From: Mustelus asterias
Lineage: Eukaryota
Assembly: GCF_964213995.1 (NCBI RefSeq)
Contig: NC_135830.1
Coordinates: 12,214,001-12,278,000 of the forward strand
Length of the DNA stretch: 64,000 nucleotides
Direction of reading: 5' to 3'
Positions 1 to 64,000 of the stretch are shown here, one piece after another; position 1 is the stretch's first letter; the number at the start of each line of letters is the position of its first letter. A program made the translations under genes and the position numbers. The notes under the pieces are model-generated. The model searched no databases and was not told the origin of the DNA. It saw nothing but the letters and a program-made list of their open reading frames with translations.

Positions 1-800
1 CAGAGATCGAGGTTCCCTGGGGTGATATTCAGTGAGTTCAGAGCGATGCTATCAGAGGGAATGGAGCAGAGAGAGAAGAGCCCTGGGGTGATGCTCAGTG
101 TGTTCAGGGCAATGGAGTCAGAGGGGATGGAGCAGGGAGAGAGGATCCATGGGGTGATGCTCAGTCAGGTCAGGGCGATGGAGTCAGAGGGAATGGAGCA
201 GGGAGAGAGGATCCATGGGGTGATGCTCAGTCAGGTCAGGGCGATGGAGTCAGAGGGAATGGAGCAGGGAAAGAGGATCTCTGGGGTGAAGCTCAGTGAG
301 GTCAGGGCGATGCTATCAGAGGGAATGGAGGAGGGACAGAGGATTCCTGGGGTGATGTTCGAAGAGTTCAGGGTGATGGAGTCAGAGGGAATGGAGCAGG
401 GAGAAGGGATCCCTGGGATGATAATCAGTGAGTTCAGGGGGATGGAGTCAGGGGGAATGGAACACGGAGAGAGGATCCCTGGGGCGATGCTCAGTGGGTT
501 CAGGGCGATGCTATCAGAGGGAATGGAGCAGGGAGAGATGCTCCCTGTGGTGATGTTCAGTGAGTTCAAGAAGATGGAGTCAGAGGGAATCGAGCAGGGA
601 GAGAGAATCCATGGCTTGATGTTCAGTGAGTTCAGGGGGATGGAGACAGAGGGAATGAAGCAGGGAGAGAGGATACCTGGGGTGATGCTCAGTGAGTTCA
701 GGGACATGGTATCAGAGGGAATGGAGCAGGGAAAGAGGATCCCTGGACTGATGCGCAGTGAGTTCAGGGGGAAGGAGTCGGAGGTAATGGAGCAGGGACA
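1..800. repeat. 66-bp-unit minisatellite, about 12 diverged copies (continues off the 5' edge)
   Basis: Unit resembles GGGGTGATGCTCAGTGAGTTCAGGGCGATGGAGTCAGAGGGAATGGAGCAGGGAGAGAGGATCCCT; ORF 22..810 shows the matching 22-aa periodicity. Confidence 0.9.
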
Positions 801-3800
801 GTGTTTTTAACCACTAAACTAGTCCTAATTGCCTGCATTTGGTCCAAATCCCTCTATACCAATCTTACTCATGTATCTGTCCAAACACTTTCTAAAAGAC
901 AATATTGTACCCGCCTCTACTACTAGAACCATAGAACCATAGAAAATTAAGCTCAGAAACAGGCCTTTTGGTCCTTCTTGTCTGTGCCGAACCATTTTTT
1001 GCCTAGTCCCACTGACCTGCACTTGGTCCATATCCCTCCACACCCCTCTCATCTATGAACCCGTCCAAGTTTTTCTTAAATGGTAAAGGTGACCCGCATT
1101 TACCACTTCATTCGGCAGCTCATTCCACACTCCCACCACTCTCTGCGTGAAGAAGCCCCCCCTAATATTCCCTTTAAACTTTTCTCCTTTCACCCTTAAC
1201 CCATGCCCTCTGGTTTTTTTCTCCCCAAGCCTCAGCGGAAAAAGCCTGCTTGCATTCAAACTATCTATACCCATCAAAATCTTATACACCTCTATCAAAT
1301 CTCCCCTCAATCTTCTGCGCTCCAGGGAATAAAGTCCCAACCTGTTCAATCTCTCTCTGTAACTCAGCTTCTCAAGTCCCGGCAACATCCTTGTGAACCT
1401 TCTCTGCACTCTTTCAACCTTATTTACATCTTTCCTGTAACTAGGTGACCAAAACTATACACAATACTCCAAATTCGGCCTCACCAATGCCATATATAAC
1501 CTTACCATAACACTCCAACTTTTATACTCGATACTCCGATTTATAAAGGCCAATGTACCAAAGGCACTCTTTACGACCCTATCCACGTGTGACGTCACTT
1601 TTAGGGAATTCTGTACCTGTATTCACAGATCCCTCTGTTCAACTGCACTCTTCAGAGTCCTACCATTTACCATTACCAGTAATCATGAACCATTTACCAT
1701 GAACCAGGCCAGGTGTTAGATTTGGAGGGAGGTGAGCACTTTGGTGACAGTGACCACAATTCGATTACGTTTACTTTAGCAATGGAAAAGGATAGGTATA
1801 TACCAAAGGGCAAGAGTTATAGCTGGGGGAAAGGAAATTATGATGCGATTAGGCGAGATTTAGCTGGCATAGGTTGGGGAAGGAAACTGCAGGGGATGGG
1901 CACAATTGTAATGTGGAACTTGTTCAAGGAACAACTACTACGCGTCCTTGATAAATATGTACCTATCAGGCAGGGAGGAAGCAGACGTGTGAGGGAACCG
2001 TGGTTTACTAAGGAGGTTGAATCTCTTGTGAAGAGGAAGAAGGAGACTTATGTTAAGATGAGACGTGAAGGCTCAGTTAGGGCGCTTGAGAGTTACAAGT
2101 TAGCCAGGAAGGACCTAAAGAAAGAGTTAAGAAGAGCCAGGAGGGGACATGAGAAGTCTTTGGCAGGTAGGATCAAGGAAAACCCTAAAGCTTTCTATAG
2201 GTATGTCAGGAGTAAAAGAATGACTAGGGTAAGATTAGGGCCAGTCAAGGACAGGAGTGGGAAGTTGTGCGTGGCGTCTGAAGAGATAGGAGAGGCACTA
2301 AATGAATATTTTTCGTCGGTATTCACACTGGAGAGGGACAGTGTTGTTGAGGGGAGTACTGAGATGCAGGCTGTTGGACTGGATGGGATTGATGTTCATA
2401 AGGAAGAGGTGTTAGCAATTCTGGAAAGGGTAAACATAGGTAAGTCCCCTGGGCCGGATGGGATTTATCCTAGGATTCTCTGGGAGGCTAGACAGGAGAT
2501 TGTAGAGCCTTTGGCTTTGATCTTTGTGTTGTAATTGTCTCCAGGAGCAGTGCCAGAAGACTGGAGGATAGCAAATGTTGTCCCCTTGTTCAAGAAGGGG
2601 AGTAGGGACAACCCTGGTAATTATACACCGGTGAGCCTTACTTCTGTTGTGGGCAAAGTATTGGAAAGGATTATAAGAGATAGGATTTATAATCACCTCG
2701 AAAGGAATAATTTGATTAGGGATAGTCAGCACGGTTTTGTGAAGGGTAGGTCGTGCCTCACAAACCTTATTGAGTTCTTTGAGAAGGTGACCAAAGAGGT
2801 GGATGAGGGTAAAGCGGTTGGTGTGGTGTATATGGATTTCAGCAACGCGTTTGATAAGGTCCCCCATGGTAAGCTTTTGCAGAAAATACGGGCACATGGG
2901 ATTGAGGGTGATTTAGTGGTTTGGATCAGGAATTGGCGAGCTGTAAGAAAACAAAGGGTGGTGGTTGATGGGAAATATTCATCCTGGAGTTCAGTTACTA
3001 GTGGTGTACCGCAAGGATCTGTTTTGGGGCCACTGCTGTTTGTCATTTTTATTAGTGGCTTGGATGAGGGCGTGGAAGGATGGATTAGTAAATTTGCGGA
3101 TGACACTAAAGTCGGTGGAGTTGTAGACAGTGCGCAGGGAAGTGGCAGGTTACAGAGGGACATAGATAAGCTGCAGAGTTGGGCTGAGAGGTGGCAAATG
3201 GAGTTTAATGCGGAAAACTGTGAGGTGATTCACTTTGGAAGGAGTAACAGGAATACAGAGTACTGGGCTAATGGTAAGATACTTGGTAGTGTGGATGAAC
3301 AGAGGGATCTGGGTGTCCATGTGCATAGATCCCTGAAAGTTGGCACCCAGGTTGATAAGGTTGTTAAGAAGGCATACGGTGTGTTAGCTTTTATTGGTAG
3401 AGGGATTGAGTTTCGGAGCCAGGAGGTCATGCTGCAACTGTACAAAACTCTGGTGCGGCCCCATTTGGAGTATTGCGTACAGTTCTGGTCGCCGTATTAT
3501 AGGAAAGATGTGGAAGTGTTGGAAAGGGTGCAGAGGAGATTTACCAGGATGTTGCCTTGTATGGTGGGAAAATCATATGAGGAAAGGCTGAGGGGCTTGA
3601 GGTTGTTTTCGTTAGAGAGAAGAAGGTTAAGAGGTGACTTAATAGAGGCATACAAGATGATCAGAGGATTAGATAGGGTGGATAGTGAGAGCCTTTTTCC
3701 TCAGATGGTGTTGGCTAGCACGAGGGGACATAGCTCAAAATTGAGGGGTGAGAGATATAGGGCAGATGTTAGAGGTAGGTTCTTTACTCAGAGAGTAGTA

Positions 3801-6238
3801 AGGGCGTGGAATGCCCTGCCTGCAGCAGTGTTGGACTCGTCAACGTTGAGAGCGTTCAAGTGGTTATTGGATAAACATCTGGGTGATATTCGAATAGTGT
3901 AGATTAGAGGGGCTTTAGATTGGGACCACTGGTCGGCGCAACATCGAGGGCCGAAGGGCCTGTACTGCGCTGTAATGTTCTATGTTCTATTACTGTCCAC
4001 TACACCTCCAATCTTTGTATCATCAGCAAACTTGCTGATCCAATTGACCACATTATCATCCAGATCATTGATATAGATGTCAAACAACAATGGACACAAC
4101 ACTGATCCCTGCGGCACACCACTTGTCACAGGCCTCCACTCAGAGAAGCAATCCTCCACAACCACTCTCTGGCTTCTTCCATTAAGCCAGTGTCTAATCC
4201 AATTTACTACCTCCCCATGTATACCGCGCGACTGAACCTTCCTAACTAACCTCCCATGAGGGACCTTGTCAAAGGCCTTGCTGAAATCCAGGTAGACAAC
4301 ATCCACCGCCTTCCCTTCATCCACTTTCCTGGTAACCTCCTCGAAAAACTCTAATAGATTGGTCAAACATGACCTACCACGCACAAAGCCATGTTGACTC
4401 TCCCTAATAAGTCCCTGTCTATCCAAATATTTGTAGATCCTATCCCTTATCAGCCCTTCCAATAACTTGCCCACCACCGACGTCAAACTTACTGGCCGAT
4501 AATTTCCCGGATTTCTTTTGGAAACTTTTTTAAACAACGGAACAACATGAGCCACCCTCCAATCATCCGGCACCTCCCCCGTGAATACTGACATTTTAAA
4601 TATGTCTGCCAGGGCCCCTGCAAGTTCAACAATAGCTTCCCTCAAGGTCCGTGGGAATACCCTGTCAGGTCCTGGGGATTTATCCACTCTGATTTGCCTC
4701 AAGACAGCGAGCACCTCCTCCCCTTTAATCTGTAAAGGTTCCATGACCTCCCTACCTGTTTGCCCTATTTCCGTAGACTCCATGCCCGTTTCCTCAGTAA
4801 ATAAGGATGCAAATAAACCATTTAGTATCTCCCCCATCTCTTTTGGTTCCATACACAGTCTACCACTCTGGTCTTCAAGAGGACCAATTTTATCCCTCAC
4901 TATCCTTTTGCTCCTAACATACATATAGAAGCTCTTTGGGTTTTCCTTCACTCTGTCTGCCAATGCAACCTCATGTCTTCTTTTAGCCCTCCTGATTTCC
5001 CTCTTAAGTAGCTTCTTGCACTTTTTATACTCCTCGAGCATCTGATCTGTTCCTTGCTGCCTGTACATTTCATACAACTCTCTCTTCCTCTTAATCAGTG
5101 TTACAATCTCCCTCGAGAACCAAGGTTCCTTAATCCTATTTACTTTGCCTTTAATCCTCACAGGAACATACAAACTCTGCACTCTCAAAATTTCTCCTTT
5201 GAAGGCCTCCCACTTTCCATTTACATCCTTACCAGAGAACAGCCTGTGCCAATCCAGACATCCCAGATCCCTTCTCATTTCATCAAATTTGGCCCTCTTT
5301 CCAATTCAGAACTTCAACCCGAGGACCAGATCTATCCTTATCCATGATCAGGTTGAAACTAATGGCATTATGATCACTGGATCCAAAGTGTTCCCTCACA
5401 CTCACATCCATCACCTGCCCTAACTCATTTCCCAATAGGAGTACCAATATCGCATCCTCTCTAGTTGGCACCTCTATATACTGATGGAGAAAATTCTGAA
5501 CACATTTTACAAACTCTACCCCGTCTAAACCTTTAACAGTATGCGAGTCCCAATCTATATGTGGAAAATTAAAATCCCCTAATATCACAACTTTATGTTT
5601 CTTGCAGTTGTCAGCTATCTCTCCGCTGATTTGCTCCTCCAATTCTCGCTGACTATTGGGTGGTCTATAATACAAGCCCATTAATGTGGTCATACCTTTC
5701 CTGTTTCTCAGCTCCACCCATAGGGCCTCGGTAGACAAGCTCCCTCATCTACCCTGCCTGAGTACCGCTGTAACATTTTCCCTGACCAACAATGCCACCC
5801 CCCCCCCAACCTTTTATCCCTCTGCCTCTATCCCTCTACTTCTGGCAGCTTGTTCCAGACACTCACCACCCTCTGTGTGAAAACAATTGCCCCTCTGGAC
5901 ACATTTGTATCTCTCCCCTCTCACCTTAAACCTATGCCCTTTAGCTTTAGGCTCCCCTGCATTTGGGAAAAGATATTGACTGTCTAGTTGATCTTTGCTC
6001 CTCATTATTTTATGGATCTCTATAGGATCACCCTTCAGTCGCCTACGCATCAGGGAAAAAAGTCCCAGTCTATCCAGCCTCTCGTGATAACTCAAACCAT
6101 CAAGTCCCGGTAGCATCCTAGTAAATATTTTCTCTTCTCTTTCTCGTTTAATAATATCCTTCCTATAATAGGGTGACCAGAACTGTACACAGTATTCCAA
6201 GTGTGGCCTTACCAATGTCTTGTACAACTTCAACAAGA
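800..6238 (-). mobile_element. Nested CR1-like LINEs: older element (about 800-924 plus 5833-6238) interrupted by a second minus-strand CR1 (925-1672 plus 3991-5832)
   Basis: Minus-strand ORFs 1053..1409, 3980..5278 and 5283..5738 encode CR1 ORF2 pieces (endonuclease GDFN; [16 protein letters not shown]). 3' microsatellite tail at 925-945. CCTCTACT occurs at 914-921 and 5833-5840 (TSD-like). Confidence 0.85.
1699..3990 (+). mobile_element. 5'-truncated CR1-like LINE (ORF2 RT with one in-frame stop) inserted into the minus-strand CR1
   Basis: ORFs 1713..2534 and 2535..3902 carry [30 protein letters not shown] and RPHLEYCVQFWSP; 3' tail ATGTTCTATGTTCTAT. Confidence 0.95.
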
Positions 6239-6699
6239 TGCTGCTGTGACAAAGTACTCTTGTGTGAACACTCTGCAATGCTGAGACTGGGAGAAGTGAA
6301 CAACAGGGAGCAGCATTGCAACTTCTCTCCCCCCATTGAAATTGGGTTTGTTGCTACATCTGCTGCACCATCCCAACCACATCCAAAAGGGGCAATTTGG
6401 ACAATGGCTGCAGACAGATCTCACTGCGCTTGCTGCACAATCACACTCCCCGCTGGGGGCCAGCATGCGTTGCCGGGGAGCTGGCATGCGGCCATCTTGG
6501 GTTGCTCGGGGGTCTCCCTCACGTCAATGCGGCGGCGGCCCGCGCGCTGCCCACTGGGAAAATTCCCCTCCCGCACATGCGCACAAGCAGCTACAGTTTA
6601 GTTTTTTAATATTTTAAATGTTGATGATTATTATTAACATCTTCTCCCGTAAGACTATCGGCTCCTTTTAGATTTGGGAGCGTCGTTTTTTTTATTGCG

Positions 6700-6960
6700 A
6701 TTTTTACAAATCGGGCCCACACTCAGCGCATGCGCCGTTTCGCCACCGGCTTCTTTATAAAAATGTGTACTTTATTTAATTTTAATTCAGCTCCTGGCGG
6801 GATGTCCGACTGAGAATTTCTCTCATTTTCTCCATTTTCTCCATGGGGGGGCGGGGGGGCAGTGACGTCATGGCAAAATGACGACCGGTCCCGCCCCTGT
6901 CACAGGCTCGGATGTTTCGCCAACAAGCAGCGGCCGGGCATGGGCGGGCAAGAGGTAGCA
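6700..6960. promoter_or_regulatory. CpG-rich segment with NRF1-like, CRE and GC-box motifs (function unassigned)
   Basis: GCGCATGCGC 6726-6735, AGTGACGTCA 6861-6870, GGGCGG boxes; CpG-dense relative to the flanks. Confidence 0.25.
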
Positions 6961-8179
6961 CTGGGAGGAGCAGCTCCCGGGGAGCATTAAAGCGACTCCT
7001 GCTAGCCAGGAGGGGAAACAGCAGCAGCACAGTTTCTGCCCAAAGGCTTCCCCAGTTCAGCTGCTCAGAGACACTGGGAACCTCTTTCACTGTTAACTTC
7101 AGCTTCTTACATTCACCCCTATCTATCCATCTCTCCCTCCATTCATCTCACCCTCCCTCCCTCTCTCCATCCACCCCTCTCTCCCCTATCCATCCATCCC
7201 TCCCTGCAACAAAACCATTCACTCAGAACAGCAGCTTCAATCTCATTACCTCAGTCTGTCTTCCAGCCTTTATCGAATCCACTCTGCACCCAAATACTTT
7301 GCACCATTAGATATTACAATTCAAACTTTATAATCTCTCCAATTCTACATTTGTTCAAAGAGATCATAGACAGCAGAGAAATCATCAATTCCATTCCCAT
7401 TCTGAGCTATGGGGTATATTTATACATTTTCTCATTACGCAAAAAAACCCACACAACGAGCTTTAGATTCGCTTCTGTTGTTATTTTAGTGCCCAGCAGG
7501 TGGATTAGAGTGAGATTGGTATCAACCCTTCAGTGTCTCAGTTTGTCTCTGTGTTTGTGAGAGTGTGTGTGATCGTGTGTATGTCTGTGAGTGTGTGTCT
7601 GTGCTTGTGTTTGTGTCAGTCTATGTTTTTGTTTGCGCGTCTGTGTGCGTCCGTGAATGTGTTTGGGGTGTGTCTGCCAGTTCGCCTGTAGTTTTTTGTC
7701 TGAGATTGCGTATATCTACATGTGTTTGTGTGTGTGCCTGTGAGTTTTCCTGTGTCTGTTTGAGAGTGTATGTCTGTGAATGTGTTCGTGTAAGTATGTC
7801 ATTCGAGTTCGCCTGTATCTGTTCCTGAGATTGGTATCAATTCTGTGAATAGGCTCATCAGCATTGATTTGTATTAAAATAAAAATAATAGGAACAAGAA
7901 AAAATAACACAACCCTCCAGTAAGACCCTTCAGTTGTCGGATGACATCCCGGTGATTCATATATCTAAAGCCCTCCCTCCTACACCGGCTCTTTAGCCAA
8001 GTATTTAACTGTATTATCTCCCTGTTGCAAGCCTCACTAGTACGTGGCATGGGGGGTAATCCTGAGATTACAACCCCAGAGATCCTGCTCTTAGTTCATA
8101 GAAATCATAGAAACCCTACAGCGCAGAAGGAGGCCATTCGGCCCATCGAGTCTGCACTGACCACAATCCCACCCATTAA

Positions 8180-8760
8180 ATGAATAAGTCCTGTCCTGGT
8201 TCGATAGACTAAAATGGATTACCTCGGATTCATCTAAATTAAACTCCATCTTCCATTCATCAGTCCACTAGCCCAATTGATAAAGATCCTGTTGCAATCG
8301 TTGATAATCTTCTTCACTGCCGACTATGCCACCGATCTTGGTGTCACCTGCAAATGTACTAACCACGCCTCCTAAATTCTCATCCAAATCATTAACATAA
8401 GCGACAAATAGCAGTGGACCCAGCACTCATCCCTGAGGCACACCGCTGGTCACAGGCCTCTAGTTTGAAAGACAAACCCTCTATAACCACCCTCTGTCTT
8501 CTGTCATCAAGCCAATTTTGTATCCATTTAGCTACCTCACCCTGGATCCCGTGAGCGTGTTTCCAGCTGCTGCTCCAACCGAACCATGCGGTCTGTGAGG
8601 AGCGGCAGCTAGTCACACTTCCCGCAGACATAGACGTCAGGGGCACTAGAAAGTTCCCTAATCTTCCACATCTGGCAGGAGGAGCATATCACTGCCCAAA
8701 ATGCCATCTCTGCACTTGGACACTGAAAAAAAAAACAATCTTACTTGCTTTTGACAAAAA
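8180..8760 (-). mobile_element. Degenerate CR1 fragments
   Basis: Minus ORF 8392..8646 includes [23 protein letters not shown] (CR1 RT). Confidence 0.7.
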
Positions 8761-9048
8761 GGGACATTCACAAACTCTGGGTGGCAACACCCAGAGGGGT
8801 CGCGGAACGAGATTCTGGGGTCGGGAGCTCAGAGGCAGCGATAACTGTGGAGCCTCTACTGAATGTTCACAGCTTTCTGCCACCTTTAGATTCTCGAGTT
8901 TTATTTTAAACAATGGGTGTGGCCTAAATTGACGACGTTTGGGCCTGAAGTATTTCAGTTCAGCTCTGAGATCCAGTGTCCCAGAGCAGCCCAGCTCTGC
9001 AGTTTACAGCTCCCGTCATTTAAACCATCAGCTCCGGACAGTAGAGTG

Positions 9049-9091
9049 ATGGGAATCCTCCTTGTTTTCACCCTATCTGTCTGTTTACCCC
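9049..9091 (+). CDS. NAR-TCR V leader exon (MGILLVFTLSVCLP)
   Basis: ATG at 9049, hydrophobic signal peptide, phase-1 donor GTGAGT at 9092; splices in frame to the acceptor TTCCAG ending at 9239. Confidence 0.9.
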
Positions 9092-9239
9092 GTGAGTACC
9101 GATCAAACTAATCCACAATGTGTGGATTGAATATAAATCTGTCCCAGTCCATCCCAATTACAGACACTGTCTGGGGTTTCAGCCCCGTTGTGTGGTTCTC
9201 CTCTGATGGTCCATTAAACTCTCCCTCTTTAATTTCCAG

Positions 9240-9527
9240 GATCTTTCAGTCAGTCAGTAACGCAGAGCCCGGCAGCGTTGACCAGGAAGGAGTGTCAGTC
9301 TCTCACCATCACCTGTATCTTTTACGGTCATAATTGGGGCTATTATTTCCAAAATGGATATTTCTTCAGACAAACCCAGACCGGGACGGAGCGGGAGCGG
9401 ATCTCCAGCGGAGGGAGATTTGTTGTGTCTGTGAACAGAGCAAAAAAGACATTTTCGCTGGAAATTCGGGATGTGCGAGTTGAAGACACCGCCACCTATT
9501 ACTGTAAAGCTGATTACTGGTACTACA
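9240..9527 (+). CDS. NAR-TCR V segment (IgNAR-like V domain), intact
   Basis: Translates (R)SFSQSVTQSPAALTRKECQSLTITCIFYGHNWGYYFQNGYFFRQTQTGTERERISSGGRFVVSVNRAKKTFSLEIRDVRVEDTATYYCKADYWYY. Short domain lacking CDR2 strands, IgNAR-type RIS.GGRF..SVN...K.FSL.I.D..VED..TY.CKA motifs, extra FR1 Cys. Confidence 0.93.
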
Positions 9528-9565
9528 CACCGTGATGGGCCTCGACTTCCAGCGATACAAAAGCT
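9528..9565 (+). promoter_or_regulatory. Recombination signal sequence (22-bp spacer) of NAR-TCR V
   Basis: CACCGTG 9528-9534, 22-nt spacer, ACAAAAGCT 9557-9565. Confidence 0.9.
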
Positions 9566-9935
9566 CTCCCTGCAGATTCTCACAGAACCAAATGATAAAC
9601 CGGAGTTAATCTGCCCTGAACACCGCCCACCCCCTCCCCCCTCCACCACCCGCCCCCGGCCAACCCCCCACAATAGCGTCTCATACTCTCTGTTTTAATG
9701 AGACCTGATTACTACCATGAACCTTTTGAGTTTTATAAACACGGAATGTGAGTGGATGGTGGTGTCTTTCCTGGGAATGTTGTCGGTGAATGGAGAATGG
9801 GAATGATTGATCCCAGTTGCAAACCCTCACACCAGATGGGATTCTGGACTCACAGCCCACACTGCGCGCTGTTTAATTAATGTTCCAACATCCCACCCAG
9901 TACCCGAGGTTTTGATACTGAATTGTAACACTGTG

Positions 9936-9954
9936 CAAATGGTTGGGGGGCGGT
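9936..9954 (+). other. NAR-TCR D segment (12/12 RSS), CAAATGGTTGGGGGGCGGT
   Basis: 5' GGTTTTGAT(9908-16)-12-CACTGTG(9929-35); 3' CACAGTG(9955-61)-12-GCAAATACC(9974-82); open in all three frames. Confidence 0.92.
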
Positions 9955-10332
9955 CACAGTGAAAAGGAGCTGAGCAAATACCTGTGCACAATTACAATAT
10001 AAATTCTCAGGGCCCAGATAGTGAATCATTGATTTGATGTTATTTTCGCTGTAATCTGGACTACTGTTACTGTAATCCCCACCATTCCCATCTTTCTTTA
10101 ATTTTTTTTGCGATGTATGAAGTGAATATTTCCTTCCTGCGGCCATTTACTGAGAACTCGGACCTCACAAAGTACAATTTGAACGGACAGAGACTTTGAA
10201 ACAATGAATATTATTTATTAATTTTAAATCCCCCCAAAAATTGGACACTACTGAATGAGTGGTGATGATTTCCCGGCAGATTGAGATGTCGGTGGATCTT
10301 GTACTGAGGAGACTGAGAGCGGTGCCACTGTG

Positions 10333-10385
10333 GGCCGATGATGATTCTGTAGATGGATCCGGGACGGTGGTGACTGTCACAGCCG
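10333..10385 (+). CDS. NAR-TCR J segment (ADDDSVDGSGTVVTVTA)
   Basis: GGATCTTGT(10294-302)-23-CACTGTG(10326-32); IgNAR-J-like DGxGTV.TV motif; phase-1 donor GTAAGT at 10386. Confidence 0.92.
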
Positions 10386-11229
10386 GTAAGTGGTTCCAAA
10401 CCCCGCCGTGTTACAGATTTTATCGTTTAATGTTCCCGATCACTTTATCATTGTGATCTGTCTCGTTTCAATCCAATCCAATCTTCCTGTGGAAAATCAT
10501 CCGTTACAGATTTCGAGTTGGGAGCTGGATGTGATTCTGGAGTCGGGTCCAGGTCAGTCCCGGGAAAAATGTCTGTGAGACCTGATGGAGTCGGCGGTCA
10601 GCGGGACAAGGATAGCGGGGCGAAGCTCGTGCGGGGCGGGGGTGGGGGGGGGGGGGGGTGGGCAGTGGGTTCGGGGTAAAGGGTGGTGAGGCGTGGGGTG
10701 CGGGTGCTCGTGTTAGATGTGATGTGGGAGTTGACAGCATCTGGGAGATTATTGATTGAAAGGGGCACGTCAACATCAAGAACTCTGTCACTTCTGATAG
10801 TTTTTAACAAGCTCAAGTTTACAACACTCCGGAATCCACTCTGGCTACTAAATGTGACTGAGGGAGATCTGTCTGTCGCTTACAACCCGGTGCAGGGTCC
10901 CAGAGCTTTCTCTTGGGCAGTAGATTGCAGTCCTACCCTTGCAATATCAATAGTATACCGGCTGAATGAGATGAATATCACTGCGGCCAATTCATTTAAC
11001 AGCAGCGACTCATTCAATACCTGACCCAGGTGACAAAAAGGAAAATGACACAACGGACTTCAGGTCTAAGTGTACTTATTGGTGGTCCAGAGGAATGTTG
11101 TAATCGAGAAATCAGTGACTGAAATTACTGACGTTGTACCTGATATTTCTTTAAATACCCTCAATTTAACAAATCACTTTTTCTTATTTACCACCGTTAG
11201 TGGTTAGTTCTGGAGCACAAGTCTTCAGT

Positions 11230-12150
11230 AATATTGCCGGGATATTTCCAGGGCCCATAGCCTTTGCAGCATCCAGTGCCTTCAGCCGGTCCTGAAGTCA
11301 CGTGGAGTTAATCAAACTGGATGAAGACTGACATCACTGATGCTGGGGACCTCCGGAGGAGGTCGAGATGCATCACCCACTCGATACCTGTGGATGAAGA
11401 TTGTTGCCAATGGTTTAGCCTTATCTTCAGCAGATTGACAACTCATTTATAGGGACGCCGGGTGTTGCTGCTGGGATTGCCTTCTAAAGTCTTCATTGAC
11501 CAGTGTAACTCCCTCGTTTGCTAATGTCAATGCAGGGGACATGCTGGGCCATGAGGTTACAGATTGTGTTTGAGTACAATTCTGCTGCTGATGGCCCATA
11601 GTGCTTCATGGATGCCGAGCAATGAGTTGCTAGATCTGCTCGAAATCTATTCTATTCGGTCCGGTGACGGTGCCGCACTACAAGATGGAGCGTAGCTCAA
11701 TGTGAAAACAGGACTTTGTGTCCACAAGGATTTTATGTGGCCAGTCCTACTGATACTGCTCTGGTGGTGCAGCTGCGACAGTCAGGTTGCTGAGGGTGAG
11801 GTCAAGTATGCATTATTCCCTCTTGGTAGTTGCCAGTCTAGCACTTATATCTTGCTATGTGCTAGCGAGAGAGTCGTAGCGATGGATATTGAAGTCCCCC
11901 TACCATTATACATTCTGCACCCTCGCAATCCTCAGTCCTTCCTCCATGTGTTGTTCAACATGGAGGAGTGTAGACACATCAGCAGAGGCACGCGGGAATC
12001 AGCAGGTTTCTTTGCCAATGTCTGATCTGATGTAATGAGTCTTCATGCAGTCGAGGGAGGATATTGAGGACTCTCCGGGCAAGTCGCTTCCGATTATATC
12101 CCATTGTGCCGCCAGGTCTGCTGAGTCTGTCCTACCAATGGGTCAGTTTC
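11230..12150 (-). mobile_element. Old degenerate LINE fragment (endonuclease region)
   Basis: Reverse complement of GATATTGAAGTCCCCC near 11885-11900 gives GDFNI; otherwise decayed. Confidence 0.5.
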
Positions 12151-12453
12151 TTGTTGAGGCAGAAGATAAACTGCAACATCACTGAGTGACTGCGTAGCTT
12201 TGAAATGTGGAACAGCCACTCTTGCTTCTATCAGTTGGAAATGTTGCTTCTATGTCTGCATTTCTCAGGAAAGCAATCAGCAACAATCTCTGGACGGGGG
12301 GAACATGCTGGGTCTCTTTTCGTCTAGAGATTGGAGAACAGCAAAGAGGACTCATTGAAATCGTTCAACTAATGAACGGGTTAATGAGATGGATGTGGCC
12401 AAACTATTTATTTTTGGGTATGTCTGGAGCAAGGGGCTATTAACATCTGATAG

Positions 12454-13717
12454 TGTTACGATCCCAGTTGATGTTACTACTGGATGGGAAACTCCCAGGT
12501 GCAACTCTGGCTAGAAATAATGTAGTGTTTTCTTCTGTTTTAGAACAATTGGGGGAATGGAGTAACTGGATGGCCAATTAGCTTTTAGTAACAGAAGAAA
12601 CAAACATTTATTAAACATGAAAAGTTTTACTATGACACAATTCTCCTTCAGCCCAACTCCTCATGACTGTACGCAGACTTTAAGGATAACACAGGTTGCA
12701 AAATATATCTTTGCTATACTGTTCTCCGTAAATGCAGTCCCTGTATAGCAATAGGCCACTGTGGCCAGCTACACCCCATTCCAAAACCTAATTGTCGATG
12801 CCACCCAATCGAATTTCTGTGGATTGCTCCTCACAACCCCGCAGATCATTATACTGATGTGAACCAACTGGCCTCACTGGACTCTGGCATCCACACGAGT
12901 GTTTCCCATTCCCACTCTCGAAAAGTCCTGTCTTGGTAAATTCTACCAAATAACCCTTTGCCTGCGCTATTTTCAGCAAGGATCCACTTCCAGGATTTCG
13001 CACTTTGCTTTCACTATTCCTTTGTCTTGAATTGTCATGTGCATTCAAGTTTCCATACAATCTCAGAGGTATGCAGCCATACCAATACTGCTTCACTGGT
13101 CTCACCAACATCATGATTATATCTGAAAGCTGGCTTGCCAACTTCACCAGGTCTGTGAATTTCAGCTCTGCATTTAGCTGGGGGCCTCTGTCTCTGCCCC
13201 TTTCTTCAACTTTGATAAACAGTACATAGTTCAGTTTCGAGTTCCTTTGGCCCTCTCAATTCAGTTGTCCTGGGACCTTTTTCAATTCCTTGGTTTCTAA
13301 AACGATCTGTTCTTTATTTTCTGGAAGTTCTTTTTTCTCATTGCTCCATTTTATTGCTTCTGCTTCTGGCAGAGCTGTGAGAGGTGCTTTTTGTCTCATT
13401 ACGTATCTCCTACGGCCTTGAGTCCAGTAAAACCCCTTCCTAACATAAAGGTGGCTCCTGGTTCCCAAGCAACAGCCTATTCCTTCTTCACAGCTTTTTA
13501 TTTTTCATGTCATTAACTCCCTCAGCATAATACAGGCACAGTTTAAAATGAACCAAAAACCACATACATGCAAACATCTTTGTTTAATAGCAAGCTAACT
13601 AGAATTTTACCCGACCTTACACAGAAACGCTAAACTAAACTCACTTAAATCTATATCTTATTTCTAATATCCAATAATACAATCACAGACTATATAAACT
13701 ACTTCTGCCTCCTGACA
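12454..13717. mobile_element. Probable solo LTR inside the NAR-TCR J to supporting-Vdelta intron
   Basis: Starts TGT, ends ACA; flanked by 4-bp direct repeat ATAG (12450-53 and 13718-21). Confidence 0.6.
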
Positions 13718-14744
13718 ATAGTGATTCAGAGAAAATCTAAACATTAAGAAGAAGAATTTTAAATATCAGCCAGGAAGAGGAACTCACTGTCACATTGAAT
13801 GTTTGGAGCAGCAGGTATTGACGCATCTATGGGAAGACTTGAAAAGATCCGAGGGAGAACAGATCAGACTGACACAGGGAGCTGGATGGGAAAAATCAAT
13901 TAGAAAACTGAGGGCTGAGGCTGGTCTGGAGTATTTCCACAGACATAAATGAGTGGGCCGAAGTGTCTCTTCTTCTTCTGAAGTTTCTATAAAATGTACA
14001 ACTTAGAGAAAACTCTGCCCAGAGAACCCGGGAGAGAATCAGTTAATGAGCAGAAAAAACGAAATTGTCGGAGATCCAGAAGAGGCAGTTCCCAGTGAGT
14101 AACAGTAAAACCACTGCGGAAACTGAACAGAATGAACGCAACTGGCAACTATGAGACTTTGGGGCATGCTCCCACGACACAAGAAACCCAAGCAGCAAAA
14201 AGTAAATGAAATGAAACTGACTAGATATTTCAATGTTAAGTGAAGGGGAGAAAACATGATACTGACAGAAAATAAACAAATAGATTAAAAAGCAAACACA
14301 GACTCTCAGGAAGTGTTAAACTGAAATAAATGTATGACATTTGACGACCGTTGTTCGGCATGGTTCGGTCCCATTGGAGCTGATGAATCACAGTCATTCT
14401 TTGTTGGATCTTGCTGTATGCTGTGATGTGACGCAGCTGCGTTACTCTCTGACAATCATTTCTGGAAACGGATTGCGTCACTGACAATAAAATGTTCCCT
14501 CGGTTTGTCTCTCAACATGGAAAACTGAAATTGAAACCGAACATATATCGTAAAATCATTTCGTCTGGAAGGGCGACATTCGGCCCCTAGGGTAGATGCT
14601 GCCCCTTTATAAATGAAATCGAATTCTTCCACAAGCCATGAATTTTCCCGATAAACCTGCTGTTTTCCTGTTCATGAATGTGATCGTTGCTCATTCATAA
14701 TTCACTGTTAAACCAGCTCCTACTGAGCTGAAAGTATATTCATG

Positions 14745-15225
14745 GATTCACAGAATTTACTGCAGAAAGACAGGCCCTTCGGTCCAAACTGATCCATGCC
14801 GATCAAAATGCTCATCTAAGCTCAGCCATTTGCCGGCATTTGGCCCATATCTCTCTAAACCTTTCCTATCCATGTATCTGTCCAAATGCCTTTGAAATGT
14901 TGTCAATGTCGCTGCCTCAACCACTTCCTCCGGCAGCTCATTCCATATACGTACCACCCTCTGTGTAAAAAGAAGTTGCTCTGCAGGTTCCCGTTACTTC
15001 TTTCCCTATTCCCTCTTGTTCTCGATTCCCCAACCCTGGGAATAAGACTGAGTTCATTCGCCCTATCCGTGCCTGTTATGATCTTATACACTTCTACAAG
15101 ATCACCCCTCTATCTCCTACGCACCAAAAGAAAAAGTCCAAACTCTCCCTATAACTCAGTCCCTTGAGTCCTGGCAACATCCTTGTAAATCTCTTCTGCA
15201 CTCCCTCCAGTTTAATAACATTGTT
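14745..15225 (-). mobile_element. CR1 3' end fragment
   Basis: Minus ORFs 14757..14957 and 14903..15091 (VRIWNELPEEVVEA, YKII.G.DR). Confidence 0.8.
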
Positions 15226-15418
15226 ACAGATCATTAGAACTTGTGCAAAATAAAATGTCACCTCATTGTACACTGGTTTATAGCGTAAGTCAATATCGTT
15301 CCATTAGAATTAAAATAATAATAACTCCGCATAAAACTGAGCTACTCCTGCGACTGACACAATCTCCAACTAAAAAATGGCAAAACCTAAACAAAACGCT
15401 TTTTTTCTAATCCTGCAG

Positions 15419-15724
15419 ATTCCTCTTCCCTGGTATCCAAGAATCCGCCTCTCCAAATCTCTGCTGCCGATGACACGGTTACATTAAGCTGTGAATATTC
15501 AGGAATCTGTCAGTACACAGTACACTGGTACAGTCAGCCCCCAGGGCAAACTCTGAAATACTTGCTGCAGAAACACACTTCAGGAGGGGACAATAAAGAA
15601 AACGCTGCCGGGGAGAGAATTACTGCTTCTATCGATTCTGTCCAGAAAATCAGCCGGTTAAAGATCTCCAAACTGCAACTAAGCGACTCGGCTGTGTATT
15701 ACTGTGGACTGAGTCAGCACATAG
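15419..15724 (+). CDS. TRDV: Leaderless 'supporting' TCR Vdelta of NAR-TCR, intact
   Basis: Pyrimidine tract plus CTGCAG acceptor ending at 15418, in phase with the NAR-TCR J donor. Translates (D)SSSLVSKNPPLQISAADDTVTLSCEYSGICQYTVHWYSQPPGQTLKYLLQKHTSGGDNKENAAGERITASIDSVQKISRLKISKLQLSDSAVYYCGLSQHI with canonical C, W, YYC and an extra CDR1 Cys. No leader seen upstream. Absent from the ORF track. Confidence 0.92.
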
Positions 15725-15946
15725 CACAGTGATACAGAACACGGAGAGAGCTGTACAAAAACCTGAACATGGCGAGGATTACAGACACAGTGATACAGAA
15801 CACGGAGAGAGCTGCACAAAAACCTGAACATGGCGAGGATTACAGACACAGTGATACAGAACACGGAGGGAGCTGCACAAAAACCTGAACATGGTGAGGA
15901 TTAGAGACACAGTGATACAGAACACGGAGAGAGATGTGCTGAAAAC
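15725..15946 (+). repeat. 61-bp tandem array of 23-RSSs behind the supporting Vdelta
   Basis: CACAGTG at 15725, 15786, 15847 and 15908, each with a 23-nt spacer; ACAAAAACC at 15755, 15816 and 15877; fourth nonamer degenerate (GCTGAAAAC 15938-46). Confidence 0.95.
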
Positions 15947-16423
15947 TTAGTCCTACTCCTTGTCCAACAGGTTCAAGATTCTTGCTCCTGCTGTTGACGA
16001 GGGTGAGGACTGTAGGACAGATGAGCGAAGTGGCCACAGTACCGTGGGCCAGGGAGCCATTCAAGTGGGGTAGGAAGGAGGAATCTAGTCGTAATCGGCG
16101 ATCGTATAGTTAGGGGCACAGACAATGTTCTCTGTGACCAGGAGCGATAGTCCTGTAGATTGTGTTGCCCCCTGGTGCCAGGTTTCGGGTCACCTCCTCA
16201 GGACTGCAGAGAATTCGGAATGGGAGGGGGAAAATCCAGTTGTCATTTTTGACGTATGTACGAATGACATAGGCAGAACAAGGATGCACATTCTGCTAAG
16301 GGAAGATGAATAGCCAGGTTCTAAACTCAAAATCATAACCAAAAAGGTAATAATCTCTGGATTAATATCTGAGCCATGAGCTAACTGGGACACGATTAAT
16401 GAGATTAAAGAGGTAAACGTTTG

Positions 16424-17341
16424 TGTACGGGAAAAAATTCTAATAGGTTAGTAAAGATTTTTAGACATTTAGAAATTAGGACACTGACAGAACTACCAGC
16501 ATTAAGGTAAATGACTTTAAAACAGATTTATAAAGTAACACGAAAGCAGTTTGCACACATATGAAATGCAGTAAGAGATTTAAACAAGTGATTATGATTT
16601 AAAGATTTGAATGTATTAATATATTTTTAAGAATCATTGTTCACTTTAGCCAAAGGCAGTATGCTGCGAAGCATTATGGTAAAGGGTATTAGGGCAGAGC
16701 CATATTCTAAAAAAATATTAAAGCCTTGAGAATATGCAAGTTTCATCAGTAGAGCTTCGAATGGATAGAACATTCAGAACACTTAAACAAATTTTATGAA
16801 TAGGGTATATTCACTGTCCAGATAAAATGGATGCATGCCCAAACGTGGAGTCAAGTTTTAATCTGGTTTGGCAGTGACCTGTAGAGGAACTCATTGGAAC
16901 GTGCCCTTTGAACTTTGGGGCTGGTGTCTGGTTACTATGGGATACAGAAATCTGGGTTAGCCAAGGCAGGAGTTTGCGTCTGAATTCTAAGGACTAAGGA
17001 ACTGCCATTTTGCCAGAAGGTAAGATGTGATTGGCAAAGGTATCTAACATAAATTATTTCTGGTTTAAGTATATTGAAGATGATTGATTTAAAGCTAATG
17101 AAAGGCGGGAGTAATTAATAAGGAAAACTATAATTGGCCTGATTTGAATTGTATACGTCAGATTTCATTGGAGAGGACTAGATGCTCTATATCAGAGCCG
17201 CCCTGACCTTTTAATTATTTCTCTTGGTGGCCGCTGGTCAAAATAAAGGTTACGTCTTTAAACTGAGACACTGGCTTCGTCGGTCTTGTTTTGTCTGAGA
17301 TTTACTGACGGTATCTGGCCACCTCGAAAAACCAACCAACA
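16424..17341 (+). mobile_element. Probable solo LTR inserted in the CR1
   Basis: TG...CA termini, AATAAA near 17242, imperfect 5-bp flanking repeat GTTTG/GTGTG; CR1 sequence resumes after 17341. Confidence 0.5.
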
Positions 17342-18112
17342 GTGTGGCTCATAGTTTCATGTGGGAGAAATGTGTTCGAATTCATGGAATATTAGCACCA
17401 GTATTTGTGCAGGAAGGAGCTGTTGCATCGGTGCGGACTCAATCTGAATCATGCTGGCGAATAACTAGGGCTGTAGATAGGGCTTTAAACTAAATAGTGG
17501 GGTAAGGAGGAATGAGTGTTCAGTTGCATGTAAATAAATTTTAAAATCGAAGTTAAAGGAGAAGGTTGGAGTGAAGGTTAACGATGAAACTGATTGTTAC
17601 CAGAAAATAAAAGGAAGGGACAGAACGTGTGGACATCATAGGACACCAAGAAATCGTGCAAGAATGGGGAAATTTGATAACAGAACAAACTTAAAGGCTT
17701 TGTACCTCACTGCACGAAACTTTGGGAATAAAATTAATGAGTTAATATAGAGAAATATGTATGAATTAATGGCGATTACTGAGACATGGTTGCAGGCAAA
17801 ACTAGATTTGGGAATTGAATATCCAAAGGTACTCAATATTTCAGACGGATAGACGGAAATGAAATGAGATGCTGTAGTAATATTTAGGTCCCCAAACAGT
17901 CGTTTGGCAGTGAAGCATAGTCTAAATGAGGAAATATTGGGGGCTTGTAAGAAAGGTACGTCAATAATCATGGATGATTTTAATATGCATGTAGAGTGGA
18001 TTTATCAAATTGGCAAGGGTAGCCTCGAGGGAAAGTTCATTGAATGTATTAAAGATTGTTTCTTGCAGAAATATGTTGTGGAACCAACGAAAGAGCAGAC
18101 CAATCTTGATTT

Positions 18113-19315
18113 TCCACCCAATGTGGTGGACACGGCTCTCAACCGTGTCCCACACATCTCCCAGGCTACTGCTCTCACACTCTCTCCTCCCTCCCAAAAC
18201 CAGGATAGCATCCGCTTTTTACTCACTTTCCAGCTCACACGCCTCCGCATTAAAAGAATCATCCTCCACCATTTCTGCCAACACCTGCATAATGTTACCT
18301 TTCAACCCAATTTCCCCTCGCTCCCCCTGCCAGTATTTCACAGGGATCATTCCCTCCGGGGCACCCTTTTCCACTTCTTCATCACACCTAGCAACTCACC
18401 CACCGCCACCGGCACTTTTCCATGCTACCATAGAAAATGCTATACCTGCCCCTTCTTCTGCTCCCTCCTCAGCATCTTAGGCTCCAAAAACTCTTTCCCG
18501 GTGAAGGAGCGCTTCACGTGCATCTCCTTTAATCTCGTCTATGGCATTCGCTGCTCGCGATGCTGCCTAATCTACATTGTAGAAAACAATGCAGAGTGAT
18601 TTGCAGAATAATTCTGGTCTGTCCGCAAGCAGGATCCAGATCTTCCTGCAGCTTCGACACACCACCCTGCTCTCCTATCCACACGTCTGTCCTTGCCCTC
18701 TTCCAATGTTCCAGTGAAGCCCAACGTAAAATGAAGGAACAGCACTTCATCTTCAGATTAGACAAATTACAGCCTTCCGGACTGAGGATTGAGTTCAACA
18801 ATTTCAGAGCATGACCTCTCTACTCCACCTCCACGCCATCTTCTTTTCATCGCATTCGTCCATTTTTTTATTATTTTCTACTTTTACTTCTATTTATCAA
18901 CATCTAAAATATCGCTTTTCATTTTACTTCATCTACCCACCCCACTCCCCATTCCACTAAGGATAACTGCCACATTCATAGACTGTGCACTTTCGGTTCT
19001 GCCATTTACACATTCCAATCTCTTAATGGACGCTCTTAGCAACATTCTCAGCCTTGATCATCACCATTTACATTCCCTTTGTCGTTTTGTCTATGCTATT
19101 TGTTTCAATTATAGTTCCCCACCCCCAGAAAAAACCCACGCTCACAGTATAAATCTTGTCCAACTTTCCTTGTCTTCAGCTCTGAGGAAGGGTCACCCTG
19201 ACTCGAAATATTGGCTCGATTCTCCCTCCACAGATGCTGTAAGATCTGCTGAGATTTTTTGAGCATTTTCTGTGTTTCTTTCAGATCCCAACATCAGCAG
19301 TATTTTTTTTTATTA
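18113..19315 (+). mobile_element. Penelope-like element 3' fragment (GIY-YIG region plus terminal repeat)
   Basis: ORF 17904..18599 ends CYTCP...FTC.SFNLVYGIRCSRCCLIYIVE (GIY-YIG-like); ORF 18560..18814 has R..EQHFIFRL..LQPSGL.IEFNNF; diverged ~20-bp duplication of CR1 sequence on both sides. Confidence 0.8.
19178..19216 (+). ncRNA. Minimal type-I hammerhead ribozyme motif in the Penelope terminal repeat
   Basis: AGCT-CTGAGGA-A-GGGTCA-CCC-TGACTC-GAAA-TATT-GGCT: core boxes, 6-bp stem II, 4-bp stem I, short palindromic stem III. Confidence 0.6.
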
Positions 19316-21222
19316 TAGGGAGCAGACTATTCTGGATTTGGCATTGTGTAATCAGCAGGGATTAAATAATGATCTAATAGTTAAGATCCTCTAGCCAAGA
19401 GTGATCATAGTTAGATAGAATTCCAAATTCAGTTTGAGGACGAGAAACTCGAGTCCCACACTAGACTTCTGCAGTTAAACACAGGGAATTACGAAGACAT
19501 GAGGACAAAATTGGCCCGAGTGGACTGGGAAAGAAGACTAAAAGGCAGGACAGTTGATGATCAGTGGCAAATGCTGAAGGGGACAATTAATTCCTCCCAA
19601 CTAAAATACATTCCCATGAGGAATACAGACTGTAAGAGGGGGAGAAATATCCATGGCTAAGCAAGGAAGCTAAAGATAGCATGAAAAGAAAAGCTAATGC
19701 ATATCATATTGCAAAGGCCTGTGGCAGACTGGAGGATTGGGAAACATGTAATGATCAACAATGGGTTACTGAAAAGTAACAAAAAGATCCAAGGTAAATT
19801 ATGAAAGAAAACACGCACAACATTTAAAGAAGTACTGCAAAAGCATCTTAAATATCTAAAAGTGAAGAGTGGAGCGAATGTGATTGTTGGACCCTTGGAG
19901 GATTCGACTAGGGAATTAATCGTGGGGGAAATAGAAATGGTGGAAACTCTCAATCAATAGCTTGCTTCAGTTATCACGCTGGGCAAATCGAGCACCATTA
20001 CAATAGCAACAGGAAATGCAGAGGTAATAGAAAGGAAGGAACTGAGAAAAATGATGATCAATAGTGAAAAAGTGTTAAGCAAACAGTTGGGATTGAAGAC
20101 AGTCAAGTCCCCAGGGCCGAATCACCTACAGCTTATGGTCTTAAAGAAAGTGATAGTAGGCACATTGGTTATAATCTTCCAAAATTTCCTGGATGTGGGA
20201 ACGGTTCCAGTGGGTTGGAAAAAAGATAATATAATGCCCATATTCAAAGCGGGAAGGAGACAGAAGGTATAAAACCAGACACCAGCTAGTTTGACACCTG
20301 TCGTTCTAAAGTTATTAGAATCCATTTTTAAGATTGTAGTAACGGGACAATTAGAATGCCAAAATGCAATCCATTAGGGTCAGCATGGTTTTACGAAGGG
20401 CAAATCGTTTTGACTAATTTGCTAGAGTTCTTCGAAGATGTAACAAGCAAAGTGGACACTGGGGATCCTGTAGATATGGTATATCTATACTTTCAGAGGG
20501 CCTTTGTTAAGGTACCATACCTTGAAATGCAAAAGATAGTGTGTGTATGCGTGCATGCGCGCGTCCGAGTGTGTGTGTGTGTGTGAGTATGTATGTGAAA
20601 TAAGAAGAGAGTCCAACAGAGGGAGATTGCTGGAAGTGAGAGACTCTGTGTGTATCTGTGTCTGTGTGCTTGTGTTTGGGTATGACTGCCTTCTTGCGAG
20701 TCTTGCCTTTTCGCTGCAATTAATCTTTTACACCGTGCCGCTATTTAATGATCACAGCCGTGTTTCTGCAACGCCCTTCTGAAAAGATTTCAGAAGTAAC
20801 TACTGTGTTCCAAAGCAAAGCAGGAGATTGCTGATGGAGAAATTCTTATTTCTTCCATCAGGTGGCAGGAAAGCCAACAAAATGTCCACCCCCACCTCTT
20901 GGTGTCTCTGTTTCACTGTCCTCTATCACACTCTTATCTCTCAATTCCAATGCCTGTATCAATGTGTTCGGTCTCACTTTCATTACAGTGGACACAGTGA
21001 CAACGCAGTCTAAGACGCTGCTCCTAATTGTCGCATTCTCCATTGACTCCACTCTTGTTACAGATGTTTTGGTAATACATCGTGTACAAACAAGCTGGCT
21101 GCATAGTTCCAATTTCGGTGGAAGCCTAATAACTGCACTTCCTCTTCAGGCCTGTTCCTCACTATAAAGAAGCGAGTCAAGATATATTGTACTATTCTAC
21201 CCATTGCAAATACAACTTGCAG

Positions 21223-22335
21223 ATGGATCACCCACGAGGGTTAAAAGCTTTCATTCTAGCAGCAATCATATCAGGTGAGTTACACTTCACATTCTCATTG
21301 ATTACCTCTCAAGAAAGCCTTTTATTCTTCCACATTTAATGTTGCTTTTAGAGAAAAAGTAGAGCAATATTCGCAGTGGTTGGATTTAATTAATTATTAG
21401 GGGCGGCATTTTGGCACAATGTTTAGCACTGCTGCCTCACAGCGCCAGGGACCCGGATTCGATTACCGGCTTGGGTCACTGTGCAGAGTCTGCACGTTCC
21501 CCCCATGTCTGCGTGAGTTTCCTCTGGGTGCTATGTTTTCCTCCTGCAGTCCGAAACATGTGCTGATTAGGTGCATTGGCCGTGCTATTCTCTCCCTCAG
21601 TGTAATAGAACAGGCGCTGGAGCGTGGCGACAGTAACTTCATTGCAGTGTTAATGTAAGCCCACTTGTGACACTGATAAATCAACTTAATTTAGTTATTC
21701 TCATTGATTTCCTTTCAATAAATTATTTTATATTCTTATATTTAATGTTGATCTTTCGAGATAAGTACACAGCAACATTACTGGTGACTGAGTTTATTTA
21801 ATGATTGGAATTTTACAAATAGTTATTTAAAAGCTTCAGTAGTGAGAAAAGGCAGTGGGAACTGGGGCCAACCTCCATTGGGCACACCCCATCCTCCCCC
21901 TCCCCCGCAGCTCCCCAGTTTCAAATCGATAGAGTGCCTGGAACCTCCACTTAATTCTAATTTTCTCTATCCTTCAGGTAGCCTGGCTGCATCCGCAGTC
22001 ATCCACCAGCCGGAGGCAGAGGTGAGGGTCCAACAGGGAGCCACCACGACAATCACCTGCTCATACACAGAGGTGGAGAGAGCTTGCTTGGTCTGGTACC
22101 GGGAACCTCTCCACCCAGCCATGGGAGGGAGTCCCGAGTATATTGTCGTCCGCTGCACCGATGGTTTCAGTGACAGCGCCACATTTTCCAGGCGTCGCTT
22201 TTCCTCCTCCCTGAGCAAAACTTACAGAATCATCAGTCTGACAGTTGCACCGGTGACAGCTGTGACTCCAGGAAATACTTCTGCATCTTAAACACACACA
22301 CTCGCACATTCCAGGCAGCAGCCTCTACGTAAACT
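21223..22335 (+). pseudogene. TRDV: TCR Vdelta/alpha-type V with a single frameshift (leader 21223-21274; V exon 21978-22296; weak 23-RSS 22297-22335)
   Basis: Leader MDHPRGLKAFILAAIIS with GTGAGT donor; TATAAA at 21163. Exon reads AVIHQPEAEVRVQQGATTTITCSYTEVERACLVWYRE...; frameshift near 22260 puts DSRKYFC out of frame; CACACTC-23-ACGTAAACT. Confidence 0.8.
21398..21685 (+). mobile_element. HE1-like tRNA-derived SINE (related copies at about 22805-23045 +, 24200-24415 -, 36800-37135 +, 58318-58680 -)
   Basis: GGCACA.TG.TTAGCACTGCTGCCTCAC A-box head, GG.TTCGA B-box, TGCACGTTCTCCCCGTGTCTGCG core shared among the copies. Confidence 0.8.
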
Positions 22336-24021
22336 GTAGGTTCCTCTCCCAGGCAATGGGGACGCTGGGCATGATTTGTAGCCCCATTGTCCAATGTCGG
22401 TGTTGTAGAATTGCAGCATCAACACAGGGATGGACAGGCAGACAGATGTGAATTAGATTCTTAGACACATCAGCTGATTCAGTAACACACAAAACAGATA
22501 TATGGCCACTAGACAGCTAGATAAATAGAGTGGTAAACACAGGAATTGATGCATTCACATACAAGGCAGATATATGGTCACTGGACAGTTAGGTAGATAG
22601 AGTTATAGACACGCGAACTGATGAATTAAAGAAGACAAATATATGGTCACTGGACAGTTTAGTGGATAGTTTCATCGGCAGATTGACTAACACACAAAGA
22701 TATATGGACACCAGAGAGTTAGATAGATTAGCAGCCACATCAACTGCTGGACTAGCACGCAAAGTGGATGTATGGTTACCAGAGACTGATTTACAGGTGA
22801 TGGACGGCTTGGGGTCACAGTCTGTGCAGAGTTTGCACGTTCCTATCGTGTCTGCATGGGTTTCCTCGTGATGCTCCAGTTTACATCCACTGTCCAAAAG
22901 ACATACTGGTTGGGTGCTTTGACCATGCTAACTTCTCCCTCAGTGTGCCCGGGACAGGCGCCAGAATGTGGCAACTAGGGGATTTTCATAGTAACTTCAT
23001 TGCAGTGTTAATGTAAGCCTACTTGTGACACTAACAAATAAACTTTATGAATAAATAAGCAGGAAGGCACAGTGTGATCAGTTCTGAACAAGAGATGGGT
23101 ACACGCTGACTTTTATACATGAAGAGAGACTTTGAAGGATGTGATTACACCAGAGAGGGTGCAGAGGAGGCTGACAAGGATGCTGCCTGGGCTGGAGCGT
23201 TTCAGCGATGAAGAGAGGCTGGTTAGTTTGGAGGTGCTTTCCTTACAGCAGATAAAATGAGGAGGGGGGTGGAACTGATTGAGGTGTACAAAATTAGGAG
23301 GGATATAGATATTGTGAATAGGAAGGGACATTTCCCCTTCGTGGAGAGGTCGATAACAAGGCGACACAAATTTAAGGTAATGGTCAGCAGATTTAGAGGG
23401 GATTTGGGATCAAAACACTTTCACCCAGTGGATGGTGGGAATCTGGAACTGACTGCTTGAAAGGGTGGTACAGGCGGTAACCCCTCAACACATTTAGGAA
23501 GCATTCAGATGAGCATTTGAAACGCTATAGCATGCAAGGCTACGGACCAAGTGCTGGGAAATTGGACCATTGTCCATTTCCACTTGTGCTCACAGTCCAG
23601 CTGCAGCCAATGTGTTTGGGGTCTCTCACACCAGGACCAGAGCCTTTCTGATTTCACCAGGGCTAGTGCATTCGGTTGCACTTTGTCCCTTAGAATATTA
23701 TTGTTCTAACTGAGTGACACTATTGCTAAGGAAAGGGGCGAATCTCGAGATGAATGAGACAGTAATCACAATTTGCTGCAAAAATGAACATTTGTGACAT
23801 TGGAATTATTCAATATTTGGCCCTTGCTGCTTTAAGAAAAAGACACAATTATTATTGGCTCTAAAGAATGTGTTATCGGTTGCAAATTCTGGGTATGTTC
23901 TTGCAGAAACTGCTATTGTTGTGCAAAGGGACCTTGGTGTCCCAACACACCAATAACTGAAAGCAAGCTTGCAGCGACAGCAAACAGTTTGAAATGCAGC
24001 TTGTTCCTCCTGTTCTTGACC

Positions 24022-24797
24022 ATGAGGTTAACAATGTTACTCGGACTATTGGAGGGTTCCTTCTGCAGTGAGCTGCTTGACATTTCCCCAAATTCCTGCT
24101 GTGTGTGTTTGCTGAACCTCACCTTTCAATGGTATGTTACAGGGGAAGGAATCATCATAAAATCCCAACAGTGAGAAGGAGGCAATTTCACCATTGAGTT
24201 TGCACCCAGGCCCACTCTGCCATGTCCCCGTAACCCTTACTAATCACCTAATCGAGACATCTACCGATATTTAGGAACACCTAGCGTGCATATCTTTGGA
24301 CTGTGGAAGGAAATTGGAGCATTCAGAGGAAACCCACGCAGGCACGGGGAGAACGTCTAAACTCCACACAGATAGTACTCAGGCCTGGAATAAAAACCAC
24401 TGTGCCACCGATCCGCCCATCACGATAATGGATGTCTCTTTGACTTTAACAGGTGTCCAGTCGGAAGTAGTTCTGACGCAGCCAGAGGCAGAGAAGTGGT
24501 TCCCAGTGTAGTCCCTGTCCCTGACCTGCAATACCAGCGGCTTCGACTTCAGTGGCTATTGGCTGTACTAGTACTGTCATGGTACCTGAAAGAGGCCAGA
24601 CTGGCTAGTTTCCTACTATGATGAAGACTTCCATTGATACTGTGGGGAGACTCGAGGACGATTCACTGTTTCCAAAGAGCTTGCACACAATATATTTGCT
24701 TTGGATGTCAGGTTTCTGACGATGGAGGAAACAGCTGCTTATTGGAGTACACAGTTAACACAGTGAGGCGGGTCAGCCCCAGATTTGTAAAAAGAAC
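24022..24797 (+). pseudogene. IgH-like V pseudogene (leader 24022-24067; V exon 24453-24758; RSS 24759-24797)
   Basis: Leader MRLTMLLGLLEGSFC; exon SVQSEVVLTQPEAE...LTCNTSGFDFSGYWLY*...GRFTVSKE...NIFALD with four in-frame stops and the second Cys lost; CACAGTG-23-AAAAAGAAC. Confidence 0.88.
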
Positions 24798-26465
24798 CCA
24801 AACTAGAGGAACTGCACACAGTTTGTCCACTTCATTAAACTCCAATAGATTCATTGCTGACAACAATTCATGGAACCATAGTGTTACTCTACCACACAGA
24901 ATAAGGCCATCCATCTAATGTACGGATAATATCACACCCGGACAGTCACTTCCTCATAAATCTCATGTGGTTTCAGTTTGCTAAGTGGAATGAAATTTTT
25001 GTAATATCACTCAAACTTTTCAAATCCTGACAGGGCTGGTCAGACTGGATTCAGGAATGTTGCTTCCTCTGGCTCCGGGGTTTGGGGAGGGGGGGGGGGG
25101 CGGTGGAGGGGGGGGGAGGGGGTGGAGCGTCTAGAACAGAGTGTCAGCGTTTCAAAATATGTGATAGGTCATTTATGAGAAATGCCTTCACTCAGAAGCT
25201 GTGGAACTCTCCACCTCCGGAAGTTGCGGAGGCCAAGTATCTGAATATATTTAAAAATGAAATAGATAGATTTCTAGACTCTAATGGTGTGAAGGATTGT
25301 AGGGAGAAAGGAGTATTGCAATTGAAGATCAGCCATGATCATAATGAATGATGGAGCAGGCTCTAAGGGCCGAATGATCTATTCCCGCTCATATTTTCTG
25401 TGATTCAATGCTAAAAAGTCGACCATGTGGTGCTTTAACAAGTATCATTGGAAAGTGTACAGCCGCAGCATGGAACATACTATCATGATCCAAGATATTA
25501 GGCTTAATCGCCTATAAAAGCTACCCGGATCTGCACCGGATGTTCTCTAACCTCCAAGACGACGGACCAGATGCCACTGTGCTACTGCGGCCCGTTGACT
25601 GAATGAATGAAGCTCCAACAACACTCAAGAAGCTCGACACTATTTAGGACAAAGCAATTCAGTTGATGGCAACCAATTCCACAAATACACACATTGGCAG
25701 ACGTGGCACAGTGGCAAACATTTAGACATGCAGGAACTCGCTAAGGCTCTTTAGGCAGCACTTTCCAAACTTACAAACACTGCCATCTAGGGGATAAGAG
25801 CAGCAGATACCTGGGACCACCACGACCTGGAGGTTCACCTCCAAATCACTCCCATCCAAACTGGGAAAGATTCTCCAGACTACACACGTAACTACAGAAT
25901 AATGGATTATTCTTTACACAGCTGGGATCTGGAATGCATTGCCTGCATGAAGATTCAACAACAAATTTCCTTGAGCATTGGATATATTGCTTGAATTGGA
26001 ATATGAAGCGATCTGTGGAATGTACAGGGGAGATTATCGGTGTTGTTATGTCAGTGAATTGAATGGGCAGTTTGGACAGCATGTGACGGTCATGCTAAGA
26101 GCCTACCTTATTAAATCATTCTGCTAAAGCAACATGGAATCAGTCCCCTAATGAAAATAATGTTCCAGACGGTACTGTTAACGGAAACATGAGGAATATG
26201 ATTCAATTCGCCCTGAGTAACAATGAATCTTTGCAGCTTTATTTAACAATGCAAATTCGTTGGCGCCCATTCTGTATTGATGTGGATATATTGTCACGTG
26301 TTGACAGTGTCTTCTATTCTAATTGGTGTCTTGTCAAAACCCTCCCCCTGCCCTTGTACAACCCGTTGTGACTAACGATCAGAATTTAAAGATCAGCCAG
26401 TGCTCTGTTCAGTGAATGACTGGAGGGAGTCCCGGGAGGAGGGTGTCTAAGTTAACACAAGCTCC

Positions 26466-26517
26466 ATGAGCATGGCGCTAGCAATATCTCTCGGTCTGTT
26501 TATTGGCTTCTTATCCT
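26466..26517 (+). CDS. Leader exon of the IgH-like V (MSMALAISLGLFIGFLS)
   Basis: ATG at 26466/26472, hydrophobic core, phase-1 GTGAGT donor at 26518; resembles shark IgH leaders ending VQS. Confidence 0.88.
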
Positions 26518-26636
26518 GTGAGTAGTTGGATATTCTCAGAAAGTTCCCATAGTCTCTGTTTAACATTAATCATTCCCTGTGGCGTGACACAAACTGGATT
26601 CACCTCACCATAATTATTGTTTCTTTCGGTTAGCAG

Positions 26637-26941
26637 GCGTCCAGTCGGATGTGGTGTTGACCCAGCCAAAGGCAGAGACGGGGATAATAGGGCAAACCCT
26701 GACCCTAACCTGTAAAACCAGTGGATTTGATCTTGGGAGATACACCATGCTTTGGTACCGACACAGTCCCGGGAAGGGACCGGGCTGGCTCCTTTGGTAC
26801 TACAATGAAAATAGCAAGAATTACAATCCGGAGTTTGGTGAACGAATCACTGCGTCCAAGTACCTTTCCAACAGTGTATTCGCGCTCTCTATTAGGACTT
26901 TAACAATGGGAGACAGCTCTACGTATCACTGTGCACAACGG
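26637..26941 (+). CDS. IgH-like V segment (IgW-V/TAILV-type) in the TCRdelta locus, open, with 23-RSS
   Basis: CVQSDVVLTQPKAETGIIGQTLTLTCKTSGFDLGRYTMLWYRHSPGKGPGWLLWYYNENSKNYNPEFGERITASKYLSNSVFALSIRTLTMGDSSTYHCAQR; CACAGTG(26942-48)-23-ACACAAACC(26972-80). Confidence 0.9.
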
Positions 26942-29900
26942 CACAGTGAAATAGATCACACCCAGCCCTGTACACAAACCCACAAGAGGAATTGCAGCCA
27001 TTTCCCTGCTTTTATTTTCATTCATGGGATGTCCACCCTTAATTTTCCTTGAATTAAATGGTTTGTTCGGCCATATCAAATGGTGTTTGAGAGTCAACCG
27101 CATTGTTGTGTGGATATGCCGTCACAGGTAGGCCAGGTCAAGTAAGGAAGGTAGATATCTTTCCTTGAATGGTATTCGTGAATCAGATCAGTCTTTACAA
27201 CAATCGACAATTGTTTCACGGTTGTCATTAGATTTTTGATTCCAGATTTTTACTTAATTCAAATTTCAGTATCAGTCTTTGTGGGATTCGAGCCCCCTTT
27301 GCACAGTAGTTATTCCATTGATCTATGTTCTTACGTGGAACACCACCCCCGACTGAACATCTGGAAAAGTGAAGAAGCACTGATTATGGAGGGGGTGGGG
27401 GGGGGGGGGGGGGCGGTTGAATCCAGTTCGAGTAATCTCACCAGGGAGGAGGAACATCGAGATGGAGACGTTGCACACTTCTGAAACTGTCGAGCTTCCT
27501 ACAGGATCTGAAAGCAGGAAACACAACCAAGAGATATCACTCAAAATATTCTCCTGGAGCCTGTGTTGATTTAGACACAAACCCGATTCCACCCCCACCC
27601 CCTCCCCACCCTTCCCCTCCTGGTCAATCACTGAACAAAGAACCGGGGAGTTTTCAGATACTTTTACTCAGTATGCTTTTGTGCCGTTAACAATACTGTC
27701 CCGAGCATAAACCCCAATCGGTGACTGATACCCAGGGTGTTTTTTGGGTATGTTTCAGTCAGATAGGATTGTAAAGTTATATCCATTACATTCCATTGAA
27801 ACCACTGATTCGATTCAGGACAATCCGAATGGTCTCACTGCCCCACTTATTACACACACATACATTTATGTTCCCGCTGAAACCGCCGATTCCATCCTCA
27901 ACGGAAGTTACCACTCAGAATGCATCTAGCACCCATCCAGGCTTGCCTTTCGGAGTACGCTGGATATCATTTATATAAAATATCCAAGGAGAGGCAGTTG
28001 CATTGGCGGGAAGAAAAATGTCAAAATGACGCAGGTTTAAGATGATTTGCTCCAGTTTAGAGTGGCCCCAGAGTAGCGTCGGTGTTACCTGGCAAGTTGC
28101 AATGTTTCAGGAGCTGCCCATTAATTAGGGCGGGGGGATTGGTTCCATGGTGATTTTCAAAGGAGAGACAGTTCAGTGTTGGCAATGTCTATATTGTAAA
28201 TGCTTTGTGCCAATTGTACGAAGGTGGGAACAAGTCGGGAAAGACTTTGACTGATAAAATCTCTCAACCAGGTCAAATAGAAGGTTCATAGGAATATCAC
28301 GACATCGGACTTCTTTTCCATGGTCGCTCCTATCCTGCTCAATCAGTATATGTTGAATTATTAGTGGTCATCGGATGTCGATGCTGGACTATGGGGAGGT
28401 GGTGGCCCACTGGTATTGTCATTGGATCAATAATTCAAAGACCCAGGTTACTGATTCGGGGAAGAAAGGTCAAATCTGACCAAGGCATTTGGTGAAATTT
28501 GAAAACAATAAAATAAAATCTAATGACGACCATTGTCGATGGCTCTAAAACCCCATCTTGTTCATTAATGCGGCTTTGGGGAAGGAAATGTGCCGTCCTT
28601 ACCTGGCCTGGCATAGACGTGACTCAAGATACAGAGTAATGTGGTTGAAACTGAAATGTTTCTGTTAATGGCAACACTCAGAATTTTTCAGGTATGAAAT
28701 CAGCATTTGAGAAGCATCGAGATGAACACTTCAAACCTTTTATATACAAGGCAATGGACTAAGTGCTGGAACACGGAGCTGTTTGATGGCCAAGACAAAC
28801 AAAAATGGATGAAGGGCTGTACAATTCCATGGCCTAATGACTAACTCACCAGCTCCCCTTTCAATTCGGCTATGGGACATTAAACGCCTAACAGAGAAGA
28901 CAAATGATTTTATATCATATCCAAAAGTGGATGTGTGACATTGTATAACTTCCTCAGTTTTGACATTGGAGCAGTGGAATTGGGCTGGAATCCCCAACGA
29001 TTTCGAGATGATAACCTTACACATTTAACCAGGAGAAATGAGGTGCGGAAGTTGATCATTACTGAGACAGAAGACAGCTGAAACCTGCAGTGCGCAGAAA
29101 AACCTGCATTGTAGCTACTTCTCAAACCTCCTTCGACAGTACATTAAATCCCACGAGCTCTACCTTCCAGAAGGCCAGGGCCAGCAGACACATTGGAATC
29201 ACCATCGCCTGGAGGTTGTTAATGTGCCAGAGAAAAAAACACAAGTATGTTACGAATTCCATATGTTAGGTTATGACTAGACCCCAACAGTGTTTCTATT
29301 TTGACATTAGTGTGAGGATAAGGTGTTTCGCTCCAGGTCTGATTCCATTGACACACAAGGAAGCGCTTATCAAAACTAACTTCATTTAACAATACAGTAC
29401 AGTTTGACTATAACGAACGAATTAGTTTAACTTTTCCCAATTGAAATGCTTAGCTTAACACGATGCAATTCACAGCCACTAATGCATCTCTATTAGTTCA
29501 AATTCAAGCAATATTCCTCTGATCGACTTGAACTCCTTTTCAAAATCAGTAGCAACCCCCTGCTTATGCGCTTGGACTTGTTAAAAGTGCTAAAACACCT
29601 CTGGAGAGAGAGGCAGACAGAGAGACAACTGACTTCTGCCAGCCCCACACAGCAGCCTTCAGAGAGAGAGACAGTGAGAGAGAAAATAGAGAGAGAGAGA
29701 GAGATGGACAGAGAGAGAAAGACCTCTTTCTTCTTTCAGGACCAAGCAGAAACTGACTGTTTTAAAATAAAATAAAGCATTGTGTTTTCCTTGCAAGCCC
29801 ATTCACATGACCCTGCCTCTGCCAATCAACCCAATCAAAGCCCTACTCTGAAACCACAGGGGAAAAACCAAAATAAACAAAAATGCATTAAATCAGATTA

Positions 29901-29954
29901 AAACAAACACATGCTTAGCTAAAATGAATCATTTGCCCGCATTAACAGTATTCT

Positions 29955-31017
29955 CTGGGTTGGCCATAGAAGAGAGAGGGTAGCGGTGGAAGGGTGTTTA
30001 TTTTCTGAATGGAGGTCTGTAGCTCGTGGTGTTCCGCAGTGATCAGTGCTGGGACCTCTGCTGTTTGTAATACATATCTAAATGTCTTGGAAGTAAACGT
30101 AGCTGCTCTGATTAGCAAATTTGCGGATGATACTAAGATTGGCAGAGTTGTGGATAGTGATGAAGATTGTCAGAGCATGTCACAGGATATAGATAAGCTG
30201 GAACAATGGGTGGAGAACTGGCAGATGGCATTTAACCTGAACAAATGCGAGGTGATGCATTTTGGTTGATCCTTGAGTTGGGAGCCATAAAATAAATGGC
30301 AGAACCATCAGGAGCATAGACACACAGAGATTTGAGAGTAAGGTCCACAGATCCTTAGAAGTGGGAGCACAGGTGGAAAAGGTGGTAAAGAAAGCATATG
30401 GCATGCTTGCCTTTATCGGATGGGGCATCGAGTATAAAAGTTGGCAAATTATGTTACAGTTGTATAAAACTTTGGTTAGGCTACATTTTGAATACTGTGT
30501 CCAATTCTGGTCACCACACTACCAGAAGGATGTGGAGGCTTTGGAGGGAGTGCAGAAAATGTTTACCAGGATGTTGCCTGGTATGGAGGGTATTAGCTAT
30601 GAGGAGAGATTTAATAAACTGCGATTGTTCTCCCTGGAAAGACGCAGGCTGAGGGGCGATCTGATAGAAGTTTATAAAATTATGAAAGCTATAGATAGAG
30701 TGAACAGTTGGAACATTTTTCCCAGGGTAGACATGACAATTACAAGGGGGCAGCAACTTCAAGATACGGGGCGAAAGGTTCAGTGGAGATGCGTGGAGGA
30801 AGTTTCTTACACAGAGGGCGGTGGGGGTCTGGAATGCATTGCCAAGTGAGGTGGTTGAGGCAGCCACTCTAATAACATTTAAGACATATCTTGATAGGCA
30901 CATGAAGAAACGGGGAATAGAACGATTTCAGCAGTTGGTCTAGATAGGACAACATGATCGGCACAGGCTCCGGAGGGCCGGTTGTTGTGCTGTACTGTCG
31001 TTTGTTCTTTGTTCTTT
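29955..31017 (+). mobile_element. CR1 3' fragment
   Basis: ORFs 30009..30269 ([11 protein letters not shown]) and 30361..30849 (LHFEYCVQFWSP); TTTGTTC tail. Confidence 0.9.
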
Positions 31018-33153
31018 GCGCAGACAAATCGGCCCCCGTAAAACAGAGTTGAATTTTAAACATGCCTCTTACAAGAAACATGATAGAGATTAATTTCTTA
31101 AAGGCACAGTATCATTACTTGTTCCCCTCCAAATCACTCACCATTCCAACTTCTAAATATATCACTGTTTCTTAACTGTCGCGCGACGAAAATCCTGGAA
31201 TTCTCTGCCTAACAGCACTGTGGGTGTAAACATCAGAAAATTAAATCTAATGGTGACCCAATTTGATTGCTACCAAAACCCACCTCTTTCACTCATGTAC
31301 CTGTGTGGAAGGAGACCTGCTCTCTCTGCTTGGTTTATCCTTCTCGTGACTCAATATCCACAGCAAGTGATTGACTCTGGAATAGCCTCGCAAGACATTT
31401 ATTTGAAGTGATGGGCAACAGGTAAGAAATCCAGAGTTTTTCAGGAGAAACTATCTCGCACAAAGCGTGTTGAAAACGTGGAATTTCCTCTCACAAAACG
31501 TAATTTTGGCCAATTCCATGAATATATTCATGGGGAAGTAAGATGCACAGAAGGGCAAGTGAAGATTAGAATGATATAGGTGTGAGAGAAAGGCAGGCGA
31601 GAAGTGGCTCTTGTGGGGCTTCGACAGCAGCATAATATTTAGTACCTACACTTACCCTTTCAGCGCGTCGAGGCTGCTGCGCCATTTAACATGAGTGTGG
31701 TTGATCCGTGACTTCAAATCTACCGTCCTGTACGTTTCTATATCTTTTAATCCACCTAAAACACCTTGATTTGCGTTTCAGATGCATTCAACAACTGAAC
31801 AGGCATAGTTCCCTGGCGGTGGACAGTAGAAAGCACTGTACATCCCCTTCTAGCTTCTATGTGCCTCCCTCCCAGCTTGTATTCCCACCTGTCCTTGTAA
31901 AATGTACAAACCAAGATATATTATCATCTCGCTTTTCGTGTAACTCATTGATGGAGAATGCAAATAGCCTTAGACATGAGCCTTACAGCGCACTGACTGG
32001 CAGCAATGGCCAACGTTAGCATCTCCCATTGAAGGGGAGGAAGACACGTAGCGGTAAAGCTACTGGTTTAATAATCCTGGGATCATTCTCTGGGGAGCTG
32101 GGTTCGAACCTCAACACGGAAGCAGGTGGTTAAATTTCAGTTCAATAAAAAGCTGGAATTACAAGTTTAATGATGACCAGGAAAGCATTGTTGATTTTCT
32201 TTTTAAAAAAACAATCTGCATTTTGGAGAAGAATATCTGACATCCTTCCATCGCCTGGGCAACATGGGCCTCCAAAAAATGCCCCCGACAGGGTCTTGAA
32301 AGGCATCCTGTTAGAAGGTAGGCGCGCGGGGGGGGGGGGGGGGGGGGCGGGGGTGGCGAGTAACAGGTGATGGGCAATAAATGTTAGCCCAGACAGCGAC
32401 GTCCACATCCCATTAATGAGTGAAAAATGTCCATGCTCTGCTTTCTACCCATTACCCTCGCCGTGCTAATATTGCCCTCCAACTGTACAATCACTCGTCT
32501 TGCCTATTGACGTCATGTTTGCTTGTTTATTGAATGTATATTTGGAAATTCAAATCTACTGCCTCCCCTTGATCTATTTTGCGACTTGCAAACTCAAAGG
32601 TATTAATGCGTTTCTCAAAGTGAATTGCTTTTCGTAAAACCTGATGGACCATGCTATGATTTTCGAGGTGCTTTATTAAGATTGCCTCAATAACAGATTG
32701 CAGCTCTTTCCCGCCGGTTGACGTGAAGCTGAAGGGGGAAAAAGCTGTATAGTAGTTCCCTGTTTCATCCCCTTTCCCCTTCTTGCTTTTAGAGAAGTTT
32801 CAATAACTGCATGGGTAAGAGAGAGACACATATAACGTTGTGTTGGACGGTTGGGTGAAGGAGGTTCAGAACGTTCCGTTGGCCTTTAACAACGACATGG
32901 ATCAGTTAGTTCGAATGTCATGTACAATTTATGCAATTGTCTGGAAAGTACAATGCATTTAAGTGAACTTGTAACTTGTTGATTTTCGTAGTCTTGATTC
33001 TGGGTTCCATTGAAATCGGTAACACAAACATGACTTTGCATTTCAGACAGGTTCCCTAACATTCGAACACATACACAGCAATGGATTCATTTGCACACTG
33101 AAGTAATACTTTAAATATTCTCTGGTGGTAGCCTGATGGCAAAGATTCATAGA

Positions 33154-33316
33154 AAGAAATTTAACAACACCAGGTTAAAGTCCAACAGGTTTATTTGGTA
33201 GCAAATGCCACTAGCTTTCGGAGCGCTGCCCCTTCGTCAGGTGGAGTGGAGAAATGCTCACAAACAGGGCATACAGAGACACAAACTCAATTTACAGAGT
33301 AATGATTGGAATGCAG
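33154..33316 (-). mobile_element. Short Penelope-like terminal fragment with 12-bp TSD
   Basis: AAGATTCATAGA at 33142-53 and 33317-28; minus strand carries a hammerhead core followed by AATAAA. Confidence 0.7.
33208..33244 (-). ncRNA. Minimal type-I hammerhead ribozyme motif
   Basis: Minus strand CCAC-CTGACGA-A-GGGGC-AGC-GCTCC-GAAA-GCTA-GTGG: stem I CCAC/GTGG, 5-bp stem II, palindromic AGCT stem III. Confidence 0.7.
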
Positions 33317-35043
33317 AAGATTCATAGAGTCAGACTCTGTCATTGTGAATTCTATTGGTAGGTTATGTAGCTCCTCATCCGCGTGTTAAGTGTAATTCTA
33401 CTGTGACGCTTTTATATCGGAAGTACCATTTAATTATGACGAAGGGAATTTCAATGGAAAGTAGGACAGGAATTAGCACATCTTGCATTTAGAATTTCTG
33501 CATCCCCAGTATCTCGAAGGGGATGGCAAAAATAAATTTTGCATCGGTTTATCACATTACGTGTAAAACGAGAACTTTAACAATCCTCTACTTTGTCCGC
33601 TATTCAGCTTCACTTGGGTGTGCAGATATCGCCATGCCTTTGTTACCCCTGTATTCGCCTATTCAAGTTTTATATCCCACATTCCTCACTGCATTAACTT
33701 CAGTTGGTCCAAACTATTATATCCAGAACTTCACTCCCTCCAAGTCTGGCTGATACAGGAGCTGCCGTAGTGTCACTGTCAGGTTGCTCTATTAGCGATT
33801 AGCCAGAGGCACGGGCTTTCTGCACGTGGGTTCAAATCTCACCATGGCTAGTTATTTGAATTGCAGCTCAAGTCTTAAACGTGGAAGGGAAGGTTTTATT
33901 TTCAGTAATGTTCACTGTGAATCTGGTTCAATTATTCTTTTTAACGTTATCTACCAACCTTACGTAGTCTGACTGTAAATCGACAGTGATGGACAGGCAT
34001 CTGGAATGACTTAACAATCCGATTCGATTTTATTTAATTTGCTTTAAAATTGTCACATATATTCGTACACAGTGAAAAGTATTGTTTCTTGCATCATATG
34101 CAGACAAAGCATACCGTTCATAGAGAAGGAACGGAGACAGTGCAGAATGCATTTTTACAGTCATAGACTAAGTTCAACTTAGTGCAAGGTAAGTCCATTC
34201 AAGAGTCTGATTGGAGCAGGAAAGAAGGTGTTCTTGAGTCGGTTGTTATGTGTCCTCAAACTTTTGTATTCCTTTCCCGACGGAAGAAATTGGAAGAGAG
34301 TACATCCGGGGTGTGTGGGTTCCTTGATTATGCTGGCTGCTTTTTCGAGGCAGCAGGAAGTGTAGACTGTTTCAATGGATGGGAGGCTGGTTTGCTTGAC
34401 CGACTGGGCTTCGTTCATGGCCCTTTGTAGTTCGAATCCATTCAGTTCAGGGCAATTGGGAATGTCAGCGACAAAGTCATTCCATTACATACTTAGTAAA
34501 AACCAAAACCATATTGGCTTCTGGGTAAACATCGGGATTCCCGTCATTCTCATCAAATCCCTCGATACTTGCTCTTCTCACCATCTTTGTAACCTTCTCC
34601 AACCTGTATGCCTTTCAGTCTGTTGTTGCTCCAGTTTTAGCCTTTTGAAAGTGTGCGTAATTCCTCTGGGCCCCTCAATCCGCGAGCGTGCCTTCAAGAG
34701 CCTTGTACCTGAGCTGGAGAATTCTCGACGTTAACCACTCACCGCCGCCCCCGTCCACCTGCTCTGTTTACCTACCTCCATTCCTTTAACAATGTTCCTG
34801 AAATCTTACCTCACCCTCAAAACATCCTGCTGGTCATCTAACCCCATAGCTTCTCTGTGCAAAATATTTTTTTAGCCAGCGCTCGTATGAAATCCTATGG
34901 ACCGTTTTACTCGGGTTTTATAGGAGTGGAATTGATGTCTGCATTTATCAGCGAGATTCTGCTCTCGGAGGTGACGTTATACATCTGAAAGCAGCAGCAG
35001 CAACAGCTGCTGACGAGTTTTTGTGCTGGCATGTATCACTGTG

Positions 35044-35061
35044 GGGGATATACGGTGGAGC
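35044..35061 (+). other. TRDD: TCR Ddelta segment (12/23 RSS), GGGGATATACGGTGGAGC
   Basis: AGTTTTTGT(35016-24)-12-CACTGTG(35037-43); CACAGTA(35062-68)-23-ACAATAACC(35092-100); open in all three frames. Confidence 0.93.
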
Positions 35062-35310
35062 CACAGTAGCTGAATCTCCCTTAACGCCCGTACAATAACC
35101 TCCCAGCCTCACAGGAGTGCACCAACCTCTCTCAATAGCACCCCTCTCAGCCCACTCCCAGCCGCTGACCCCCATCCCCACCGTGATGTTGACCGAGTTT
35201 ATCATATTACTGGTCTGACCCAACCCTAATCAAATCAGTCGGACACACGACAGAGAGAAAGGGTGGTGAACGGGACCGCAATAGATCTTCTTATTGGATC
35301 AAACCCTGTG

Positions 35311-35370
35311 CAACATATGAAAAGGCTAAGCTCATCTTTGGCAACGGGACCAGGCTGATTGTGGAACCCA
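35311..35370 (+). CDS. TRDJ: Jdelta-1 (TYEKAKLIFGNGTRLIVEP)
   Basis: AGATCTTCT-12-CCCTGTG, FGxG motif, GTAAGT donor. Confidence 0.9.
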
Positions 35371-36707
35371 GTAAGTAACTAATCCTGGATAATGATCTCT
35401 CAACATGTTATTTTATCCCCTGTGACTTAATTGAGACATACAATTATTTTAATGATCACTGTTGTTTTATGGATGAGCAGGGATCTTTGGGAATTGGAAG
35501 CGTAGCTTGACTGGGCACTTAGATTTTCCGAAGTATTTCCTTTAAACATTTAACTGGCCTCTATCATGACAACACAAGTGCGCTGCCAACAGGGAGATAT
35601 GTCAATGATCTGGCTGTATGTAGTGCAATTAAGTGACACCTCGATAAATAGCTGGAAGAGACTCACCCAGATAGAGTCATAGGGTCATAGAAGGAGACAG
35701 CACTGGAAAAAGCCCTTCAGCGTAATGAGTGGCATAGATAGAGAAGACAGGAATATACTTTTCCCGTTACTTGAGAGAGCAGAGAGCAGCCAGGGACATA
35801 GATTTAAGGTAGGGGCAGGAGATTTAGCGGGGATGTGAAGAAAACGTTTTGACCCAAAGGGTGATGGGCGTCTGGGACTCACTGCCTGAAATGGTGATGG
35901 AGGCCGAGACCCTCTCAACATTTAAGAAGTATTTAGATATACATTTGTGATGTCATATCATACACGGCAATGGGCCAAGTGCTGGAAAATGGGATTAGAA
36001 TAGTTATTTGGTTTGTCTTTGACCGGCGGAGACATGATAGGCCCAAGGGCGTTTTCTGTGCAGTGGACTTCTCTGACTTTATGAATCTTTGCCTCAGACT
36101 ATGAATAAAGAATATTTCAAATATCACTTCAGTGTGCAAATGAATCCATTATTGTGTATGAATTCTAGTGGTCGGGAACCTGTCTGAAATGCAAAGTCAT
36201 GTTTGTGTTACCTATTTCAATGGAACCCAGAATTAGGACTGCAATCATCTATGCAGCCTTCTGGCATCAAAATCACAGTTCTGAGTTACACTTATAAAGG
36301 TGGGGTGAGTTGGGATTGGGGGGAGGGGGTGGGTTGGGGCTCAATGGTGTAGATTTCCTTTAGTTCCAATTCTGAACGAAATCCCAAAAGCAGCATTTTT
36401 GTATGGATTTGAAAATTCCGTTCGAAAGTGAGCCAGGGAATTCTCTGCACGTGTTACCTCGCTTGGATGTGTACATTGAGAACTCCCAGCCAGTCACGCT
36501 CTGACTTATTTTCCTGGGAAATTAAGAGATGGATGACTTGGAAGATTGTAAAGGTTTCTGACTAACTTTTGATCCAAACAAACTGCAGGAAATAGTATTC
36601 TGTAGCGAGACCTGCTTAACTGCCCTGAGCAATGACTAAAGCCCTTTTTGAATTTTGGCATGCATGCTCCATGTCTTTAGGTTCTGACATGGAGAGTAAT
36701 CGCAGTG

Positions 36708-36771
36708 TACGCTCGTGCTTCTTACAGACCATTAATATGCGGTGGTGGAACCAAATTGAGCGTGGAGCCAA
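36708..36771 (+). CDS. TRDJ: Jdelta-2, atypical (YARASYRPLICGGGTKLSVEP; CGGG in place of FGxG)
   Basis: GGTTCTGAC-12-CGCAGTG, open frame, GTGAGT donor at 36772. Confidence 0.75.
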
Positions 36772-37629
36772 GTGAGTAGAATCTATTGGCATCAATTACG
36801 GGTGTCACGGTGGCACAGTGGTTAGCACTGCTGCCTCACAGCTCCAGCAATCCAGGTTCGAATCCAGGCTTGGGTTACTGTCTGTGTGGAGGTTGCACGT
36901 TCTCCCCGTGTCTGCGTGGGTTTCCGCCAGATTCTCTGGTTCCTCTCACAGTCCAAAGATGTGCGGGCTATGTTTATTGGTCATGCTGAATTGCCCATTA
37001 GTGTCAGGGAATGTGTAGGTTAGAGGGATTAGTGGGGTAAATTTGTGGGAATAGGTCCTGGGGTGGGATTGTTGTCGGTGCAGACTCGATGGGCCGAATG
37101 GCCTCCTTCTACACTGTAGGGATTCTATGATCTATGAATTTGAGAAGATTCATTTTGCACTCAGAAGTTTTTGGCCTCATTGCAAAAGTGGGGAGAAAAT
37201 TTGCCATTGTGACAAACGAACCTGATGAATTATACAATGATGAAGGAATGTGTCCTTTTCCACTTGCACATAAAGAAGTTCCTCACACAACTAAGTATCT
37301 CACACGTACCAACTATTGATACCACAATACTTCAAAGAATAGTGATCCAACTTTTTTTAAAAAAAGAAAACAATATTTCCTAATGCCAGACTGATTCCGG
37401 GATAGCAGGATTATTAGCTTTGTTTCTCTCTCGACACGTGCTGCCAGACGTACACAGTTTATCCAGAATTGTCTCTTTCTAATTTGCTATTTAATCGGTC
37501 GCACCTGTTTTGAGGGCAGATCGGTCATAAAATTATGCTAAGAGCATGTACTCCCCAGGGTTCTGAAATAGCTGAAGTCTCTGTGGCCTGCCCCAGTGGA
37601 AGCTTTCTGCTTGGGCAATAGTCACTGTG

Positions 37630-37692
37630 TGTATATTGCTGATAATGAAAAACTGATATTCGGCAGCGGCACCCGACTGCAGGTTGTGCCAA
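37630..37692 (+). CDS. TRDJ: Jdelta-3 (YIADNEKLIFGSGTRLQVVP)
   Basis: GCTTTCTGC-12-CACTGTG, FGSG, GTAAGT donor. Confidence 0.92.
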
Positions 37693-39251
37693 GTAAGTGC
37701 GAGTCCACCTTCATTTCCTCCCATTAGATACAGATTTCTGCTGAATGGTGTCGGGTGAAAGGCCGGTAAAGAGCCAAGGCAGTGCTTGGAATGAAGGAGA
37801 AGCCATTGCACCAATCAATTAAGCTATTAGGCACCGAGTATCGAGGTCAGCTCACTGTTCATTAAGCCGTGTCATCAACACCAGTTGAAACATTAGGCAT
37901 CAGTGATGTGACATCGAACTGAAATTGGGTTACTAATAGGATAGAAAATGCCCATTTAGCAGGTTGAGTCAAATGCCCACTGATTTGAGTAATTATCTAC
38001 ATATATTTCATTTTCAAGCTTGTCTTTGTTAAAACTAATAATCTTGCTAAAACTATACAAGGTACGATTTAGACCACATCTGGAACACTGTCCCCTTACA
38101 TTAGGAAACCTATACTGGCATTGGAGGCAGTTCAGGGAAGGCCACTACTTTGATCCCAGGTATGGATATGTTTTTTCGGAGAGTTTGAGTATGTTGGGCC
38201 TCTACTTAGTGGAGTTTAGAAGCATGCGATGTGACCTTATTGAGACTTATTGGATTCTCAGGGGACATGACAAGGTTAGATGCTGAGACGTTATTACCTC
38301 TTGTAGGACCAGAGGTCATAATCCCAAAGTATGAGGTTGCCCATTTATATGATGAAGATTTTCTTCTTTCAAGCCAGCAGTGAATCTGTGGAATCATTTA
38401 CCGCAGAGAGCTGTACAGGTTGAATGTTCAGATTTTTAACCCACAGGGCAATCGAGGGTTACGAGGATACAACGGGAAAGAGGTATTCAGAATTATCACA
38501 TCAGCTAATTCATGATCTCATTGAATGACCGATGGGCCAAATGGCATCCTTCTGCCCCGTCGTCCTATGGTCTCCGGTCTTTGTTAAACTGCTGACACGA
38601 ATGCATGCTTGAAATAAGGCTTCAAAGTGAAATGTTGGTCAACGATTATCAACAACAGGTTGATGTTTTGAACCAGGTGTTATAGTTCAAATTAAAGGGT
38701 CACTCCTTTAAAGACAGATATGAGGAGACTTTTTTCTCTCTTAAAGAGTAGTGAGTCTCGTCATCTCTCTTCTTCAAACATCAAGGGGAACAGGGCCTTT
38801 GATTATTTTAAACACAGCTAGATAGATTCTTGATTAACAAGGGATAAACGGTGATCGGGAGTAGGCAGGAATGTGGGGGTGAGGTTACAATCAGATCAGT
38901 CATGATCTTACTGAATAGCGGTTAGGCTAGAGTGGCCAGTGCCTTACTCCGACTCCCACTTTGCATGTTCGTATGTGTTGATGTCAAACTTTTTTCCCAG
39001 GATTTGTGTCTCCTGGGTGTTCAGGGAGAAGTACCGGTGAAGATGGAAATTGTGAAACACAGTCAATTCATTATCCAAATATTGTTCCCTGATATAGTCA
39101 AAAAAACAGTGGGAGCTAAGTGTGAGGGAGAGGGAGGGAACGGTTATATTTGGTTCAGGAGAGAAGCTAATTAAAAGAAGTGACATGATACAAACTGAAT
39201 GTGAGCTAGCCCTGTGTTCATATGGCTGGGTCGATATTTTGTTGTAGCTGT

Positions 39252-39309
39252 TACTACCGAACTGAGAAGCTTGTCTTTGGCAAAGGGACCAAACTCACTG
39301 TGGAGCCCA
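39252..39309 (+). CDS. TRDJ: Jdelta-4 (YYRTEKLVFGKGTKLTVEP); RSS not recognisable, 5' boundary uncertain
   Basis: FGKG motif and GTAAGT donor at 39310; no convincing heptamer/nonamer pair at the usual distance. Confidence 0.7.
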
Positions 39310-39971
39310 GTAAGTCCTCAACTATCTTCCATCATGATCTGCTTACATTAGGATGACAATCAATATTTACAGTTCCAAACATATCACCAAGTCGTGTTTT
39401 AAAAAAAAATCAGTACACGCTTAAAGGGAGGAGATGCAATATAATGGCCATTCATAACTTGGGGAGGTCTTGTGGTGCAATGGGCTAGAATCCCTACCTC
39501 TGAGCTAGAAACGCCGGGTCCGAGTCCCTACCCTTGGACTTGATGAACAAGAAAGGTGAGAAAGCAACGCTGCCAAAGATTGGGAGTGAGAGGGAGACTC
39601 CTGCTCAGCCACGCTTGATGTGTAGTATGGCTCTCTCAAGCTCTAAACCCTTCGCAAAAGCCGAGCGACGTGTTGCAGCAATAGCTATCACTGAAGGCAG
39701 AAGAATTCTGCCTAAATGCACCACTCGGTGCGGAGAGGCAACTTGGCTTTAAATTTGGCCTTGGATGTGCTTAGCTTTGTAGAATGTTATCAGATGTATT
39801 GTTCATCTCTTGGCGATAGATAATTTTTAAGGTTTACCATTCGCACATCATGGCAGTTGTTGAGGCTCCCACTGACATCAGTGAATATGCCAGTGTCCTT
39901 GCTGTGTACACTGGATGGAATCTGAATGAGCTGATGCACTGGTAGCTTTCTGCTGGTAACTAGTCACGGTG

Positions 39972-40037
39972 CTCATTACTATGACGGTACTTATAAACTC
40001 GTCTTTGGCTACGGGAAACAACTGAATGTTGTGCCAA
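39972..40037 (+). pseudogene. TRDJ: Jdelta-5 (HYYDGTYKLVFGYGKQLNVVP), splice donor mutated
   Basis: GCTTTCTGC-11/12-CACGGTG; donor reads ATAAGT. Confidence 0.8.
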
Positions 40038-40660
40038 ATAAGTGCCAGGTGATTTCTCTTTACCCTTCGATGGATATTTCTGCAGAATCCATGTCTGGCG
40101 AATGGTGACAAAGAGGGAAAGTAACGCTTAAAATTAAAAACAAGCTGTTAGATGGATTTATGTATCATTAGATAATTAATTAGAACGATAGAGATCCAGA
40201 GGATATAATCAGCAAATTCGTAGATGATACACAAATTGGTGGTGTGGTAAATAGCGAGGAGGAAAGCCTTACATTACAGGTCGATATTGAAGGACTGGTC
40301 AAATGGGCAGAGCAGTGGAAAATTGAAATTTAACTCTAAAAAGTGTAAGCTGATGTATTTTGGGAGGACTAACAGGGCCAGGGAATATACAGAAGTTAAT
40401 TGAAACTGCATGGAAGGAAAGTTAAACTGCTAGCTATGTCTTGTACTTTTTGAAATAGAGTACAGCAAATAAAGCAAAAGGGTTAAATGGGGATGGATTT
40501 CAGGGAGAGGAATAGTTCTATTTTTGCTTTGGAGATCACCTGGCATTACAATTTGAATCCCAATCGATGGTCAAATCACCAGGTCAAGCAGGTCAAAAAC
40601 AACCTCTTGCAATACTGTCAGCACGGGAGTTACGGATTTGTGTAGCATCTTCCATGATTG

Positions 40661-41269
40661 GCCAGAACATTGATTACAGGAGTTGGGACGTTTTGTTGAA
40701 GTTGTACAAGACATTGGTAAGGTCACATTTGGAATACTGTGTACAATTCTGGTCACCCGATTATAGAAAGTATATTATTAAACTAGAAAGAGTGCAGAAA
40801 AGATTTACTAGGATGCGACCGGGACTTGATGGTTTGAGGCTGGATAGACTGGGACTTTTTTATCTGGAGTGTAGAAGATTGAGGTGTGATCTTTAGCGGT
40901 TAATAAAATAATGAGGGGTATAGATCAGCTCGATAGTCAGTTTCTTTCCCCAAAGGTAGGGACGTCTAAAACTAGAGGGCATAGGTTTATGGTGAGAGGG
41001 GCGAGATACAAATGTGTCCAGAGCGGCAATTATGTCACGCAGAGGGTGGTGAATGTCTGGAACAAGCTGCCAGAGGTAGTAGTAGAGGCGGGTACAATTT
41101 TGTCTTTTAGAAAGCATTTAGACAGTTATATTGGTAAGATGGGTACAGAGGAATATGGGCCAAATGCAGGCAATTGGGATTAGCTTAGGGGTTTAAAAAA
41201 AGGCTTCATAGACAAGTTAGGCCGAAGGGCCTGTTTCCATGCTGTAAACCTCTATGAATCTCTGACTCT
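40661..41269 (+). mobile_element. 5'-truncated CR1 inserted into a Jdelta RSS heptamer
   Basis: ORFs 40567..40896 and 40911..41183; TSD ATGATTG at 40654-60 and 41270-76. Confidence 0.85.
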
Positions 41270-41278
41270 ATGATTGTA

Positions 41279-41338
41279 TCATCCCCACATCTGAAAGGCC
41301 GATCCTTGGTACTTGAACAAAACTCACTGTGGAACCTC
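41279..41338 (+). pseudogene. TRDJ: Jdelta-6 pseudogene (IPTSERPILGT*TKLTVEP)
   Basis: TKLTVEP end; FGxG decayed to LGT*; donor GCATGC; RSS reconstructed across the CR1 as GATTTGTGT-12-GATTGTA. Confidence 0.75.
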
Positions 41339-41635
41339 GCATGCATCCTCACAAAGTGCAATGGTCTCACCCAGCATTTACAGAAAATCTGAACCATATT
41401 TGCTGAGATTGTAAAGTGGATAGAAATATATGACATATGGAGCTAACAGGCAAGGAGTGGGAATTAAATGTAAATTGGTGGATGGGGCGAACATATTTAT
41501 TTCAGGATATAACCTGCCCTGACTATTGAAGTCAGCAGAATCTGAAATTGAACTCAAAACTCAAACTCAGGATAAATAAAATATAAATGAATCTTATATT
41601 TCTGCTCAGGTGTTTGTACTTTTTGCCGCATTATG

Positions 41636-41705
41636 TACACATGTACTAGCACCAGAACTTTGAATCTTATCTTTGGCAGAGGAAACAAATTCACTGCGCA
41701 ATCCA
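41636..41705 (+). pseudogene. TRDJ: Jdelta-7 (YTCTSTRTLNLIFGRGNKFTAQS), donor mutated
   Basis: GGTGTTTGT-11-CATTATG; FGRG; donor ATAAGT. Confidence 0.75.
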
Positions 41706-42239
41706 ATAAGTGGTTTTAAATTTTCAGTTTGGACCTGGTTAGAGTATGAGTAACTGAAGTTACCTCGTTTTTTTGTTGCGTCGGAAATGGGCATTGCTGG
41801 CTAGGCCAGCACTTACATAGCCTGTCCCTCAATGTGGAAGGCAGTGGTGAGCTGCCTTCTTGAACCTGCTGCACTCGTCCATGTGTTGTGTGTATCATTC
41901 CATTCCTGCCTACAAAACATTTCCATTCTGTACAGAGATTGTGGGGAGTGTGGTGGCCAATGGCTACTTGAAGTTAGCAAGTGCATTAAGTTTCTGACCA
42001 TTCTTTCCCTCAAAGTTCCTTTTTGCACGATGCAAGTAAATAATTTATTGACCTATTACGTTCAAATGGGTGGGAAGTGAGGGGGGAGACATTTATATTT
42101 TTCGCTGGATATAACCTGCCCTGGCTATTGAAGTCAGCAAAATCTGAAATTGAATTCAAACTCAAACTTAGGAGACATATAATATAAATAAATCATTCTT
42201 CTGCTCATGTGGTTGGGTTTAGTTTTTTGTCCCATTGTG

Positions 42240-42309
42240 TACAGATGTGCTGGCACCAGAACTTTGTAACTTGTCTTTGGCAGAGGCAACAAATTCACTT
42301 TGCGACCCA
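42240..42309 (+). pseudogene. TRDJ: Jdelta-8 pseudogene (YRCAGTRTL*LVFGRGNKFTLRP), paralog of Jdelta-7
   Basis: CATTGTG heptamer 42233-39; in-frame TAA; donor ATAAGA. Confidence 0.75.
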
Positions 42310-42510
42310 ATAAGACATTTGAAAACGTCAGTTTGGATCTGGTTGGAACATAAGTAATTGACCTTTCCTTAAAGGTTCTCAAGGGCTCACCCTCATGTGA
42401 ACTTTGTATATTCCCCTGCCTCCGAATTAATGAGTATGCTTCATCATTACTAAAGGACATCTGCAACTTCACTCCAATGGAAGGTCTATGTCTGTGCCCT
42501 TTATACTATA

Positions 42511-42560
42511 CATTATGACTATACTGTGAAGCTGCGGCACCCAGTTGACAGTTGTGCCAA
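42511..42560 (+). pseudogene. TRDJ: Jdelta-9 pseudogene (HYDYTVKL..deletion..GTQLTVVP)
   Basis: GGTCTATGT-12-TACTATA; FG codons deleted; GTGAGT donor intact. Confidence 0.7.
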
Positions 42561-42705
42561 GTGAGTACGATTGGAAGTTACTCTCATTCTGTTTCATGTC
42601 GATTATTTTTTCGCTATATTGTGTCTGACAAATAGCAACCAGGGCAACGATACAACGTATTACATGAAATACAAGTGAAGGCATTCTGTCCGTAAAATGA
42701 ACTTC

Positions 42706-45655
42706 AGAAAGATAGAACATGGAACATTACATCGCAGTACAGGCCCTTCGGCCTTCGATGTTGCGCCGACCAGTGAAACCAATCTAAAGCCCATCTATCC
42801 TCCACTATTCCAAAATCATCCATATGTTTATCCAATGACCATTTAAATGCCCTTAATGTTGGCGAGTCCACTACTGCTGCAGGCAGAGCATTCCATGCCC
42901 TCACTAATCTCTGAGTGAAGAACCTACCTCTGACATCTGTCCTAAATCTATCACCCCTCAATTTAAAGCTATGTGCCCTCGTGCTAGCTATCACCATCCG
43001 AGGAAAAAGGCTCTCACTATCCACCCTATCTAATCCTCTGATCATTTTGTATGCCTCTATTAAGTCACCTCTTAACCTTCTTCTCTCTAACGAATACAAC
43101 CTCAAGTCCCTCAGCCTTTCCTCATAAGACCTTCCCACCATACCAGGCAACATCCTAGTAAATCTCCTCTGCACCCTTTCCAATGCTTCCACATCCCTCC
43201 TACAATGCGGCGACCAGAACTGTACGCAATACTCCAAGTGCGGACGCACCAGAGTTTTGTACAGCTGCAACATGACCTCCTGGCTACGAAACTCAATCCC
43301 TCTATCAATAAAAGCGAACACTCTGTACACCTCCTTAACAACCCTATCAACCTGGGTGCCAACTTTCAGGGATCTATGCACATGGACACCGAGATTTCTC
43401 TGCTCATCCACACTACCAAGTATTTACCATTAGCCCAGTACTCTGTATTCCTGTTACTCCTTCCAAAGTGAATCACCTCACACTTTTCCGCATTGACCTC
43501 GATTTGCCACCTCTCAGCCCAGCACTGCAGCTTATCTATGTCCCTCTGTAACCTGCAACAACCCTCTGCACTGTCCACAACTCCACTGACTTTAGTGTCA
43601 TCCGCAAATTTACTAACCCATCCTTCTTCGCCCTCATCCAGGTCATTTATAAAAATGACAAACAGCAGTGGCCCCAAAACAGATCCTTGCGGTACACCAC
43701 TAGTAACTGAACTCCAGGATAAACATTTCCCATCAACGACCACCCTCTGTCTTCTTACAACTCGCCAATTCCTGATCCAAACTGCTAAATCACCCTCAAT
43801 CCCATGCCTCCGTATCTTCTGCAATAGCTTACCGTGGGGAAACTTATCAAACGCTTTACTGAAATCCATATACACCACATCAATTGCTTAACCCTCATCC
43901 ACCTCTTTGGTCACCTTCTCAAAGAACTCAGCAAGGTTTGTGAGGCACGACCTACCCTTCATAAAACCGTGTTGACTATCCCTAATCAAATTATTCCTTT
44001 CTAGATTATTATAAATCCTATCTCTTATAATCCTTTCCAAAACTTTGCCCACAACAGAAGTAAGGCTCACTGGTCTATAATTACCAGGGTTGCCTCTACT
44101 CCCCTTCTTGTTGTGGTGTATATGGATTTCAGCAAAGCGTTTGATAAGGTTCCCCGTAGTAAGCTTTTGCAGAAAATACGGACACATGGGATTGAGGGTG
44201 ATTGAGTGGTTTGGATCAGGAATTGGCTAGCTGTAAGAAAACAGAGGGTGGTGGTTGATGGGAAATATTCATCCTGGAGTTCAGTTACTAGTGGTGTACC
44301 GCAAGGATCTGTTTTGGGGCCACTGCTGTTTGTCATTTTTATTAATGACTTGGATGAGGGCGTGGAAGGATGGATTAGTAAATTTGCGGATGACACTAAA
44401 GTCGGTGGAGTTGTAGACAGTGCGGAGGGAAGTGACAGGTGACAGAGTGATATAGATAAGCTGCAGAGCTGGGCTGAGAGGTGGCAAATGGAGTTTAATG
44501 CGGAAAGGTGTGAGGTGATTCACTTTGGAAGGAGTAACAGGAATACAGAGTACTGGGCTAATGGTAAGATACTTGGTAGTGTGGATGAACAGAGGGATCT
44601 GGGTGTCCATGTGCATAGATCCCTGAAAGTTGGCACCCAGGTTGATAGGGTTGTTAAGAAGGCGTATGGTGTGTTAGCTTTTATTGGTGGAGGGATTGAG
44701 TTTCTGAGCCAGGAGCTCATGCTGCAACTGTACAAAACTCTGGTGCGGCCGCATTTGGAGTATTGCGTACAGTTCTGGTCGCCATATTATAGGAAAGATG
44801 TGGAAGTGTTGGAAAGGGTGCAGAGGAGATTTACCAGGATGTTGCCTGGTATGGTGGGAAAATCGTATGAGGAAAGGCTGAGGGGCTTGAGGTTGTTTTC
44901 GTTAGAGAGAAGAAGGTTAAGAGGTGACTTAATAGAGGCATGCAAGATGATCAGAGGATTAGATAGGGTGGATAGTGAGAGCCTTTTTCTTCGGATGGTG
45001 TTGGCTAGCACGAGGGGACATAGCTTTAAATTGAGGGGTGAGAGATATAGGACAGATGTTAGAGGTAGGTTCTTTACTCAGAGAGTAGTAAGGGCGTGGA
45101 ATGCCCTGCCTGCAGCAGTGGTGGACTCGTCAACGTTGAGAGCGTTCAAGTGGATAAACATATGGATGATATTGGAATAGTGTAGATTAGAGGGGCTTTA
45201 GATTGGTACCACTGGTCGGCGCAACATCGAGGGCCGAAGGGCCTGTACTGCACTGTAATGTTCTATGTTCTATATTCTTGAACAAGGGGACAACATTTGC
45301 TATCCTCCAGTCTTCTGACACTATTCCTGTAGTCAATGACGACATAAAGGTCAAAGCCAAAGGCTCTGCAATCTCCTCCCTAGCCTCCCAGAGAATCCTG
45401 GGATAAATCCTATCCGGCCCAGGGGACTTATCTATTTTCACACTGCCCAGAATTGCTAACGCCTCCTCCTTATTAACCTCAATCCCGTCTAGTCCAATAG
45501 CCTGTATCTCAGTATTCTCCTCGACAACATTGTCTTTTTCCTGCGTGAATACTGACGAAAAATATTCATTTAGCGCCTCTCCTATCTCTTCAGGCTCCAC
45601 GCACAACTTCCCATTACTGTCCTTGACTGGCCCTAATCTTACCCTTGTCATTCCC
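42706..45655 (-). mobile_element. Minus-strand CR1 (42706-44110 plus 45275-45655) interrupted by a plus-strand CR1 of the same subfamily (44111-45274)
   Basis: RT ORFs on both strands; TSD TTCTTG at 44105-10 and 45275-80. Confidence 0.92.
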
Positions 45656-46024
45656 TAGTCATTACCCTCGATAGATGGATAGCGAGCTCAGATCTCAATG
45701 CTTAGTTAGACATGCCGCAGGTGGCAGACCAATCTCTGGGCCTCAGCAATGTGACAGACATGGATGTGCGACTCACTGGGTGACCTTGCATCCTGGTGAA
45801 GTTATGTAACTGGAGGGAAGCGATGTCCTGCTCGTATTACCGCAAAATTATTAACTTCGAAACTCAGCGAATATGTGAGGGACCTGGGTTCGAATCCCGT
45901 CATGGCAGATAGTGGAATTTGAATTCAATAATCTGGAATTAAGAATCTACTGGTGACCAGGAAAACCATTGTCGATTGTCGGAAAAACCCATCTGGTTCA
46001 TTAATTTCCTCTCGGGAAGGAAAC

Positions 46025-47300
46025 ATAGGAACATTGAAAATGGGAGCAGGAAGGGGCGTTTGGCCTTTCAAGCATGATCTGCCATTTATTATGATCATGG
46101 TTGATCATCCACTCAATAGCCTAATCCTGCTTTCTCCCCATTAACCTTTGATCCCATTCGCTTCAAGTGCTATATCCAGCCGCTTCTTGAATACATTCAA
46201 TCTTTTGGCAACAACTACTTCCTGTGGTAATAAATTTCACAGGCTCACCACTCTTTGGGTTAAGAAATGTCTCCTCACCTCCGTCCTAAATGGTCTACCC
46301 GGAATCCTCAGACCCCTGGTTCTGGACTCCCGCACCATCGGGAATATCCTCTCTTCATCTACTATGCCTTGTCCTGTTCGAATTTTATAAGTCTCTATGA
46401 GATCCATTGTCATCCCTTTAAGTAAGTCTCCCTAATCTATGAAGGCCAAATCACGCCTCATATCTTCATAGTCTCCTTGATTAAGATTCAGCACAGTAGT
46501 CTCCGAGTCAACTACTTCACTCTCCACCTTGATAAAAAATTCTCTCATGTTTTGTTCACTCATCCCCAAGGGGTCTTGCACAGCTCGATTGGCAATTATT
46601 ACCTTCTCACGACACAGTACCCAGTCTAAGGTGACCTGCTCCCTCGTTGGTTCCTTCACATATTGGTCAGGGAAACTATCCCGTATCCGGTCCAGGAAAT
46701 CCTTCTCTACAGCATTGTGGCTAATTTGATTTACTCAATCAACGTGCGGATTAAAATCACCCTTGATCACATGTATTTCTAATTGCGTGTTTAATGCCAT
46801 TTCCAACATCACCACTGCAGTTTCGCGGTCTGTATATGACACCCACTGATGTTTTCTGCCCCTTGGTATCTCTCAACTCTACCCATATAGACTCCACATT
46901 ATCAGAGCTAATATCGGTTCTCACCAGTTTGTTAATTTCCTCTTTAACCAGCAGTGCCGCTCCACCACCTTTTCCTTTATGCCTGTCCTTCCTAAATACT
47001 GAATACCCTGGGACATTCAGTTCCCATTCTTGGGAACCCTGCAGCCGTGTCTCCATAATTCCAATTATAGCATGCCCATTTATATCTATCTGCAAGATTA
47101 GTTCATCCACTCTATTGCCAATGCTCCGCGCATTAAGGCACAGAGCCTTTCAGCTTGTCTTTTTAACATTAATTGTCTCGTTTTTGAATTTTGTCCTTGG
47201 TTTCTCTGTATATAATTTTTCGTATTCCCTTTTCCACCTCTTGATTTTATCCTTGTTCCCTCCTTCTCTGACTCCTTACATAATTTCCCAACCACCTGGC
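46025..47300 (-). mobile_element. Internally deleted CR1 (endonuclease region plus 3' end)
   Basis: Minus ORFs 46757..47110 (IIGIMET.L...RKDR..GKGGGAALLVKE) and 46432..46659. Confidence 0.8.
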
Positions 47301-48287
47301 ATATTAGTTTCATTGGGTGACCTTGCAGTATTGTGAGGTGGTGAAACTGGGGGTAGACGATAGCCTAGTGGCGTTATCGCTAGATTATTAATCCAGGAAA
47401 TCAACTAGTGTTCTGGGGACCCTGCATTCAAATCCCTCCACGGCAGATGGTGGAATTTGAATTCAATAATCTGGAATTAAGAATCTACTGTTGACGATGC
47501 AAACCACTGTTGGAAAAACCCATCTCGTTGAGTAATGTCCTTTAGAGAAAGAAATCTGCCATTCTTATTAGATCTGGCCAACATGTGCAATTTGATTGAC
47601 ACTCAAGGGCAATTGGGAATCGATAATAAACTCTGGCCAGCCAAAGGTGCCCATGTCCCACGAATGGACAAAAAATATCTCTCTTTTGGAAAATGAGCTC
47701 GAGTAACTGTTGATTCAAGTAAACATAAACGCATCTTTCAGACTCAACATGTCTGTTTACCTCTTCGAAATATAACAGGATTATGACAATAAGAACAGAT
47801 AATGCTGGGAAAAACCACAGCAGATCAGGCAGCATCTGTAAGGAGAGAAAGCTTAGCTAACAAATTAAAGACTATCCGTTGAATTGTATTTCTTTTCTGC
47901 CAGGTTTTGAGGCGTCACTGGCAAAGCCATGTTGCAAATTTCTGTTAAGCCAATTCAGAGATTGGCAGTGCAGGCAGAACCTTGTTCCTATGTTACCTAA
48001 CAAAGTTTCAGAGGCAAAATATACTTCTTGCAGGGGGAGGACGTGGGTGGCTATATTTGACCAGTGGCTGCCTTGGCTCAGAAATTCTTCACGTTGATAG
48101 AATCTTAGAGAATCCAAGGAGGCTATTCGGCCCATTTAGCCTGTGATGGTGGGGAGGGGGAAGATATGCAATATCTGTCTCCTGCAGCGAATCAGTGACT
48201 GTTCCAGCTTTGTCTTTGCCGTGAACTGCCTGAAATCTGAAACAGTTATCTCAATAGAAGGTTTCTGTCTGAGCAATTGTTACTGTG

Positions 48288-48337
48288 CTACGAAAAGCTA
48301 ACGTTCGGCAACGGCACCCAGGTGACAGTTGTACCAA
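48288..48337 (+). CDS. TRDJ: Jdelta-10 (YEKLTFGNGTQVTVVP)
   Basis: GGTTTCTGT-12-TACTGTG, FGNG, GTGAGT donor. Confidence 0.92.
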
Positions 48338-49125
48338 GTGAGTGTGAAGTCAGTGTGTTTCTATTCTTTCACTCCACATCTCCTCTGTGATCTAGTTTTC
48401 TGTTGTAAGTAGTCTAGTCGAGTTGGGCAGAGTGCCAATATAATATGTGGCATGCAGGCGAAGAGATTGCACAGTTTTGAGTCAGTTTTGATCTAGCTCA
48501 GCCTACCCAGTCATTAGAGGTACATGGGACAGGAGTTGGGACTGCACGCCTCAGTAATATGGTATTGAACTGAGAAGCAGATTTGTGTACTGTGGACGGG
48601 ATAGGAAGATTCCACCCAGAGAGTTGATCAAAAAGAAAGAGGGGAGACGAATAAGCACCATTGTTCTGTTTAAACCTTTGTAATTGTGAATTACACAGGC
48701 TTTTCATTTTGTTGTTGAAAAATAAATTCTCCTCATATCAGTCCCATATTCTTTGATTATGAACCCCGGTTCTGGACCCTGCCGCCATCCTGCATTTATC
48801 GTGTCGAATCCTGCATTATGGGTTTTAATGAGATCTTCTCCTCCTGCCTCCCTTCTTCTGAACCCCAGACAATAAAATCCTAACCTACTCAATCTCCCCT
48901 CATATGTCAGTCCCGCAACTCCAGAATCTGTCCGGTGAACCTTCGCTGCACTCCCTCTTTAGCCAGAACATCCTTCCTCGGATATTATTTTGCATTTATT
49001 TCTGGACGTAATAATGAACCAGCTGTGGAAGCAAATCGAATCTCAAAAACCTTAGCATGAAAAACAATCCTTACATTGCTATTCATGTGGGTTATGTCGA
49101 TTTTGTACCATCTGGAATCACTGTG

Positions 49126-49185
49126 CAAACCCTGCAACCAGAAAGCTTACCTTTGGCAGTGGAACCGAACTCACTGTAGAACCCA
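49126..49185 (+). CDS. TRDJ: Jdelta-11 (NPATRKLTFGSGTELTVEP)
   Basis: CGATTTTGT-12-CACTGTG, FGSG, GTAAGT donor. Confidence 0.92.
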
Positions 49186-50897
49186 GTAAGTGAAACTATT
49201 CTCTGCATTTTGTGTCTGGTTATAGTTTAAGAAAGTAATGTCCGATTCTAATGCACCTGTAAAGAATCTTTATCCTGTAATAGCAGCTCTTGAGTTGATT
49301 GGGAGGGGCAGGAGGCGAGAAGTGGGTAGGGGGGAGTGAAAAATTAAAATGTCCTCTGACAACTCTGTGTTAGAAGTTACAAACAGCAGATTATGAGACT
49401 CCAACAACGATGGAGGAGACCATTAAGCCCATCGCTCTTGCTTCAGGGACAGTAGAATCATCGTCATTGAGTTTTACAGAACAGGAAGAGGCCCTGCGGC
49501 CCATTGTGCCTGCTCCAGCCATTATAACCCTATCTATTCCAATCGCATTTTTCAGCCTTGTATGCTACGGCATAAATAATCTTTGGACTTGCATGCCAAG
49601 GTCCCTCTGGTTCTCTGCACGTTCTCGCGTCCTGCAGTTCATTGTGTATTCCCTTGCCTTGTTACCCCTCGCAAAATGCATCACCTCTCACTTTTCAGGT
49701 TTAAATTCCGTTTGGCACTGCTCTACCTGTCTGACCAGCTCGCCCATATCGTCCTGTAATCTTTGCAAGTCAGTGACACTTAACCTCATACGAAAAACAT
49801 GTGTCCATCCTTGGCTTGACTTTCAGTGAAATTTGCATACAACGCTCCTGAAATAATGCAAATTAAATGTCTTTCTTCTCTCCTCTGTGAGGTAAATATG
49901 ATTCAGCTGCTGCAATGCGAAGTTTCTGCCTTGGAAATTATTCCTGCATATTTACTAATCACTACAGTGAGACACCCACACTCAGCAGTGAAATATGTGA
50001 CCAGTAAGGATAAGCTTACTTAATGTCATTATCTGCTGTGTGATAGACAGGGAGCCAGCATCATGTGGGAAGGCAATTGGGGACATTGCACTGGTATAAT
50101 GAATTTGCGCAGCGGAATATCCAGCTCAGCTCGTCCAAAAATTGCAATGTCCAGTCTTTGTCGCTCCAGTCCTTAGTAATGTCATATTGGACTAAAAAAA
50201 TCACAATTTTAGTTTTACTTCTTGGATGTGGGCATTAAATCAAATCAAATCAAATCAAATCCGAATTGCCCTCTGGGCAATTTCAGATTCCACGACATTG
50301 CTTCTTGGATCCAAACCACTGGACGACATATTTCCTTCTCCAAAGGACATTGTTGATCTAAATGGGCATTTAAAACCCATGGCAGAAGTCCTGTTTTCAT
50401 TCGCAAACTTGGCAATAGTAAATTCACTTCCCTCCTCCAAGTCATTATGTATATTGTAAATAATTGTGGCCCGAGCATTGATCGCTGAGGCACTCCACTT
50501 GTAACAGATTGTCATCCTGAAAATGCTCCTCTTATCCCAACTCTCTGTATCCTATCGATTGGCCAATCCTCTATCCATGCGAATATATTACCCCAAAAAG
50601 CATGAACTCTGAATTAGCCCTTTGTCCGAGATCTTATTCAAAGCTTTTTCCTGCAAAGATAAGATGCCAACCATTGAACGGCAATGCTTTTTTACGGCAA
50701 TCGTCGATAGTTCCCGTAGTTTTTACTTGAGGCTACACTTAGATCAATTTATTTGAAACTACTCCGAGTGCTGGGGTGGGAATTGAACCCATTTCTTCAG
50801 AGAAATTAGCCCGGGGCTAATCGAATGTCATTGCCATTTCGCTTCAACCATCCCATAATGTTGCATGAAGAATGTTTAGTGATAGTTTCAATCAAAA

Positions 50898-50990
50898 GCT
50901 TGTTACAGAGTCAGATATCACTGTGATTAATTTCGTCTTGTGAGCTTTATGAAAGAATTAATATTCAGCGCTCCCACCCAGCACTTTGCT
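50898..50990 (+). pseudogene. Possible heavily decayed Jdelta remnant
   Basis: CACTGTG 50919-25 with a weak nonamer 12 nt upstream, then KELIFSAPTQ; no donor. Confidence 0.25.
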
Positions 50991-53261
50991 TCATGGACAT
51001 ATATAATATCGAGAAAGGTAGAAAATAGGAGCACGAGTAGGCCATTCGACACTTAGACCCTGCTCTGCCATTCGACACGACCGTGGCTGACCCTGTAACT
51101 CAACACCATACGAGCCCTCTCCTCATAATTCGTGACACCTTTAGTGTATAGAAATATATATCCTTTAAAAATAGATTCACTGATTTCGCATCCACAAACT
51201 TCTGTGGTAGAGAATTATAGTTTTACCAGCCTCTGAGTCAAGAAAACTTTTCCTCATCTCAGAGTTAAATGTCCAACCCTGAACACTGAAACTTTGCTCC
51301 CTTTTTCTGGACCCCACCCCGCCAAAGGAAACAACATCCCTGCATCCAGTCTGCTCATCCCTGCTAGAATTCTGTATATTTCAATGACATCGCCTCTCAT
51401 GTTCTAAACTCCAAGTGAATACAGATGCAGTCGCCTCTCCTAAAACGACAATCCTGCCATCCTAAGAATCAGTCTGGTGTACCTTTTCTGCACTCTTTCT
51501 ATTGCAAGTGTATTTTTTCTTCGAAAGATCAAAACTGCACACAATATTAGATTTCGTCAAAAAAGGATTGGATTTAGGAAATGTCTTAATGGAGGAAAGT
51601 GAGGTATTAAGTTGAAAAATGTTTCCTGATTTCGCTCCTGAAAGTCTTAAACATTAAACATCGTCTAAAATCCAATTTGCTTGAATCTTGGACTCCCCAA
51701 CCAGTAGTAAATGTTCCTGTTTATCAACCCTCTCCGTTTGGAAATGATTAAGTCACTCCTTAACTAAATTCCAGCGTTTTAGAGTTAAACATCATCTACA
51801 CTGTTAATCGCGTACTCTAAACATACATACAACTGACAGAGTAAAATTTCTTCTCCTCCTGCTCTGTTCAAGGAATTTTGAAATGCTGATTTTTAATTTT
51901 ATGAAAACCAGAACAAAAATGTTGCCGGTTCTGATTGCGGACTCTTCATTATTTCAGTCCTGATCTCAGATCTTCACATTCAAACATGAATATTAAGCTC
52001 CGAATATATTTTTCGGTCTCTCAGTGTTTATGTATTCTGTCTTCTTCACCTGTCTAAAGAATTTGAATAAAGACATTCGTTGATCAATGCTTAGTCTTAG
52101 CATATGGACAATTATAAACAACATGGTTCATTGAGTTTTAATTCTAAGGTGCGTTAACTTACATTTCCCTACACTGAAAACATCCATTAGTTTTATCCAT
52201 TCACAAAATATTAATATTTCTTTGCAATTTGATGCTTCCAGCTACGCTGCTTACAATGCTGTTTATTGTGTCATTTGCATATTCAGCATTCTATCACATT
52301 TTATCACATTGTCTTAATAAACACGACTACACTGCATATCATTCTGTATAGATATATATGTGCGTGCGTATTTGTGCGTGCGTGCGTGTGCGCGTGCGTG
52401 TGTGTGTGTGTGTTTATGTGTGAGTGTGTTTGTACGTCTGTATGTCCATACCTGTCTGTGTGAGTGTCTGCGGCGTGTGTATGTATTCAAATCTCGAATC
52501 AACATAGGAGCAGGTATAGGCCATTTGGCCCATCAATACTGATCGAACATTCAAACTGATCATGGCACATTCACACACGTTCACAGACGTGCACACACGC
52601 ACCCACCCATACAAAAGCACACACAGAAACACTCACACAGATGCACACAAACACACACAAAGCTACACGCACACTCACATTAATATTTTGTGACACAGAA
52701 ACGTAGCATTTGCCTTCCTCATTGTTTGCTGTACCTGAATGCTAGCTTTCAGTGAACAGGTCTCTCTGGAAGTCAACTCTTTTCAACCTTGCACCATGTG
52801 GGACATATTCTGTATTTCTGTTTTTTATCCCCCCAACCAGAGTGGATAACTTCATACTTAGTTACTTTTTATTCCATCTGCCATGTCTTTGCGCATTCAC
52901 TCAGCCTGTCCAAATGTCCTTGAAGCCCCCATTAAATCCTCCTCTCCATTATGTCTGTGCCATCAGCAAGGTTTTACCTATTTTATTTGGTCCCCACATC
53001 AAGTTTCTGGGTGTGTTCCAGTCACTGTGTTTGTTTCTGGGCATGGCTGTCTCTCAATACCTCCGTCTGATTGTCTCTCGATCTGTGCGTGTGTGTGTTT
53101 GTATGTGTGTGTGTGGGTGTGTGTACGCCTGTGTGCCTGTACGTCCATGCTTGCCTGTGTGTGTCTGCGGCGTGCAAAAGTATTTCAGTCTCAAAGGAAC
53201 ATAAGAGCAGGAGTAGGCCATTTGGCCCAAAAATAATGCTCCAACTTTCAAACAGATCATG

Positions 53262-53306
<45 letters not shown>

Positions 53307-53779
53307 CTCTCGCGCTCCTATTTGATTCCACAAATATGTAGCATTTGCCTTCCACATGTCTTGCTGTGCCTACATGCTAATTTTTACTGACCCATGAACA
53401 AGGACATCCAGCTCTCTCTGGCAACAACCCTGTCCAATCTCGCACTGTTTAGGAAATACTCTGCCTTTCTGATGTCTTTTCTTTCTGCCAGAATGGATAA
53501 CTTCACACATATTCAGTTTTATTCCATCTGCCATGTTCTTGCCCATTGACTCAGCCTGTCCCAATTCCCTTCAAGTCCTCCTTGTATCCTCCTCACCATT
53601 AGTTGTGCTCATCAGCAAGATTGGAAATATTTTATTTGGTCCCCAAATCCAGCCTCTCTGTGTTTGTGTGTGGTGCTGGGTGTGTGTGTCTCTCAATGTC
53701 TCAGTGTGTGTCTGTGTGTGTGTGGGGGGGGGGGGGGGGGCGGGGTATGCATGCTTCCAGATGCATGTGTGTGTCATAG

Positions 53780-56185
53780 CGTCATGGAATCATAGAGGTT
53801 TACAACTTGGAAACAGGCCCTTTGGCCCAACTTTTTCATGGCGCCTTTTTCATAAACCCTAAGCTAGCCCCAATTGCCTGCATTTGGCCCAAATCCCTCT
53901 AAACCCATCGTACCCATGTAACTGTCCAAATGCTTTTTAAAAGACAAAATTGTACCTGCCTCTACTACTACCTCTGGCAGCTTGTTCCGGACACTCACCA
54001 CCCTCTGTGTGAAAGAAATGCCCCTGTGGACACTTTTGTATCTCTCCCTCTCACCTTAAACCTATGCCCTCTAGTTGCAGACTCCCCTACCTTTGACTAT
54101 CTGACTGATCTATGCCCCTCATTATTTTATAGACCTCTATGAGATCACCTCTCAGCCCCCTCAGAGAAAAAAGTCCCAGTCTATCCAGCCTCTCTTTATA
54201 ACTCAAACCATCAAGTCCCAGTAGCATCCTGGAAAATCTTTTCTGCACTCTTTCTAGTTTAATCATATCATTTCTATAATAGGGTGATCAGAACTGTACA
54301 CAGTATTCAAAGTGTGGCCTCAACAATGTCTTGTACAACTTCAACAAGACGTCCCAACTCCGATATCCATTGAAACCAAGCATGCTGAATGCCGTCTTCA
54401 CCAATCTGTCCACCTGTGACGCCACTTTCAAGGAGCTATGAACGTGCACCCCTAGATCTCTAAGTTCTGTATGTCTCCCCAACGCCCTACCATTAACTGA
54501 GTGAGTCCTGCCCTGGTTCAATCTACCAAAATGCCTCACCTCGCATTTGTCTAAATTAAACTCTGTCTGCCACTCGTCAGCCCACTGGCCCAATTGATCA
54601 AGATCCCATTGCAAACCGAACTAACCTTCCACACTGTCCACTATGCCACAAAACTTGGTGTCACCTGCAAACTTACCAACCATGCCTCCTATATTTTCAT
54701 CCAAATCATTAATATAGATGACAAATAACATTGGACCCAACACTGATCCCTGAGGCACTCCGCTGGTCACAGGCCTCCAGTTTGAAAGACAACGTCTACA
54801 ACCACCCTCTGGCTTCTGTGATCAAGCCAATTTTGTATCCATTTGGCTTCCTCACGCTGGATCCTGTGAGATTTAACCTTACAATCAACCTACCATGAGG
54901 AAACTTGTCAAAGGCCTTGCCAACTTCCATGTAGACAACATCAACTGCCTTCTTGGCTATCCCTTCAAAAACTCAAACTCACAAGGCCATGCTGACTGTC
55001 CCGAATCAGTCCTTGCATTTCTAAATGCCTGTAGATCCTGTCTCTCAAAATACGTTCCAACAACTTACCCACCACAGATGTGAGACTCACTGGCCTGTAG
55101 TTCCCAGGCTTTTCCCTGCAGCCCTTTTTAAACAAAGGCACAACATTTGCCACCCTCCAATCTTCAGGCACCTCACCTATGACTAACAATGATTTAAATA
55201 TCTCTGCTCGGGAACCCGCAAATTCCTCCCTCGCCTCCCACAATATCCTGGGATACACTTCATTAGTTCCCGGGGATTTATCTACCTCAATGCGCTTTAA
55301 GACTTCCAGCACCTCTTTCTCTGTTATATGTACACTCCTTAAGACATCACTATTTATTTCCCCAAGTTCCCTAACAACCATGCTTTTCTCAACAGTAAAG
55401 GCTGATGAGAAATATTCATTTAGGATCTCACCTGATAAATGTGAGGTGATTCATTTTGGTAGGACTAATTTAAATGTGGATTACGGGGTCAAAGGTACGG
55501 TTCTGAAGACTGTGGAGGAACAGAGAGATCTTGGGGTCCATATCCACAGATCTCTAAAGGTTGCCACTCAAGTGGATAGAGCTGTGAAGAAGGCCTATAG
55601 TGTGTGGAGTTTAAGAGCCGTGGGGTTATGCTGCAACTGTACAGGACCTTGGTGAGACCACGTTTGTGCAGTTCTGGTCACCTCACTATAAGAAGGATGT
55701 GGAAGCGCTGGAAAGAGTGCAGAGGAGATTTATCAGGATGCTGCCTGGTTTGGAGGGTAGGTCTTATGAGGAAAGGTTGAGGGAGCTAGGGCTGTTCTCT
55801 CTGGAGCGGAGGAGGCTGAGGGGAGACTTAATAGAGGTTTATAAAATGATGAAGGGGATAGATAGAGTGAACGTTCAAAGACTATTTCCTCGGGTGGATG
55901 GAGCTATTACAAGGGGGCATAACTATAGGGTTCGTGGTGGGAGATATAGGAAGGATATCAGAGGTAGGTTCTTTACGCAGAGAGTAGTTGGGGTGTGGAA
56001 TGGACTGCCTGCAGTGATAGTGGAGTCAGACACTTTAGGAACATTTAAGCGGTTATTGGATAGGCAGATGGAGCACACCAGGATGATAGGGAGTGGGATA
56101 GCTTGATCTTGGTTTCAGATAAAGCTCGGCACAACATCGTGGGCCGAAGGGCCTGTGCTGTGCTGTACTGTTCTATGTTTCTATG
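53780..56185. mobile_element. Back-to-back CR1 fragments (minus about 53780-55430, plus about 55431-56185) in the J-C intron
   Basis: RT ORFs 54288..54614, 54965..55381 and 55666..56106; CTATGTT tail. Confidence 0.88.
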
Positions 56186-56328
56186 TTCACCCGTGTGTGT
56201 GTGTATGTATATGTGTGCGCGCGTGTGTGTGTGTATGTGTGTGTGTGTTTGTGTGCATATGTGTCTATGCATGTCCGTCTATCTGCTTATATGCCTGGGC
56301 ATGTGTGCGTTTGCATGTGAGTGTGTGA

Positions 56329-56362
<34 letters not shown>

Positions 56363-56562
56363 AAGAGGCGTCACTCCTCAGCCTTCTCTGTGCCAAGCGA
56401 AAAAGCCCTAATTATCCAGTCTCAGCATTCGGTAAATTCATGGAGAAACTCACATAGGGTTAAGAGATAGAAAAAATGCGGGTCTAATCGAATGGCTCAG
56501 CAGGTTGGAGGAGGTCACTCTGTTGGATTCTGATTATTTCCCTTTATTTATTAAACTTTCAG

Positions 56563-56874
56563 AGGCGAAAGGCCCGGTAGAACCAAAATTGAGCGTCTTT
56601 TACCCGCCAGTGCCACGGGGACCCACCGGCATCGACACAGCTGCAGTATGCTTGGCCTCGGACTTCTCGCCCAACGCAATCAAGCTCTCCCTGTACACGG
56701 GATCGGGCCAGGAGGTCAATGTGACAAGACCCAGTGTCCTATTGGAGAGCGGGAATTACAGGAGCTCGGGTTTTCTCTCTTTCACCCAATCCGAGGAATC
56801 GCCAAACATCACGTGCAAGGCATTTCACGATAATCGAAATTACTCAGTAAACATCCCGCCCACAGTTGAAATTG
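56563..56874 (+). CDS. TRDC: TCR delta constant region exon 1 (Ig C1 domain)
   Basis: Acceptor TTTCAG, donor GTAAGT, phase 1-1, in frame with the J donors. KAKGPVEPKLSVFYP...AAVCLASDFSPNAIKLSL...NITCKAFH; no C-strand Trp, as in Cdelta. Confidence 0.93.
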
Positions 56875-59601
56875 GTAAGTTTATTTTATTTTCGTTCACG
56901 TGATGTGGGTGTCGTTGGCTTGGCCAACATTTATTGCCCGTCCTAAATTGCCCTTCAGCAGAGGACATTTAAGAGTCACTTGCCGGCCAGACCATGTAAG
57001 GACGGCAGATTTCGTTCGCTAAAGGAAGTTAGTGAACCAGTGAGTTTTAACGATAATCGACAATGGTTTCAGGGTCATCATGAAACTTTTAATTCCAATT
57101 TTTAAAAAAATGTTCAAATTTCGCAGCTGCCATCCCCAGGTCAGCATTCTGGGTCGTTGGATTACCAGTCCAGTGACAATGCCACTGCGCCACTGCCTCC
57201 TCTGAGAATGTTTTATGACAGGAAGAACTTGCACTAAATATTATCCATCCTCTTAACGACCGAAGGACTCTCGGTGTCATCGTCACTCAAAGTGTAGTCT
57301 TTTTGAAAGGTTAGCTGACTAATGATTGACTGTCAATTATCCTAGTCTGGGGACTTCACTGCAGGAGTTCCTCAGTGTCTCAGGCCTAACCAGCTTCAGT
57401 TGCTTCATCAATCACCTTCAATCCATTGTAAGGTCAGAAGTTGGGATGTTCGCTGATGACTGAATAATTTTCAGCACCATTCATGACACCTCAGATCTTG
57501 AAGTAGTGCATTACAAATGCACCAATAGCTGGACAATACCTAGGCTTTGACTGACAAGCTGCAAGTAACATTTGCGCCACACATGTTCCAGGCAATGACC
57601 AACTCCAACAGGAAAGAAGCTAACAACCGGCTCTTGACATGTAATGGCATTACCATGACTGAAACAATGAACAAAGAACAAAGAAAATTACAGCACAGGA
57701 ACAGGCCCTTCGGCCCTCCAAGCCTGCACCGACTATGCTGCCCGACTTAACTAAAACCCCTTTCCCTTCCGGGGACCATATCGCTCTATTCCCATCTTAT
57801 TCATGTATTTGTCCAGGTGTCCCTTAAAACTCACGATCGTATCTCCTTCCACTACCTCACCCGGCAGCGAGTTCCAGGCACGCACCACCTTCTGTGTAAA
57901 AACTCTGCCTTGTACGTCTCCTGTAAACCTCGCCCCTCGCACCTTAAACCTATGCCCCCGAGTAATTGACTCTTCCACCCTGGGAAAAAGCTTCTAACTA
58001 TCCACTCTGTCCATGCCTCTCATAATCCTGTAGACTTCTATCAGGTCAACCCCCACTATCAACATCCTGAGGGTTAACGTTGCTCAGAAACTGAACTGGA
58101 CTATCCATATAAGTGCTGTGGCTGCAAGAGAATGTCGGAGATTGGGAATCCTGTGGTGAGTAACGTATCTCCTCATCCCCCAAATTCTCTGCCCCATCCA
58201 CAAGACATAATCATGACTGTGGTAGTGTATTCGCCACTTGCCTCGATGAATGCAGCTCCAATAACACTCAGACATTTGACACGACCCAGGACAAAGCAGC
58301 TCCGCTTGATTAACAGTGTGTTTATGAGTGTCACAAGTCGGCTTACATTAAAACTGCAATGAATTTATTGTGACAATCCCATAGTCGCCACACTCTGTGC
58401 CTGTTCGGGTACACTGAGGGAGAATTTAGCATGGCCAATGCATCTAATCAGCACGTCTTTCGGACTGTGGGAGGAAACCGGAGCGCCCGGATCAAACCCA
58501 CGCTGACACGAGGAAAACGTGCAGACTCTGCACAGACAGTCACCCAAGCTGGGAATCGAACACAGGTCCCTGACACTGTGGGCGGGGGGGAGTGGCGGGG
58601 GGGGGGGGGGGGCGGAGGGGAGTGGCGGGGCGTTGGGGGGGGGGGTGGCGGTGCAGCAGTACTAACCACTGTGCCACTGTGCGGCTCAAGCATTAAGTAC
58701 TCTATTCACAAACATCCACTTCTTCCACCACCGAAGCACAATGGCAGCAGTGTGTGCCATCCACAAGATACACAGCAGTAACTCTCCAAGTCTCCTTCCG
58801 CTGAATCTTCCAAACTCACGACCGTTATCATCTCGGAGGACAAGGGCAGCAGATACCTGGGAACACCATCATCTGGACGTTACCCTCCATGTCACTCAGC
58901 ATCCTGACTTGGAAATGTTTCGGCAGTTCCTTCACTGTCGCAGAGTCAAAATGGTGGAACTTCTTCCCTAACAGCACTGTGTGTGTACGTACCCCTGACA
59001 GACTGCAGAGGTTCAAGCAGGAGACTCACAACCATCTTCTGAAGGGGGCAATTAGGGATTGGCAATAAATGCTGACCTGCCAGTGATGTCCACATTCCGT
59101 AAATGAATAAAAATAATAAGAGCTAACTATTATAATTCAGGGCAGTGTGCAGGACCCGTAACTGCTGGTACATCACCGAATTTAGGAACGTATTAAATAC
59201 TAACGAGGGTACTGGAGAATCCCGTTCCTCTGGAGAAATGCCCTGATATCATTTAATCCACTGCAGAGCTGAAATCAGGCCTCGGTTTCACGACGTTTTC
59301 GGAAGACAGTGAAATACTGCACTGATGGAACGGCTCTGGATCCTGGGTTTTAATCCCTGATGGGGAATCTACCCTGCACTCTTTGAACTCAGAATTGGGA
59401 CGAACTAAATGGCAGAGCTACCAATGTTTCTCCGTTGTGAATAATCAAGTGAACAAGTCCAATCGTGCTGTTTGATTCTTACTTTCTTCGTGGCTTTTGG
59501 TTATGACAACAACATTATTCAAAGTGATATTGAGAACAAACATGGTTACAGTAATGTCACTTGCTCACTTAATAAGTCAAATGTCATTTTTGCCCTTCCA
59601 G

Positions 59602-59664
59602 ATAAACCTAAATGCCCTACAGGTCGAAGTGATTCCTTGACAGAATCAAGTGACACGGAAAACG
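59602..59664 (+). CDS. TRDC: TCR delta constant exon 2 (connecting peptide DKPKCPTGRSDSLTESSDTEN)
   Basis: CTTCCAG acceptor, GTATGT donor, 63 nt phase 1-1; contains the interchain Cys. Confidence 0.85.
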
Positions 59665-60106
59665 GTATGTGCTTTATTCAACATTTATCAAAGTAAAATA
59701 CTTGCAAATAGACGGATTGATAAGTGGACAAATAGGCACGGATACAGACCCGGAGATTGAATGATAAACATATAGTGAGATGGGGAAAAAGATAGATTGT
59801 CACACAGAGTGAGGGAGAGAGATATATCAATCGAGCGGGATAGCGAGAGAGGAGGAGAGGCGGGGAGAGAGAGAGAAACTCAGAGTGAAAGAGAGATGAA
59901 GATAGATAGACAGGCAAGCAGACGGTCGGACGGACGGACTGACAGAGATGGACAGACGGACGGACGGACAGGGATGGACAGACGGACGAAAGTCAAGCTG
60001 TTAGATAATGGAAAAAATATCACATTAGAGGTATACAGTTGTTTTTCAATACCAAATCATATATCCATTAAACCAGATCTATCATTTGTTTCTCTTATTT
60101 TGGCAG

Positions 60107-60216
60107 ATCGACTGAGGGTGAACTTTTTGTCTTTGACGGTGATGGGGCTAAGAATTTTGTTTTTCAAGAGCATTGTCTTCAATGTCATGATGACGGCCAG
60201 GGTGTGGCTATTTTGA
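60107..60216 (+). CDS. TRDC: TCR delta constant exon 3 (transmembrane/cytoplasmic, DRLRVNFLSLTVMGLRILFFKSIVFNVMMTARVWLF*)
   Basis: Alpha/delta-type TM with conserved Arg and Lys; VN.LSLTV.GLR.LF.K resembles Cdelta; donor GTAAGG just after the stop. Confidence 0.92.
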
Positions 60217-60801
60217 GGTAAGGTCGGTCACCTGAATGCGTGCCAAGAAAGACAAACTGTGATGAACAATGACCATTGACGGGATCTCGCGAGGCCACTG
60301 TTAAGGCAGACGCTGAAACTAACCCGTGGAGTGAGCATTAACTTGGATGCATTTAGACAAACGAACTCTTACTCCAGTGCCCCATCCTCATCGCTTTTCA
60401 TCCCTCCCTTGCCACCGCACCACCGCCCCCCCCCCGCCCCCGCCGCCCCCCCCCCCCGCCCCCGCCGCCCCCCCCCCCGCCCCCGCCCGCCAACCCCCGT
60501 TCCCAATCGCAGCCTTGACTTCTTAAACCTCTCCAGATTTTTGTTTAATTATGGGTGTCACTGACTAGCCTAACCTTTTCCGCCCATCCCTTGGTCTTGA
60601 GCTGCGTGGCTCTTTCGGAGAGTCGGTGCAGACTCTATGGGCCAAATCGCATCCTTCTGCACTGTCGGGGTTCTTGTGCAATTGCAGTGGCTTCTGAGAA
60701 TATTATTGGAGAATGTTAATGGAGACCCTAAAGATACAAGGTGTTCTTTGCTTGCTGACTCTTTGATGTGCTACTACTGTTGCTCCTTCCATTCCAAACA
60801 G

Positions 60802-61900
60802 AACTGCATTGGACGATGAAATGGATTCAGGTGTGAACTCATTGACTGGGGTATCAAAATCCAGAGGCTTCCTGATCAGAAGTTCCGCTTCAAGCAATTC
60901 AATCTCGCTTGTTTTAAATGGCGACTTAACTTTAAAAGATCCTCTTTTCGGTCACTTTTTTCCACTGTTATTTTGATTTGAAATTCGTGGTTCTGCGAAA
61001 ATTCTACTGCTTATGCTACATAAACATTTCAATTATGCATTTCAGCAACAGCGTGGAGCTAGCATTGACATGGTGTCTGCCTGCATTAGTGTCGGAGACA
61101 TTTTTGAAAACAGCATTTTCAATTTTAGGACGTATAGAACTTCGATTTTTATATTCTTTGCTTAGAATAGTAGAATCCTATTCCGGAGAAAGCAGCCACT
61201 CAGCCCATAGTGACAATGGCAGCCCTTTACAGGGCAATCTAGGTAATGGCACCTCACATGTTCCTTTTGGTTGTTTTACTCTGGTAGTTATTTTAAACAT
61301 TGTATTTTAATGCATGCAATTTAAGAGCGTAAGATACGTTAAATCAGCAAGGGTCTGATCGGATTTTCATCAAACTTTTAGATTGTTGCCAAGGTGATAT
61401 TCTCTCTCCCGTACTTAATCTTGGACTCCAGATTTTCCTCCCAGTGCCACGGAGGCACCAATCCCCAGCCTGTGCATCTGGGCCCTTAGAGATAATCGAG
61501 CCACCACTTGCCGCCGTGCAGAGCTTTATCATGACACGGCATTTCACAAGTAAGATGAACAAGAGTTTTTGAACATCTCGCCATGAGCTTAGCCTAAAAT
61601 CAGGTTATTGCTCTCAAGTTATTTTACAGATGGGACATTCGTACACATTTAAGACCATCCGGTTAGTCAGGGGAAGCGAGAGTTATGGGGCTAAGGTGGT
61701 AAAGTGGAGTTGAGGATAATATCAAACCAACCATGATTTCATTGAAAGGCGAAGCAGCTCCTGTGGGCCGAATGGTCTACTTCTACTCCTCCGTCTTATG
61801 CTCTTCTGGTTCGTTAATCACACCTTTGTGCATATCTGTCACCTTGTTATTTTTTCATATGCATCGCTTATAATATTGAATAAATTTGCAGTCTTTAATG
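60802..61900 (+). other. Putative untranslated Cdelta exon 4 / 3' UTR
   Basis: Donor at 60218 implies a downstream exon; candidate acceptor CCTTCCATTCCAAACAG ends at 60801; AATAAA at 61879-84. Confidence 0.35.
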
Positions 61901-62049
61901 AAGGGTGTCTTCTGCTTCTTTGTTAACGCGATGGCAAGACATGCATTTGGTTTGGTTGACAGAGAGCTCTTGTAGTCGCGCAGCACAAATGGAGGCCACT
62001 GAGCCCATCATGAGGATACCAGCTCCCCATGGCAGATCCCGCCAATTGG

Positions 62050-64000
62050 AGCCAATTTATTTTTTAAAGTCTCTCATAGCAGGAAGGGCTTGGCTCTTAG
62101 TGAGCAATTAATGGAGGGGTCACCTGTGGTTGTCCCCCTCCAAAACAAGTATATTGCTTTGGATAGTGTGGAGGAGGATGACTCTCCAGGGGTAAGCCAC
62201 AGTGACCAGGTCACTGGCACAGAATCAGGTTCTGTGGCCCGGAAAGGAAAGAGAGGAATTCGGAGAGCAATAGTGGTGGGGGATGCGTCGGTTCGAGGCA
62301 CGGATAGGCGATTCTGTGGGTGCGAACGGGACTCCAGGATGGTAGTCTGCCTACCTGGTGTTGGGGTACTGGACGTCTCCGAGCGGATAGGAGGCATATT
62401 AAAAGGGGAAGATAAAGAAACGGATGTCGTTGTACACATTGGTGCAAATGACGTAGATAGGAAGAGCAGGGGGATCGTACGAGAGCAATTCAGGGAGTTG
62501 GGAAATAGGCGAAAAGGTAGGGCCTCCAGGGTAGCAATAGCTGGGCTGCTCCCAATGTCTCGTGCCAGTGAGGCTAGGAATAGGGAGTTAATACAATTGA
62601 ACGCTTGGCTAAAGGACTGGTCCAGGAGGGAGGGCTTCATTTTCCTGGATCATTGGGAAGTTTTCAAGAGAGGATGGCACCTGTACAAGAAGGATGGGTC
62701 ACAACTAAATTGGAAGGGCACGAATATCCTGGCTGGGAGTTTTGCTCGTGCAGTTCGGGTGGGTTTAAACTAATATGGCAGGGGGGTGGGGATCAAAAAA
62801 TTAGGTCTACAAGTGTAGAGGCTGGGGACGAGCTTGGGGCCAGGACAAGGCTGGCAAAGAAGAAGAGCACTCTGGGGGAGGATGAACTCACTGGGCCTGG
62901 AGGTCTGGAGTGCCTCTACTTCAAAGCAAGGAGCGTAGCAGGTAAGACAGACGAACTTAGGGCCTTCATGCTTACGAAGAATTTGGATGTAGTTGCGGTG
63001 ACAGAGACTTGGTTGAAAGAGAGACAGGACTGGCAGCTGAATATTCCGGGGTACAAGTGTTTTAGGCGAGACAGAGGAGGGGCCAAAAGAGGTGGGGGAG
63101 TAGCAGTATTCGTTAGAGAACATATTACAGCGGTGCAGAGGGAGGACAATTCAGAGGGGTCGTGTAACGAGTCACTGTGGGTGGAGCTCAGAAACAGGAA
63201 GGGCGCAGTCACTATGTTGGGGATATACTACAGGCCCTCCAACAGCCCAAGGGAAGTGGAAGAACGGATATGTCAGGAGATACTGGATAGGTGCAGGAAA
63301 AAATAGGGTTGTTGCAGTGGGAGACTTCAATTTCCCTGGTATAGAATGGAAATCGCTTAGAGCTGGGACTCTCAATGGGGAGGAATTTGTAAAATGCGTA
63401 CAGGAAGGTTCTTTGGAACAATATGTAGATAGCCCGACTAGAGAGGGGGCTATACTGGACCTAGTACTGGGGAATGAGCCCGGTCAGGTCTTCAAAGTTT
63501 CAGTAGGAGAACATGTGGCAAATAGTGACCACAATTCTGTTAGCTTTAGGATAGCGATGGAAAAGGATGAGTGGTGTCCCAAGGGTAAGGTGGTGAATTG
63601 GGGGAAGGCTAACTTTAGTGGGATTAGGCAGAAATTGGCAGTTGTTGATTGGGAGAGGCTGTTTGAGGGTAAATCCACAACTGGCATGTGGGAGTCTTTT
63701 AAGGAACAGTTGTTAGGGCTGCAGGACAGGCATGTGCCTGTAAAAAAGAAGGATAGGAAGGGTAGGATTCGAGAACCGTGGATAAACAGGGAAATTGAGG
63801 GACTGGTCAAAAAGAAAAGGGAGGCGTACGTTAGGTCCAGGCAGTTAAAAACGGAGGGAGCTCTGGAGGAATACAAAGAAAGTCGGAAAGAACTCAAAAG
63901 AGGAATTAGAAGGGCAAAAAGGGGTCACGAAATGTTCTTGGCAGACAGGATTAAGGAGAATCCCAAGGCATTTTATTCATACGTTAGGAACAAAAGGGGT
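62050..64000 (+). mobile_element. CR1 LINE 5' portion (ORF1 SGNH-esterase-like; ORF2 endonuclease with frameshift), runs off the window
   Basis: ORF 62090..62773 (IVVGD.SVRG, CLPG, VHIGAND, DG..LN..G); VAVTETWL, RRDR...RGGGVA, GDFN and SDH motifs downstream. Confidence 0.9.

What the first reader, a model, noticed from the sequence alone, without database searches (positions are those of the whole stretch)
9049..15763. Complete, apparently functional NAR-TCR doubly rearranging cassette about 20 kb upstream of Ddelta
Seen: leader, IgNAR-like V (22), (12)D(12), (23)J, intron, then a leaderless Vdelta (23). All splice phases are compatible: J donor G plus AT gives Asp in frame, and Jdelta-to-Cdelta is phase 1. 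Established: this is the shark NAR-TCR architecture, a TCRdelta chain with two V domains made by two independent V(D)J events. The system is known, but here all its parts sit in one window with Ddelta-Jdelta-Cdelta, directly showing cis linkage.
Basis: partly seen in the sequence, partly recalled or inferred. Interest (0 to 1): 0.75.

Follow-up and report, generated by a model that had tools for sequence, protein, structure and literature searches.

The report
Shark two-domain T-cell receptor, repeated clusters
This is an intact copy of a known shark T-cell receptor gene with two variable domains, but in this genome the whole delta-chain unit is repeated many times like shark antibody genes, some copies are inherited partly pre-assembled, and each unit likely works on its own.

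Summary
Observation confirmed: leader, NAR-type V (22-RSS), 12-D-12, 23-J and a leaderless supporting V-delta, all in frame, 19.3 kb upstream of D-delta, J and C-delta. It is NAR-TCR, a known system. The surprise is the context. The genome holds 19 distinct C-delta copies (9 groups at 99% identity, 3 on one contig), and 15 of 19 have their own NAR V and supporting V within 60 kb upstream. The two J-alpha/C-alpha blocks have no C-delta in front. The papers I read describe shark TCR-alpha/delta as one translocon. Three paralogues share one supporting-V/D-delta junction, which is also in a second animal's DNA, so it is germline-joined. A 99.5%-identical copy of this cassette carries a precise RAG inversion between the signals at 9955 and 15725, so they are real recombinase substrates. 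The layout converges on marsupial TCR-mu. Expression is untested and the primary NAR-TCR papers were not available. The scan had already noted the stacked signals and germline-joined NAR V-D cassettes elsewhere in this genome.

The parts
9049..9091 (+). Leader exon of the NAR-TCR V
   Evidence: ATG, hydrophobic 14 codons, phase-1 GT donor; conserved in 6 of 6 paralogues checked
9240..9527 (+). NAR-type V exon; extra Cys in the a-b loop, no Trp in the WYRK position
   Evidence: Open frame; the best single-domain PDB hits are VNARs, E 2e-18
9528..9565 (+). RSS of NAR V, 22-bp spacer, heptamer one letter off consensus
   Evidence: same heptamer and spacer in 4 of 6 paralogues, consensus heptamer in the other 2
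9908..9982 (+). NAR D (9936-9954) between two 12-RSS
   Evidence: its 3' signal is the one cut in the C122 inversion
10294..10385 (+). 23-RSS and NAR J (10333-10385), D-G-S-G motif in place of F/W-G-x-G
   Evidence: same motif in horn shark, basking shark and white shark models
15419..15724 (+). Leaderless supporting V-delta exon with Cys in CDR1
15725..15933 (+). Tandem array of 23-RSS, 61-bp unit, 3.4 copies (three perfect signals, one with a broken nonamer)
   Evidence: a join at a later unit would keep an in-frame stop
24454..24797 (+). Broken Ig-heavy-like V (TAILV type), several stops
26466..26980 (+). Intact Ig-heavy-like V (TAILV type) with own leader and 23-RSS
   Evidence: resembles by eye the V of the catshark IgWV-TCRD model P0033
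33892..33919 (+). Orphan 12-RSS with no usable 3' signal (decayed D)
   Evidence: also present in the C154 and C71:7.1 Mb units
35016..35100 (+). D-delta (35044-35061), 12-RSS before and 23-RSS after
   Evidence: the same D sequence is found joined to a V in C850 and C401
35307..49185 (+). J-delta group: five with intact FGxG (donors after 35370, 37692, 39309, 48337, 49185), three of them with canonical signals; further decayed J
56563..60216 (+). C-delta: Ig exon 56563-56874, connecting exon 59602-59664, transmembrane exon 60107-60216
   Evidence: 47 of 89 residues identical to the curated catshark TCRD model, against 28 of 88 to this genome's C-alpha

Best explanation
The cassette is an intact NAR-TCR gene unit that sits at the head of one of 19 assembled TCR-delta mini-clusters, and each cluster likely builds a three-domain delta chain on its own. 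Shown: parts, frames, splice phases, signals, copy number in the assembly, RAG-type joints in near-identical copies, and one inherited V-D join. Inferred from the known NAR-TCR mechanism: in a thymocyte RAG joins NAR V, D and J (22/12, 12/23) and separately joins the supporting V to D-delta and a J-delta (23/12, 23/12). The transcript would start at the leader at 9049 and splice J to 15419 and J-delta to C-delta. The chain would pair with TCR-gamma through the supporting V, leaving the NAR V unpaired as a single-domain antigen binder. Joining the supporting V to D deletes the two Ig-like V segments, so each cluster would make either a NAR-TCR chain or a TAILV-delta chain. In three paralogues the supporting V to D step is already done in the germline.
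For: Family features met. The two-V region is 72% identical to white shark P0012, whose NCBI name matches an entry curated as NARTCR. C exon 1: 19 copies, 82-100% amino-acid identity, none with a stop; transmembrane exon: 19 copies on the same contigs. Over 3.3 kb all 19 differ; 18 groups at 99.9%, 12 at 99.5%, 9 at 99%; three lie on contig C71 at 7.14, 11.04 and 12.27 Mb and are about 98% alike. 15 of 19 have a same-strand NAR V and supporting V within 60 kb upstream (my tally). C71:7.09-7.14 Mb repeats every part of the window's unit in order. Two J-alpha/C-alpha blocks (C71:18.4 Mb, C546; C exons 68 of 95 residues identical) have no C-delta in 226 kb and 121 kb upstream. Of 19 D-delta loci examined, 13 are unjoined and 6 are V-D joined. 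C119, C96 and C436 share one junction although C436's C flanks are about 90% identical to the other two. A contig across that junction stands in runs X1 and X2 at depth 34.7 and 69.9, where unique contigs stand at about 23 and 29. C122 has a perfect heptamer-to-heptamer signal joint and a coding joint trimmed by one base.
Against: No transcript seen; the NCBI model P0002 has the J-to-15419 splice but is a prediction and includes spurious exons. Some of the 19 copies are probably haplotypes of one locus (four near-identical pairs), so the locus number is lower. Four of 19 C-delta copies lack an upstream cassette in view. The three unique joins (C850, C401, C71:11.02 Mb) and the C122 inversion could be somatic. 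C850 has a C154-type cassette joined to a window-type D, so clusters may not be strictly autonomous. Two of the five intact J have weak signals.
Confidence: 0.8

Rival explanations
1. Ordinary NAR-TCR cassette in a single TCR-delta locus; the extra C-delta copies are unpurged haplotypes or assembly duplicates.
For: The assembly has 5313 contigs and 16 of 19 copies lie on small contigs; L021 and L022 are 99.9% or more alike and three more pairs are 98.9-99.5% alike.
Against: One animal has two alleles per locus, yet there are 9 groups at 99% identity and 3 groups at 95%. Three copies lie on one contig. Copies differ in D sequence, J content and spacing. Run X1 of another animal shows several paralogue variants of the supporting V.
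Confidence: 0.05
2. The clusters are real but mostly passengers of segmental duplication; one or a few are used, V segments reach any D-J-C over megabases as in a translocon, and the window's cassette may be silent.
For: 16 of 19 copies form one group at 98% identity, so they are recent. The joins in C401 and C71:11.02 Mb use broken V segments from outside a NAR cassette, and C850 looks inter-cluster. Many cassettes have no C-delta nearby. C122 carries an inactivating inversion and no C-delta.
Against: All 19 C exon 1 and all 19 transmembrane exons are free of stops, including copies whose flanks are only 83% alike. C exon 1 is better conserved than its flanks in the most divergent pair (90% against 83%).
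Confidence: 0.13
3. The V-D-J at 9049-10385 is an Ig (IgNAR) cluster that splices to Ig constant exons, and the V at 15419 is a separate TCR V.
For: The V is most like VNAR.
Against: One D only; the V at 15419 has no leader and has the CDR1 Cys of supporting V; the same J-to-V link is modelled in at least eight other cartilaginous fish species; the six-frame motif scan found no other V or J between the two.
Confidence: 0.02

Closest known systems
NAR-TCR of nurse shark and elephant shark (Criscitiello 2006, not held; features read in PMC1845163 passages)
   Same: Leader plus NAR V with a-b loop Cys and no WYRK Trp; own D and J; leaderless supporting V-delta with CDR1 Cys; uses D, J and C-delta.
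   Different: Here cassettes come with their own D-J-C-delta, repeated; the supporting V is germline-joined to D in three copies.
Elasmobranch antigen-receptor complex (PMC12227049, section 6 and Table S1 read in full)
   Same: NAR-TCR cassettes, TAILV, TCR V and IgH clusters intermingled over megabases; a germline-joined NAR V is listed for the white shark.
   Different: That paper reports TCR-alpha/delta as a translocon; its table lists one TCRD next to one TCRA in catshark and stingray. This genome has 19 C-delta and 2 C-alpha, with no C-delta in front of J-alpha.
Marsupial and monotreme TCR-mu (PMC7615758 and PMC3457774, passages)
   Same: Two-V chain encoded in repeated [V-D-J, supporting V, C] clusters; supporting V pre-joined in marsupials; platypus has 15 C genes.
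   Different: TCR-mu uses a VH-like V and a fully joined V-J thought to come from retrotransposition; here the N-terminal V is NAR-type, the join is V-D only with the D 23-RSS kept, and J-delta still rearranges. Convergent, not orthologous.
Germline-joined shark Ig clusters (PMC2193156, abstract read)
   Same: RAG-type joints inherited in multi-copy mini-clusters.
   Different: Here the locus is a TCR-delta.
Newt TRA/TRD separation (PMC12698447, discussion part 1 and passages)
   Same: TRD not embedded in TRA; duplicated TRA; a pre-joined leaderless V.
   Different: Newts have one or two TRDC, no D, no NAR V, and the loci are on different chromosomes; here at least three TRD and one TRA share a contig.

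Membership tests
NAR-TCR | N-terminal V related to IgNAR V, with its own leader | tested here: met
   72% identity over both V domains to white shark P0012
NAR-TCR | Cys in the a-b loop and no Trp in the WYRK motif of the NAR V (PMC1845163) | tested here: met
   Translation: KECQS and GYFFRQ
NAR-TCR | Supporting V-delta without leader and with Cys in CDR1 | tested here: met
   GICQY in CDR1; no hydrophobic leader in 3 kb upstream
NAR-TCR | Two separate V(D)J sets with 12/23-compatible signals | tested here: met
   RAG-type joints at these signals in C122 and at the same D-delta in C850 and C401
NAR-TCR | Constant region is C-delta | tested here: met
   47 of 89 identical to catshark TCRD model P0033, while the two C exons behind the long J arrays give 23 of 80 and 17 of 67
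NAR-TCR | One spliced transcript L-VDJ-VDJ-C | not testable with these tools
   No RNA holder listed; only a gene model
NAR-TCR | Disulfide between the two V domains; pairing with TCR-gamma | not tested
   Both Cys are present; no structure was run
Canonical single TRA/TRD translocon | One D-J-C-delta directly upstream of the J-alpha array | tested here: not met
   19 C-delta; none in front of either J-alpha array
TCR-mu | VH-like N-terminal V and intronless pre-joined V-J | tested here: not met
   N-terminal V is NAR-type; joins are V-D only. It works like TCR-mu in layout only.
IgNAR cluster | Three D segments and Ig constant exons after J (recalled, no call) | tested here: not met
   One D; the next V or C exon found downstream is a TCR V

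The most novel reading that the evidence does not exclude
In this shark lineage TCR-delta has left the alpha/delta translocon and become an antibody-style multi-cluster locus: about ten self-contained NAR-TCR units per haplotype, most of them expressed, with germ-cell RAG still remodelling them, fixing supporting V-D joins and making new heritable inversions. This would be an independent rerun of marsupial TCR-mu and would require a shark-Ig-like exclusion mechanism in T cells.
Probability: 0.5. Interest if true: 0.8.

Novelty: new variant of a known kind. Interest (0 to 1): 0.62.

Why it matters
The papers read here put shark TCR genes in a translocon and shark Ig genes in clusters. A TCR-delta in many clusters, apart from J-alpha/C-alpha, blurs that line and gives a living model for how TCR-mu clusters with a pre-joined supporting V could arise. 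It makes three questions testable with one repertoire data set, because the C-delta copies differ in sequence. Does each cluster rearrange by itself? How is one delta chain per cell kept when alpha rearrangement would not delete delta? Does the supporting V tolerate reduced junction diversity, as a structural role predicts?

Tried and rejected
Primary papers not held: Criscitiello 2006, Deiss 2019, Ott 2021, Criscitiello 2010; what they say on C-delta number or germline joins is unseen, as is the PDF supplement of PMC12227049. No RNA holder listed. Runs X3 and X4 (low cover) gave no contig across the germline V-D junction. No strand-changing joint was among the 15 joints shown of 33 on the window cassette; the listed pieces carry a mix of window and C122 letters, so these runs cannot test the C122 inversion. 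PDB search with the supporting V returned only generic antibody constructs. A leader for the V at 15419 was sought and rejected. The orphan 12-RSS at 33919 as a working D was rejected: no 3' signal. The idea that C-delta hides in the 200-N gap of C546 was rejected: the relict D and the first J-alpha-like element lie about 0.5 kb apart before the gap. No structure was predicted, since the tool gives no Cys-Cys distance. Only the top 20 of 150 scored supporting-V hits were read for signals. A word search of earlier scan findings for multiple C-delta gave none.
Full report
Observation. Five recombination signals with at most three mismatches fall in 9049-15770; 300 shuffles gave a mean of 0.1 and a maximum of 2. 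D-delta lies at 35044-35061, five J with an intact FGxG motif at 35307-49185, and three C exons at 56563-60216.

Identity. The first V is closest to VNAR among single-domain PDB chains. It has the a-b loop Cys and lacks the WYRK Trp; the second V has no leader and has the CDR1 Cys. These are the NAR-TCR marks given in PMC1845163 (passages). The two-V region is 72% identical to a white shark protein whose NCBI name matches an entry curated as NARTCR in PMC12227049 Table S1 (matched by name, species and contig size, not by accession). The C exon is 100% identical to an NCBI model named from Mustelus asterias and 47 of 89 residues identical to the catshark model with the name that the same table calls IgWV-TCRD. 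So this is NAR-TCR on C-delta.

The locus is repeated. The own-genome search gave 19 copies of C exon 1, none with a stop, and 19 matching transmembrane exons. Over 3.3 kb all 19 differ; they form 18 groups at 99.9%, 12 at 99.5%, 9 at 99% and 3 at 95%. With two alleles per locus, 9 groups need at least 5 loci; about 10 are needed if all differences are real (inference). Three copies share contig C71. Fifteen of 19 have a same-strand NAR V and supporting V within 60 kb upstream (tally); the exceptions are C71:11.04 Mb, C138, C3311 and C401, the last two short or near a contig end. The unit at C71:7.09-7.14 Mb repeats every part of the window in order at 91-98% identity. Two other C genes follow long J arrays (C71:18.4 Mb and C546), are 68 of 95 residues identical to each other and 28 of 88 to C-delta, and are read as C-alpha. 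Neither has a C-delta in front: none in 226 kb on C71, and on C546 two relict D with shortened 3' spacers lead directly into the J array.

Recombinase footprints. Of 19 D-delta loci read, 13 are unjoined and 6 are joined to a V. C119, C96 and C436 carry the same supporting-V/D junction, open in frame with the D 23-RSS kept, although C436's C flanks are about 90% identical to the other two. The join therefore predates their duplication. A junction-specific contig stands in runs X1 and X2 at depth 34.7 and 69.9 against about 23 and 29 for unique contigs. These two runs are one sample, and its letters are a mix of window and C122 alleles without both at one site, which I read as another animal. 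The other three joins are unique and could be somatic; two use broken V segments. C122, 99.3-99.5% identical to the window's cassette, has the 5.77 kb between the NAR D 3' signal (9955) and the first supporting-V signal (15725) inverted, with a perfect signal joint and a coding joint short by one base. This shows that these signals are cut in vivo, and that the cassette's geometry allows a wasteful 12/23-legal inversion. All four independent supporting-V joints seen (C122, C850, C401, the C119 group) are at the V end itself, none at a later array unit; a later unit would leave an in-frame stop. Arrays of 2-5 units follow 15 of the 20 best supporting-V hits; the other five are the joined copies.

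Mechanism. Inferred from the known system: two independent V(D)J events, a transcript from the leader at 9049, J spliced to 15419, J-delta spliced to C-delta, pairing with TCR-gamma and an unpaired NAR V (model as given in PMC6795676 section 25 and PMC3457774 passages). From the layout, joining the supporting V to D deletes both Ig-like V segments, so a cluster would choose between NAR-TCR and TAILV-delta. Autonomy of clusters is likely but not shown; C850, whose cassette is 99.5% like C154 and whose D-J-C is 99.8% like the window, may be an inter-cluster join or a mosaic haplotype.

Comparison and novelty. PMC12227049 (section 6, Table S1 read whole) and PMC6795676 describe shark TCR as translocons. 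PMC12698447 says TRD is embedded in or next to TRA in gnathostomes, with newts and a few extra loci as exceptions. PMC7615758 calls marsupial TCR-mu the only TCR with germline-joined V, but this is dated: the newt paper reports a pre-joined TRD V-J, a catfish paper appears in a search listing, and Table S1 marks joined NAR V domains in the white shark. Searches showed no report of multiple C-delta clusters or a germline-joined supporting V-D in a shark; the four primary papers were not held, so this is provisional. That search clusters at 90% identity and is not exhaustive.

Verdict. The cassette is real and of a known kind; by itself it would score about 0.3. Its setting, a multi-cluster TCR-delta apart from TCR-alpha with inherited supporting-V joins, is a new variant worth 0.62.

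Noticed in passing
window 15725-15933: Tandem array of 23-RSS behind the supporting V; arrays of 2-5 units in 15 of the 20 best copies; observed joints never use a later unit.
   Followed up: partly
window 24454-26980: Pair of Ig-heavy-like (TAILV-type) V segments, one broken and one intact, between the cassette and D-delta; same pair in the C154 and C71:7.1 Mb units.
   Followed up: partly
L041 (G000:C122:393165-398935): Precise RAG-type inversion of this cassette in a 1.13-Mb contig that has no C-delta; germline or somatic not settled.
   Followed up: partly
L072 (G000:C71:10998600-10999340): Joined IgH V-D-J exon with an inverted duplication of its own leader inside the V, followed by an Ig C exon, about 25 kb upstream of a D-delta that is joined to a broken TCR V.
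   Followed up: no
L069-L071 (G000:C71:12304000-12327000): Conventional TCR V segments, a facing pair of supporting V and a broken inverted NAR V 30-55 kb downstream of the window's C-delta; a similar arrangement follows the C-delta at 11.04 Mb.
   Followed up: partly
L111, L120 (G000:C71:18.42 Mb; C546:240 kb): Two diverged C-alpha genes, each behind its own J array; the C546 array shows strong tandem expansion, and the C71 array has no V motif in 226 kb upstream.
   Followed up: partly
L141-L142 (G000:C546:113.6 and 120.8 kb): Two relict D-delta with shortened 3' spacers directly upstream of the J-alpha array, marking where J-delta and C-delta would be expected.
   Followed up: partly
P0010, P0030: Two C-delta genes, 84% identical, apparently neighbours, in the sevengill shark; one model carries a NAR J and supporting V.
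   Followed up: partly
P0012, P0013: White shark and horn shark models with tandem NAR V(D)J domains in front of one supporting V, suggesting chains with more than two V domains.
   Followed up: no
window 41480-42320: Duplicated stretch holding two decayed J-delta-like elements.
   Followed up: no
window 9-798: 66-bp minisatellite, 12 copies.
   Followed up: no

What the first reader, a model, noticed from the sequence alone, without database searches (positions are those of the whole stretch)
15725..15946. Tandem array of four 23-RSSs on the NAR-TCR supporting Vdelta
Seen: the V's RSS is amplified as a 61-bp unit. Three copies are perfect CACAGTG-23-ACAAAAACC and a fourth has a perfect heptamer with a damaged nonamer. 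The copies differ by point changes, which argues against a simple assembly stutter. Read-through past heptamer 1 hits an in-frame TGA (15730-32), so joins at copies 2-4 are non-productive but leave upstream RSS copies on the chromosome. Inference: the array could (a) raise RAG loading on a V that must co-rearrange with the NAR VDJ, (b) allow stepwise secondary rearrangement, with RSS1 re-joining a downstream 12-RSS Jdelta to give D-less junctions, or (c) act as a decoy that lowers use of this cassette. A CR1 begins right after copy 4, so the array may be a by-product of that insertion. I know of no description of such an RSS array, but could not search.
Basis: partly seen in the sequence, partly recalled or inferred. 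Interest (0 to 1): 0.85.

Follow-up and report, generated by a model that had tools for sequence, protein, structure and literature searches.

The report
Tandem RAG signals behind shark V
A shark T-cell-receptor V segment is followed by three perfect copies, plus one broken copy, of the DNA signal that tells the RAG enzyme where to cut; this looks like a trait of the whole gene family, and its function is not yet known.

Summary
A 61-bp unit made of a consensus 23-RSS plus 22 bp of flank is repeated about 3.5 times at 15725-15937, starting at the coding end of an intact, leaderless V exon with a Cys in CDR1 (15419-15724). That exon lies 5 kb downstream of a NAR-TCR V-D-J. Three copies are perfect, and they are the only perfect consensus RSSs in the window. 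The fourth copy keeps the heptamer and has a 5-of-9 nonamer. An in-frame TGA sits at 15730-32.

Contigs from four public runs (three samples of the same species and one of another species label) put the unit at many times single-copy depth. They include unit variants absent from this window and contigs that appear to cross a unit-to-unit junction. So this is not an assembly stutter, although the copy number at this locus is unproven.

This scan's unchecked notes report the same 61-bp arrays, with 3 to 9 copies, behind other supporting V-delta segments of this genome. The scan has therefore found this before on other DNA.

My best reading (0.5) is a minisatellite inherited across the family and kept uniform among its copies. 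Only the first RSS gives productive joins. The distal copies are competent competitors, and joins at them are dead but can be re-edited. A selected function (0.22) is not excluded. The idea that the array is a by-product of the CR1 insertion is unlikely. I found no description in the searchable literature; the primary NAR-TCR papers were not held.

The parts
9049..9091 (+). NAR-TCR V leader exon (ATG at 9049, donor GT at 9092)
   Evidence: Read from the sequence.
9240..9527 (+). NAR-TCR V exon. It has a Cys in the a-b loop, no Trp at the WYRK position, and an imperfect RSS with a spacer of about 22-24 bp (nonamer 9557-9565).
   Evidence: Sequence. Pfam V-set E=4.2e-8 for 9242-9526.
9936..9954 (+). 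NAR D segment flanked by 12-RSSs (9908-9935 and 9955-9982)
10333..10385 (+). NAR J segment with an upstream 23-RSS (10294-10332), ending in phase 1 before a GT donor
15419..15724 (+). Supporting V-delta exon. A splice acceptor sits directly at the exon, there is no leader, CDR1 carries a Cys, and the frame is open and in phase with the NAR J.
   Evidence: Pfam V-set E=1.4e-13.
15725..15785 (+). Unit 1: perfect 23-RSS (15725-15763) plus 22-bp flank. This is the only copy whose cleavage gives an in-frame V end.
15786..15846 (+). Unit 2: perfect 23-RSS (15786-15824) plus flank
15847..15907 (+). Unit 3: perfect 23-RSS (15847-15885) plus flank, with 3 point differences from unit 2
15908..15946 (+). 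Unit 4, partial. The heptamer is perfect and the first 30 bp match unit 1 at 29 of 30. The nonamer position matches the consensus at 5 of 9.
15950..20600 (+). Decayed non-LTR (CR1/L2-like) retrotransposon remains. An esterase-like piece lies at 16110-16310, an endonuclease-like piece at 17868-18150 and an RT-like piece at 19961-20583. The limits are approximate.
   Evidence: all weak.
35016..35100 (+). D-delta (35044-35061) with a 5' 12-RSS and a 3' 23-RSS. It is the nearest legal partner for the array.
37602..37693 (+). J-delta with a 12-RSS (37602-37629), an FGSG motif and a splice donor

Best explanation
The array is a real germline minisatellite. A 61-bp segment consisting of the supporting V-delta's own 23-RSS plus 22 bp of flank was tandemly duplicated in an ancestor of the supporting-V family. 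It was then carried along as the NAR-TCR cassettes multiplied. Unequal exchange kept the copies alike and let the copy number drift, while selection on the working RSS kept the shared sequence close to consensus.

In lymphocytes only unit 1 lies against the coding end, so only a cut there gives a usable V. Units 2 and 3 are equally good RAG targets. They should therefore take a share of the cuts and yield V-plus-61 or V-plus-122 joins that stop at the TGA of 15730-32. Such joins keep one or two intact 23-RSSs upstream on the chromosome. A second, 12/23-legal join to a remaining downstream 12-RSS (a J segment) can then replace them.

The net effect is a modest decoy cost that is partly repaired by editing. 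I see no evidence that the array was selected for its own sake.

Shown here: the anatomy, the multi-copy state in independent runs, and the legal partner signals downstream. Inferred: the origin, the homogenisation, and every statement about RAG usage.
For: The array, the perfect signals and the point differences come.

Read evidence: in run X2, intron contigs match the window with 0-2 other letters over 314-568 bp at depth 24-32. The array bin 15716-15912 sums to 1031, the V-exon bins to 364-517 and the flank bin to 1137. At 15773 every contig laid carries T, not the window's C (13, 22, 13 and 35 contigs in X1, X2, X3 and X6). These contigs run 44, 36, 30 and 25 letters to their nearer end, which is enough to reach from nonamer 1 across the flank into heptamer 2. 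So the unit is multi-copy, in tandem, and also present under a second species label.

The other Vs of the window carry one RSS each (24759, 26942). The unit occurs nowhere else in the 64 kb.

Unchecked scan notes list 61-bp 23-RSS arrays of 3 to 9 copies behind other supporting V-delta segments of this genome. That agrees with the depth ratio.

All 4 variable columns among units 1-3 fall in the spacer or the flank. Chance alone gives this 30% of the time, so nothing demands selection.

One X6 contig shows a unit with a shortened nonamer (joint 15756 to 15882 with 1 letter between). That is what drift would produce.
Against: No read spans this array, so its copy number here rests on the assembly alone.

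Summed contig depth is not a copy number, as the tool itself warns. Part of the depth could come from a satellite unrelated to V genes.

I could not read any paralogue or orthologue. The family-wide claim therefore rests on depth plus unchecked notes.

Persistence of many intact consensus signals across paralogues and into a second species label could equally reflect selection.

The array begins within 0-6 bp of the RAG cleavage site. That is roughly a 1-in-23 to 1-in-4 coincidence given that the unit must contain the RSS, so a simple slippage origin may not be the whole story.

No RNA or rearranged DNA was available to show which heptamers are actually cut.
Confidence: 0.5

Rival explanations
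1. The array is a selected device of the supporting V-delta family. These V segments have no leader or promoter of their own and must rearrange on the same chromosome as the NAR V-D-J. Several consensus 23-RSSs in a row would raise the chance that RAG captures the segment. They might also provide built-in second attempts, because failed joins at distal copies leave RSS1 available for a further join.
For: In this window only the supporting V carries an array, and its three signals are the window's only perfect consensus RSSs. The unit is multi-copy in two species labels. The scan's unchecked notes report arrays behind other supporting Vs, mostly with complete signals. The partner 12-RSSs needed for re-joining exist downstream.
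Against: Two of every three equally good cuts would be wasted on stop-containing joins. All arrays may descend from one event, so their number is not independent support. There is no excess conservation of heptamer or nonamer within this array (P=0.30). No usage data exist.
Confidence: 0.22
2. The array was seeded by RAG activity in the germline rather than by replication slippage. The repeat starts at, or within a few bases of, the heptamer-coding border, which is where RAG cuts. Cartilaginous fish are known to carry germline-rearranged receptor genes.
For: The base before heptamer 1 differs from the base before heptamers 2-4, so the period begins at the cleavage site. A paper titled 'Rearrangement of Immunoglobulin Genes in Shark Germ Cells' (PMC2193156) appeared in the listing. 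I saw only its title and the start of its abstract.
Against: With a one-base gap, the last 5-6 bases of the V resemble the end of the unit. That fits an ordinary microhomology duplication and blurs the boundary. No known RAG reaction yields head-to-tail signal copies with a 22-bp filler. It is a single coincidence.
Confidence: 0.08
3. The copy number at this locus is an assembly error. Arrays exist in the genome, but this one has been collapsed, expanded or borrowed from a paralogue.
For: No listed contig bridges the array. At 15716 and 15773, none of the contigs laid from X1, X2 or X3 carries the window's own letter.
Against: The copies differ at 4 positions in a consistent pattern. The intron next to the array is matched without differences by X2 contigs. 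Unit-to-unit junctions are present in all four runs.
Confidence: 0.1
4. The array is a by-product of the neighbouring retrotransposon insertion.
For: A decayed non-LTR element starts within a few tens of bases of the truncated fourth unit.
Against: The unit is multi-copy and, according to the notes, is found behind other supporting Vs. The missing 31 bp of unit 4 is nowhere else in the window. Retrotransposon insertion does not create 61-bp target repeats.
Confidence: 0.03

Closest known systems
Canonical single 23-RSS of a TCR or Ig V segment
   Same: Unit 1 is a textbook signal: a consensus heptamer flush with the coding end, a 23-bp spacer and a consensus nonamer, facing a D with a 12-RSS downstream.
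   Different: The signal plus 22 bp is repeated head to tail, so two further perfect signals and one damaged one follow the working one. The other Vs in the window have one signal each.
Secondary-rearrangement signals (the cryptic heptamer inside VH used for VH replacement; the Ig-kappa deleting element). Both are recalled, not tested.
   Same: An extra RAG target in cis lets a failed or unwanted join be replaced by a second recombination.
   Different: Those are single, partial or isolated signals, each in a fixed role. Here full consensus signals are stacked behind the V, and a retained upstream copy would do the editing. No usage is shown.
Ordinary minisatellite
   Same: It has a 61-bp head-to-tail unit with 96% matches. 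According to unchecked notes, the copy number differs among paralogous loci.
   Different: The unit is itself a complete enzyme target placed at the one position where that enzyme acts.
12-RSS-like tandem arrays noted elsewhere in this genome (unchecked scan notes)
   Same: They are tandem amplification of RSS-like units inside TCR V clusters of the same genome.
   Different: They have a different spacer class, much higher copy numbers (10 to 58 by the notes) and are not attached to a coding end. I did not see them.

Membership tests
RAG recombination signal sequence, 23-spacer class | Heptamer CACAGTG directly abutting a coding segment | tested here: met
   Unit 1's heptamer (15725-15731) follows the last V codon position. 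Units 2-4 have the heptamer but abut 22 bp of filler, not a gene segment.
RAG recombination signal sequence, 23-spacer class | Spacer of 23 bp (give or take 1) and an A-rich nonamer close to ACAAAAACC | tested here: met
   Units 1-3 have 0 mismatches. Unit 4's nonamer matches 5 of 9.
RAG recombination signal sequence, 23-spacer class | Cleaved by RAG and joined to a 12-RSS partner in lymphocytes | not testable with these tools
   No RNA holder and no rearranged DNA were found. Legal partners exist at 35016-35043 and 37602-37629.
NAR-TCR associated (supporting) TCR-delta V | Lacks a leader peptide (feature as stated in passages of PMC1845163) | tested here: met
   A splice acceptor sits directly at 15418/15419 and is in phase with the phase-1 end of the NAR J at 10385. 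I saw no leader-like exon in the 200 bp upstream; that check was by eye.
NAR-TCR associated (supporting) TCR-delta V | Conserved cysteine in CDR1 (PMC1845163 passages) | tested here: met
   The translation shows a Cys six residues after the canonical first Cys and before the conserved Trp.
NAR-TCR associated (supporting) TCR-delta V | Sits downstream of a NAR-TcRV that has a leader, a Cys in the a-b loop and no Trp in the WYRK motif (PMC1845163 passages) | tested here: met
   The leader is at 9049-9091 and the V exon starts at 9240. A Cys precedes the first canonical Cys, and Phe stands in place of Trp. Pfam V-set E=4.2e-8.
NAR-TCR associated (supporting) TCR-delta V | Expressed as a three-domain delta chain spliced from NAR J to this V | not testable with these tools
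   No run on record as RNA holds the stretch. Among the 15 joints shown (174 more were not shown), none joins 10385 to 15419.
Minisatellite | Head-to-tail copies of a 10-100 bp unit | tested here: met
   period 61, 3.4 copies, no indels.
Minisatellite | Copy number varies among loci or individuals | tested here: inconclusive
   This rests only on unchecked notes of 3 to 9 copies at other loci and on differing array-to-V depth ratios between runs.
CR1/L2-type non-LTR retrotransposon (the flank) | Endonuclease and reverse-transcriptase domains in one orientation | tested here: inconclusive
   Pfam Exo_endo_phos_2 E=0.014, 15.7 bits against a cut-off of 27.4. Four further flank pieces, including the RT-like ones, gave either no Pfam hit or only unrelated hits at E of 0.056 or worse. 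The atlas gives RVT_1 only at rank 8 and an SGNH/GDSL esterase lead at 0.89.

The most novel reading that the evidence does not exclude
Stacked consensus 23-RSSs may be a lineage-specific, selected feature of the NAR-TCR supporting V-delta family. On this reading they form a multi-signal landing pad that makes RAG capture promoter-less V segments more often. They would also build receptor editing into the segment, because a join at a distal copy leaves a proximal signal for a second, D-less join. The array might even have been seeded by germline RAG cutting at the heptamer border.
Probability: 0.2. Interest if true: 0.85.

Novelty: new variant of a known kind. Interest (0 to 1): 0.6.

Why it matters
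How RAG chooses among competing signals, and how far signal dosage rather than chromatin sets V usage, is normally studied with artificial substrates. Here nature appears to provide a series of otherwise similar V segments followed by 3 to 9 identical consensus signals at a fixed 61-bp spacing. This occurs in a receptor that needs two rearrangements on one chromosome. If the distal copies are cut, their products should be directly visible in thymus DNA. These would be V ends extended by 61 or 122 bp, signal joints starting at heptamer 2 or 3, and D-less secondary joins. That would measure signal competition and editing in vivo. If the distal copies are never cut, something about position next to a coding end matters more than the consensus sequence. 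Either outcome is informative. If the array is only a drifting repeat, it is still a caution for automated V-gene annotation, which may pick the wrong heptamer.

Tried and rejected
Assembly stutter. I rejected this as a general explanation. The copies differ at 4 positions, and four independent runs hold unit variants and unit-to-unit junctions. It is not rejected for the exact copy number at this locus.

Transposon-borne repeat. The unit is not found elsewhere in the window, and the flank has no second copy in the window to define the element's end. The remainder of unit 4 is not present beyond the element.

Paralogue and orthologue DNA. One protein search with the V exon gave 2 hits among 2 candidates. 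A junction pattern found 0 stretches in metagenome contigs. The protein scan of metagenome contigs matched 262 stretches, none confirmed by tblastn. A nonamer-plus-flank pattern found 0 in genome contigs, which holds only bacteria and archaea, and 0 in viral contigs. So I read no paralogous array myself.

Selection test within the array. It has 4 variable columns, none in the heptamer or nonamer, giving P=0.30. The test has no power.

Literature. Searches for 'tandem RSS', 'RSS array', 'tandem recombination signal', 'multiple RSSs', 'duplicated RSS' and 'tandemly repeated RSS' gave 10 papers, 9 of them listed. I opened the two immunology hits as passages (PMC9248892; PMC4315296); both were irrelevant. 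Searches on NAR-TCR terms listed no paper on signal arrays. I read passages of PMC12227049, PMC1845163 and PMC6795676. None mentions repeated signals. The primary NAR-TCR papers (Criscitiello 2006, Ott 2021, Deiss 2019) are not held, and supplements are closed. 'Not described' therefore means not found in these searches only.

RNA evidence. No listed holder is on record as RNA.

Full report
WHAT IS THERE

Tandem Repeats Finder gives a 61-bp period, 3.4 copies, 96% matches and no indels at 15725-15933. Each unit is a heptamer, a 23-bp spacer and a nonamer (39 bp) followed by 22 bp of flank.

Units 1-3 (starting at 15725, 15786 and 15847) match the consensus 23-RSS with no mismatch. They are the only perfect consensus 12- or 23-RSSs on either strand of the 64-kb window. 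At up to 3 mismatches the window has 8 matches against 0.76 expected, and 0 of 100 shuffles reach that number.

Units 1 and 2 differ at one spacer position. Units 2 and 3 differ at one spacer and two flank positions. Unit 4 (starting at 15908) matches unit 1 at 29 of its first 30 positions and at 11 of the next 31. Its nonamer position matches the consensus at 5 of 9.

CONTEXT

The array starts at the end of an open V exon, 15419-15724 (Pfam V-set E=1.4e-13). This exon has a splice acceptor in place of a leader and carries a cysteine in CDR1.

Five kilobases upstream lies a NAR-type V with a leader (9049-9091). Its V exon starts at 9240 (V-set E=4.2e-8). It has a cysteine before the first canonical cysteine and no tryptophan at the WYRK position. 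A D segment flanked by 12-RSSs lies at 9936-9954. A J segment with a 23-RSS lies at 10333-10385 and ends in phase 1, in frame with the downstream V.

These are the features that passages of PMC1845163 give for NAR-TcRV and its associated TcR-delta V. The label 'NAR-TCR supporting V-delta' therefore passes every test I could run. Expression could not be tested, because no run on record as RNA holds the stretch.

Downstream are two further Vs, each with a single signal. One, with its RSS at 24759, has an exon that by eye carries stop codons. The other is a VH-like V with its RSS at 26942. A D-delta lies at 35044-35061 with a 12-RSS and a 23-RSS. A J-delta with a 12-RSS starts at 37630, and more J segments start at 48288 and 49126.

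IS THE ARRAY REAL?

I laid contigs of four public runs on 10200-16100. Run X2 is the same species: eight listed intron contigs of 314-568 bp carry 0-2 other letters at depth 24-32.

In X2 the summed depth is 364-517 over the V exon, 1031 over the array bin (15716-15912) and 1137 over the next bin. In X6, which has another species label, listed contigs differ from the window by 106 of 1448 letters, and the same bins read 89-134, 2525 and 633.

At 15773, in the 22-bp flank, every contig laid carries T where units 1 and 2 of the window have C. That is 13, 22, 13 and 35 contigs in X1, X2, X3 and X6. The best of them run 44, 36, 30 and 25 letters to their nearer end. That is enough to cover nonamer 1, the flank and heptamer 2.

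I read this as follows. The unit exists in many copies and variants, it is arranged head to tail, and it is present in three samples of this species and in a relative. The tool warns that summed depth is not a copy number, so I use it only for the statement 'many times single copy'.

Results that weigh against my reading:
- No listed contig bridges the whole array.
- At 15716 and 15773, none of the contigs laid from X1, X2 or X3 shows the window's own letter.
- The count of 3.5 units at this locus therefore rests on the assembly alone.

EARLIER NOTES OF THIS SCAN

Four look-ups list at least eleven other first-reader notes in the same genome. They describe 61-bp-period arrays of 23-RSSs behind supporting V-delta segments, with 3, 3, 3, 3, 5, 5, 5+6, 5+4 and 9 copies. 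One lies about 37 kb beyond this window's end.

Other notes describe arrays of 10 to 58 signals resembling 12-RSSs near V clusters. All these notes are unchecked AI readings of DNA I could not see. They agree with the depth evidence, which I had before I read them (note), but they are not independent proof.

HOW IT MOST LIKELY WORKS

Only heptamer 1 abuts the coding end. Reading on in the V frame meets TGA at 15730-32, so any join made at heptamer 2 or 3 is dead.

By established knowledge of V(D)J recombination, RAG cuts at the heptamer border of any accessible, good RSS that pairs with a signal of the other spacer class. Units 2 and 3 are as good as unit 1 by sequence. I therefore infer that they compete.

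A join at a distal heptamer leaves one or two intact 23-RSSs upstream. A remaining 12-RSS downstream, such as the one at the J-delta or at later J segments, could then be joined to one of them. That would delete the dead join and produce a V-J junction without a D. This step is legal under the 12/23 rule, but nothing shows that it happens.

ORIGIN

The simplest history has three steps:
- One tandem duplication of the RSS plus flank occurred in the ancestor of the family.
- The array then spread as the cassettes duplicated.
- Unequal exchange changed copy numbers and kept the units alike.

The fourth unit breaks off after 30 bp. Its remainder is nowhere in the window.

A decayed + strand non-LTR element follows. 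The evidence for it is weak: a Pfam endonuclease hit at E=0.014, below the cut-off; an SGNH/GDSL esterase lead at 0.89; and an RVT_1 lead at rank 8. The element may have truncated the array, but it cannot have created a repeat that is found genome-wide.

The period starts at the heptamer border, because the base before heptamer 1 differs from the base before heptamers 2-4. That border is also the RAG cut site. Given that the unit must contain the whole RSS, the coincidence is about 1 in 23. However, with a one-base gap, the last 5-6 bases of the V resemble the end of the unit. That fits microhomology-based duplication and blurs the point. I keep a germline-RAG origin as a low-probability rival.

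SELECTION OR DRIFT?

Within this array, none of the 4 variable columns hits the 16 heptamer and nonamer positions. Chance gives that 30% of the time, so the test has no power. One X6 contig shows a unit with a shortened nonamer, as drift would produce.

Several facts keep a selected role alive, at about 0.2:
- Many consensus signals persist across paralogues and into a second species label.
- In this window the array is restricted to the one V class that lacks its own promoter.

Both facts are also expected from common descent with homogenisation.

COMPARISON WITH WHAT IS KNOWN

Unit 1 is an ordinary 23-RSS. Stacked complete signals behind one V are not something I could find described. Six phrases for such arrays returned nothing relevant. 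Four NAR-TCR searches and three sets of passages gave nothing either.

The primary NAR-TCR papers were not held, and supplements are closed. A mention there cannot be excluded.

In working terms, the nearest known things are secondary-rearrangement signals such as the cryptic heptamer used in VH replacement and the kappa deleting element. I recall these and did not test them. They differ in being single and imperfect.

VERDICT

The stutter worry is largely removed, and the CR1 by-product idea is unlikely. The functional ideas are legal but untested. The array is a new variant of a known kind. It is of real interest to people who study RAG targeting, because it makes signal competition testable in a natural locus. 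For now it is best read as an inherited, homogenised minisatellite.

Noticed in passing
window 12216-13981: One contig each in X1 and X2 joins 12215 to 13982, with 56 and 51 letters on the shorter side and one letter between in X2. Some allele or paralogue of the NAR-J to V intron therefore lacks this 1.77-kb piece, which is probably an insertion here.
   Followed up: no
window 14731-15321: A very high-copy repeat lies directly upstream of the supporting V exon, with summed depth up to 216,626 in X2 against about 30 for unique sequence. Diverged copies lie at 1016-1429, 40772-41260 and 53859-54263.
   Followed up: partly
window 9-798: A 66-bp tandem repeat of 12 copies with 83% matches sits at the start of the window.
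   Followed up: no
window 26466-26980: An apparently intact VH-like V with a leader and a single 23-RSS (one nonamer mismatch) is the V nearest to D-delta. The scan noted it as s1-892510.
   Followed up: partly
window 24450-24797: A VH-like V exon carries in-frame stop codons (read by eye) and a 23-RSS with 3 mismatches. It is probably a pseudogene.
   Followed up: no
window 21984-22291: A V-domain-like open frame after a splice acceptor has no recognisable RSS behind it.
   Followed up: no
window 15764-15785 and 15825-15846: On the minus strand, the 22-bp flank of units 1 and 2 holds a 9-mer that fits the YY1 core consensus as I recall it. The commoner genomic variant (T at 15773) and unit 3 weaken the match. 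This was noticed by eye after the fact and probably means nothing.
   Followed up: no
window 48260-48340 and 49098-49190: Two further J segments with 12-RSSs, FG.G motifs and splice donors lie 10 kb beyond the J-delta. They could serve as partners for secondary joins.
   Followed up: no
other pieces of the same genome (not seen): Scan notes report tandem arrays of 10 to 58 signals resembling 12-RSSs beside clusters of V segments with 23-RSSs. If real, they would be legal partners for the 23-RSS arrays.
   Followed up: no
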